Of a stretch of 64,000 nucleotides of DNA, positions 1-64,000 are shown piece by piece. The DNA lies in the NCBI GenBank assembly GCA_036785375.1, contig JAWMAR010000079.1:124001-188000 (forward strand), read 5' to 3'. Each line of letters opens with the position of its first letter. The first letter of the stretch is position 1. This DNA is from Leucoraja ocellata (Eukaryota). The notes under the pieces are model-generated. The model searched no databases. It had not been told where the DNA came from and was given only the letters and a program-made list of their open reading frames with translations. Both the position numbers and the translations under genes were made by a program.

Positions 1-832
1 CATCTCATCTTCAGACTACACTCATGGGACAATAATTAAATACAACAATTTCAGGTAATCAGCCTTTTCAGAAATAACTGATTATGATGCATGATTAATC
101 TATGCTATTGGCTTTAAAAAAAAAAATCCAAAGCTGTGGTTGGTGGCTAGCTGAGTACTTCCAACACCCATAGCAGATCAACTACGTTTGATATCAGTTC
201 AATAGCTCACAACACCCGAGTACACACATCCCCCAACAGTCCCAAAACGGCCAACTTCGAATATGCTGCCTAAACTGTCCGAGGAAATAATCTTCCTATA
301 TTTATCCAACTAGTCCCTTGTTATTTGTGTTTTATCAAGATCACTACACATTCTTTTAAATTTAAGGTTAATCCTATTCAAATTGTGCCTAAATGTGTGA
401 TGTACTGAGGCCTGAATGGCACAATCCAATTTCTCCAAGTTACCAATGCACATTTGACTCGGGCACAACTTAACAATTATGCCACATAGTGCAGATGGAC
501 TATTAGTTTACGTTTACATCTTAACAATTCAAAAATGGCTAAATGATTAGAATCCAGCCCTAAAGTCATAATTTGAAATCAATTTATTATAAAGACAATT
601 ATTTTTTTACTCCATTATTATCAAGAAGCAAAATGCATTGGCTAATCTTTCATCCAAAAAAAGGAAAATTCAGAAACCTGGCTTTCTTTGTCCCATTCCT
701 ATGTTAGAAATTCAAATCAAGTAACATTCTTTTATGAGTAATCAGATATATGAATTATATGGCACGTCAAAAAGTCAAATATGACAAATTAATTTCGAAC
801 CAAAAGTAATCGACAAAAATTATCTAAATTAC

Positions 833-1004
833 CTGCATCTGCACTCACGGCATATGGCTGTCTGTTATTTTTGCGCAAGTTTGTGTGAACAAAGTTCACA
901 ATATCTGGCCGGATGGGGGCCTTGAAAATTGCAGGCATAACCACATTTTTGCCAGATTTCTCCCCCTTGTCACTGTACACCGTTATCAGTGGACGAGCAC
1001 AAGC
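833..1004 (-). CDS. RPL4: 60S ribosomal protein L4 (uL4), exon 2; gene continues left of the window
   Basis: Encodes [57 protein letters not shown], the RPL4 N-terminus; tttcag acceptor and gtaat donor; 172 bp. Confidence 0.97.
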
Positions 1005-1822
1005 CTGAAAGATTATATATTTTAAAAATCCATTAGGTATAAACACATTAATAATACAGTAATTAGGACATTGACTTCCTAAGTCTGATCCACATTTACA
1101 GTACGAATGACCAGGATAGTTTCAAATGAGGGCTCAAACACAATCATGGTTGATCGGACGCCCCAAGTTTTCATTTACTTCACAATATTGTTCCATTACA
1201 TTGCATAAACTAAATAAACTGAAATTAACTTACAGTCTATAGTTTGAAATACCATATACGGACTCAAACATCACAAGAACTATATGATTTGATTGCTTTA
1301 GACATCAAACTAAATTTGATAAGACAAGATCCCAGGTGCATGGAAAAAGCATTAATCCAAAAATGCGCTTTCGTACGAGTTCTCCCTTTAGCAGAATTAC
1401 TGAAAAATCATGCCATTTTGTTTTTAAAAAATGTAAAATTCTGAGATATGTTCCTCGAAAGCCTCCCATATTGCAGAACAACCGGGTTTAACTAAATTAT
1501 ACAGTAGAAACGGTTTGTCGTGCAATATATTGAACTTTCCTTCCTAGTTTAACCATCTTTGGTTCGATTAACCTTAACACGACTGAATAACCAACTAAAT
1601 TACAGAGAGCAACGTGTCTCCACGTCCCCACCCCTCCCCCACCCAATCTTTTAAGATGGCGACCTGGCAGAACTCGGCCTCTGACTTTCTCTCTATTATT
1701 TAAAAAAATAAAATAAAATATCACAGTTGTAAACAACATTAAATCTTCAGAGGTTACTCGAGTCCCTCTGACAGCTGCCTGCTCAGGCTGTGCTGCAGTT
1801 AAAACCCGATTCACACACGCAC

Positions 1823-1825
1823 CAT
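1823..1825 (-). CDS. RPL4: RPL4 exon 1 coding part (ATG only; exon 1 spans about 1823-1882)
   Basis: Minus strand cgacaATG|gtgcgt joins in phase 0 to exon 2 (M-ACARP); an ATG-only first coding exon is typical of RPL4. Confidence 0.88.
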
Positions 1826-1870
1826 TGTCGCAACTCCTCGGCGCCACACGCGCGGGATGGCGACCTCGGC

Positions 1871-1884
1871 AGGAAAAGGAAGAA
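1871..1884 (-). promoter_or_regulatory. RPL4: TCT initiator / 5'-terminal oligopyrimidine (TOP) tract of RPL4
   Basis: Minus strand TTCTTCCTTTTCCT about 50 nt upstream of the ATG; hallmark of ribosomal protein mRNAs. Confidence 0.85.
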
Positions 1885-2366
1885 CGCCACACCGTCATGC
1901 CGCTAAATGGAGACTTCCGCCAAGTTTTCTTTAGCAGTAACCATTAATAGTTGTGTAACTGCAAGAAGTATGCTTCAAATTAACAGTTCAGACAAAATGT
2001 CAATTGAAATTGGCGTGACTACTCGAGCTTCTCAGCAAAATGAACAAAATGTGACTCGCACTATTTCCTTTCAATGTCGGCACTATCTTTACGCGCAGGT
2101 ATACATTTCCAAAATACACGACAGAATAGATAAGTTATTCATTAATGTTTAAGTTTTGTTTTGCGGTCATTTGTTTTGTTCAGAAACATTTTTATAACTA
2201 AAACTCCGTTAAAATAGCCGTTAAAACAAGACGATTCTTATGTCGGACGTGACGTTGGGCTACTGAGGAATGCGCGCGCTGATCGGCTGCGATTTGAAAA
2301 TTTCTTTGGCAATCCAAACTATTATCGTCCATGAAAGTACGAGTTTGAGATAAATACTTGTATTGA

Positions 2367-2419
2367 ATGGGCTCAGCTGTTCTACAGTCGGTGCGATGCT
2401 TTCACTCCTTTCTCCTTGG
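2367..2419 (+). CDS. ZWILCH: Zwilch kinetochore protein (RZZ complex), coding exon 1
   Basis: ATG...MGSAVLQSVRCFHSFLL then gtgagt donor; 53 bp, phase 2, in frame with the next exon. Confidence 0.8.
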
Positions 2420-3874
2420 GTGAGTGTTGACGCTTGCCAGTTCCAGTGATGGGTGTTTATCATCTGAATGCGCAACTTTAACACCATCGGCAGCAGAACT
2501 CCTTGGGGGGTGGGTGTGTAGCGCAGTTACTATGGTCAGGTCTGCAATGTATTTTATGAAAGGATTGAGGGAAAGATTAAGTAGTATAATTCAAAGAAAG
2601 AAATGGATGAATATTTGAAGAGACGCGAGATCAAATAAATAGTTGGAGTCACAAGCAGCCTGGAGATGCTGGAATCTCGAGTAAAAACGAAATACTGGAA
2701 GAACTCAGCCTCTTCAGGCTGTCCATCAAAGATCATAGAAGAGTATCTTTGCTGTCCATAGCCCTGCATATGCACTGCCAATTCGTTGAGATCCCCCCCC
2801 AAAACTTGGTGAAATTCAATAGTTATTTGACAGTAGACCGAAAGCTTTCAGTGCAATGTTGTTCTATGATTGATTTTTTGAAAACATCCTATCGTTCTAG
2901 TAGTAGATCTTTTTATGTCCCCGTTTAGGGACATAGGATTGTGATCATATGTTTTTTAAAGATCATCTTAATTGAACGTAGGTAGATTTAGAGTTTGACC
3001 TTAGGGCTTTGGTAATTGAAATGAGCTCAGAATTAAAATTGGGGATGGAGCTCAGCACTGAAATCATTGAGATGTAGAAATAAAACAAGGAACTGCAGTT
3101 GCTAGTTTACACACAAAAAAAAACAAGTCCCCAAAAAAAGAGAAGAAAGAAAGTACTGGAGTAACTCAGCTGACTTAAGTAACTCCTTCTGAGTTGGAAC
3201 TGTTCTTCAAATTTATGGGATGATGGGGGTGGAGAAAGGGCAGGACAAAGCCTGGCAGGTTATAAGTTAATACAGGTGCGGAGGAGTTTTGATAGGCAGA
3301 TGGTTGGACGAAGCCCAGAGCTGAAAATTCAAAACGATTCAAGAGTTGCAAATTGTGACCAAGGACCAACCCTTGTGGCACACTACTGGTTACAACCTCT
3401 AGTCTGAAACACAATTATTTACAACCTCCGTCTCATCTTCAAGCCACTTTTGTATCCAATTGGTTAGCTCGCGCTGGATCCCATGTAATTAAATCTTTCA
3501 AATCAGCATACTATTAGGTACTTGTTAAAGGCCTTGTGAAGTCCATGTCGATAGCATTTCCCGCATTCCCTCATCAATTTTCTTGGTCACCTCTTCAAAA
3601 AATATTGACATTTGGAGGCACAATTTCCCATGCACTAAGCAATGCTGACTACCCCTAAATAGTCTATGCCTTCTCAAATATGTAACTCATAATACAGCAA
3701 TGTATTTGCTGTTTTATTTGCTTCATGACATGAGTACTAGTCCAGAATTGCTCAGTGACAACAGGATGGAATTAATGCTAATCCATATAACAGCACCAAC
3801 AACAAAATGAAAGATAAAATCTACAGATCTCTCATTGATCAACCTGTTCAGGTGCTTATCAGAATCCTGACAAG

Positions 3875-4425
3875 ACATAGAAACATAGAGAATAGGTGCA
3901 GGAGTAGGCCATTCGGCCCTTCAAGCCAGCACCGCCATTCAATATGATCATAGCTGTTCATCCAGAATCAGTACCCCGTTCCTGCTTTCTCCCCATATCT
4001 GTTGATTCCATTAGTCCTAAGAGCGATATCCAGCTTTCTCTTGAATACATCCAGTGAATTGGCCTCTGCCTTCTGTGGCAGAGAATTTCACAGATTCACA
4101 ACTCTCTGGGTGAAAAAGTTTATCCTCATCCCGGCCCAAAATGGCCTACATTATAACACTATATGTTTCTATAAGATATCCTCTCATCCTTCTACATTCC
4201 AGTGACTATAAGCCCAGTCGATCCATTCTTACATCATATGGCAGTCCCGCCATCCCGGAATTAGCCAGGTGAACATACGCTGCATTCCCTAAATAGCAAG
4301 AATGTCCTTCCTCAATACTGGGAGACCAAAACTGCACACAATACTTCAGGCGCGGTCTCACCAGGGCCCTGTACAACTGCAGTAGGACCTCCTTGCTCCT
4401 ATACTCAAATGCTCTCGCTATGAAG
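3875..4425 (-). mobile_element. 5'-truncated CR1 LINE (3' end)
   Basis: (catagaaa)n tail, CR1 3' UTR and RT C-terminus; homologous to 13485-14050 and 36833-37316; candidate TSD aagacata at 3872-3879 and 4423-4430. Confidence 0.85.
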
Positions 4426-4886
4426 ACATACCGTCTGTGCTACTGGTTCATTGGCAGCAAAGTTGTTTGAAGGACTAATCTTTAAGAGTAAGTTGATCAG
4501 CATGGAAAACATTTTAGGGAAGTGCTTTATATTTAACTAGTGCAATAAGCAAATTATAAGGATATTAGATAATGTTACCAGGTCAAATGTGTTGAAATAC
4601 CAAGGTAATGATGTATGGAGCTCTCACCTGGGCTGTGCTTGGCTTCCATTTTTTGAAGATTCTTAATGTTAGTTACATTAAGATTTTAAGTAATTTGTTA
4701 TTTTGGATACATGTTTTATTTTCTTCTGTCTCCATATTTGTTTATTCTAGAAATGTGATTTATATCTCCATTTTAGAATGGCAAGAACTACTTCCGTAAA
4801 ACAATATAAACAAAACTTAATACCCATATGTATAAACATAGCTACAGTCTGATTTTGTCTTTCAGTATAATTTTTTTCCCTCTCAG

Positions 4887-4938
4887 GCTTTGTGACCAAG
4901 AAAAGAAAGGAACACTAAAGGACCCCGTGCTGTTTGAG
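4887..4938 (+). CDS. ZWILCH: ZWILCH exon 2
   Basis: LCDQEKKGTLKDPVLFE (cf. human EEKKGIRKDPFLYE); ctcag/gtaatg; 52 bp. Confidence 0.92.
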
Positions 4939-6099
4939 GTAATGTACATGAAAAGCTACTTTGCTTGTTGTTTTTCTTCCATTGAACACCTCCCTGGAAT
5001 TGCAATACCTGGTCACATTTTTTTCTGCCTGTTCTTTAATGCTTTGTATTCCCAGTCCAGCACTTTCTCTTGATGATAATTTTCAGCCGCTGCTGTTTCT
5101 CAAAGACATATTGCTGTTTGATGAATTAATGTGTGGAAATTAGTTCAGCTTCAGCATGTAATGATACTCATTTCTAACTTCACATCCTCTCTTGGATCGT
5201 ATGAGCTGTCAGACTGCTTTGGAAATGGAATGTTAACCACAAGTTAAAAAAAATCTATCCTTGACCATTTCTTCTCAAAGTGTGAGTTTAAACGTGATGA
5301 GCATTCTTGAAATTGTCAGTTCTTGAAATAAGCAGTTCATAATAGACTGAAGCCTAAAATATTTAGCAAAGGATCAGTGCTATGGATCTTGCCATTCTGG
5401 AAAGAAGGAAGAGAAAACAGGGAACTCTCGACCATTTGTCAGAACAGCTGCTAAATGCCAACAGCAGGGTCATGTTCAGAATAGAATTAGTGGTGTCCAT
5501 GTGGATTTATGATAAACTTGTAAGTAATCTGGAGAACGTGAAAAAATGGAGTTTCAAAAAGTATTTAATAAACAGCCAAATAAAAGTTACAAGAGACAAT
5601 CCACAACTTACGGTTGAGTTACAGCCATGGAATCCATGGATAGACCAGTTTGTTCACGTTGAAGTGTTTTACTGTCAATATTATGTTCTGTAAAAAGTGG
5701 TACTGAAGTGGTTTAAAAAAAAAATGCCAGCAAGAACACCTCTAACAATATGACATTTTTCTTTATACAGAAAATCTAGTAACACAATTAGGTAGAAAAC
5801 CATAATAATAGAGCGCATTACCAATTTTCCATAAATCCTGTTATTGGCCTGCATATTGGAAAGGCCATTTCTTGACTGATGAATGGATACGTAGTCAAAT
5901 GAGACTGCTGGGTGTCATTTGGAGTTTTTCAGAAGATTGCAGCTTTGTGTGTAGAAATCATGTCTAAAAAATGTGATTACATTTTTCGAAAAGGTAACCA
6001 AGTGGATTTACGAGGGCAGGGTAATAGATATTGTCAACATGGACTTTAACAAGACTTTATACAACTTCTCACATGGTATGTTGGTCTGTATGGTTAGAT

Positions 6100-6440
6100 T
6101 TGAGATAGTGCAACTGGCAGAGCTGTTGCCTCATAGCGACAGAAACCTAGGATCAATCATGATGATGATGTTGTGTTCTATCTATGTGGAGTTTGCTTGT
6201 TCTTCCTGTGACCACATGTGTTTCCTCTCACATTCCAAAGGCCTGCAGGTGCTCTGGTTTCCTCTCACATTCCAAAGGCCTGCAGGTTTGTAGATTAATT
6301 GGCCTGTGTAAAATTGTCCCTAATGTATTGGATGTGGGTGAGAAACTGGGATAACAGAACTAGTGCGAATGGGGGAATTGATAGTCAGCATGGGCTTGGT
6401 GAGCCAAATATCCTGTTTCCATGCTGTATTTCTTTAATAA
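6100..6440 (+). mobile_element. V-SINE (HE1-like) following a CR1 RT fragment (~5955-6100)
   Basis: V-domain core tgtggagtttgcttgttcttcctgtgacc...gctctggtttcctctcacattccaaag; upstream ORF piece FFEKVTKWIYEGRVIDIVNMDFNK is CR1 RT. Confidence 0.7.
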
Positions 6441-7082
6441 AAAGTTGAATGGCAAAGCAAGCTCAAAGGGCCAACGTCTGCTATTTCTCATGATTTGCTG
6501 GGTAGATTTCAGTACCACGTGCTCAGTATATTGTGCTTTTATATTTTGAAAATTCTTAGGTATGCCTACAGAAATCATTTATATAAAGTACATGAATAGC
6601 ATTTTTAATATTTTAATTTGCTGGGTCACAGCTAAAATTATTGTTAATTAATGTCTTGAGGACGTGACATTTCCTTCAAAACACCTATAGTTTTTCTTAC
6701 CAGGCTTGAGTTCACACAAGTGGGATCTGCCTGTATTAAACATTTCTCAAATTTACCTAGTGGTTCAAATGTTGTGGTTGAAATAAAGATCGCATCATTG
6801 CCGAGAATTATTCATGCACATATCCAGTTCTCCAACTCAGTGACAAATCAAATTAGTACCAACAAGGTGTGAAATTGTACTCTTCATCTTACCCCCACTA
6901 CACCCACCAATATCATTATTATGTTTTCAATCGTTTATGTGGTAGGTTAGATCTTTATCATCTTTATTTGTGTTTTCTACTTTATAACTGTGCTTGCAGG
7001 TTTTAAGTAATTTATGGTTATAAAGTGCTTTGGGATATTCAAAGATTGGCTAAAAATGTATTTATCTTTATTTGTCTCACAG

Positions 7083-7178
7083 GATGATGTCCAAGTATAC
7101 ATTGTAGATGAAGTGAATAAAAGTCCCTTGCGGGCATTTTGGAAGGAAAATGCATCGGTATTCATAGCAGAAATGGCA
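7083..7178 (+). CDS. ZWILCH: ZWILCH exon 3
   Basis: DDVQVYIVDEVNKSPLRAFWKENASVFIAEMA; cacag/gtaagt; 96 bp. Confidence 0.9.
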
Positions 7179-8071
7179 GTAAGTATGTAAATTATAATTC
7201 TATCTTAAATTGCTCAACCTTGCTGAAAGATGCTTCCAGCAACATACTTTGTGGCTAATATACTTAATGATGAATTAACACGAAGGCAAGACTTTATTTT
7301 GTGATTTTGTGCTTTGACTTCTTGTCACTCCAAGTAAAAGGATGGTGACTTTTCCAAATTTCCACATTTCAAAATCATAACAGCAGTAAACTGCATAATG
7401 ACTCCATAACCTTTTATATTCATTTTCTGTATTTACTTTGATTTTTTTTCTGCCATTCAGACATAATGTTTTCTATTACTGATCCTTGTCATCTTTCTGA
7501 TTGAAGTGCTGGTTTATTAAAATCTGATGTTTTTGAGAACAGTGAAAGAACCTTTTGTTTTCATTATGATTCCTTCTGACTATTCGTGGGGAGAAATCAA
7601 ATCACAATATGTATTTACAAACACTTTTTTAAAGAACTTACACATTTTCCATGCATTTAAAATTGTATTGTGTGTTGATTAGTGAATCATATCCATTGTG
7701 TGATATAGATCCTTAGAAAATCCCTAACTTAATTATGAGCTGCAAGTTCAATTGTTGGGGAAAACTGGGACAGTAGAATTTGACCCAGTTTTAGCTTTAT
7801 TGTAGAGTTTAAAAAATATGTTACAAGTTGTTGTAGATGTCTGGAAACTGTGTTTGAATTGGGCTAGGCTCTGATTTGTGCCCTACAGCTGATTATCTGC
7901 AATACTTGATATTTATAATCCCACTTGATGAATTAGTTTGGAAATTTTGAGTCTTTAGATAAAGCATTGCTTCAAATGCACAATGCTTTTGTGATACACA
8001 GACGGCAGAGCTATAAGTTTTTATTTTCTTCAGTTGCTTAGGCTGACTCCAGATTCCCTTTTTCCCCATAG

Positions 8072-8193
8072 TCACCTAAAGAGAATGAAGACGACTTGGA
8101 AGACACTTTTAATAATGACAATGAAACCAGGAAGGTAACATCTAGTAATTTAGAGGATGTGGGTCCATTACCTCTATCGGTCATGAAAGCAAG
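8072..8193 (+). CDS. ZWILCH: ZWILCH exon 4
   Basis: SPKENEDDLEDTFNNDNETRKVTSSNLEDVGPLPLSVMKA(R); ccatag/gtaaaa; 122 bp. Confidence 0.88.
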
Positions 8194-8824
8194 GTAAAAG
8201 CAAAATAATAGCAGTGTCATATATACCATACATTGAATTTTGGTCACATGCTTTGCACAGTTTGGAGAAATGCTGTTCATTTCTCAGATTCACGTTGAAA
8301 ATGATATAATTCTTCAATTATATCATTTTCCGATTCCTATATCATCTTCCCAGTATTGAGTGAAATGAGAATGTGGCCAGGATAGTGTGGTCCTTGATGA
8401 TGCTAGCTGCCTTTTTGAGCACCCCTCTGATGGTGGGGAGGCCATTACCTATGATGGACTGGACAGCATGCATTACTTTTTGTAAACGGCTTTGTTTCTG
8501 GAAATTCACATTGTCGAACCAGGCCATGCTGCAAAGCAATATTCTCTAGACCCTGCACCTGTCCCACACCCACCTCTCTTCCAGCATTTTCTCCCTCCCT
8601 CACAATCACAATTGGTCTGAAAAAAGATCCTGAGCCAATGCTTGGCCTATCCATGTTCTCCATAGATGCTGTCTGACCTCTAGCACTTTGTGGTATTTTT
8701 AAATAAGCCAGAGTGGAAGTTTCTTGAGGCTAGTATCTATGACAGACTTGACTTAAATCCAAGTTTACTTCTTGTTTTACTTTCTAATCTACAATATTTA
8801 TCTATTTCTTTTTCCTCCTCACAG

Positions 8825-9024
8825 ACAATTAGTTTCCTGGTACACCATGGCTCATAATCCGCACATGTCACAGATGACCAGCTGTATCGTGCCTACTACG
8901 TTTCCTTCGCTGTGGGTTAGATGTGATGCCTCTGACTCTGAAGGCACTGTTTGGTTTGGAGCGGAACCCATTAAAACTGGGAAAGAGATTGCGTCAATGA
9001 TTTTCCACATAGTCACATGCTCTG
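8825..9024 (+). CDS. ZWILCH: ZWILCH exon 5
   Basis: QLVSWYTMAHNPHMSQ...LWVRCDASDSEGTVWFGAE...IVTCS; contains the Zwilch YTMAHNP and LWVRCD motifs; cacag/gtaaga; 200 bp. Confidence 0.96.
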
Positions 9025-9179
9025 GTAAGATGGCATGATAGCCCTTTTTAAAATAATTGCATTAAACGTTAGCTGAGTCAGTTTTACTAGGAGGTGTAAT
9101 TGCAGCCTAACAAGTTAAAATCAATACGTTCCATTCAAATATGGGTTGAATACACAACATAAAAATGCAACCACTAGAA

Positions 9180-9494
9180 CAGGGGTCGGCAACCTTGTTC
9201 TGCACAGGGGCCGGGACACATGTCTGTGAGCGGATGGTGGGCCACATCTATCACGTGTACACATGGGTCCCTCCCCGGATGACGTATCTGCAGTTCTTTC
9301 TTAAACGTGTTCACAGAAGGTGCGCGGGCGTGCCGGCGGCTTTGTGCAGGATGCGGTACAGCCAGAGCTCAGTCGCACTCGGGGCAGGTGATTGGCGGGC
9401 TGGATGAATACGGGAAACAAAATTCGCCTGCGGGCCGGATGATTTCGGGTTACTGGCCACATTCGGCCCGGGGGCCGTAGGCTGCCGACCCCTG
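9180..9494. mobile_element. Non-autonomous hAT-superfamily DNA transposon (MITE)
   Basis: TIRs caggggtcggcaacc / ggctgccgacccctg; perfect 8-bp TSD cactagaa at 9172-9179 and 9495-9502. Confidence 0.92.
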
Positions 9495-9524
9495 CACTAG
9501 AAGAATCGAAGAGAATAAGTGCGG

Positions 9525-9723
9525 TTGGTTTTCTGGTACACCCTGGCCCATAATCTGCACATGTCACAGCGTGTCTACTGTGGGTGAGATGTGATGGCTC
9601 TGACACTGAAAGCAGTTTGAAGAGCTGAAATTGTTAAAGCGTGGAAAGATGTTATGCCAATGATTTTTCATATTGTCACGTGCACTGGTGAGATGTCATC
9701 ATAGCCCTTTTTAAAATAATTGC
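9525..9723 (+). pseudogene. Degenerate tandem duplicate (pseudo-exon) of ZWILCH exon 5 plus its donor-side intron flank
   Basis: Aligns by eye to 8829-9060 (tggtacaccctggcccataatctgcacatgtcacag; atagccctttttaaaataattgc); internal deletions, in-frame stop, no acceptor. Confidence 0.9.
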
Positions 9724-10484
9724 CTGTTCAAGCCTGCCCCTCCATTCAATATGATCTTGGCTGACCAGTCCTTTGCCTAACTTTCTTATCTGTGCCAGAT
9801 TCCTCAATCTTTCAAAAATGTATCAACCTGCACTAAAAAATATTTCTAATGAGTAACCTCATCAACTCTTTGGGGCAGAGAATTCCAATGAGTCACTAGT
9901 TACAGAAAATGGTTTTAAATTACTACTATCACCCTTATCTTTAAACTATGTCCCTCATTCAACAAGGAAAAACACCTCAACCCTTTACCCTGTCCTGCCC
10001 CTTCCGGATCTTATAAATTTCAATAAGATCACAGCTCCACGAACTCCACGGAGTACAGATCTCATCTGCTTAGCCTCTTGATATGGCAATCCTCTCAACC
10101 CAGGAATTAACTCTGCTTGAGACTCTTTTGAACTACCACAGATGCTTCAATATTCTTTCTTCCCACATCAACACAAACGCCAATTGCCTCTTAATCTTCA
10201 GTTCCCATTCACTAGATCATTACATTTGATCTTGGTGAGTAGAGTATTAGACTTGTTAAGGCAGTGAAGGAAGCCATTTGGCCCACCATTTAATATATAT
10301 AGTTTATACAACTTAATGGAATAGTTTGGTGGTAAATTTAAGTATAAAAAATATAAAATATAGTTTATTCTGTTAGCAGATTAGATTGTGAAATTATCAT
10401 AAATATGCTGATTCTTTTCATCTTTAAGTTTATAGAACGCACAAAGACCATTTTGTGTTTGACTGTAATTCCTCATTCTTTTAG

Positions 10485-10564
10485 GACCAATTGTTGACAA
10501 AAACTGTTTCACAACCTTAGAAAGTTTGAAAACTACACACAAGGACAGACATCATTGTTCTGCT
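10485..10564 (+). CDS. ZWILCH: ZWILCH exon 6
   Basis: (G)PIVDKNCFTTLESLKTTHKDRHHCSA; tttag/gtaggt; 80 bp, phases fit. Confidence 0.9.
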
Positions 10565-11229
10565 GTAGGTATTCTTGCCCCTTCTCAATTATAAATTACT
10601 TTGATAAAGCTTCAAATTTTAAAATATGTTGAAGATGTTGAGCCAGAAGGTTAAGCCTCTGGTTTTGTTGTTAAACTCTTTTCAATTTTAATCAAGATTA
10701 TGTACGTGATTTCTTGGTCTGGTTGATTGGATCCACAGCTCCTACTGTAATCTTAAATTGAGGTCATTAACCTGAAACACTAACTCTTTATCCCTCCCTC
10801 ACATGTAGCTGACCTCCTCAGCTTTCCAGGATTTTCTGGGTTTTTTTAATTCTTATTTCCAGAGTCTAGTATTTCACCAGTATTTATTAAATTTTGTATT
10901 GATTTTTTTTTTAGGAGTTTAGGAGTGTGCAAACATATATTTAGATGTTGTAGCGATTTATAAATTACATTACTGTCACAAACTCAGGATGCGCCAGAGT
11001 TTTTTATGGTCAATGAAATCATTTTTACAGTTCAGTATAGTTGGATTAGGGAAAACTGAGCAGCTAATATGCATGCAGAATGCTGTCTCCATCTACAATA
11101 TTTCTGTGCAAAATGACTTGAACAGCAGAGACCCGTAAGATCTCCCGCCAGTCTGAAATGCCGCAAGGAAAACGATCCAACTTATCCAGATTTGCTTTAT
11201 GCGGTCTTGCCAACGTCCAGTTCAGCTAA

Positions 11230-11660
11230 AACATAACATCCCAACTCTACACAAAACCTTGACCTATGTGCCAAACTGCGAAGCATGCCAAATGCTGCTG
11301 CCATTTATATGAATTAAACTCCATCTGCCATTCTTTGGCTCAGTTGATCAGGATTAGGATCCTATTGTAATCATAGACCATCTTCTCTGCCGACTACACT
11401 ACCAATTTTACTGTCAGACACAAATTTACCAGCTATGGCAAATCCATTCCCATCCAAATCATTAATATTAATAAAGAGCAACAGTGGACTCATTACTGAT
11501 CCTTGTGGCGCACCACTTGTTACAGTCTGAAATACAATAATCTGGTACCACCCTCTGTTTCCTACCTTCACGCCATTTTTGTATCCAACTGGTTATATTG
11601 CCTTGGGTCCCATGCAATCTAATCTTCCAGATGCAGTACCTTGTCAAATATCTCATGACC
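11230..11660 (-). mobile_element. Decayed CR1 reverse transcriptase fragment
   Basis: Translated pieces WIQKW..GRKQRVV, VTSGAPQGSVMSPLLLFININDLD, KFVSDSKIG. Confidence 0.85.
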
Positions 11661-11775
11661 TATGAATAGCTTTGTATTTTACTGAGGTTGCGACAGATAG
11701 GATTTGACTGAAAATCATTTTTTTAGTGTACTAATATTTCAGTACCCAGAGTTATGATTTATTGTCATGATGCAG

Positions 11776-11931
11776 ATATCGACCAAAGGCTATGCACAGT
11801 ATGATTTGTTTGGTGCCTCCATTTTGGAGAATACAATCATGGATTCACAGAGTAATATTGTGGTGGATTTAGCTTGGAACAACGTGGTGAAAATCCTAGA
11901 AGCTCCCCAACATTCACCGGTTGCCACCCTG
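11776..11931 (+). CDS. ZWILCH: ZWILCH exon 7
   Basis: ISTKGYAQYDLFGASILENTIMDSQSNIVVDLAWNNVVKILEAPQHSPVATL; tgcag/gtaagc; 156 bp. Confidence 0.95.
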
Positions 11932-13484
11932 GTAAGCAAATGTGTATTATTAAAATATTAGTTTGGTACAATATGTTATGAGATAAATTAATAAGGTTAT
12001 CACATGAGGATGGGTGAGGGAGAGAAACCACATTTTGCATTTGGGAAGTTCTATCCCATTTTTCCGCACTTTTAATTTGCTGTGGATACCAAATTGCTGA
12101 CTCTGCCACATCTGTAGTGCAATGTATTCAGCCATTAGGGAATTGTTGATCCTGACATTGAACTTCAATTTTGCTCTGTGTAATGCTGCGGAGCATTGGC
12201 TTTTCAATGTAAAATGCATACACTCTTCTCTTACACTCATTTTCATTATGCCTGGCTAAAGATTAGCTGAAGTCTATTTTGGGGTAGCCAACATTTTGTC
12301 CTTGGAGAATAGATTTCAAGTTGGATCTGAAGATTGCATCTGAAAGTTATTGCTGGAGAAATATCCATATGCATGACGGGCAAGTGCTGGCTACGTGCAC
12401 CAATGTCTGAGTGTGTGCAATTTAGTTTGACATTCCATGCACAAATATCTGTCTTGCACTTGTACCTGCATAGAGGCAGATCTCCAGATCACATAAAGGT
12501 TCATGAGACTTTCCATAAACTGATTTTTACATAATACGGAAACAAACAATTTCAATGCAGGCTGATTAATATGAACATTTATTTATTGTCTTCCCGTGTC
12601 GTTACAATGATACAAAATCAGAATATCACGCATCCAGCGATGAGTTTGGATGGCCGTAAAGTATCATTGTTTGCTAAAGCATATTGCAAATGTCAATAGC
12701 GAGATTACCTTGTCAATTTCCAAATCAATTTCCTTGGTGGCGTCCTGTTGTGAACCGAAGCTGAGTTCTAAAAGACAATAGTGTCTGTTTAATTACAGGG
12801 GGGAACTTGTATATGAACAGATGTTTTGTTTTGAAGACTTTTGATTTTAATTTAACAAGCTGCTACCCTGTTCCATAACTCCTGAAGATTTTTGCATTGC
12901 TCTAATTAGCTTTCCTTCTTGAAAAATTCTTGAAACATTTATGAGAGAATTTGCATAATGTCAGATTTCCATACTATGTGCTGAAATAAAATGTTGACGA
13001 GAGGTTTGTGACCTGCTTCAGCTTTAGTTCAATTCTGATGTTACTGGGCCACTGGGTTTATGTCTGGAAGGTATGTTTAACTAATTTCCTTTTTCTCTCC
13101 ATCCTCCATTACTGCTGCCCCCAGACTTCCCTCGAACCCTGATCTGAATCCAATTATCCCTACCCGACTCCTGGGCTTTGGGTTTCCAGCACCACATTTC
13201 ACTCCCTAATGCATACTCGGTGATCTCCATTATTTGTACTTTTGACGATTTTGTACATGAAATCCAATTTTGGACAACATTGTGTCCTTCTTTGTGGTGG
13301 ATTATCCAAAACCAGTTACTTTAGATCATACGATCCATTGATCCAAGGTTTGAGCATCTCTGCTCTGTGATTCTTGCAAGGAATGGGGTGGTCAGACCTG
13401 ATCCTACACCTTTGTATTCTTAGGGGATAAGATGGAAAAAGTCATGATCAGAGGTTTGGCAGTTAGGATCCATCCTGAGGAAAA

Positions 13485-14050
13485 TAAGACAATAAACAAT
13501 AGACAATAGGTGCAGGAGCAGGCCATTCGGCCCTTCGAGCCAGCACCGCCATTCAATGTGATCAAGGCTGATCATCCACAATCAGTACCCTGTTCCCGCC
13601 TCCCGATATCCCCTGACCCCGCGATCTTTAAGAGCTCTATCTAACTCTCTCTTGAAAGCATCCAGAGAACCGGCCTCCACCGCCTTCTGAGGCAGAGAAT
13701 TCCACAGATTCACAACCCTCAGTGTGAAATAGTTATTCCTCATCTACGTTCTAAATGGCTTACCCCTTATTCTGAAATTGTGGCCCCTCCTGGTTCTGGA
13801 CTCCCCCAACATCGGGAACATGTTTCCTGTCTCTAGCGTGTCCAACCCCTTAATAATCTTATATGTTTCAATAAGATTCCCTCTCATTCTTTTAAATTCC
13901 TGAGTATACAAGCCCAGCTGCTCCATTCTATCAACATATGACAATCCTGCCATCCCTGGAATTAACCTGATGAACCTACCCACAAATGCAAGAATGTCCT
14001 TCCTCAAATTTGGAGACCAAAACTGCATACAATATTTATAATGGTGTCTT
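13485..14050 (-). mobile_element. 5'-truncated CR1 LINE (3' end)
   Basis: ORF 13744-14097 (YCMQFWSPNLRKDILA...RMRGNLIETYKIIKG...RTRGH) plus 3' UTR and (agacaata)n tail. Confidence 0.9.
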
Positions 14051-14185
14051 TGAAAACATTTGTAATAGTACCACATTTCACCAAGTGCATTGTCCAATTG
14101 TAGATTAGTTTAAGATGGTTGTGATTTCCATCTGGGATCGACTTTCAAAATTTGATTTTTATCGTATTCTCTGTGATTTATTTAG

Positions 14186-14257
14186 AATATCAAAATGGAA
14201 CCTGGTGACCAGAGAAGTCCCGTTTATCAAATATATAAGGAACTAGAATTTCTCCTT
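14186..14257 (+). CDS. ZWILCH: ZWILCH exon 8
   Basis: [24 protein letters not shown]; tttag/gtaagt; 72 bp. Confidence 0.94.
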
Positions 14258-14896
14258 GTAAGTATTTCAAATAGCTATTAGAATCATTTGTGTTCTTTAA
14301 TGTTCTTGTGTGATTTTTAAGAGCAGATTTGAATTGTCATGTTCTAACAAATTGTAGCCTGAATACATTTGTTGTTCTTAACAAACGTTATCAAAATGGA
14401 CTTGATGTGCTGCATTTAACAATGTTGTACACTCTGACTTTATGAAGCAACACCTGACTATCTTGCATATTGAGGAGATTCTCCAGAAGGGTTGAGTTTG
14501 AGAGTGTGTGGATTTTGGCACAAAATCGTCTATTTTTAAAGCTACAAAAATAATGAGTGATTTAAGCTATTCATTTGCTGGAACCAAAATTTGACTTTGC
14601 TATTTTTGTTAATCTTTTTGTGAACAAAAAAGTTAGAGCAAAGTTAATTGATGGTGTATGTTAATTATAAAATTGGCAATTTTGCATTTGTTAAATTCAT
14701 TATTTCCTACCTTATCAGAAATTTGTGGTTAGCTGTATCAATAGCCCTCTTACTATCAGTGGCAGCACAATTATATAATGTGGTTGGTGATGGCATGGTG
14801 CATGGAGGGATGGACAGTGGTTGAATAAACTACACCTGTTTCTGCCCTTAGGCTGTACCTGACAAACTATGTACCAGCAGCATAGTTCTAGGATGT

Positions 14897-15112
14897 CATA
14901 GAGTGATATGGTGTGGAAACAGGCCCTTCGGCCGAACATGTCCCAGCTATACTAGTTCCACCTGTCTGCGCTTGGTCCATATCCCTCCAAACCTGTCCTA
15001 TCCATGTACCTGTCCAACTATTTCTTAAACGATGGGATAGTCCTAGCCTCAACTACCACCTCAGGCAGCTTGTTCCATTCACCCACCACCCTCAGTGTGA
15101 AATAATTACCCC
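14897..15112 (-). mobile_element. CR1 3' end, second subfamily
   Basis: Translates FTLRVVGEWNKLPEVVVEA; reverse complement of the copy at 46680-47107. Confidence 0.8.
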
Positions 15113-15925
15113 TGTGGAGCTGTGGTTTGTGGAGCTTCTTGCTGCGGGCGGCGCTAACTTTAATATCGCGAAGTCCTGGGATTGCCATTGTTGGAACTCC
15201 GTCTAGCTCGGCCTGTGGACTTCGAGAGCTGCGGTCTCCGGTAGCCGCTGTGAGGGTTCTTCCGTTCTGATGTTGGAGTTCCATCGCCCCGGCGAGAGGT
15301 AACCTGAACATCGGACCGCCTGTAGCGGCGACAGCGAAGAGTTCAAAGGCCCGACCACGGGTGAACAAAGAGGAAGATGACTGAACCTTATTGCCTTCCC
15401 CCACATTGGGAACGTTGATTCCGTTGTGTGGGTATGTTTATGTTAAAGGAGCTGTCCCACTTGGGCGACCTAATCTGCGAGGTTAGAAGAGTGTCTTCGA
15501 CCTTCAAACTCGCAGCATGGTTGACACGTGGTCCTTGGAGGTCCTATGAGGTCGCTGGAACTCTCCTTCATGCTCGAGGGAAGTACCCGAATGCTCGTGG
15601 CCTCAGCTAGGTCGTGGAAATTTGATTGACATGGGTCTTTTTAACTCGTAGTGCAGTGGAATGGGGTAGCTATTTACTTACAGGCGGTCGGTCGATCCAG
15701 CTCGCGGTTTCAACGCGGACGGTCAATCCAGCTTGAGACTATCCAGGAGAGTGCCCTCGAGCTTGAAGGTCGAAGACACTCTTCTGGTCTTGTGGATGAG
15801 GTCGCTCAAGTGGGACAGTCCCATAACTCTATCGTGTATTGTGTTATTTTTATTGTATGGCTGTATGGTAACTCAAATCTCGCTGTACCAATTGGTGCAT
15901 GTGACAATAAATGTAACTTGAACTT
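15113..15925 (+). mobile_element. GC-rich non-autonomous retroelement with stem-loop/AATAAA/microsatellite tail
   Basis: Shares the tgccttcc..caca...tgtg..g.atgtt core and ...gtgacaataaa tail with other copies; interrupted by the Harbinger MITE. Confidence 0.55.
15447..15823. mobile_element. PIF/Harbinger-type MITE nested in a GC-rich retroelement
   Basis: TIRs ggagctgtcccacttgggcgacct / aggtcgctcaagtgggacagtccc; TAA target duplication at 15444-15446 and 15824-15826. Confidence 0.82.
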
Positions 15926-15948
15926 GTTTCTCATGTGCTTTGTTACAG

Positions 15949-16042
15949 GTTTTAGCTGAAGGACTGAAAACGGGTGAAACTGGGTGGCCAGAGGTTCTGG
16001 AAGAAAAATCTGCAGTTGAAGTTGTGAAAGAATTAATCGAAG
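15949..16042 (+). CDS. ZWILCH: ZWILCH exon 9
   Basis: VLAEGLKTGETGWPEVLEEKSAVEVVKELIE; tacag/gtacag; 94 bp. Confidence 0.94.
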
Positions 16043-17143
16043 GTACAGAGTTTTGAAACTTGAGCAATATCTGCTTTAATTTGGTGAAATGATATGAATG
16101 TATAATCGAATAGATCTTAACAGAAGTATTTATGTGATTAAGCCCATGGATCATTTGTCAATTTACTCCGCCACATAGTATTAATAATACTAATAAAAAC
16201 CTCTGATTAGGTTTATTCTCTGTAGCTATAATATTAATTTAAAATACGCCAGTTGAGATATTTCTATATACCTAAAAGTCTTTGTCTAGTTTGTGCCCAC
16301 GATGTGTCAATCTGGTTTTCCTATCTACTTCCAAACGCTAGCCTTCCCATTTTCTCACGTCCTACTCACATTTTTCTCGTTGTGGAAATAAACATCTTCC
16401 CGTCGCATTCCCACCTATATTTCCAAAGTTATTAATCCTTTAAATTTAAAAAACAGCCCCAAAAACTTACCCATTTCGGGGAAAAATTCACTCGCAAGGC
16501 GGGACGGGACACTCCGGGAGGGAGGGGCATTCCAGCGCTCGTGGTAAACGAGGAGTGCTCCCGTTTTTCCCACCATCTCTCCACCTGCCTTCATGCTCCA
16601 TCCCCGACCCATTCAGTAATTAAAAAATGAAGGAGATTTAAAAGCCTTGGGAAAATTGAATTGTTACTTATTTTTATTTTTTACGGAGAGAACAATCTGC
16701 GCATGCAAGGTTTAAGGTTTTTTTTAAAATCCGACTTACTGCCTACCTTGAGTAATTACTCACGCACGTGCCTGATATATATATATCTCAACAGTGTTGT
16801 ATTGATGATGAGGAATGAAACACTCTTCCATGGTTTTTTAAATGGTACAGTATGCTGAAGTTTCATTCCTCCAGCAAGGGCTTGAGTTTGGAAGTTGAGA
16901 ATGAAAGTAGAGCTGTCCCCTTTGTAAAATGGCTTAGAAAGCTCCAGAGACTTTTTTCCTCAAAATTATGTGCCATTTCTCCTTTTCAATAAGTACTTGA
17001 ATAATTGTCATAATCTTTCTAAAACTTTCAGCATGCCAGTGGTGTAACATGGAAACACTGCCTTCCTCCATGAATAGACTTTTGTGTTGGCTTGTTTATC
17101 TTAGCATGGTATCATTCATTTTTACATTTCATGTCTGACGCAG

Positions 17144-17199
17144 ACCTGAAGAACCAAATCACTGCTTCTCAACGTCAGCCAAAGAGAATTGACACAGAG
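17144..17199 (+). CDS. ZWILCH: ZWILCH exon 10
   Basis: (D)LKNQITASQRQPKRIDTE; cgcag/gtatga; 56 bp, phase 1 to 0 as required. Confidence 0.85.
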
Positions 17200-19273
17200 G
17201 TATGATATTTGGATAAATGAAATCTTTTGCTGGAGTTAGGCATTGTAAATGTAACTTTGAATTTTATTTTAAAAGTGCTCTGTGGAAAAGCAAAACTGAT
17301 TGTTGTTATAGAGCAAAGTATCACTTACAGAATATCAGCTCTTAGATCAAGCAGAAGCATATTTATTTCAATCAACCTTGTAACTCAGCAGGAGTCGTCC
17401 ACACACTCTCCCCAATTAATCAATGCATAACATTAATATGCACATTTGGAGATCAGTTGCAGCATCTTTATTTATTGCACAGACATCCAGTTACTGCCAA
17501 TGTGACACTCAAAAGCAGATAAGTACGTGATCAGTTGCTGCTAACATAATTAATCCTACTTAATCTGCTCATCAAGAAGAGCCACTTTTCTGATGGTCGC
17601 ATGAACTGGCCTTGTCGTCGTTCTAATCATTCACTTGATTACCATGGGAACATCCTTGGGGAGTTTTCTGGCAATATCTCTGTTGCTAAGGAATACACTC
17701 CAGAGCTAGCTTTAAATAAAATAACACAGACGCTGCACAGACTCGTACCATCATTTAATGATGAAGATAGCTCTAGTAATAATAATTTGTTTTTATTTCC
17801 TTATCCGCACAGTTGCAGTTACTGTAGTGAGATTAAAAATGGACCTTCATAAGTCTTTGATGTTTTGTATAGAATATCATTCTTGAGTGGCCTAGTGCTA
17901 GGTAAAACTTTATGCCTTATTGGCCATTTTGGTGGTCGCGTAATTTGTGTATTCCTCCGCTGCAGACGAGGCCTCTGGATCATCATGGAAATACCGCTGC
18001 TACTGCCTCCGTATGTTTGACCACATTCCCCATGTAGCGCAATAATATCAAACAGGCATCAAGATGCAATCATTCCAGTCATTGGAGTTATATCGTCCAC
18101 AACAAAATATCATTCTGGTAGTTGGAAATCGATCATAAGACATAATTGCAGGAGTTTCCAAGGATAATCTTCCCAAGCACAATCGTTTTCAGTCGCTTCA
18201 TCAATGGCCTTCCACCATACGTTCAGAAGTGGATATGTTCACTGACTACACAATGTTCAATTCCATTTATATCTCCTCAGTAAATAAATCGGTCCATGCC
18301 TGCATGCAACAAGACCTAGACAATATTCAGCCATGGGCTGTAAAGCAGCATTGAATAAGAGAGTCTAACCACTTCCCCATGATATCCAATGGTATTATCT
18401 TGTGTGCTTTATCAACATTTTTGATGGTCACAATGGCCTGATACTCAACTGGACCAGAATAGGTCCAGTTGAAAATCCTTAAGAATAGGTGAAAGGCCTG
18501 GTGGTATCCTGTAGCAAATGCCTCATCTTTTGACATTCCTTAGCACTTCCCCTAACTCAAGGCACAATTCAGGAATGACGACCGAGCATATTTTAATATG
18601 TTAATATTAAAATCTCATCGCCTGTTAATCTCATCACCCCTAGCACCAAAAAAGACGACAATGATTGATTGATTGATTGAGTGCGTTCATTTATTTTTGT
18701 CAATGGATATTATTTTACAATTAACATGCCTGAAGTAGCATGCTTATGCCTTCTAAATATTTTGGTTATAAATAGCAGCAGAGTTTGCTTTTCTTTGTCT
18801 TCCGCAAAGGGAGGGGTGTTCACGCTGGGGGATATTCATAGATGTTTTGTCATTTAAAAATAGGAGGAGATAGAATGTTAAATCCATGTTGTGTTTCTAT
18901 TGTACTTGGGTTTAAAGGTGTTCATTATAAATGGGTTACAAAAGACTATTTAATTCAGTATCTAAACTTCATCCAATTCATGGATTTTAAAATGTTTAAT
19001 AGAATCATTTAAAATAAGTTTAGAAAAAAAATAGTGTAAGTCATGTAAAGTGTAAGACATTTCAACATGTTTCTGTGTACTGTAAATACTCTGGATACTT
19101 GTCAATTTGCAAATTATTTTCATATATGTTTGGAATTTCCGTTTTGAGCTGGCAGGATTTTGTGGTAAATCTCTTCTGTGAATAACTGTTTGTAACATTT
19201 AGTATCCTAATAAGATAGCAGCACCATGGTTAGACTGGAATATAATATACTATCATTCAAAAAATCTAAGATA

Positions 19274-19718
19274 CAGGTCCACCACCGATTTTCCTGCCAC
19301 TGGTGGTTTGACACCTTCTTAATCCGGACAAAATTGCGAGAGAGCACTTGAAATCCCTCTGAAAATGTAGTGCTTAGGCTGGGTGAGGCAGCCAATCTCA
19401 ACGTCATCGGGACTTGATCGGCAGGTCAAATTTGCCCCGTGCGACTGGGGCTCTGGAACCGGCGCAGCTGGAGTTGGGAGATCCGTTCCCATATCCACAG
19501 CTAGTTGGCAGATCTGATTTGCCCCCTGCGACCGGGGCTATGGAACTCCAGCCGAGGCCGACTCTGTGGGCCCGTATCTCGGCCCCTTGGCGGCCTGAAT
19601 GGACTTTTCTGGTACCGTTGGACTCCTTTCAGAGGCCGTGATGTCTGTCGATCTGGCAATACGGATAATCCAGAAAAGGTCTAGAACCAAAGGTGCTGGA
19701 AAATCGGTAGTGGACATG
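19274..19718. mobile_element. Tc1/mariner-superfamily (pogo/Tigger-like) MITE
   Basis: TIRs caggtccaccaccgattttcc / ggaaaatcggtagtggacatg flanked by TA on both sides; GC-rich interior with an internal duplication. Confidence 0.8.
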
Positions 19719-19775
19719 TACTAGCATTTTTGACCAGGATTTTGTTTTAATTTATTTCTTATTGTTTTGCATCAG

Positions 19776-19884
19776 AAATTGAGAAGTGATGCAGCTGCTG
19801 TTGAATCAACCATCCATTCGTCATTTACTCCTGAACGTGGTGATCTTGATTTTGCGGAGCAGCTTTGGACTAGAATGAGGGAAA
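19776..19884 (+). CDS. ZWILCH: ZWILCH exon 11
   Basis: KLRSDAAAVESTIHSSFTPERGDLDFAEQLWTRMRE; contains the conserved DLDFAEQLW motif; atcag/gtatgt; 109 bp. Confidence 0.95.
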
Positions 19885-21117
19885 GTATGTATTCCTGCGG
19901 GACAGATGCTTCCTGTGGATTAGATTTTCCCATTAAGAGAGCATAGTGATACAGTGATTCCACTTACTAATGTTGGATAGAGTCAAGAGTATTTAATTGT
20001 CATATGCACTGGGAACGGAACAATGTCATTCTTACTTGCTGCAGCTTTACAGGCACATTAACACACTAACATAACAAATAAATATAAAAGAATAAATAAT
20101 AGAATAAATAATCAGTAATACTATGTAACCAGACCATAATAGCGCAAACCAAAGTACATGGCGCAACCCAAACAAAATCCATAATAGTTGTTGCTGACGT
20201 ACAGTGTGCAGAGCTAGATGGTTGCTGGGAAGAAGCTGTTCTTGTACTTAGAGTTAACAGTTCTCAGGCTCCTGTACCACATTTCCCAAGTTGGCAGCAA
20301 GCCTGGCCAGAATGGTTTGATGACATTTGCAGCTGCCTTGAGGAAGTGCATCCAGAGCATCATGTTCATATGTTCTAGGAGCAGAAATAGGCCATTTGGA
20401 CCATCGTCTACTCCAACATCCAATCATGGCTGATCTATCTTTCCCTCTCAACCACATTCTCCTGCCCCCTCCCCCACCCTCCCCATAACCCCTGACACCC
20501 TTATTAATCAATCTACTGACTTGCACTCCACAGCCGTCAGTGGCATCCTTTTGATGGTAGCGAGGTCAATACCTGTGATGAATATAGAAAAGTACAACAG
20601 AGTTCACCACTTTCTGCAGCCTCCTTCATTCTTGGATGTTTGACTAAACTTGCCCTGATGCAACCAATTAGTGTACTTTCCACCATACACCTACAGAAGT
20701 TTGATAGAGTATTGAAATCTATGCTCCTAATAGATTCACTCTCTGCTGATGTCTTGCCAAGAAAGATACATGATGAATACATGTGGTCGCCCTCAGAAGA
20801 TTTGCCTACTTGGGGGCAGTATTCATGCAATAATTAGAATCTGGTTCAATAATAGAACTGTAAACATTTTGCGAAAAGTAGAAAGTATTGAAATATATTG
20901 CAATTAATGTAGATTTAAGTGAAAACAGAGCAGGTGATCTTAGCTTTCTCTTGTCCTGAAACCAGAGTGTTGACTATTCTACACGTCAGACAGCATCAGT
21001 GGCGAGCAAAGAGGAGGTTCCAAGGACTATGCCGTTGGAACTGCTGTGCTTTCTACTCCTCTTGTTAGCCTGGTGTTCCTTTCTTTGCGTTTTACTCTTT
21101 TTTCTTTCTTTTTTTAG

Positions 21118-21197
21118 CTGTTTCTTCATATCGAGATGTGGTAGATTGCTTAATGCTAGTTATCCAACACTTAAAATGCAAGGATATTCAACCATGG
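21118..21197 (+). CDS. ZWILCH: ZWILCH exon 12
   Basis: (T)VSSYRDVVDCLMLVIQHLKCKDIQPW; long pyrimidine tract with ag acceptor, gtatgg donor; 80 bp. Confidence 0.93.
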
Positions 21198-21711
21198 GTA
21201 TGGAGATAACTCATATTTTAATGTTTGTTAAAATGTTAACTGAAATATATATTTTAAAAATATATTGATTTTAAGATTTGGAAGTTTTGGAAGATACTCT
21301 AATACAGGATCAGTTAAAATTTGTTTTATATTTTTATTTCATTGTTTGGTGATTAATGCTAGGGCATGAGACCGTCTGTTTTGGTGTGACAGAGCAATTG
21401 GGTATTTGGAGGTAGTGTGATTTATTATTGACACTACCTGCAGAGAACTTGCATCTTTACAATATTTGGAGCTAAGCGTAGAGGCCACAATACTTCCAAT
21501 TGGTGCCTTCTGACTGATTTCTGCACTGCGTCATTTATAATTCCTCAGAGACAAACCATCCAAATTGTTGTAGTTATACAGATATTCCAGAAGTACACCT
21601 GTTAAGAGAGAATCATTTCTTAAATTGTTTTAACAAATTTCGTAGCTAGGTGTAATTCTTACAATATGCCTACTGTAATTGAGCACTGAACAATTTCTGA
21701 TCAATTTTCAG

Positions 21712-21868
21712 ATTCACCGAGGGAGCAACAGTTCTCTCAGCAAATTAATCCAACAGTCCTATCAATCCGTCATGCCTGCTGTCCATATTAATGGACTAAC
21801 TGCTATACGAATGCTTTTGGAGATAGGTCTGGATAAATTGCGGAGGGATTACATAAATTATTTTATCG
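21712..21868 (+). CDS. ZWILCH: ZWILCH exon 13
   Basis: [17 protein letters not shown]...[19 protein letters not shown]; ttcag/gtaggt; 157 bp. Confidence 0.96.
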
Positions 21869-22571
21869 GTAGGTGTTCCAGAGTATTTATTGATTTGTAA
21901 CGAAAATATTAACAACACATTATGTTTGAAACTGTCTATACACTTCTTCCATATACAAAAACATAGAAAATAGGTGCAGGAGGAGGTTGAGGTAGTGTTA
22001 TGACATGAAGTGTTTGTGTAACATGGCACTGTTTAATTGTGATAGGATATATTCTCATCCTCTGTTGCTGCTGAATCAATTGAGGACAAGTGGAGTTCCA
22101 GTAAACCTTTAGAGAGTGGAGAGGAGTAAGTGATAAGGAAAGGTAATCTGGAAAGTCTGGTCAATGACATGAGCATTCTTCCCCCAAGGATTTAGAACTG
22201 ATTTAATATTGCATATAATGTGATGTTGGGCGGGGGAGGGGGGGGGGATAGTAACTGCAAGCCCTGCATGTCTCATGCACACTGCAAAAATATGAATGTA
22301 ATTTTTTGTTCAATGTTCAATTTGACTCTGACATCGGGAGGGGAATGGGGAGTGCAGGGGAGAGATACGTTTTTTTTGCCTTCCATCACAGCGAGGAGGA
22401 GATGCGCTGTGATGGATGTCTATGTAAATTGTGTTGTGTCTTGGGTCTTTTTTTTCTTGTGTGTATGACTGTAGAAACATCATTTCATTTGAGCCTCTAT
22501 GAGGTTCAAGTGACAAATAAATTGTATTGTATTGTATTGTAATTAGTTATTGACAAATTATTTTCTTCTAG

Positions 22572-22600
22572 GTCAAGAACTCACTACTTTGAATTACTTG
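22572..22600 (+). CDS. ZWILCH: ZWILCH exon 14 (29-bp mini-exon)
   Basis: (G)QELTTLNYL; tctag/gtaagg. Confidence 0.92.
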
Positions 22601-22697
22601 GTAAGGACAATGAATAATGTTTATAAATTGTGACTCGACTAAATGTTATTTCCTGTCTAATAATTATGCTTTATTGACACTTGATGCTATTCTGCAG

Positions 22698-22834
22698 GAC
22701 TACTTTGTGAATTCCACTGTAAATTTAGAAGAGCAGGTGCTCCGTCTCCATAAGCTCCATCACATGCTTGAGCTGGTAGTGAGTTGCAGTGCTTTTCTCA
22801 CTTTGAAACACGGAAAGCTCTTTGCGTTGACACA
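22698..22834 (+). CDS. ZWILCH: ZWILCH exon 15
   Basis: [45 protein letters not shown](Q); tgcag/gtgagt; 137 bp. Confidence 0.95.
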
Positions 22835-24557
22835 GTGAGTATTTTGAAAAGCACCCTTTTTAATTAAAATTTCTACGTAAATAATGGTCATGTTACAACA
22901 AAGATTGCAGACTTGCAAAAAAACACATATTTTGCTTGTAAAGATCTAGTCCTTTAGAAGTCCCTTCAATTCTAGAATATGTTTTTAATTGAACAGTGCC
23001 CGAAAATGGAGACATGAGACTGTGGATGCTAGAATTTTGAGCTAACAACAAACCGGTCAGGCAGCATCTGTGGAGGAAAATGGACAGACAACGTTTTGGG
23101 TTAGGATCCTTCTTCAGACTGATGGACAAGAGAGGAGATCGAAGAAACCCCATTTTTCTTCTCCACACCCTCCCCACCCCTTAACCTCTCCATTTCCTTC
23201 CACCCACCATCCCTCCCTCTGATTCTACAATTAATTCCCCCTTTCTTATTAGATTCCACCATTTGCACCCTTTTGTCTCGTCCCCTTCATCTCAAGGCTT
23301 AGCTACTGTCTTTTCTGCCTTCTCCGCTATCTCTGCAATCAACTCCTCATCTGGATCCACTTATCACTTTTTAGTTTTACTCCATCCATCCCCCTCAACT
23401 TTTTCGATCAGCTATCTTCCCTCTTCATCATCATCCTTAATCTTTTTCCATTTGATCTTTGTTATACTAATTCTTAAAGACCACTTGGAGATGTGTAGGA
23501 AGGAACTGCAGATTCTGGTTTACACTGAAGATAGACACAAAATGCTGGAGTAATTCAGCGGGACATGCAGCATCTCTGGAGAAAAGGTATAGGTGACATT
23601 TTGGGTCGAGACCGTTCTTGAAGAAGGGTCTCGAATTGAAATGTCACCTATTCCTTTTCATAGAAATAGAAAAATAGGTACAGGAGTAGGCCATTTGGCC
23701 ATTCGAGCCAGCACTGCCATTCAATATGATCATGGTTGATCATCTAAAATCAATACCCCGTTCCTGCTTTTTCCCCATATTCCTTGATTCCTTTAGCCCT
23801 AAAAGCTAAATCTAACATTGTGCAGACATTTTATCCAGAGATTCTGCCTGTCCCGTTGAATTACTACAGCATTTGTGTCTTATCTTTTTTGTTTTAGAAA
23901 GAGTTGGTTTTCCAACAAAAATATAGATTGGGGAGACACAGACAAGATTATTTTGTTGCAATGCTGCACATCTTTGTAAAAAGTGTGAAATATAGAAAAT
24001 AAATACAAATATGTTCATGATATTAAAAGTGTGCTTTTCACAATCAATACATTTTAAAGTAAATGAGAATTGGTGGGTATCTAAGGTGTCTTATAGAGTT
24101 GGCAAGAATGGGAATTTTACATTGTGCAGAAAATTAGAGAATTATTTAAATGAATACACGTGAAATATTATTATTAAACGGCTAAAAAACAGATTATCTG
24201 AAAATGATTAGATTATACAGTATTCATCTCATTTTGAAAGTGATGAGGATGCATAGGGATGAAAAGGAGGAGAGGCATACACAGTGAAGGAAGAAGAGAG
24301 AAAGGGGAAGGTCATTATCCTTGGTTTCTGTTTGCTTTGATTTAAAAATTGAGATAATGAGCTGAATGAAGGGTTAATGTTTGTAATGCACTAAAATTAG
24401 AGGGTTTTGATTGATAATGGAAATCAATAGCATACTTTGGAGTTGGAGGATTTAATATATACATTTTTATTGTACATTTATTTTCTTTGGTGATAGTATC
24501 TTTTGTCTTTACAAAAAAAAATATTATATTACTTTCCCTTGGTTTCTCTTACAACAG

Positions 24558-24653
24558 GTCCTGTTCTAAATACTACAAGGATAATCCATTAGATGAACAA
24601 CATGTTTTCCAGTTACCAATCAATCCCAGCGCCATTAAAGCTTTCCATGAAAA
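24558..24653 (+). CDS. ZWILCH: ZWILCH exon 16
   Basis: [31 protein letters not shown]; aacag/gtaagg; 96 bp. Confidence 0.95.
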
Positions 24654-24679
24654 GTAAGGCAAAAATGAAACGTGTCTGC

Positions 24680-25735
24680 TGTTAGTTTAGTTTAGTTTTT
24701 TGCCACGGTACAGTGAAAAGCTTTTTTGTTGCGTGCTATCCAGTCTGCTTAAAGACTGTATATGATTACCATCAAGCCATCTCCAATGTACAGATGCAGG
24801 ATAAAGAGAACAATGTTTAGTGCGAGGTAAACTTCAGTAAAGTCTGATTAAAGATAGTCTGAGGGTCTCCAATTAGGTAGATGATACTAGGTCAGGACTG
24901 CTCTCTAGTTGTGATAGGATGGTTCAGTTGCCTGATAGCAGCTGGGAAGAAACTGTCCCTGAATTTGGAGGTATGTTTTCACACCTGTACCTCATGCCTG
25001 ATGGGAGAGGGGAGAAGAGGGAATGACTGTGGTGTGACTAGTCCTTGATTATGCTGGTGTAGATGGAGTCAATGGAAGAAGGGAGGTTGGTTCATGTGAT
25101 GGTCTGGGCTGTGTCCACAATTCTCTGCAATTTTTTTTGCAGTCTTGGATGGAGCTGTTCCCAAACTATACTGTGATGCTTCCCGATAAAAATACTTTAT
25201 ACGGAGCATCTGTAGAAGTTGGGGTTAGAGTTGTTGGGGATATGCCAAACTTCCCAACAAGCTGTTGGTGATATTTACTCCTAGGAACTTGAAGCTTTCA
25301 ACCATCTCTACTTTGGTGCCATCCATGTATATTGGGGTATGTGTTTACTGAAATTAATCACACTCTCCTTTGTCTTGCTGACATTAAGGGAAAGGTTATT
25401 GTCTTGGCACCAGGTTACGAGTTTCTTAATCTCCCTCCCGTACTGTGTCTCGTCATTATTTGATATTCGGCCCACTATGGTGGTGTCCTCATTGTAAATT
25501 GAGTTGTATTTGTATTTGGCTGCACAGTCGTGGGTGTGTAAGGAAGAGACTGAGAATGCATCCTTGAAGGGCACCAGTGTTGAGGATTATTGTAGAGGAT
25601 GACTTTTCATGTATCCTCACCGATTGTGGTCTGTTGGTCAAGAAGTCGAGGATCCAGTTCCTGAGGTGAATGCTGACTCTCAAGTTCCACGACTTTGGCG
25701 ATGAGCTTGGATGGTATAATGGTATTGAATGTCAG
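24680..25735 (-). mobile_element. Rex1/Babar-like LINE fragment (RT through 3' tail)
   Basis: Translated [56 protein letters not shown]; (ttagt)n tail near 24682-24697. Confidence 0.8.
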
Positions 25736-26002
25736 AACAATATCTTTGATCAAAATGCCCAAATAGGTATTTGCAGTATAATTTATGTTCGAAAATGCTG
25801 TTCATTTATATATTTATTGTGTTTACTTTCTTGAAGGAGAATGGACAAAATCCTAATCCTTATAATCCTGTGTGAGGAAAAGTAAGGAGGTAGCATTCGC
25901 TGTGGCTGGCTAGCAGCAAACGGAGTAAACATTCATTGTTTTTTTTATGAACAAGATTCAATGTGTGATATGCCACAGGGAACAGTGCTGAGGTCTTTTC
26001 TT

Positions 26003-26480
26003 TTAGATTAGATTAGATTAGATTCGTTTATTGTCATTCAGACCATTCGGTCTGAACGAAATTCTGTTTCCCTGCAGTCATACATATAATTAAAAAAAAA
26101 TGACAAAACACATAGTCAACACAAATTTAACATCCACCACAGTGAGTTCACCAAACACCTCCTCACTGTGGTGGAAGGCAAAATCTTAAAGTCTCTGGCT
26201 CTTCCCTCTTTGTTCTCCCTCTGCGCCGAGGCGACGGTTCGAACTCCGCGCCACAGCTCAGAGGCCGAGTCAGGTCTCCGCTGCCGCCGCCGCCACCACA
26301 GCTCCAGCCGGGTCAGGTCTCCGCCGCCGCCACAGCTCCAGCCGGGTCAGGTCTCCGCCGCTGCTGCTGCCGCCGCCACAGCTCCGCTACCGCCAGCCCC
26401 GCCACTAGGCCTCGGCACAGACGGAGACGGGGGACACGACCGAAGAAAAAGTCGCATCCCCCGAAGGAAGGATGCGACTT
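26003..26480 (-). mobile_element. GC-rich non-autonomous retroelement with (ttaga)n tail and internal tandem repeats
   Basis: Tail ttagattagattagatt..tttattgtcattcagaccattcggtctgaacgaaa; hairpin core ccaccacagtgag...ctcactgtggtgg; caggtctccgc repeats at 26270-26400. Confidence 0.65.
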
Positions 26481-27035
26481 TTAATGAGTTATATCAAAAT
26501 GTTGATAGTCAGCATAGATATAGCTGGTATATTTGGTTGGGATGGGTAGGAAAATAAATTGTGAAGGGGAATAAGACGGCTACAAATGGATATAGATAGA
26601 TGAAGTGCATAAGATGTCAAAGAACGTAAACTGTCAAAATATTTAACATTGTCCACTTTTTAACATTGTATTCCTTTAAGATACAATCTAATTAGACATA
26701 TTTATTAAATGGCTTAAATCTGCTTGTAATTTGTATTTGTGTTTGAGAGAACTTGCATTTGTATAGTGGCTCGGCTGTGAGAAAACATTTAACTGAAAAA
26801 ATTGAATGTGGAGTAGGCGGGGATTATGGGAAATATTTAAAGATAAGGTGAATGTTTTTGTTTAAAAAAAAATAGTTAAAGGGCAGGGAGGTAGAGGGAG
26901 AATATGTAAACTCCGCACAGGCAGTATCCATAGTCAGGATAGTACTGGGTCTCTGGTGCTTTGAGGTAGTGGCTCTACCAGCTGCTCAATTGTGCCACTC
27001 TAATGGAGTCTCTTTTTGTATAAAAAATAATCCAA

Positions 27036-28315
27036 CACCTTACAGCCCAGTGGTATGAATATTGATTTACTTCACTTCAGGTAGCCCCGGCATTCCCTCC
27101 CTCTCTCTATCTCTCCCTCACCGAAATCGCACTGGCTTCTCGTTTTCCATCCTACAAATAGCTACCAATGGCCAATTTCCTTTATCATCATTACTTTTTT
27201 GCATATCTTTCATTCATAGTTCTTTATCTCTCCACATCACTGCCTATGTAGCTATGTGGATTGTACTTCCGGTGGCGCTGGTGCCAGCAGCCTCCACCTA
27301 CAGCCCGGTATCTTTTTGTTTTTGTTTTTTTGTTTATTTTGTTATGTTAAAAGTGTATTTTTTTGTGTTTTTTTGTGTTTTTATGTGGGGGAAGAGGGCA
27401 CGGTGCGGGGGATACCGTCCTTCAGCCGCTTCCTGGTGAGGACGCGACTATTATTCGAGTCGCGTCCTCCCCTCCCCCCCCCCCCCCCCCCCACAGCGGC
27501 CTACCTACCTGGATTGGCGCGGCCTTTCCTGCCGGGATCGACCGGAGCTCCAGCAGCGGCGGGACAGCGCTGGAACATCGCGGGGCTGGCGATGCCTTAC
27601 CGGGGGTCGCCGTCTGGAGCCCGGAGTGCTGGACCTGCTGCACCAACATCAAGGAGCTGCGGTTTGCAGAGCTCCCAACGCGGGCGGCGCTGATGGACAG
27701 CGCGGGGTCCTGTGACTCTGCCCAGCTCGACCTGTGGACTCATGAGCTGCAGACTCCGGCAGTGGGAGGTGGCTGATCAGAAGGTCCGGGCCGCTGAGGA
27801 GGAGGCTGCTCACCGTCGGGGCTCGGCGTCAGCGTTCCACCAGCCCGGCGTGAGGGCCTGAACATCGGGCCACCCGGGGTGGCGACTGCAGGTGCTCGGA
27901 AGGCCCCGACTACGGATGGACACGGAGGGGAGGCTGGCTGGACTATGGTGCCGTCCTCACCTGGGTGCCATTTATGTTGTGTTGTGGACTTTTTGTGTTT
28001 GTGCTTTTGTTAAATTTTTTATTCAATTTCAATTTTATTTTTTTAATATGTTTTATTATTTATTTATTATTTATTTTTATTATTTTTCTTGTGATTTTTT
28101 TTAACGATACTGCTGTACGGGAAATTCATTTCGTTGTCTCAAAGTGAGGCAACGACAATAAAATTTGAATACAATACGAATACAATATGTCTCTCGTTTC
28201 CCATATCCCTAACCTGTCTGAAGAAGGGTCTCGATCCGAAACTTCACCTATTCCTACTCTCCAGAGATGCTGCCTGTCCCGCTGGGTTACTCCAGCTTTT
28301 TATGTCTATCTTCGT
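27036..28315 (+). mobile_element. 5'-truncated Penelope-like element 3' end, split by a nested insertion (27250-28185)
   Basis: Starts with TLQPSGMNIDLLHFR* (resembles the C-terminus of the Penelope GIY-YIG domain); pyrimidine-rich UTR; hammerhead-like core ctgaagaagggtctcgatccgaaac at ~28218-28242. Confidence 0.7.
27250..28185 (+). mobile_element. GC-rich non-autonomous retroelement inserted into the Penelope-like remnant
   Basis: Candidate TSD tatgt at 27245-27249 and 28186-28190; 3' stem-loop gttgtctc/gaggcaac, aataaa and aatac repeats. Confidence 0.65.
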
Positions 28316-28668
28316 GTTAATCCAATATACTTTTTGCCCCTCCCCTAATTTATGGTTTAATTTAAAATGTATTATACTGTGGACTCCCTGGTTATCTTTT
28401 GTGCCTTTCGTCCTTTTGTACTTTTGAGTGATTAAGAAAAATCATACTCCTAGTACAACCAGGATATTCGGCCTTCAAACATAAGATGATTTAAGATTCA
28501 ACTCATCGCCTGTAGAAACATGCATGATGCTCAATGGTTCTGGCAAACTGATCTGGCTACTTGTCAAAGACTGAATAGAGTTGATGCTTTGGAGAAAATA
28601 GTAATAAAACACAATGTTCTTTGTATTTGTAACGGATTTCCTTATAATTCTGGCTTCTTGTATTCCAG

Positions 28669-28787
28669 TGAAAATCCCATCATGTGGAGAATTGAGATTA
28701 TTAGTAGTCAAGGGCAAAAAGAATTAAAGACGATATGGCAGGTGAACACCAAGCCACCTGTGGATCATATTACATTTACTACCCCAG
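28669..28787 (+). CDS. ZWILCH: ZWILCH exon 17
   Basis: ENPIMWRIEIISSQGQKELKTIWQVNTKPPVDHITFTTP; tccag/gtattt; 119 bp. Confidence 0.93.
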
Positions 28788-29009
28788 GTATTTCCTTTTA
28801 TGCATTCAAACTTCATCTGCCATTTCTCTGCCCATTTCTGTTGCAGATATATATCCCCCTGTATATTTTGACAGCCTTCCTCACAGTCTGCAACTTCAGC
28901 AATCTTGATGTCATAGTGATGAGCTTTGTGATGGTATGGGAGTCTGTGGCCTAATTGTGAGTGGGTTCATAGTGCAGGGATAGGTACGAGGAGGTGTCTG
29001 AGAGTTTCC

Positions 29010-29440
29010 AGCTCCCCTCTCCTTTACTCTCTCTACACCAACGACTGCACCTCCACAGACACATCTGTGAAGCTACTCAAGTTTGTTGATGACACAACCC
29101 TGATTGGACTGATACAGGATGGGGATCAATCTGTCTACAGACAGGAAGTGACACAGCTGGTGTCCTGGTGCCATTGCAACAACCTGGAGCTCAATGCTCT
29201 TAAGGCAGTGGAACTCATTGTAGATTTTAGGAGAGCTCCCCCTCCCCACCCCCCACTCACCATCAACAACACCACAGTCACATCTATGGAGTCATTTTAG
29301 TTCCTTGGAACCATCCTCTCCAGGGACCTAAAATGGGAGGCCACCATCGACTCCACAGTCAAAAAGGCCCAACAAAGGATATACTTCCTGCGGCAGCTGA
29401 GAAAACAATCTGTCACGGGCAATGATGGTCCAATGATGGC
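29010..29440 (+). mobile_element. Rex1/Babar-like LINE RT fragment abutting the truncated Tc1 end
   Basis: SPLLYSLYTNDC...VKLLKFVDDTTLIGLIQDGD...LELNALKAVELIVDFRR. Confidence 0.85.
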
Positions 29441-29444
29441 AATG

Positions 29445-31002
29445 ATTTTGTCACGTTACAACCACAAACATAAATATATTTTATTGGGATTTTATGTGAT
29501 AGACCAACACAAAGTGGTGCATAATTGTGAAGTGGAAGGAAAATGAGACATGGTTTTCAAATTTTTTTACAAATAAAAAACTGAAAAGTGTGGTGTGCAA
29601 AAGTATTCAGCCCCCTGAGTCAATACTTTGTAGAACCACCTTTCGCTGCAATTACAGCTGCAAGTCTTTTGGGGTATGTCTCTACCAGCTTTGCACATCT
29701 AGAGACTAACATTTTTGCCCATTCTTCTTTGCAAAATAGCTCAAGCTCAGTCAGATTGGATGGAGAGCGTCTGTGAACAGCAATTTTCAAGTCTTGCCAG
29801 AGATTCTCAATTGGATTTAGGTCTGGACTTTGGGCCATTCTAACACACAAATATGCTTTGATCTAAACCATTCTATTGTAGCTCTGGCTGTATGTTTAGG
29901 GTCGTTGTCCTGCTGGAAGGTGAACCTCCGCCCCAGTCTCAAGTCTTTTGCAGACTCTCAGGTTTTCTTCCAAGTTTGCCCTGTATTTGGCTCCATCCAT
30001 CTTCCCATCAACTCTGACCAGCTTCCCTGTCCCTGCTGAAGAAAAGCATCCCCACAGCATGATGCTGCCACCACTATGTTTCACAGTGGGGATGGTGTGT
30101 TCAAGGTGATGTGCAGTGTTAGTTTTCCGCCACACATTGCGTTTTGCATTTAGGCCAAAACCTTCAATTTTGGTCTCATCTGACCAGAGCACCCTCCTCC
30201 ACATGTTTGCTGTGTCCCCCACATGGCTTGTGGCAAGCTGCAAACGGGACTTCTTATGGCTTTTTTTCAACAATGGCTTTCTTCTTGCCACTCTTCCATA
30301 AAGGCCCGATTTGTGGAGTGCACGACTAATAGTTGTCCTGTGGACAGATTCTCCCATCTGAGCTGTGGATCTCTGCAGCTCCTCCAGAGTTACCATGGCT
30401 GCTTCTCTGATCAATGCTCTCCTTGCCCGGCCTGTCAGTTTAGGTGGACGGCCATGTCTTGGTAGGTTTGCAGTTGTGCCATACTCTTTCCATTTTCGGA
30501 TGATGGATTGAATAGTGCTCTGTGAGATGTTCAAAGCTTGGGATATTTTTTTATAACCTAACCCTGCTTTAAACTTCTCCACAACTTTATCCCTGACCTG
30601 CCTGGTGTATTCCTTGGGCTTCATGATACTGTTTGTTCACTAATGTTCTCTAACAAACATCTGAGGCCTTCACAGAACGGCTGTATTTATACTGAGATTA
30701 GATTACACACAAGTGGACTCTATTTACTAATTAGGTGACTTCTGAAGGCAATTGGTTGCACTGGATTTTATTTAGGGGTATCTGAGTAAAGGGTGCTGAA
30801 TACTTTTGCACGCCACACTTTTCAGTTTTTTATTTGTAAAAAAATTTGAAAACCATGTATCATTTTCCTTCCACTTCACAATTATGCGCCACTTGTGTTG
30901 GTCTATCACATCAAATCCCAATAAAATACATTTACGTTTGTGGTTGTAACGTGACAAAATGTGGAAAAGTTCAAGGGGTATGAAAACTTTTGCAAGCCAC
31001 TG
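29445..31002 (-). mobile_element. Tc1-like transposon with long IR/DR-type inverted repeats; left end truncated
   Basis: Inverted repeats 29445-~29615 and ~30791-31002; right end ...gccactg followed by TA; encloses a transposase. Confidence 0.95.
29620..30624 (-). pseudogene. Frameshifted Tc1 DD34E transposase
   Basis: ORFs 29896-30624 (HTH region, GRPPK, WSDETK, GGSIMLWGCF) and 29620-29850 ([11 protein letters not shown]...KGGSTKY); the FQQDNDPKH motif lies in another frame between them. Confidence 0.93.
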
Positions 31003-31692
31003 TATACATACTTGGCTAATAACATTTATTCAATTCAATCTGCAAGGTAGAGATCAGATTGCCCGACCACGGAGGCAATGTCCTTGTTTGCAGGGTTTGA
31101 AGATGAGATTGAGATAGAAAGCATTCGGCGGGTATGAGGTTGGAGTAGACAAGGGGAAAATGGCAGTGAATCTCCAGATCATTGTTTACTGGCTGCCAAG
31201 TCAGTCTGTTGGCAGGGCTGCATTGTATGGTACAGATTCAAATATAGGACCACTCAGTTAGCTGTTAATTTCCTTGAATCCTTCAGGTCTATTTGTAACC
31301 TTTTCTAATCAAAAATATTTTCCCATCTATTAGATAAATCTGTTTTAGTTAACAATATGCTTCTATCTCACTGAGTTAATGTATAAATTGCTATGTAGTT
31401 TAGGAAACGTACAGCTGTGGCCTATGTTTTAGTCAGTTTAGATTACACTTTAAAGGGGTTCCTATTTGAGAGCTTTAAATGTTACTTTGTTTAAAATATG
31501 CTTTATTTTCAAAATGTATTACATGACACAAATGTTTATGGTCAATTTCTGTACTGTTGCATTATACTTTATCAAAGCACATTTGAAAATGAGTGGTCAT
31601 TTAACCTTCTTATGGCCTAAGAAAATTGATACACTGGTTTTAAATGAGTTAAAAATATACACAGCTAATTTGGTTTCCCTTTTGTTTTGAAG

Positions 31693-31787
31693 ATCTGCAA
31701 ACTGATGACGCAACTCTGAGTAGCAATTGTGAGGAAGCATTTTATTACAATACAGTGATTAACTGCAGTCAAGCACATTTCAGCTAA
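31693..31787 (+). CDS. ZWILCH: ZWILCH exon 18 (last coding exon, TAA stop)
   Basis: (D)LQTDDATLSSNCEEAFYYNTVINCSQAHFS* (cf. human C-terminus MVTCSQVHFK); summed CDS 1803 nt = 600 aa plus stop. Confidence 0.92.
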
Positions 31788-33360
31788 ATCATTGTAGGAA
31801 AAAGGTAAATCTAACAGTATAATTTTTTTCCAAACATTGTACCTTTCTATTCCGCATGGAGAGTTAATCATTCTACTACAGGCACTTGCTGCAGCTTGAA
31901 CATAATCCCCTCAAGATTTTCTCCAGTACTACCTAGCAACCAGGATAATGTATGTGGCTAGAAGAGCAAAACATTAAAGATGATGCAAATCTAAAATAAA
32001 ATCAAAAATGCTGGAGATACTCAGCGGGCAGCATATTGTAGAAAATAAACAAAATTAACTGTTCAGGTCATCCTACTGTTAGAACGCAGTTTACTAAATT
32101 GCCACAATTACTGAATATGATTTCATAAAGATGAATAACTGGTACACAAATAGATAATTTTAAATGTATTATAGAGTTGCACAGCATGCAAAGAGGCCCT
32201 ATGGCCCAACCCATCCATGCGGACTAGGGTGCCCCATCTAAGCTTGTTCTAGTTGCCTGTGTTTGGCCCATATCTCTCTAAACCTCTTATTCATTTACCT
32301 GTCCAAATGTCTTGATATCGTATGTGTCTTAACTACTTAATTAGGTCGCTTATACCATATATGTTGCACCCTCTATGTGGAAAGGGTTGCTCCTCGGGTT
32401 CCTATTATATCTTTAACCAATGCCCTCTAGTTTGAGATTATGAGTGACAAAACTTAATATGAACTCCTGAACCTGACTGAGCTTTTAATTTTGTGTAGTA
32501 GAATTAAAAATACCGTAGAATTGGTTTTGGTGCCCATTTTACAAGTTTAGAATAATAGCTTTAAGATTCCATCTTTCAGTGGAAATTTTATTTGGACAAA
32601 CCCCTTGACAACTGTTATGTTTTGTCAGCAATACTTTACAAAAGATCAATTAATAATATTTGTTTACAGAGATAATATACCATTGAGTATATGTTATATG
32701 GACAGGGGAATTGTGTGTCAATGGTTAGTGATTCACGTGTAAAAATCATGTTCAATTTACCTTTTGACTCATTTTTTTAACTATATTTTAATCTAGACCA
32801 AGTTGTTATGGTCTTCATTATGGCATACTGAAGAACTGGCTGATTTATTCAACGTGGCACTTTTCATTAGCACACAGTAATATTGTTTTCACTATACTTT
32901 ATTGAACATTGCATCTTGCAACTTTTAACGTTGGTTGCCAAAGTCAAAATTGTTCTTCTGCTGGAACTGGTACTGAATCTTTAAGAAGAGACATAGGTTG
33001 TAGTATTTATTATCTTTTATCTGTACTGAATCATTGTTAATATGGGTTTGCATAGCACACAGTGCCCAGTAGGGAAGGAACAATTGGAAGAAAAATCCAG
33101 TTATCCTGTTGTTACCTCAGTCATGGAATATTAATTGCAGGTTTGGATGATGGTTTTGTTTCAAAAACAGTTTTACTATCCCAAGATTTACTATCTCATT
33201 CACTGACAATAAAACAAGTAGTATCTTTGGACTTGATACTAATGAAGTATCAAATCATTTTTTGTTAACTTTTTTCTATTTCAACAAACTTGCTGGAGAA
33301 GTAGAAGTTGGTTAGCCATCCATGTTTGTTCTTGTATACCGCAACAACAATCTTCGTTTC

Positions 33361-33473
33361 TCATTTTCTCCGAAGTAGGAACATCAGTAAAATAGCACTC
33401 AGGAGTATACATAGAGTGCACACGGTTGGAACTACAATCTCAGTCACCATCTCCATATGATTGATGAGAGGAT
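33361..33473 (-). CDS. LCTL: Lactase-like protein (gamma-Klotho/KLPH), exon 13: transmembrane helix and stop
   Basis: (D)PLINHMEMVTEIVVPTVCTLCILLSAILLMFLLRRK*; ctttttag-type acceptor; 113 bp. Confidence 0.95.
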
Positions 33474-35148
33474 CTAAAAGTCAAAACAAAAAGACATAAT
33501 GCAAATAATCCTTTAATTATTTGAGAAATAATTTGTTTGCACTATATCAAGTGAATTTATTTAATATGTGATAAAATTATTTTATCATGTGCCCATTCTT
33601 TTTTTAAATAAAAACTGTGTTACATCTTTTGCTGAGAATATTGACAGCAGTGTTATGCTCTTCTACTTTTTATGGCAAGATCTCATAACTGAAGCATTAA
33701 ATTCCTTTGAAGCACAAGCTACAGATAGAGATACAACCTTGATAGGTTTACAGATTAGAAGTTTGAGCTAAGACATTGATCATTTTCCAGTAGTAATGTC
33801 ATAGGAATATAGAAATTATATCTTGAAACCACTCAAAAGTATCTTTGATTATTTTCCTTTTAATGTATTTGGATTGTGCGTGTAAATTTCAGCAGAACAT
33901 GAGAGATACTGAGCTAATAACCTATTTGAATTAAAGCATCCTAAGCATGTTCCTTGCCATTTCTAATTCTCTGACTTGGGTCCATGTAACCAAATATCTT
34001 TGAGTCAATCATTTAAAGAGGTCAGCTACTCTCACATGTCTTCATTGCCTATTTTCTGTTTTTTTTTCCTTGTCTAATCCTTGTTCCCCTTTTCAAGACC
34101 CGTACATGCTTTCTCAATTGCTCCCCACTGAGCTTGTTTATATCTTGCTGCCATGGGCGCCTGGACCCAGTTCATAGCCACCATCTGTTCTTTCTTTTAA
34201 AAAAAGCAACTCCCAGATTACGGCTCTGTTGCTTCATCAAGAACAACAAACCCAAGTCTTTCTATCATGGACATTTTAATCTTCTAATGGCACCCTCCTT
34301 GTCAGTCTTGTGGGTTTACTTTTCTCCTCTCCTGCATCTCCAACCAGGGTCTATACAACCTCATGTAATTCTCTGCCCATCATATTTATTCATTTTGTAT
34401 GTGTTTATTGAAGTTTTTAGGGCTTGGAAGTAAATCTGGTCGGCTTCACTGTTTATACAATATATAGCCCTTTCTGAAAACTTTATTCTAGCTGTATTTT
34501 TGGCACCTGTAGATTTGCTTTTCCGACTCTACCCAGCAAGTTTTTCATCTTTTTTCACTTTGCAGGTGGTGCTTTTGTGGTACTGAGTCTGGTGTTGTCT
34601 GTATGGAGTTTACATGTACATCCCAAAGACATACCAGTAGGTTAATTGGCTCCTTTAAATTTCTCTTGTGTAGATTTAAGAGAAACAGAGGGAATTAGGG
34701 GGAGGGGAAGGGCGGATGATAATGGACCTGTGAGAGAAAATATGAAGCAGGGAAATAAGTTTTTTGGGGAAGAATGGGTTTGCTTTGAGATGTGGCACAG
34801 ATAAAATGTGCCAACTGGCTCCTGCTGTTATAATCCAGCAACCCAAGAATTTGAAAGTTGTCTGATATTGTGATTTTATAAACCAAACTCAACTAGCAGA
34901 AAACAAATCATTTTAGTTTAAAACAATATAATATTTTAAATGGGAAAGCATTAAAATCAAAATGCCCAACTTTTCAAAATAATTACTCAATGTGATTATT
35001 TTAGAGAAATTGTAAATACGAAAGGACAAAGTAATCTCAACCTATTTTAGCCATGATTTGTATCCTAAAAGGCTAATGTGCACATCTTTCTTTGTTGCTT
35101 TCAAGACTTGATCTTGGCACTAAAAAAATGACATCAAGCCCTTTATAC

Positions 35149-35222
35149 CTAAACTTCATCATGCACTGGCCAAACTGTTGGCAAATGTGCCTGCTTCTCA
35201 TTTGTTCCGTCTGTTCTTCCAG
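35149..35222 (-). CDS. LCTL: Candidate LCTL alternative exon encoding a soluble C-terminus ending HDEV*
   Basis: Minus strand: gctaat branch-point motifs, pyrimidine tract ttcttttctgtttgcgcttttcag, phase-1 frame (A)GRTDGTNEKQAHLPTVWPVHDEV-TAG, immediately followed by a gtataa donor. Confidence 0.6.
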
Positions 35223-36832
35223 CTGAAAAGCGCAAACAGAAAAGAACCCATTAGCCCATTAGCGGACCTCCTATACCTTCCTGCAATTTTAAATATAGTA
35301 ATGTCAGTGTCACTTTAAAAGTACTATAGAAAATGGTGCATAGGTCAACCGAGTGTTTGTGGAAATTAGTAAATGTATGGAGAATATAACCTTGAGTGGT
35401 GCAACATGTTCTGTGGTGTGTGTGTTTAATAGTGTTAGGATTAGTAGAATTTATTTTTCAAAATATTAATTATTGATGTATGTATTGTCATGTTTATTTC
35501 AAGTAAAGTGTAATGGAATCAGAAGAATGCAGTTGTAAAACATAAGCCAGTATATTATTAATGGAATCATTGGAATTTCAAAACATGAGTTTTTTTTAAC
35601 AAAAATGCTTTTATGTAGGGGGAAAATTTATTTTGAACCCCAGAAATCTTTATCTTAAAATTAACGTTCTTAAAGGCAGGTAGAGGTTGCTGCCTATTGT
35701 GATGTGTGCATTAGATTTTAATGTTCCCTTTAAGGAGAAAAAAAAAACAATGGCCTTGCCTGTCCTAATGTGAACTGATTATAAAGTAACTGAAAACCAA
35801 AATGAAAAAGGCTACAGACAGCTGGGAAGTGAGTAACTTAAATAGTTCCATTTCTAATTGGTTGATGATGTCCGTTGTAACAAATTTCATTTATTCTCTG
35901 AATTTTTAATGAAATGGGATATGTTCCTTTTGTGAATGGGGTATCTTCATTTTGCAAATAGAGGAATGGTCTGATGTAGCTGCAAATTAAATCTTTCCAT
36001 CTAGATAGTGGCATTGTTTCAATATTATAGTTTGGTTTATGCTTTATTTGGAATTTGGAGTCAAAGCAATAGTTAATTCACTGCTGATAATTTGTAGAGA
36101 ACTATGAAACATTTTGTTGACTGGAATAGAGAAAGTGGTGACAATTTCTTAATACAGTCAATTTGTGAAGGTACGGAAACGTCTACTTGACCAAGGTAGC
36201 CATTTTGCTCATTCACAGTTACCCAACTTTTCTGTTGCCTAGTACAAACCTTATTTTTGATCATTCAAGTCAGCTGATGTAGTCATTCATAACCTGTGAG
36301 TAAATCAAGCTTTGCCATGCTTCTGTTTCCCTGTCCACGTAATCTATATTTCAGGGTTATTCTGCAGATAATAACTTTTGCGTTACCTTTGCAATATTTT
36401 ATAATTGGGAGGGTTTGCACTGAATTAATTGCTGTGTTTTCCCCCCCATTCTAACAAAAAATCTCAGACCTGAATCATTTACTATTTCTCTTCACATAGA
36501 TGATGCTTGACTGTGTGTGTATTTCCAAGTATTTTCAGCTTTTAACTTGTAAAATTGTCCTTTAGTTTAGCTTAATGTGACCTTTTATGGGATGGTTAGA
36601 AAACACCGTATGTGATGCTGTGGATGGGATTGTACTGGAGAGAGTGCAGAGGAGATTCACCACAATGTTGCCCGATTATAGGATTCTAGCTATGGGGAGA
36701 GATTGGATAGGCTGGGCCCATTTTCCCTGGAGCACAGGAGGCTGTGGGTCAACTCGAAATAAATATATAAAAATAGAAGAAGCGTAGCAGGGTAGGTAGT
36801 GCAAAACTGTTTTTCCTATGGTAGGTGTATCA

Positions 36833-37316
36833 TAGAAACATAGAAATAAGGTGCAGGAGTAGGCCATACGGCCCATTGAGCCAGCACTGCCATTCATTGT
36901 GATCATCCAAAATCGGTACCCCGTACCTGCTTTCTCCCCATATACCTTGATTCCATTAGCCCAAAGCGCTATATCAAACTCTCTTGAAAACATTCAGTGA
37001 ATTGGCCCCCATTGCCTTCTGTGGCAGAGAATTCTGCAGATTGACAACTCTCTGGCTGAAAGTTCTTCCTCATCTCAGTCCTAAATGGCCTACCCTTTAT
37101 TCTTAAACAACGACCCCTGGTTCTGGACATCCCCAACATCAGGAACATTTTTGCTGCATCTGGCATGTCCAATCCCTTAAGAATTGTATTTGTTTCTATA
37201 ACATTCCCTCTCATCCTTCTAAATTCCAGTGAATACAAGCCCAGTCGATCCATTCTTTCATCATATGTTAGTCCTGCCATCCCGGGAATTAACCTGATGA
37301 ACCTACGCTGCACTTC
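36833..37316 (-). mobile_element. CR1 3' end nested in an older opposite-strand CR1 fragment (~36600-37560)
   Basis: ORF 36969-37313 is a CR1 RT C-terminus; (catagaaa)n tail; TSD gtatca at 36827-36832 and 37317-37322; host fragment reads LERVQRRFTTMLP on the + strand. Confidence 0.88.
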
Positions 37317-37955
37317 GTATCAAAAACAAGGGCATAGGTTTCAGTTAAGAGGTAAGAGATTTAAAGAGGACCGTAGTGGAAAGTTTTTTTATTCCACAGA
37401 GTGATTGATATATGGAACGCCCTGCCAGAGGAGGGCGGTGTAATCAGATACATTCACTTTAAGAGGCATTTAGACAGACAGTTAAAAGGCATGGCATGGA
37501 AGGTGTGGCCCTAATGCTGGAGATGTGGTCAGATGACCCCATTTCTGTGCTGTTTGACTCATACTCTGGCTAATGCATATTCCAAGGTATTTACAGCAGG
37601 CAATAATAGTGAGCTGCCACTGTCTGATGCTAATCAAATAGAATGGATGGGCATTGTTACTGAATAACACTCCTTCCCATATTTTGATAAACACACACAA
37701 CTGTTCTTTGTCGAACGGGGAGTGGGAGGGTGATTACTTGAGTTATATAAATAATTACATCACTTCTTTGTGTTCTGCAAAGAAGCAGAGGGACCTTTGT
37801 GTCCCATAAGGTGAAATATCATCAGCTAGGCAGCCCAGAAAAAAGACAATGGTATAATTACTACATTTGTGCTCTGGCTAGAGCAGACATTGATGGGCTT
37901 TGTTGCCTTGCTCCTAAATGTGCTTCTAAACACCTTTGTGACGATGTTCACCTAC

Positions 37956-38019
37956 CTGCAGCAAGCAGTGCATTGGTGGTTGAGCACGTCTCAGCGGCCT
38001 TACGCAGCCAGTTTTCAAT
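37956..38019 (-). CDS. LCTL: LCTL exon 12
   Basis: IENWLRKAAETCSTTNALLAA; ggtag/gtaggt; 64 bp. Confidence 0.93.
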
Positions 38020-38497
38020 CTACCCAAAGAAAAGTGGAAAGTTTGTTTAATCACCATCATTTGGATAAAAACCAACATTCTGCTGCCGTGGGGAGGAAAA
38101 ACAATGTTATGGTAAACAAAACATGGGAGGTGGCCAGTGCGGGAGGTCGGGAGGGAGAGTGGGGGTGTGGGATAGGGGGGGGGGGGAGGTGAGGAGTGGG
38201 GTACGGAGGGGAGAGAAGTTATGGAGGGAGGGAGTGAAGGTAGGGGAAAGGAGAGGGAGGGAGAGGTGAGGGATGAGGGGGAATGGAGGAGGATAGGTGT
38301 AGAAAGAGGGATGGGAGGTGAAGTTGGGGGAGGGTTGCCATGACTCGCGTCACAACGGGGATCCCTGGCGTCACAATGGGAACGGGTGAGTGGTGGAATA
38401 TTGCGTTGGTGGAACGGGGCTCGACCGGTCTCACTTGGCCGAGTAATCACGGAAAGTGAGTATTATTGTTGTTAATTAAATAAACTGTGGTACTCAC

Positions 38498-38697
38498 TTC
38501 TCTCTGGTTGGGAAATCCATTGGAGCTGATCATCTTCCTGTAATATTGAACTGAAGCCTTGGGATACCTTCTCTTGTGTTTGGTTTTAAAATCAATGTAG
38601 TAAAGGCCAAATCTTTCTGAATACCCTTCATCCCATTCAAAATTATCCAGCAGTGACCAGGATGTGTAACCCTTCACTTGAGCACCATCTTTCACAG
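38498..38697 (-). CDS. LCTL: LCTL exon 11
   Basis: (A)VKDGAQVKGYTSWSLLDNFEWDEGYSERFGLYYIDF...GFPNQRE; glycoside hydrolase family 1 C-terminal motif; 200 bp. Confidence 0.97.
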
Positions 38698-39918
38698 CTG
38701 CAATGTTTCAAAACCACATGTGATTATAAACACAACGATTTGATATAGCATCAGGAAATGCTGGAAACTCATCATGATCTCATGAGCATTTGCATGAAGA
38801 AAAATTCAGATAATACATACATAGCAATGTTTCAGTCAGAAAAAAAGGTTTAGGTCCCAACCACTGTGAATTTTGTTTGCTTTGGTTGGATGATACTAAA
38901 ATAACTACAAATCATGTTTTTCCCAAAAAGGCTATCAGGATTGATTGTTCTCAATTGCAGCATCTAAAAATATAAGCAGATGTTTATTTATTGATAAGAG
39001 ATAAAGTAGCCATTTCTCCTATCTTTGTATCATCTCTCTCTGCCTATCGTAATCAAATCAGTTCTCTCCCCTGCTTTCTCTCCCTGACTGTCTTCTCCAT
39101 CTTCACTTTTATGTTCCTTTTTCTCTCGCTGCCTTCCGTCATGCTCACCCTCGTTCTCTTTCTCTGTCTCATCGTTTTTTACTCTAGCTGCTGCATGGTG
39201 GATTTTGTTTGATTTTGTTGAACGATGTAGAGCAAACATTGCTACCACCTGCCTCTCCACTGTCATGGCAAATTGGCCGTAAGAATAGAGCTTTAGTGGT
39301 CTGGGTCTGTATTGTCACGCAAGAATGAGAGGTGATCTCATTGAAGTTTTGATAAAATACCTGTCAGCCTTGACAGCTGTATGCAGGTTAGTTCCACTTG
39401 CTGAGGAGTTTTAATAGATTCTGGATACAAAGGGAGTTGAGGGATAAGGAGATAGTGCAGGAAAACTATGCGGAGGGAGATCAGCTAAGATTATGAAAGG
39501 TTGAATGGACTACCACTCCTAATTCTTATGTTCCTCAACTTATTTAGAATCTGTATAATTTAAACAATTTTTTGCAACTAAATTTTCATAACAACATCCA
39601 AATATGCAAGATATATGGAGGCACTAGTACCAAAATGTGAGATGATTTCTGTAATTAACACACTTTGAGGCTGCAGGAATATGCAATCGCCATGCGAACA
39701 GTACCCGAGATCAGGATTGGACCCAGGCTACTGAAGGTGTGATGTACTAATTGCTGCAACAACGTCCCTACTAACCTTCAGCAGACTAGAAAATTTCATT
39801 TAAAAACAAATTCACGTCTTCTAATTTTTGTTCACTCCCATGGGGGAATAACAATCGCAATTAATTCATATTAATGTATTATCATGGAAAATGCCTTATT
39901 TAGATAATGAAGACCTAC

Positions 39919-40045
39919 CTTTAAGAATCTCATTAACATAATTATTCATGTACTGTATTCGCCACTTATCACACAACTCAGTACACTGCCATTTCTCCGA
40001 CACTCCATTTTCTGTCACATAGATCCTAGGGTTACCATATCGACT
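39919..40045 (-). CDS. LCTL: LCTL exon 10
   Basis: SRYGNPRIYVTENGVSEKWQCTELCDKWRIQYMNNYVNEILK; GH1 nucleophile motif VTENG; 127 bp. Confidence 0.96.
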
Positions 40046-42878
40046 CTGAAACAAATCAGAAAACAAAAGTGTTGCAAATCAAATATTTCATTCCCAAATT
40101 TCAAATTTATTGTTAGTCGAACTCATCCAGACTGACTTTTTATTTTATTTTAAAGTCAGGAAAGCCGAACATGTCTTGCATTGTTGACCAATTGTAAATA
40201 AGCCAATTCTGCTGGAGTGAACTATTACATTGTGTATTGTTTTAAATGCGTGTGGTGATTTTTTTTTTGTACAAAGAGCTAGAGATTTCTGAACAAATGA
40301 AGTTGCTGTGTGCAAATTCCCACAACTATGTATGGTATTTATGACTGGAAAGCAATTTGTTTGTTCAGCACCTTTGGATCGTAATTAGTGAGGAATCACA
40401 AAAAGTCGTTTTTCCAAATAATATACAATTTATGAGACCAACCTTTTTTTTTTTTTTTCCAGATGCACTTATCGCAGGAGCTTACACATGCCCTTCACCT
40501 CAAATCTGTGATAACACAATTAAATGTCTGAAATGTCTCCCTGGAATTTTCTGTTATTTTTGCTGTTTATGTATTTCATGTTGTTCTGCTTCTTTTATTA
40601 AAAACATATTTTCTAAACTTCTATGTGATTTAAAAATGATGCTGGGTATGGTGTTCATTTTCCAAAGCTTCAGTTAGAAGCCTGCTTCTGAGTCTGTGTT
40701 ATAGTCCCGGTACAAGTGTGGATAGATTGTCCACGGTTGTCACAGTGGCAGATGGATGAAGCTTCTTCAGCACCACGTCCCAATCTTGTGATCTTGACAA
40801 CCCAAAAGATCTTGGAACAAAAGTGGCAATGCTGGAAGAATTCAGCCAGTTAATAAGCATCTGTGAAGTGAGAAACCAGTTAATGTTTTGGTTATGAAGG
40901 GTCTTCAACCTGAAGTATTAACTGGTTACTCTTTCCATAGATGCAGCTTGATTGGTTGAGCTCAACACCATTTCTGTTTTAAAATCGAACACTTCCGTCT
41001 GGTGGATGGAATCTAACTTTCCCTCCATCTTGGACCTGTTGCTATTCTTTTATTATCTTTGAGAATGTTAAAATGAAGGAACTGCCGCCTACCTAAAGTA
41101 CTGAGGGACTACCTCCACCACTAGGACTAGAGTGGCACAGAGATAGCTGACCACCATCTTCCTGGGCAACGGGATGAGGTAAATTCTGGGTGAGGTGGTG
41201 AAACTTATTTTTTAAGAAGATTTTCAAAACTAATGGTGCATTTGTTCTCGTACTTCCATAATGCAGCATGAACCCAACTGTTATAATAAGGGAATAAAAT
41301 AGTTCAGGAATTGTGCTTTTTTGTTTGCCATTCATATATACAGCTCACTAATTCCTTATCCACCTCTTCCTATTCCACCTCTTTTCTCTAACCTTGCAAA
41401 TTATTCCTTACCATAAATATGCAGTACCGAAGACGATATGGACCTGCCTTGACCACATCTACAGATAATGCATTACAGATTCCAACCACGCTATGTACAA
41501 AAAAAAAATCATCTTGTGCCTTCTGTCTTATTTTATGTCCATAACCTCTATTTCCCGGGGCCCTTCAACAGTGATACATCCTCCCACTATCAACTCTGTC
41601 CTGACCCTTCATCATTTTATATACTTTAATCTTTTCAGCTGGAAAGGGACAGTTGCAATTTCTCCAATCTTTCCTTGAATTCATAGAGCCTCACTCCTTG
41701 AAATATTCTCATCGATCTTTTCATGGTTCTTTTTAATGTCTTCACACCTTTCCTCCCAGGATAGGAATCTGAGATGGAGCTTGTTATATTCTTTCATTGT
41801 TAGATTTGTTTTATCTTTGTGCCTGGTGGAGGGAAGTATTTACTGGTGTTGCACTTTGCAGGAAGTTTCCATCCTATCTGAGCTCCTAACATTTAATGAG
41901 CCTTTCTCTGAAGGTGGTCTAATGCACCATGGATCGACAACGCAAACTGGAGGTTGCGAAGCGTAGTTAGCAAACTGGTGCCAAGGAACAGATCAGAGTT
42001 AATAACGTCTTTGGTGAGTGCTCACACTGGCTTAGCAGGGCAGCAGTATTAATTCAGAGTAAAGTTATACAGTGCTGAACAAATAATGGCCTACTGAATG
42101 TAGGTGTAAGGATATGAGTGTTTATAAAGAAAGGACACATTTATGTAGCATATTTAATAACTCAAATACAGCTAATTAAATGTTTTCTGCCATGATGCAG
42201 AAAACAGTCCATTTGTGTGTTCTATGATCCCACTACCAGCAATCTGAGGAGGAGTTAAATTGGCTGAGAGATAAATATAGACCTGAAAACTGAGAGAACA
42301 CTATTTTTGAAGTATTGCAATGGGGTTTCTTGTTTCTTCCTGGAGATGGGCTCTTGTGTCTCAACCAAATACCAGATCTGTTCTGATGTCACACCGCCTC
42401 AGAACCACACTGGTCGATTATGTTTTCAGGTTTTTGATGTTACACTTGGCCCACATAGAACACTACCTAGTGGGTGAAGGTTGAATACTTGTGGCTTGAG
42501 GTTAACACTGCAAAACATTTTCGGACTTGTCTTTGGATCAGTCGACTGATTGCACATTCAACTCCCACTATAGCGTTTGAAGACCATTCAAGTAGAGTAG
42601 TGAGATGAGACATTAAACCAAGATGCCATCTGATTCTCTTGGGCAGAAGGTGTTCTCTCTGAGTCCTGGCCAAATGTTAACCCCCAGTAAACGAGTAGAT
42701 GGTGTAGTTATCATCAGATTGCTTTCTGTGCACAAACTGATGGCGGGTTTGAGAAAGGAGGACTTTGGCCTATAGTATGTTTACAAGTCATGGGATCATT
42801 AAATAAATAAACGTAAATCATTTGTCATTACTTCAAAATGAGAAATTGAATTACGCGTCACCGATTTGTAGTAAATAC

Positions 42879-43153
42879 CTTAATAAAATTCAGGATCCTT
42901 CTGAAACCCCAGGGTACTGAGTAAAGCCATTCAGATCCTGGGTCTGGCCACTGTGGGTCGACGAGTTCCACTAAATCACGATCAGTGTGATAATTTGGTC
43001 CCTTGCTGTAATGGTAATTCTTGTGAGTGATGTAACGGGTCGTGAAGTGACCCAGTCCAAAAAAGTCTGCCGTGCCTTTGATGAAGTGTTTCTCCTGTGG
43101 AGTGAAGGCAGGCAGTCTTGAGTTGCCCAGGCCTTGCTGTGAACTTTTTCTCC
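42879..43153 (-). CDS. LCTL: LCTL exon 9
   Basis: (G)RKSSQQGLGNSRLPAF...FGLGHFTTRYI...WLYSVPWGFRRILNFIK; 275 bp. Confidence 0.97.
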
Positions 43154-44068
43154 CTGTTGATTGAGTAAACACCATGGTTATTTAGAATTAGTTCAAAGAT
43201 TAGATATTCTGAACACTACCATTGGCTCCAATGCTAAATTTGCCCAAGTCTTGAACTGGCCCCATTTTGTCCTGGATTTTATCTGTCATGTCATTGAATT
43301 GCGTTGTCTTCATAAAAAATAGTTTTACTTTGCTCGGATTCAATAAAGATCTTTCACATTTTATTAAATGGAAAGAGTAGGAATGAATGCAATATAGGTT
43401 GTTGGAAATAATTCTGACCAGCAGAGTAGATAGTGGACAAGAAGAAAAACTGTTCTGTTGGCACCCTGTTGAATATATAACATGAAAATAATTTATACAT
43501 GCATTTCTGATGCCATATAGGACAATGTATCTTTCCCAGGCAATGCGTCTGTGAATCCCTTCTATTTACCACTTTTGGATTTTTTCGCTTCCTGTTTAAA
43601 ATTCTTTAACTGATGCTGTCCCAGGTGCTCTGACATCATGAGTTGCCATCCACTGTTCATACATGTCGTTATGATATAATGAATCTCTGCCTTTGCCTGC
43701 CTAATATAAATCCAGGCTTAAATTGGATGGCATTTACATCCATACTGCGGTACTTCTGGGGTCACATTTTCCCACCTGGCCTACTGAAAGCAGCAGTGAA
43801 GAAGGGAAATTAAAGAACTGCAAAATTGGTGCCATTTTAAATTATATTAAGAAAACAAAATACATTCTGTAACATTTGCCTGGTTGCATTTTAGACCGCT
43901 AAATAATCCATTGGAAAATCAGGATTATATGTGTCTAAACAGATTCATTTGCTCTCTGTTTTTAGTTTTTGTTGTGTCAGGTTAAGTTGCTATATAGGCT
44001 TTGTGTGTGTATGCATCTGTGTGTGGAGTGTGCACTCACTTTATTCCATCCTATTATTTTATACTTAC

Positions 44069-44230
44069 CAATACAGTCTTTCATAACTTGAGGGTAGTCG
44101 CCATTGAAAATAGGGTTGGCAAACCAGCCAAGATTAAATTGGATGTATCGCTCAGCAGCCTCAATATCCTTCTGGCTTGTAATGTCAACTGGATCTCCCC
44201 ACTCACTTGTGATGGAAATACCCACCATGC
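44069..44230 (-). CDS. LCTL: LCTL exon 8
   Basis: (G)MVGISITSEWGDPVDI...LGWFANPIFNGDYPQVMKDCI; 162 bp. Confidence 0.96.
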
Positions 44231-45348
44231 CTTTAATATTAAAATAATGTTTAATAGATACCACATGAATAGTCTTTTAAATTAGAATATATATGTTTCA
44301 GTTGTGATTTTTGTAAATCAAAATGGTTCCTGAGTTGAAGATCATCCACTATATTTGTTCTCTTTCTCCACTGGTCAAGATCTCTTGGCTTTGATATTTG
44401 CTATGTTTTGGACTAAACCATGTACTATGTAGTCTCCTGGTCTGTCAACTTCTTGATTCACAGTATGCTCTTCAAGAATATGACACAGGTCACCGTTGAG
44501 GAAAAGATAGTAGATGTCTGAATTGATTTTGGTAAGCCATTTGATAAAGTCCCCCGTGTTAGGCCTCCAGATGTTTTAGGCTCAGTGATCCTGGCATTCA
44601 TTCAGCTTTGTTGCCATCCTTCAACCACAAGAGCCCTATGTTCTTAAAGACCTTCCCTGACTCTCTTTGTCTTTTATCTCATCTTTTGGACACTGCTTAA
44701 AACTGACTGAATTTAGCTATTTTGAACATGAAACATTATAATGTGGTAATGTGCATTAAAAGACATAGCTTAGTTCTATTCACAACATTTCTCCATAATC
44801 TAGCAAATAGTTTAATTATCTGTAATTTCTCCATGTGTATGGTATTATTCTGCTTTTGCAACATTTCCAGGCAGTGTATAAATAACATGCATAAAATATC
44901 ATACTATTATTTCTTAAGTACTTTTGCCAATTACCTTAAATCTGTGCTCTCTGGTTTCTGTTTCTCGTCCATGGGACGGTTGTTTTTTTTATTTACTCTA
45001 TCAAACCCTTTCATCAATATGAACCTCTTTAAAACCTCTCAACCACCAATTTAAAGGAGGTTAATCCCAATTTTGCATAACTCCACAGAACTGCTCAGTC
45101 ATTAATACTCACTGAAATATAACAAAATGTGCTGAATTTAGGCCTTTCTAATGACTAATGAGATTATTTGAATGGAGCTTGTCTCATAAATTCTACTTGA
45201 AACAGATGATACATCATCCTATCACATCTATATAGCAGAAAGTAGTCAAATCATGCAGTATACTTTACGCTAGACGTTCCAGTTCACTCCTGTGCTACTT
45301 ATTTGTTATATGTTTGAGACTGGTTCCTTATTTTTGAGAGCTCGATAC

Positions 45349-45403
45349 CTTTTTGGCGACTGCGCCAGAGTCTATCGTACGTGTGCCAAGTTGTCGCGTG
45401 GGC
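45349..45403 (-). CDS. LCTL: LCTL exon 7
   Basis: AHATTWHTYDRLWRSRQK; cacag/gtatcg; 55 bp. Confidence 0.93.
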
Positions 45404-45949
45404 CTGTGAAAGAGAAGTCAACACCAAGAGTGTTACTGAAATCATGGCTTCTACACATTTTCCTCCCCCACCTTATTTAAAATTTTCAGCTGTCTCGCCC
45501 ACCAAAAGGACCAGAAAAAGAACCTTCCACCAAAACCGGACATCAGAATGTGGTGAGTAAGGCTTCTCCCATTGGTGACCCTCGACCTTGGTCATGGATT
45601 GAAGCCACATTGTGGGAACCCGCTTGACTGATGCCTTGGTGCAATACTGAGGCAGTGCTCCACTGCCAGACGTCCTGTCCTGTACGGTATATGGCAGATA
45701 CTATGAGGCTGAGCATGCATGTGCTGCTCATGTCCTGGTATCAACCACTGACAAAACTGATTAATTCCTCATGTCTAATGCATTTTGTTTTATGCAAATT
45801 GATTGGAGAATGCTACATGAGGACCTCGTCAGATCAGGAAAGATGCTGTCTGCAAGCAAGTAGAGCAAAACTGATGATCCACTATCTGTTTTCTCAGAAA
45901 TCCTCATAGATTGGAATCCAGCTCACTTGGTTCTGTTGACTGTGCTCCT

Positions 45950-46128
45950 ATTTAACTCACTGGCCCCAATCCTACATTCCCACTGAACTCACCAGGGCCC
46001 CATTGTCCCATTCCCTTTAATCTCATGAAGACGCTGTTCCCATACTGCCTTTAATCTCATGAGGACCCCATTCTTATACTTCTTTTAAACTCACCAGAGC
46101 TGCATTCCCACATCCCTCTAAACACCTG
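45950..46128. repeat. Degenerate ~33-bp minisatellite (about 5 units)
   Basis: Recurring unit of the form tttaa(a/t)ctca....g.cccattcccatac.cc. Confidence 0.55.
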
Positions 46129-46295
46129 ATTCACTGGAAAGTTTATTATAAAGTGAATTAAAAGTTAGTTGGTATTTCAAAAGGAATAATAACATCTGCC
46201 AGTCTGGCACCACCAAAGTACCAAGTGTGCTAGATTATCAGAATTTAGTGTTCTTTTATTTCATTGTTAAACAATTTTTTGATATAGAAACTTAC

Positions 46296-46391
46296 CCTAA
46301 TAATGTTATGTGCTGCCCTGTAACCTCCTATTCCATTAAGCTTTAACCCTGGGGCATGCAGTCCAACCTCGTATCCTTCGACAGCTATGGA
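46296..46391 (-). CDS. LCTL: LCTL exon 6
   Basis: SIAVEGYEVGLHAPGLKLNGIGGYRAAHNIIR; tgcag/gtaagt; 96 bp. Confidence 0.96.
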
Positions 46392-46679
46392 CTGCAATAT
46401 ATAATACATAAGCATCAATGATGGTAGTCTAAACATATCCCACTTATTCCACTGTGATCTAAAGCTCCTGAATTGTACTTAAATTTCCCACGATGGAGCT
46501 GCAACCATGTAGGCCAGCACCAGGTCTTTTCCCAAACAGGATCTATCCATCTTCCTTGCTTGCAGTCATTCGAAATGAGTGGCAAAGAAATAAGCATTTG
46601 TACCAGTTATTAGCCTGGCGAGGGATATTTGTCAGGTTTAAAAGAAAAGTGTTGACAGCAGGATATCTGCAAAAAAATG

Positions 46680-47107
46680 ATTGTGTCTGAGCTATAGGGA
46701 GAGGTTGAGTAGGCTGGGATTCTATTCGTTGGGGAGCAGGAAGTTGAGGAGTGATCTGATAGAGGTATATAATCATGAGAGGAATAGATTGGGTAGATGC
46801 ACAGTCTCTTACCCAGAATAGGCGAATCAAGGACCGGAAGACATAGGTTTAAGGTGAAGGGGAAGAGATTTAATCGGAAGCTGAGGGGCAACTTTCACAT
46901 AAAGGGTGGTGGGTATATGGAACAAGCTGCCAGAGGAGGGAGTTGAGGCAGGGACTATCCCAACGTTTAAGAAGCAGTTAGGTACATGGATGGGACAGAT
47001 TTGGAGCGATATGGACCAAACATGGGCAGGTGGGACTAGTGTAGCTGGGACAGGTTGGGCAAGTTGGGCCGAAGGGCTTGTTTCCACGTTGTATCACTCT
47101 ATGACTC
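46680..47107 (+). mobile_element. CR1 3' end, second subfamily
   Basis: RT C-terminus (..VGIWNKLPEEGVEAGTIPTFKKQL) plus 3' UTR and ctctatgactct tail. Confidence 0.85.
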
Positions 47108-48252
47108 TGTTTGGTTATAGAATTCTCATGTGAGATTGAGAGGGAGATCAATAATGGTGGAGCTTGATTGGTGGGACGAATGGGTTAAACAAGAAATTGC
47201 CCAGGATAATCCTTCATATATTTGCCATCCAACACATGGGATCAATTGGTAATTAACCAATTACAGGCCACTGCCTGCGACAAGGACATTGCAATACAGA
47301 TCATAAACAGTTTGTTGAATTGATGAGAATTTTGCTTAATTCATTCTCAAAAAAATAATATTTGAGAGCTAATTAATTTTAGATCCTATGATTCAATTTT
47401 TATATTTTTAATTTTAATCTTACTTATGCTTTTAATTAATAAATGAAACAGAATGGAAACACGGTGGAGAATAGTGTAAGACGGGCTTCAGCTGAATAAT
47501 ATAGAAAAGTAAAGTTGGAAAAAAATGGTCTCAAGTCATCATAATTAATATTTATTTTGAAACCATTTTCAATAATTTTAGTTGTTACTTTCAAATAGAA
47601 TTCTGAACACATGGCAGCGCTCAGCATTTTGAATATGAAAGGTAGTTGCCATGTTTCCAAAATAAAGTATGTCACTGCACCTCAGCTGGGTGAAAAGGTA
47701 CGATGTAAAAGCAAGTCTTCTCACTGTTCCTTCTGCGAACAGTGTGGCCATTTTTGCAATGGGCTATCATGCTACCAAAGCATAGAGAACCAAATCGTTA
47801 ACATTAGATTGAAACTGGATACAATAAGAATGGAGAAAAATGTTTAATCATACAAGTGTGAGCTTTTTTTAAATGGGGAGAGTTCAGAGCCAATGTGCTT
47901 ATAAACAAACTGAGAGCATATATACAATTGTGCAATGTGGAAGAATTACATTGTTACAAATAAAATAACTCTAATCGTGTACATAGAACAGTACAGTTTG
48001 GCCCACAGTGTCAATGTTGTACATGATGATAAATTATACTAATCTGTTCTGCCTGTATATGTGATCCATATCCTTCCATTTGTGTATAGCCACATACTTA
48101 TAGAAACGGCTTTACTTGCACAGCTTTTTAAGGAATGCTGGAGTCGAAATGTATCAGTGCTGAATAATTGGTGACTGATACCTCTCATCTCCAGCGTTGC
48201 GTTCCACAAGTTAATGTTCAATTAATCAAACTTATTATGACATAAAACGTAC

Positions 48253-48381
48253 CCAAGGATTGTTGAAAGTAATCCAATGTTTCACTCGGTCACCAAACTT
48301 CTCAAAACACAGATTGGCATAATCATTGAAGAAGTTAATCATACTACTGTTCTGCCAGCCACCATATTTATTTTGGAGGAC
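48253..48381 (-). CDS. LCTL: LCTL exon 5
   Basis: [43 protein letters not shown]; tttag/gtacgt; 129 bp. Confidence 0.96.
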
Positions 48382-50879
48382 CTAAAAAGAATAGAGATAA
48401 ATACGAAATGAGAATCAAATGCCATTTAATGCATTATAACTTCTCTTTCTAACACGCTGTAGTGCATACCAATTTCTAGTGGGCTAACATGACCTTAGAC
48501 GAACAAAAAAAACAAGCCAGTCATCAGACGTAAAGAGATCAATTGGCGAAGGTATCTGCATGAAGAGCATGGCTAACTACAGTAAATCTTCATTTTAACG
48601 GACCTCCTTAAAACGGATTTTGGTTATAGCAGTGGACCCATCGACGGTTTCTAACATCACCACCGGCTTCATCGTCTCCAAGGCTGGGCTGCTTTCAGGT
48701 GCGCTGCCGACGCCACCAACAGCCACTTCCAGGTCGGCCCACACAGTTTCCCTTGCCACTTCCAGGCTGGGCTGCCGACACCATCTTCCTGGCTGCTTTT
48801 AGGCCGAGATGCCAACACCACCCCTGGCCCACACCGCCCTGCCCGGCAGCTTCCAGGCCAGACCTACTGCTGCCTCTGCCAGCCCACACAGCTCTCTAGG
48901 CCTCTTTCAGGTCGTGCCTGCTGCCGCCTACCCTTACCTGCACTCCAGCCGCCTGCAGGCCGGTACCAACGACTCCACCAATCTTCGCCTCTCCTTGGGC
49001 CAGCAGGTCCAGGCCATCAACTCACCTGGAACTGAGAGTCTGAAAAAGGGTCTCGACCCAAAACGTCACCTATCCATGTTCTCCAGAGATGCTGTCTGAC
49101 CTGCTGAGTTACTCCAGCACTTGCAGTTGTTTGTTTCTGTCCAATATAATGATGGTTTATGGTACTTACATTAACAGGGCCAGGTGGCTGTACAGTAAAG
49201 GGAATCCACAGAAATTGGAAAAAATATTTTAATAACCCAGTATGCCCTAAGAGAACCATAAATGTGCAGGCTGTGAAAATAGATGGAGAGAGACGCCTTT
49301 GTTAAGATTAACACAGCTCTTTTCTGAACTCCTTTCCCAAGACAATGAAATTCTTGACAGTAATAAAAAGGACTCCAAGAAGGCTGGTTTCATTGCCAAC
49401 TTCTTTGTAAATATGAAATAGTCAAAGGTATCGAGTCAAAATAAATATTATTAGAGCATTTCAACAGAGTTCATATCCGAACAGAGTGATTATAATCTCA
49501 ATTCCTCTGTCTCGTGGGACCGTTTGTTCAAGTTACATATCAGTTCCAATAAACACCTGACGTAAAGGCAGTGCATTCAAAAGGAGAGAGCAGGTGGCGG
49601 GAATAGATTACATTTTGTATTTTTCAATCTTAAAATTAATTGTGACTATATGTTAAAGCTGAGTGTAGCCACAAGAATGTAATTCAAAATTTGGCATTGA
49701 TGCAGTTTTAAATCAGGCAGCAAAGTTAGTCTGGTCTGAAATCCTGTTTGTTTACACTAAGGATGAGTTTGATGTGAAATTTAGTGTAATGTTAAAGGAG
49801 AAGTAACAATTAAATCAGTTAATAACGGGCAGGGTTTTACCTTAAAAGACATTGCAGCCAGGGAAGGGTGACCTGATCAGTCATCAAACGTTATAGATCA
49901 TTAGATTATCTGCATGTTGACCCCAAATTGACCATGAGGACATGCTCCACTGATAGCACATAAGGATAGGGACGGATTTCATTATATCAGCTGTTACATT
50001 GTTGCCACTGTCAACCTCAGAGATGTTAAATCCTATATCACCACAGAACTAGGAATCCTGATCTATTGTCATTATTAAATCTCTTAATAACACTTCTGCA
50101 CAACCAAAGTAATCAAACCCCACTCAGATAGGTGGAGACGCTAGTCCGACAGTAATCCAGGAACCTGTGTGTAACACAGCTGTACTAGAGCTAGAACGTC
50201 TTGTCCCTGGTCGTTCAGTCTGTGGTGGGAAGGGTAGTAGCAGAGTTGTTAAAGTTGGTCACAAGTACCCAAATCTGAAAAGGTAAAATAAAGCCAGACT
50301 TTTCACATACAGGGGGAAATGCAGAAATTCAGATTTGCAAATTCAGATATATGGAGAGGCGCATATATGCATTCTGATGTAAATGGACAAATGTATGTTC
50401 ACAATCATATTGAATTTTTAAATGATTATTGAGATGGTCGTTTCCCCACTTTCCATTCCCTCCACCCCACCCTTGCAGATGTCCCTGCTGAGAAAGATTG
50501 TAATCATTTTGGGTTGCAATGACAGAATTCAGTAGATTAAGACAGGATTGTAGCATCACAGTATTCAGAGTGACACGACCACTTTCTCTAAAAGTATGGT
50601 CCTTAGGATGAACACAACAGTGCCCTCCTGCACAGGTTAGAATTAACCATGTGGGTGAAGCCTATGATCTTTTATTTGTATTTATCTGTGGGATGTGGCT
50701 ATTGTGTATAATTGTTGCCTTTTTGTGACTGACATTCAGCTGAAGAGTCAGTGCTCATTTATTTGTTTGTTCTCACACTATAGACAAGGTTGGGTTTATT
50801 GTCTCCTTGAAACTCTGCAGTCCCTTGACTGAAACTGTACCAGTATATCCTAAATCACATTCAAACATTTGGTACATAC

Positions 50880-50989
50880 CTGTGGAAGATCCCAGTGGTA
50901 CAGGGTCACTATGGGCAGAATTTGGCTCTCCTGGAGGGTGTTTATCAGTTCATTATAATAGTCGATTCCTTTGCCATTCACTTGCTCGG
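50880..50989 (-). CDS. LCTL: LCTL exon 4
   Basis: (A)[36 protein letters not shown]; 110 bp. Confidence 0.96.
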
Positions 50990-51145
50990 CTGGAGAATTT
51001 TGAAAGATAAGAAATAGATTATCTATAATGTACAAATTATTTGTAAATACAATCTTTGTTATACTCTACTGTAACTTTCCTAGAGTGAGGACCTCCTCCC
51101 ACAGTTATATCAAGACTCTTATGTAGTGTGATAATACTGCTAGGC

Positions 51146-51376
51146 TACTGAGAATCTGTGGAATTCTCTGCCACAGAAGGTAGTTGAGGCCAGTTCATTG
51201 GCTATATTTAAGAGGGAGTTAGACGTGGCCCTTGTGGCTAAGGGGATCAGGGGGTATGGAGAGAAGGCAGGGATGGGATACTGAGTTGGATGATCAGCCA
51301 TGATCATATTGAATGGCGGTGCAGGCTCGAAGGGCCGAATGGCCTACTCCTGCACCTATTTTCTATGTTTCTATGT
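51146..51376 (+). mobile_element. CR1 3' end
   Basis: CR1 3' UTR (gaagggccgaatggcctactcctgcacctatt) with ttctatgt tail. Confidence 0.85.
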
Positions 51377-51764
51377 ACGTGGCAGTGCCGGAGATCAGAT
51401 TTGGGAGTTGATGTGATGGGGAGGAAAGGTTGGGAGATGTCATTGCTCAGCAGGGAATTTTTAATACTGAGCTGGTATCCGAGTATCAGCAAGTTTGGCA
51501 ATCATGGAGTTATACAGCTATTAACTGACCTCACCCAGGATGATAGATTTATCCTCATAACTCAAAGCACAGAAACAGGGAGAGGAAACAACGTTAGTAT
51601 AATCCTTAGTTACACTTCAGTGCCCATAAATTTGTACAAGGTTGGCCGAGAGTGGAAGGATGTCAGCCAAGGTTAAAGTGGTGGGCATAACAGGCATTTT
51701 TTCCTAATAATACAAAATAATTATAGGAATGGTGGTTTTCAGTTCTGTCCGCCCCATTGCAGGA

Positions 51765-52376
51765 AGGATGTGTAGTGGGCGGGGGAGTCGGGGGAAACTT
51801 TTTCAATCTCTTACCTTGCCGGAGATGCGATTGTTTTCTGGATCGTATCTCCGGTCGCTCTGCGACCTAACATCGTGGAGCTGGAGGCCTTGCTCAGGAC
51901 TGACTTTGAGCCCCTTGCCTGGGCTCGATGCTCCAACTGCGGCCTGCGGCCTTTAACATCAAGGAGCTTGCAGTCTCGGGTTGAGACCAACATCGGGAAG
52001 CTCCAAAAGCCGCAAGACGTTCGACTAGCCCCAACCCATGGTAGATCACCAGCTGAGATTCCCCCCTCCCCCCCCCCCCCGGATGCATGAGCTTGATCAC
52101 CCCGACGAGGAGGCCAGCCGCCGGCTACAGAAGAAAGATCATCCCGTCAACGGAAGGCCCCCGACCCGTGGAGGACAAAGAAGTGAGAGATTGAACTTTT
52201 TTATCCTTCCATCAGTGAGGAATGTGGAGGAGTCACTGTGGTGGATGTTCATGTTAAAATGTATTTTGAGTGTTCTGTTGCTTTTTATTGGTATGACTGT
52301 ATGTTGCATGTATGTTGCACTGTAATTCCTCGTATATGGTGCAAAACATACTTGGCTTATAAAGTATGATTATGAT
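51765..52376 (+). mobile_element. GC-rich non-autonomous retroelement
   Basis: Shares aacatcaaggagct and the ccttccatcagtga...tcactgtggtggatgtt core with other copies; (tatgat)n tail. Confidence 0.55.
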
Positions 52377-53005
52377 GCCATCCTGGTTCTTCAAGCCTGG
52401 TCTGTCACAGCTGTGGGGCAAATGCACAGCTTCTTTCCCTTCCCTTACAGGGTGACTGAGGCCAAGTGTTTACTGAGCAGAAAATGTTTAAAGGGGATTC
52501 CAAACTAAAAAGTGTGAAAATAGAGACGTCATATGTACTCATAGCTCAGGACTATGCCCTTTGGCCCATAAACTTTTTGCCGAACATGACACCAATGTAA
52601 ACCTCACATCTACCTACACATGGTCTATATCCCTCAGTTCCCTGTTCATGTCTCTCAATGCCTTTTAATCATTGCTATTATATCTGATTTCCAAAATCTA
52701 CACATCCTGCCTATAATGTGGCGACCAGAAATGCAAACCAAAACTTTGATTTATATTACAAAGTAAAAATACTTAATACCTGCTTAGTCCCAGAACGTGT
52801 ACCCAGCCTGACACCTTTCCACTCTCTGCCAATCATGTGCAAATCTGTGGATGCTGAAGTGCAGCAAAAGATTATGCTAAAATTCATTTTCTCCCTGTGA
52901 ACAAGGAGGGAATCTGCTCACTTCTGACAGCATTAACATTAGCTTACTAGCATTCAGAGAAGGCCGACTCCCTACCTAGCAAGACAGTAAAGTGAGACAT
53001 GTTAC

Positions 53006-53093
53006 CTTTTATCCCCGTTGGTATGATTCGAGGCCAGGATATAGAAAAGCGATAATGATTGACTTTTAACTCCTTCAACAAGGCAATGTCCTC
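53006..53093 (-). CDS. LCTL: LCTL exon 3
   Basis: EDIALLKELKVNHYRFSISWPRIIPTGIK; tacag/gtaaca; 88 bp. Confidence 0.96.
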
Positions 53094-53624
53094 CTGTAAT
53101 AAAATCAGGTGTTAACCAGGCTTTGCATGCATGAGGAAAATTATGAAGTTACTGGGTCTAGAAGGTTTGCTGGACAGGCTAGGAATTCTTTACCTGGAAT
53201 ATAGGAGCCTGAAGGATTATGTTATGGAGGTTTATAATATCACTAGACCAAGTGGGACACGTTGGGTCCTTGTCACACTGGAGGGCTGGTCCCCGATCGC
53301 AATATTCCACCACTCACCCATAGCCCCCAACTGTGCAGCCGCGGTTGTGACGCCAAAGGTTTGGGATAAGGGCCAGGTGCAGGCAGTTAGGTAATCCAAA
53401 CAATGTATTTTCACCAGAAATACTTGGCGATGGAGGATAGTTACATATAGAATTGCAAATCGAGTCACTTAGAAAAGTGGTCAATAGACCTGATTGACAG
53501 TGGGTGATCCAATCACACCCATTCTGTCAGGAATTTCACCATATTCCACCTTAAACATTTAATTGCCTGCAAAATACCTTGGGATGTGAAAAACTCTAAC
53601 ACAACCCATATTCTATGTTCTTAC

Positions 53625-53785
53625 CTTGAATTTATAATAGCTTTCACAGGATGAGTCCCCTGTTTCATTCAGGAATACTTTTCCTTTCTTATGCGTGAAA
53701 ACATCCCAGATACTGAGACCTTTCCCATCTTGATTCCAAGCTCCTTCTGTCTGGTAGGCCGAACTGCCCACACCCCAGGAGAAAC
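53625..53785 (-). CDS. LCTL: LCTL exon 2
   Basis: (G)[31 protein letters not shown]...SYYKFK; GH1 N-terminal signature; 161 bp. Confidence 0.97.
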
Positions 53786-54129
53786 CTAAAATCAGTAGAG
53801 TACTTAAACACTGGGTTTCACGACAATATATTTGTGCATTGATTGGTACTTGGAAATATTCCAAATTGTTTCAAACTAAGATTAATTAAAGTTCGGTATT
53901 TTTCACATTTCCATACAATGCAGGAGGCCATTCATCTGATTGAGCTTATGCTGGCTGTTAGTAAAATCCCATTATCCCACTTATTTCCCTTGTAATTATT
54001 ATTTCTCATACATTGCAGGACGTCTCTGTTCCGAGTCTATATGCCTGTGATGCTGCTGCAAGCAAGATTTTCATTGTACCTGGATCTCACCACACTTGTG
54101 CATGTGACAATAAACGTGACTCGCCTTGA

Positions 54130-54368
54130 GATCTACCCTAATTCACCAGCCACCCACCTACACTTGGGACAACCTAGTATGACCAATAAACCCAACAACT
54201 CTTATGAGTTTCGGACATGGGAGAAAACTCAAGAGTACCCAGAGAAAAGCCACGTTGTCACAGAGAGAACATGGAAATCGGAGCTAAGATCAGGATCAAA
54301 CCCAGGTCACTGGAGATGTGAAGCAGCAGAACTGCCTGCTAAACCACTGTGTTGCTCATATATGCTGC
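54130..54368 (-). mobile_element. Degenerate V-SINE (HE1-like)
   Basis: Reverse complement of the V-SINE head and core (ggagaaaactcaagagtacccagagaaaagccacgttgtcacagagagaacatg...caggatcaaacccaggtcactggagatgtgaagcagc). Confidence 0.6.
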
Positions 54369-56052
54369 AGCACAGAACGTTTAAAGATGGTACTGCATGA
54401 CTTTCGTCTCTAAATACAAACTGAAGTGATTTTAGAAAATTGGTGTGGAACTGATTGTGTCTGGTCCAGTACGAGATGAGAAACAGAACAACCATGCTGT
54501 CACATGATCTGTAGCTGCACAGGACTGTTCATTAATTCGTATAGTCTGCCATGAACATAGTAAAACATCCAAGGCGTGTCACAAAAGGAGATGGCAAAGA
54601 GAGAACCAAAAGTCAACCAACGAGTTGTGCTTTAAGGAGCATGAAAGGAGGAGAGGGAGGCAGAGAAGTTAGGGTTGGTGTCCAAGTAACTGACAGAGAG
54701 ATTAAAATCCACATTGACTGGAAGGCTGTGAGAGTTGAGGGAACACAGAGATCATAGAGAGTTGTAGCACTAGAGTTTACAGGGATGGATTTCCACTCAG
54801 GGTGAGCAGGGGCAAAATCTTGGAGGAATTTGAAAGCAAAGTTGGAATTTTTAATATCAAGACCTTTATTTAATTTGAAGCCTACATAACTCCCACAGCA
54901 CTGGAGGTGGAAGGAATGCAAATTAGACATATTTCTTAAAGAAAATAACATTTTGAGATTCTGCATGAATAATTTGAAAGGATGTACAGTGGAAAGCAGA
55001 TATCTTTGGACTTAATGTTTCCCAAGGGCTATGCTCACTCACACATAGGAGCACACAAGAACAAGAGAGGTTTCATAAAAAATCTTGGGAGGGTTAGACA
55101 GAAGGACATGTCCATTAGTTGTGAAATCCACAATTAGAAATCATGGATTCATGCTATAATGTCATCTATTTGGGAGAGAGCCGAGTAGAGATTTATTTTG
55201 AATTGTCTGCAGCACCATATATGTGGTGCTTCGTCATTTGCATGTTTGAGGCTTAGATTAGGTAGTTTCTGAGGTTGTAATGAATTAATGGATATTGGAA
55301 AGTTATTGTAAAGTTGAATTATTTTATGGAAGAGCGGAGAGGCCATTCGTTTCAGTTCCTAAAGCTACGTATCATGGGGGCTTTATTCATTTCTAGCCTG
55401 GATTTATTGTGGACTGATTAATAAATCGTCTGTGTACCAATTGATCATTGGGATAGTGGAAGATGAAGCAGATAGATCCTAGTCCTTGGTGCTGTAACAA
55501 TTCCAATATCCTAAAGTCTTTTCAGAATACTTGTTAGATTCAACCAATCAAGATTTTGAATATTTGTCTCTTTTCACCTGGATCTTGATTTGTAAACTTA
55601 GACGGTAAACGCACATACTGTTTCTTATGGGGACTGTCAATAATCTGTCACTACAGGGGCAACAGTCCTTCGTCATTGAAAACTCAATATGATGCATATA
55701 ATCCAGCTTCTGGTAACAAACATTGGCCTGCTCTAAACTGGTAAGAATTCTGAAGCTATTGGACACAGAGAACATATCAAAAGATCAGTTTATTCTTATA
55801 TTGCGTAAAGTTAAGAAACTGTCCACAAATCTGGTATAATGAGAAGATTCCAGAACTGAGAAGGACCAACATTATTTTTCTTGATTATTCTTAAACTTTT
55901 AGATCAGTGACCAGAAATGGACATTCTGTAACAATAGATTTGTTCTGACCATAAAAATCATGCCTTCATCATACAGCATCTTAAAAGTATTCACAGTAAA
56001 TTAATACATCACTCTAGTTCCTAGCTCTACTCGGGCCCTTCAATGTACTTAC

Positions 56053-56173
56053 CAGCAGGGAAAGTCCCATAATAGAAGGATCCGCCATGGTCTTTTGTCC
56101 AGTCAAAGTCCAGAGTCAGGCACAGAGGCAGCGCCAGCAGCAGCCCTCCGTGCAGAACCAGGGGCTGCATCAT
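56053..56173 (-). CDS. LCTL: LCTL first coding exon (signal peptide)
   Basis: MMQPLVLHGGLLLALPLCLTLDFDWTKDHGGSFYYGTFPA then gtaagt donor; hydrophobic leader plus SFYYGTFP; start is 56173 or 56170. Confidence 0.92.
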
Positions 56174-58179
56174 CCTTCAACCTTTATCAGTCCAGTGTCG
56201 TTACCTAGCACCCGATGGCAGCTTCTCCCCACAATCTGTCCACACACAGAGTACAACACGATCATGCAGAAGAGTGCCGCAGAAAAACTAACCACACGGG
56301 CAAGAGCACATTGTAAAGTGAAAGCTGAGGGATGACCCGACAGGTCTTTCAAATTCTGAACTAATTTGATTGATAAATGAAGAGAAAACATGTCCCCATC
56401 TTAATGAATTCACAGTGCAAATGTGAAACTTCTTCCCAAAGGAATAAACGTACAAAGGAGGATGTTATAGAACGAGATGATGGTGGGATCGGATGAATGG
56501 GGAGAATGTGATGCCGTGAGTGAGCACTTGATCTGAATGATCTCTTTCTATGCTGTGCTTTCCATACAAAATAAACCATTATTAACCATCATAGCTTCTA
56601 CCGCAGACACAAGTATCAAAGATATGCACTACCATGTATTTTTTGTCTTGCATTATATTAATTGGCATCCTTGTCATCCAAGTAATTAAAATAGCATTTA
56701 CTGAATTTGTGTGATCATATTGGATCCTCCATTCAGAAAGCCACAATACTGCGTTTGGGCTCTTTCCAAGTTCCTGATGTTGAACATTTGCACCAGATAG
56801 TTAAAGGTATCACCTTGATATAACATTGTTGATTTCCAGACAATATTGTAGAAAAAATGAATTCCTAATGTAATGCTCATTTGTGTTATATACACATCCA
56901 GTCAAGTTTGGCAAATGAGATTAATGAAAGACTGACTGCCACAAATCATCATCTTACCTGTTAACCTTTCTTCATTTATCTGGATGAGAAGATGACACCA
57001 ATACTAGGCACTCAGAATAAATCCACCCTGCAGCCGTACACAGTCCAAAAATAAAGTAAAAATTTGGAGAACAATCTAGCAAACTATTCATTGGTTCCAG
57101 AGAGAGAATGTCATTTGGAATTCAATGATGCGTTAGCAAATTTAGCTGAACTTGACAATTCTCTTTGTAAAGGCCGAGTTTCCCTTGTAAGCAAACTTTT
57201 CTAAGCTGTATTTGAACCAGCCTCTCTTGTGTGTATTTTTGATGACAATACTTCAGTGTGAGGATGAGCTCTGTGTCATTTTCATAGGAATAGTTCTGAA
57301 TGTAAGCATATAAAGGATCACAATGTTGTGCCAGGTTGGAAACAGCTGCTCAGTGGCAAACACTGACAAAGCAAGTTCAACCTCTTTCCCTCTGCCTAGA
57401 TACTGCAATGGGGTGAATGCCTCAGAATTAGAATGGCTCACCCCTCTGAAAAGTATTGCACGTTTTCCAAAAAAAGATCTTTTGCAACAAATCCAAACTT
57501 CTGATAAAATTCCAATGGGGATATTACATTCTTCCAAAGACATGTTGCACTAAACGTTATTCCCTTATCATGTAGCTGTACACTGTGAATGGCTCGATTG
57601 TAATTATGTATTGTCTTTCCGCTGGCCGATTAGCACGCAACAAAGGTTTTGCACTGTACCTCGGTGCACGTGACAATTAACTAAACTGAACTGGACGAGG
57701 GAGTTCATTGTTGTAATTATCTTTTACAGTGAGTTTTAACCTTTCAGTAAGCTTGAGGTAGTTGTTGAAATGTTCAATGATAGGTCATAGTATCTGTATA
57801 GTGACGTTGCCATGTGTGTTTGACCTGATCTTACCCCAGAGTCACAGGACAAGAGTCAGTATGTGCATCAAGTTCCTCGAGGCAGAAGATAGACAATTTT
57901 CTTGCAAGTGAGTGATAATATGGATGCAAATGGATCTCCCTTGGCATATTCACACTTCTACTCAAAATGTTAGCCTAACTGCTCCCCTAAACCGTCATGT
58001 TCTTGTTTCACATATGAATGTTTAGCTTTCAGAGTAATTTGAAAATGTATTAAATGGGCCCTTCAACAGTGCTACTAATCATAGAATGAAACATCTATAA
58101 TGTTGCATTGGGAGTCCAAATTAGCTTGGATTATCTCATGCATGCATCAGTCTCACTGAAATAAGATTCGTAAAATACA

Positions 58180-58376
58180 GATTGTGGAATTCTCTGCCAC
58201 AGAAGGCAGTGAAGGCCAATTCACTGGAGAGTTTACAAGAGAGTTAGATATAGCTCTTGGGGCTAACAGAATCAAGGGATATGGGGAGAAAGCAGGAACT
58301 GATTTAGCATGATCAGCCATGATCACAGTGAATGTCGGTGCTGGCTCGGTGCCAAATTGCCTACTCCTGCACTTAT
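58180..58376 (+). mobile_element. CR1 3' end fragment
   Basis: tgtggaattctctgccacagaaggcagt...cctactcctgcac; same subfamily as 51146-51376. Confidence 0.8.
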
Positions 58377-60406
58377 TGAAGGAGAATGGGATAGGATCAA
58401 TAACACACTTCTATTTAATCCCAGTTCAAATGATATTGGTCCATCTCCAGGCCACTTCAGAACATTCAGTCATCTGACTGCGACAGCTTCAGAATCTTAT
58501 TATCTTTTAAAGGCAGCCTAATCTGTCTAGCACCTGCCACAAAGTTTCATGACCAATGAGCCAAAGTGTTTCCTCAAAACAGCAAAAAAAACACCAACTC
58601 ATTTTGTTTACAATACCTCCCTGGATAAGCCCTTTTTGGTACACACCCTCCTGTTAGTTTAGACTAGTTTAAAGCCTCCCGAGTAGTCCAGCAAACCTGT
58701 CCACCAGGATATTGTTCCTCTTACAGTTCAGTAGCAGCATCTGTGTCTAATACAGGTCACCTCTGCTCCTAATAGGTCGCAGTGGTCCAAATGCCTTCTC
58801 CTGTTCCAGCACATGATGCCCTTTCCTCCTATTCCTGCTGTCATTAGCACTTGAGAGGCAGCAATGTTGGCATTCTCAGTCTTCTGGAATCTTCTCATTG
58901 CACTAGATTTGAAAAACAATTCATGAAGTGCCTGCGTCTTCATTCTGTTGTATTCAGCTTATGTGCTGTTTGGTTCTGAGTCTCATCTGACATGCACTGA
59001 GAGTTGGCTTAAAATGATATTTAATTGTAATGATGGTTTACTTGTCAATGATTAGCTTCAAGTCTATACGGGATAATCCTACAATCATTATGACTAATTT
59101 GAATTTAGAAGTAAAAAGATGTGATGTTAAGATTTATATTCAGAAAAAAAAATGTCATATAGATTGTTACAATCTCCCATCACTAACATATAAACTAAAT
59201 CAATGCCATTTTGCACCCCGCATCTTGACACACATTCTCCCTTTAAAATATAAGAAAAATAAACTTTCCCAACTCCCAAATTCTGAATCTCATTTCATAT
59301 CTCAAATGCTTCTGCCAAATATCCTGCAAATTCAAATAAAATGAGCTCAGGCACAGTACAACAAGGACACCCAATCAAAAATAGCACCCTTCTGTCTTTC
59401 TCCGCAGCTTACATTAACCAAGAACAGTGGCTGTTTGCCCCAGCATTAAGGCTGGCAAAGAGCTTTGTACGCCCTGCTCAGGTGGAGGGTCAACAACATT
59501 GTTTTCAGCAATCAGCCTTCACTAAAATTGTCTCAGGGTACATTCCCGAAAACAATTTAAAGGAAATCTTTTTATCGTGGTTTAATAAATACATGGGGTT
59601 ATGTGCACTTTATGCTGGTACGGGTAATCAATTGCATTGCTACAAACATAGCCAATGCAATACTGTGAACTGTTAAGAAATGTAATGACACCAAGAAGCT
59701 GTCACCAACTCAGCTGTAGATGAGTTATATGGATGCCACACCAGACATTCCCGTCTCCCTGTAATTTCTGCCGACATTCGGTAGACATTCCTCTCTCCTT
59801 GTTAGACTACCCAAGCTTGTTACCATAAACATGGACACTTACTATTGTAATGGTACTTTCAGGAGTTTCTGCACAGGCTTTTTTATTAACAAAACTAATA
59901 CTGCAATAGTGATTAGTCACTATTGGAGATCCTCAGGGGATGCACAGAAGTAATAAAATAATAAAAGATCCCGTGGCCAAGCACAGAGACTGCAGCATGT
60001 GAATATCATTCATACATCCAGCTAACTTTGTTGTCTATTGTTCCAAAACCTCAGCACCCATGTTCCAAGAAAGTTCAAAATTGCGAAAATTTGCACACCC
60101 GCAGAGATGCGTTTCTGATTTTGTCTTCCTAATTCTCAGGGACTTGTCAGTTTTTTGTGCCGATAACACATCTTTATTCAGCACAAAGGTTGCACCGCTG
60201 CAACTGTCGTCCACTGCAGCTGCCCTTCTCATTTCTGTCAAGGAGGTGAAGCAATGAAGACAACACTTTCAAAGTAATGTTTCAGAAGTTATGGTCTGCA
60301 GTTCTCAAAGGCTGTTGTGTTCATACATCCAACTTGCTGTACATTGAAAAAAAATCTGAAGACATCTTTTGTGCTATTAATTTAAAGTCTTGACACAAAG
60401 CATGAT

Positions 60407-60544
60407 TTAGTTATATTCTTCATCCTCTTCTTCTTCCACTTCCTCCTCCTCCTCATCATGTCTTATATGAGTAACAAACTGGGATGTGTTTAACTGTAGC
60501 TGGGTTTGATTGATGGCATTTTCATTGTCTACCTGCATCAAAGA
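60407..60544 (-). CDS. SNAPC5: snRNA-activating protein complex subunit 5 (SNAP19), last coding exon
   Basis: SLMQVDNENAINQTQLQLNTSQFVTHIRHDEEEEEVEEEEDEEYN*; acidic tail as in human; ctacag acceptor. Confidence 0.92.
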   Translation of the reverse strand, partial: SLMQVDNENAINQTQLQLNTSQFVTHIRHDEEEEEVEEEEDEEYN

Positions 60545-62003
60545 CTGTAGAAGGAAATGATTAGCAATAAAAATAAGGTATTCAATAGACACATTAGGTT
60601 AAAGCTATAATGAATCTTAAATAACTTTCACTCCTTAAATTTAAGATTAGAAATACTATTCTATTAAATTACTATTCAATTATTCTAGAATGAATATAAT
60701 ATTAAATGTTTTGCTCCCTTCTTTTTTCTAGTTCAAAACCCATTTTGAGGGGAATTAGTCTGTTGGGTCCCTACATATGAGAACCTTGGAGGGGACAGGG
60801 ATATGGATTACGTAGGCTTGAGGAAGATAACTTTCGATTCTCGGGAAAATTTCACAACCTTATAACATCTCAAATCAATTTACAGTTGTGTTGGAGTGTA
60901 AAGCTGCCAATTTGTGCACAGCAAGCATCTGCAAATAGCAATGGGAAATTGATCAGGTATCTTTCAGTACTGAGGAATAAATTTCAGACAGGGAGATCAG
61001 GAAGAGCTCCTCAAAAGTAATGTTCTGGGATCATTCTCACCGGGATGGGCTCCTCCATTTAATGTGTCATTGAAAATACACAACTTCACCACTGAGAATC
61101 TGGACCAAACACAGGGTACCCCAGATTAATGGGGATTTGTATACCTAGAAAATGGCCTGTATTCTAATTTTCTTTAACGCAAAGTCATGTTATCTGTGCA
61201 TAAATACAAATTGGAAAATAAATTGTCTTTATTCACGTAAATCCTGAGAGCGTGAATCAAATGGGCTTTTATCCTGTGTCAAGAAGGAACTGCAGATGCT
61301 GGAAGATCGAAGGTACACAAAAATGCTGTAGAAACTCAGCGGGTGCAGCAGCATCTATGGAGCGAAGGAAATGGGTTACGTTTCGGGCCGAAACCCTTCT
61401 TCATACTGACTTTTATCCTGGATGGCTTTTAGTTTCTGAATGTAGTCTGAACTGTGCTTATCCAGGTAAGTGAATAGTACACTCATGTTCTGTATTTGTA
61501 CTTTGCACATTTAAAGACTTGAGTGTCATGAGATGATTCACTTTCAGCAGAATTCCCAAGCTTTGACTTGCTCACAATCACAGGATACAGCATTCAAATT
61601 GACAAAAAGAGTACTGGTGACAAGCTGACCAAAGGAGTTAGTGTAGGACAGAACCCAAGAGAAAAAAATAAAAGGCAGGTACACAAATGAGCAAACTACA
61701 GGAAAGCAGAGTAGAAATGCAAGGAAGAAGGTACACAATGGGTTCTTTACAAAGTAATCTATTCAACCTTATTATCTTGTTCTAAATTCCTGCAATATTT
61801 TCTCCAAATAATGGAAAATAGAACAAAGAAATGAGGTCCAAGTATGAATGAAGAAAAGTACATACAAATACTAAAGCATACCAGAATTAAGGCAGCACAT
61901 AACCAAAACAAAATTACAAGCAGTCACTGTGCCTGGCTAATCTTGTCATCTTGGAAATTTTACTAAACATTACAGTATTTACAGCACAAAACACATTTCT
62001 CAC

Positions 62004-62099
62004 CTCCATGGATTCAGGTGTTTGGCCACACTTGTCAGTGCCAACAGTGTGGCCTTCATCTTTGGTCATGATCATGGATCGCAAGGCCAACTCTTCTAC
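62004..62099 (-). CDS. SNAPC5: SNAPC5 coding exon 2
   Basis: VEELALRSMIMTKDEGHTVGTDKCGQTPESME; tgcag/gtgaga; 96 bp. Confidence 0.93.
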
Positions 62100-63811
62100 C
62101 TGCAATCATAGCAAACTCACATTAACATGGACACATTCCTAAAGCTGTAGATAGCCACATTAACAATAACTTGCATTCATGATGCATTTTGAAAAATAGT
62201 GACATTGCTGGTCAGATAAAGGTTAAATAAATCAAACATGTATAGAACACAGAAACTGAAAAGCTATTTAGCCCCTCAGGCCTCTATCAAAATTCAGTGT
62301 GGCCTGATGTTTTAAGACCAAATGCTGGAAGGTGTTTGGATTATTATTTTATGACTGACACAAATACTGGCTGAATGACTCATTCAATATTGTAAATTAT
62401 TAAATATATTTAAATATAATCAAGCATTTTGGGGCTAAGAGAAGTCAATGGTTAGGCAGGGAGGTTAAGTTGAGGCCACAACCTGATTAATTATGATCTT
62501 AGTGAACCTGTAGGGCCTAATTGTATTATTAAATTTTCAGCTGCATTCTGACAAGACTCAGTACTTTGACTGGATCATGACCAATCTATTTAAGTGCCAT
62601 TTTCCAGAAATATCTCCACATCCCCAACTCCATCTTGGTTCTGAACAAATTCATGACAGAGTGTGCACTATGTAACAGGATAGGCCAGTAGAAACATCTT
62701 TCCTATGTCCACCTTGTTGAGCCCTAACTTTTCTAAATGCTCATACAATCTCTTGTTCATCTAAAAGCTCTTAACAATACAAGTCTGGCCAACTCAATCT
62801 TTCATGGAAAACAAATCATTCTCAGAACGAGTCTTGGGAACCTTCACTGCCCTCCTTGTGTAGTAGGTATACTTTCTTGCAGGATAAAGAGCAAATCTCT
62901 GCACATAACTCACCAATGCCCCCATATAATTACAGCAATACCTCTTTACTCCTGCACTCAAATCGTCTGATGATAAATAAGGATAACATACAATTTCCCT
63001 TTGTAATGCCTTGCTGAACCTGCATATTAACACACATAAACAATTCCAGATGATTGGAAGATCATACCCAGACCGTATACTATCTCTATCGCTACCTCTT
63101 TTAAAACTCTGAGAAATAAATGAAGGGAGTTTTGTACTTCTAGTACTTTAAATATATATATAATTTAATTATTAGACACTTTTCTGCTATTTCTGGCTGG
63201 ATTAATACATGAAGACATGGTAATTGTTTCTGTGCCATTTGCTTATACCATAATACAAATCCTCCCATCTCTTTCTGTCAGGGACCCATCTCTATCTGTG
63301 CTTGCCTTATTCTTTTTACACATCTATAGCAGATCATGCAGTCCAGTTTAAGTTTCCTGAGTGGATTTCTCACCTTAACAGAAATTCATGATCTGCTGAG
63401 ATGGACTGATGTGATGTAACTAAAATGCTGAGATTTTTATTTGATTAAATTTCCCCAAGTCCATTGGTGGGTTTGTTGGAGATGGGATTTGAATATTATC
63501 CTAACTGCCAAGCTGTTGCTATTATAGGATAAGGGAATGGAGGGACATGGATAACGTGCAGGCAGAACAGATTAGTTTAATTCGGCATCAGATTGGACAC
63601 AGACATCGTGAGCCAAAGGGCATGTTCCTGCGTTGCACTGTCCTATGTTCTAAGACTGGACAGATGAATGGTAAGATAGTGGCAAGGATTTGTGCATTTA
63701 TCTGGCACATGACCTAACCTGGAAATATTTGATTGAAAGGGATTCCATCTCCTGGCATGGCACAGCACAAGAGGACAATCCACTAAACACAAACTTTCTT
63801 TGTGGATTTAC

Positions 63812-63901
63812 CTTGAGTCGGTTTAATTGATCTTGTAAAGTGCTTTTGATCTTCAGTAGAGCTTCCTCTTCTTTTTTCAGCTCTTGTAGCCGACTCAACA
63901 T
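63812..63901 (-). CDS. SNAPC5: SNAPC5 coding exon 1
   Basis: MLSRLQELKKEEEALLKIKSTLQDQLNRLK then gtaaat donor; 90 bp; a possible acceptor at 63931-63932 suggests a further non-coding exon beyond the window. Confidence 0.95.
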
Positions 63902-64000
63902 TCTAAGCCTCACTGTGGTTTTCAGCTCACCTGCAAGATGTTTAATTCACTTGCTCTCAATCATACATTGCAGTCCTACCAGGAGCAGCTATCTATGTGT

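Follow-up and report, generated by a model that had tools for sequence, protein, structure and literature searches.

The window, the whole 64,000-nucleotide stretch of Leucoraja ocellata DNA that was analysed, holds a 13-exon LCTL gene on the minus strand, placed from 56173 to 33361 by tblastn with skate and ray proteins; its exon residues align best to the Leucoraja erinacea X1 model (tblastn). ZWILCH, in a tail-to-tail arrangement with LCTL, is matched on the plus strand as far as about 28789, and between the two 3' ends are frames that we take to be of a Tc1/mariner-like transposase (about 29620-31030). What is presumably an exon of ribosomal protein L4 (about 1121-792, minus strand) stands head to head with ZWILCH. 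The LCTL region is present twice in the 3.44-Gb assembly, as haplotig-like copies with 3 differences per 3,221 bases, and the two copies show zero differences in the cassette exon with which this analysis is concerned. That exon lies inside LCTL intron 12, which is 4,482 nt long and also contains pieces of a repeat that we assume to be of the LINE type (about 36500-37400); these pieces are highly transcribed. The relevant features are the following.

33361..56173, minus strand: LCTL (gamma-Klotho, KLPH) coding span, with signal peptide, one GH1 domain, stalk and transmembrane exon (tblastn and Pfam)
37956..38019, minus strand: LCTL exon 12, 64 nt, ending in phase 1, donor CAG/GTAGGT
35223..35263, minus strand: two GCTAAT branch-point motifs, pyrimidine tract and AG acceptor, similar in the percid copy
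35149..35222, minus strand: cassette exon, 74 nt, encoding a 24-residue tail ending WPVHDEV, and a TAG stop
35149..35173, minus strand: 25-nt block identical in skate and percid, holding TGCATG, the HDEV codons and TAG
35143..35148, minus strand: cassette donor GTATAA, directly after the stop; GTACAA in percid
33624..33662, minus strand: probable decayed counterpart of a second cassette (in frame in other species), reading EEHNTAVNILSKR, without a pyrimidine tract
33361..33473, minus strand: coding part of LCTL exon 13, with the transmembrane anchor and a short cytosolic tail; 3' UTR upon cassette inclusion
32844..33011, minus strand: three AATAAA motifs in the LCTL 3' UTR, at 33011, 32903 and 32849

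Preceded by the last G of exon 12, the cassette translates as AGRTDGTNEKQAHLPTVWPVHDEV, with the TAG as its final three bases. All the elements that the initial annotation had read from the letters are present, namely two gctaat motifs (with their CTAA at 35262 and 35254), a pyrimidine tract, a cag acceptor, 74 nt in phase 1 and a TAG followed by gtataa, and so is the TGCATG that it had placed within the exon (35165-35160). Among the 61 acceptor/donor pairs that a loose filter left in intron 12, the cassette is the sole candidate in which the first stop falls on the last codon. Of the 9 positions of the U1 consensus, its donor matches 5, compared with 8 for the donor of exon 12 and 6 for that of exon 11, and this relative weakness fits the expectation for an optional exon. 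TGCATG is absent from the introns flanking the cassette in skate and percid. Within the exon it is not universal: Megalops and Antennarius have Lys or Ile at tail position -5, so the motif must be broken there.

Transcripts of a related skate contain both junctions that had been predicted for the cassette, 37956 to 35222 and 35149 to 33473, as well as the form that skips it. These observations come from two runs of one sample, recorded as 'RNA?' with the tissue unstated, searched with likeness set at 85, and the anchors of 27-28 nt at each joint are shorter than the tool's 31-letter guide. In the inclusion contig, 132 nt long, the cassette stands between 27 nt from exon 12 and 28 nt from exon 13; the joint at 33473/35149 has CT..AC ends (GT..AG on the gene strand), and the depth of the contig is 14.5 and 17.3 in the two runs. 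A second contig runs from exon 12 directly to exon 13, with a loose end at 33475, at depths of 33.3 and 39.9. The quotients 14.5/33.3 and 17.3/39.9 are no inclusion ratio, and the 3.6-kb skip contig may include the oppositely transcribed 3' end of ZWILCH. The skip form also appears in X1 database models. Five raw RNA runs with the same species label list no junction, and LCTL is barely covered in them: in four, coverage of 32750-38090 is dominated by the repeat at about 36500-37400, with LCTL exon depth near or under 1-4, and the fifth likewise has too little LCTL. Another run, outside these five, also has too little LCTL and yields unspliced pieces alone.

The same tail recurs widely. The comparison covers 386 LCTL records from homologue searches (the best 120 of 267, 2 of 2, and the best 120 of 223) and from three cluster listings with at most 15 members per cluster, and all counts are among the records listed. 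An HDEV end directly after exon 12 is found in 31 of 285 non-amniote records, which correspond to 30 genes in 29 species: skate, stingrays, devil ray, three sharks, chimaera, two bichirs, tarpon, cyprinids, percomorphs (in both lctla and lctlb), coelacanth, one salamander and four frogs. A search with the region of the coelacanth tail returned 2 proteins among 5 candidates. The initial annotation had staked its reading on conservation of the frame, the splice sites and the terminal tetrapeptide, and these are kept in related species, as protein models in the 29 species and as genomic DNA in a percid. The tail of the Amblyraja radiata X2 model (XP_032906538.1) is identical to that of the window. 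Throughout the 30 genes listed, W at -7 and the terminal H, D, E and V are invariant; the tail is 24, 21 or 19 residues long and in frame every time, and substitutions at -5, -6 and -9 to -16 are mostly conservative. As judged from these models, an invariant W and HDEV combined with in-frame length changes indicates selection on the peptide. The supposition that the cassette is a chance pseudo-exon in intron sequence, for which its short length and nothing else speaks, is refuted by the junctions and by this conservation, and we give it virtually no credence.

No HDEV end occurs among the 101 amniote records listed, 73 of which extend to exon 12. It is also missing from two lungfish records and from the listed ranid, bufonid, hylid and dendrobatid records, so absence from annotation is weak evidence, and a loss of the cassette in amniotes, as read from annotated records alone, is a lead only. 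Records labelled Lampetra planeri have a C-terminus nearly identical to that of percomorph lctlb and are probably contamination.

Intron 12 holds more than this one cassette. The motif EEQR[ST]..ANILRLIH marks a second cassette in bony fish, frogs and turtles, and it occurs in 84 of the 386 records listed (bichir, paddlefish, teleost lctlb, frogs, salamander and turtles). In the window, the likely decayed site at 33662-33624 on the minus strand scores 36. None of 60 shuffles attains this value, whereas 1 of 28 chunks of the window does, probably the site itself; in the related-skate contigs this site is unspliced. With this homologue of the second cassette, LCTL intron 12 has two ancient optional exons.

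What inclusion of the HDEV cassette does to the protein can be read from domain span and hydropathy. The Pfam GH1 domain spans residues 36-503 in both isoforms, and the alternative tail begins at 530. The initial annotation had the transmembrane segment lost on inclusion, and this is borne out: past residue 40, the hydropathy maximum is 0.51 in the inclusion form versus 2.63 in the membrane form, such that hydrophobic sequence in the inclusion form is confined to its N-terminus. By these measures it combines a signal peptide, the lack of an anchor and a free C-terminus, the setting of a KDEL signal. In active GH1 enzymes we assume that the acid/base Glu resides in TFNEP and the nucleophile Glu in [IV]TENG. 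The reference LCTL record reads TFNNP at 198-202 and VTENG at 409-413, and the window is identical; the acid/base position is therefore Asn201, with the nucleophile motif kept. AlphaFold models of 30 sequences have a mean pLDDT of 44.6, the tail being below 50, a low-confidence fold, and a solved LCTL structure is not among the 60 entries listed of 154 matches. The tail peptide is absent from the protein-level supplements of a zebrafish lens proteome, the examined rows of which hold no peptides.

NMD requires a stop that precedes the last junction by more than about 50-55 nt. Here the penultimate exon ends with the TAG codon itself, so that 0 nt separate the stop from the last known junction; adding the second cassette would raise this distance to 39-45 nt. 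Downstream, a contiguous contig of the related skate covers 33475-32751 with no intron seen, which leaves the first 610 nt of the 3' UTR unbroken. Since the stop lies on the last junction and the UTR is contiguous, escape from NMD is predicted. The stable mRNA proposed by the initial annotation is thus upheld as to the geometry; the stability of the transcript itself we infer. A perfectly conserved, stop-bearing exon end with a weak donor is reminiscent of regulated stop-containing exons, and it could be argued that the cassette is an RNA-level off-switch that lowers the membrane form, its truncated product being degraded or unimportant. However, a stop in this position does not suit such a role, the inclusion contig is found at substantial depth, and an off-switch has no need for in-frame length changes and conservative substitutions. 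We therefore regard an off-switch as very unlikely.

At the nucleotide level, a pattern search allowing every silent variant led to one metagenome contig, which is host DNA with the tail of the Perca lctla model. As in skate, the percid cassette has 74 nt, is in phase 1 and lies between AG and GT. Identity between skate and percid extends over the last 25 nt of the cassette and the following GTA, compared with longest identical runs of 11, 7 and 11 nt in exons 11, 12 and 13. Among the cassette codons that could vary silently, 10 of 10 are identical between skate and percid, versus 34 of 91 in exons 11-13; six of the ten lie in the 25-nt block, for which the chance is about 0.0013, the block having been picked after inspection of the data. 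The alignment score of the cassette branch-point and pyrimidine region is matched by 0.85% of 2000 shuffles (3.4% for the exon 13 acceptor). As to conserved RNA pairing, the block pairs with either flank no better than shuffles do, in skate or percid. GQCMMKFRY, the off-frame reading of the skate cassette, also appears in off-frame models of Takifugu and Etheostoma, which implies identical codons. The Ascaphus X1 model passes through HDEV into the second cassette in a different frame; for this, the donor would have to lie 4 nt upstream, with GTG as the codon of the last Val. Given the identity of the HDEV codons at silent sites, part of the HDEV conservation may be at the RNA level. On sequence comparison, the end of the cassette is under coding as well as splicing constraint, the two being inseparable in these data for the HDEV codons.

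Canonical LCTL is an ER protein, and it is conceivable that in fish and amphibians HDEV brings about efficient ER retrieval, making the soluble form an ER-luminal resident. HDEV is like the KDEL/HDEL signals in its free C-terminus on a signal-peptide protein and in its H at -4, D at -3 and E at -2; all 30 genes listed have H at -4, an acidic residue at -3 and Glu at -2, and the free C-terminus is invariant in all 30. Efficient retention would profit from H-D-E being the best residues at these positions; His rather than Lys at -4 confers an approximately 8-fold higher affinity according to the available part of one study (PMC8248988). Unlike these signals, it has Val at -1, in 30 of 30 genes listed, in place of Leu, Phe or Met (or, weakly, Ile), and is spliced in as the alternative to a membrane anchor. 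Val is not a working residue in the scan of all AKDEX variants (Raykhel et al., 2007), where, in the excerpt at hand, more than 20% ER localisation is reported for L, F, M and I only (PMC2140024); Val may thus give no retrieval. A 2025 review, in the section available, orders receptor ligands as KDEL > HDEL > DDEL > HDEV (PMC12328878), and the main text of the paper it cites for that order does not contain 'HDEV'. Binding values are 0.24 uM for HDEL, 1.94 for KDEL and 14.9 for DDEL, and DDEL cargo, which ranks above HDEV, is mostly secreted (PMC8248988, available part). These published retrieval data were obtained with mammalian and chicken receptors; the skate genome has KDEL-receptor matches at three places. 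Efficient retention thus appears quite improbable, and HDEV would at best act as a weak ligand. Of the two fates that the initial annotation left side by side, ER-luminal or partly secreted, partial secretion is the more likely one, and the ER-luminal fate suffers from HDEV being a poor signal in published data.

It is also possible that the ectodomain is freely secreted, that HDEV owes its preservation to splicing signals or to some partner distinct from the KDEL receptor (an extracellular protein that binds a C-terminal valine, for instance, or the GH1 domain itself), and that its likeness to HDEL is incidental. The 25 bases identical in skate and percid, and their agreement at 10 of 10 silent sites, point in this direction, as do the codons implied by the off-frame Takifugu and Etheostoma models and the poor showing of Val in the AKDEX scan (PMC2140024, excerpt at hand). 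Moreover, Val to Leu requires one base, yet this change is absent from the 30 genes listed, and W(-7) is not among the four residues by which the signal is defined. However, invariance is confined to W and the last four residues, the codons at -5 and -6, including TGCATG, vary (Megalops, Antennarius, Pleurodeles, coelacanth and frogs), and the Ascaphus model would imply GTG for the last Val. Free secretion therefore seems rather unlikely to us. The reading that we favour, with somewhat better than even confidence, is a stable soluble ectodomain that undergoes leaky retrieval by the KDEL receptor and is secreted in part. In such a scheme, the optional exon swaps the membrane anchor for the 24-residue tail ending in HDEV, and the mRNA would escape NMD and be translated. 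His-Asp-Glu would engage the KDEL receptor, with Val at the last place loosening the grip, such that the soluble form might linger in the ER and Golgi and escape once the receptors are saturated. The same bases would carry splicing signals that set the ratio of membrane to soluble form. Perhaps the soluble form, devoid of the acid/base glutamate (Asn201), acts as a binding protein, by analogy with the spliced, KL1-only alpha-Klotho.

The cassette is a real, ancient and expressed splice switch from a membrane to a soluble protein, a principle that is already known. Secreted alpha-Klotho is a product of alternative splicing, with 549 aa that comprise KL1 and 15 unique residues, whereas gamma-Klotho is described only as a membrane protein, in the available parts of two articles (PMC11854833, PMC8204227). 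The initial annotation had contrasted splicing in LCTL with shedding in alpha-Klotho; the switch in LCTL is indeed spliced, but the contrast does not hold fully, as alpha-Klotho also has a spliced soluble form according to these same parts. In both cases a single GH1-like domain is freed from the membrane by splicing and receives a short new tail. The alpha-Klotho splice drops KL2, whereas the LCTL cassette form retains the whole ectodomain and its exon precedes the last exon; unlike that of alpha-Klotho, the LCTL tail carries an HDEL-like word conserved from chimaera to frogs. In rodent Lctl (mouse AAH30631 and D3YTQ7) the transmembrane exon is also lost right after exon 12, but the anchor-less tail is unrelated, begins with Gly, lacks HDEV and likely results from read-through into intron 12, possibly an independent route to a soluble form.

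The HDEV isoform itself is already among the automatic models of RefSeq, Ensembl and GenBank as X2/X3-type predictions, and the X2 model of Amblyraja, Danio rerio lctla X6 (XP_073762540.1) and Polypterus X3 have the same exon and the same type of tail. The RefSeq and Ensembl models differ from the present account in being unnamed predictions, and the function and conservation of the tail are undescribed in the literature found. There is no account of this cassette in the literature covered on LCTL/KLPH/gamma-Klotho isoforms, a coverage outside of which lie Fan 2018 and the original description of KLPH, and the available portions of PMC13168428, PMC13458340 and PMC4823059 do not mention such an isoform. 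LCTL is required for lens suture formation in mouse (PMC13168428, available portion). It is appealing, albeit speculative and rather doubtful, to propose that jawed vertebrates keep the gamma-Klotho switch with the sub-optimal HDEV as a signal for tunable release, and that amniotes dropped the switch in connection with the remodelling of the lens on land. LCTL is viewed as a purely membrane-bound and poorly understood relative of Klotho, and a soluble form across non-amniote jawed vertebrates provides a handle on the role of its ectodomain. This form can be removed cleanly in zebrafish or frog via one small exon, and the invariant HDEV end offers a natural test of whether weak KDEL-receptor ligands serve for timed release.

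Two further observations concern the 3' end of the gene. In the related-skate runs, the intron downstream of the cassette (33602-35079) is covered at a depth of about 7 and the upstream part of the intron at 0-2.6, reflecting either retention of the downstream intron, which would leave the encoded protein unchanged, or ZWILCH transcription that reads through on the opposite strand; in one raw RNA run, reads over intron 12 are mostly of one orientation. Lastly, turtles, frogs, teleosts and sharks have recurrent models, 274-306 aa or 511-529 aa long, from which exons 11-12 or exon 12 are missing, which suggests that there may be further splice variation at the 3' end of LCTL.
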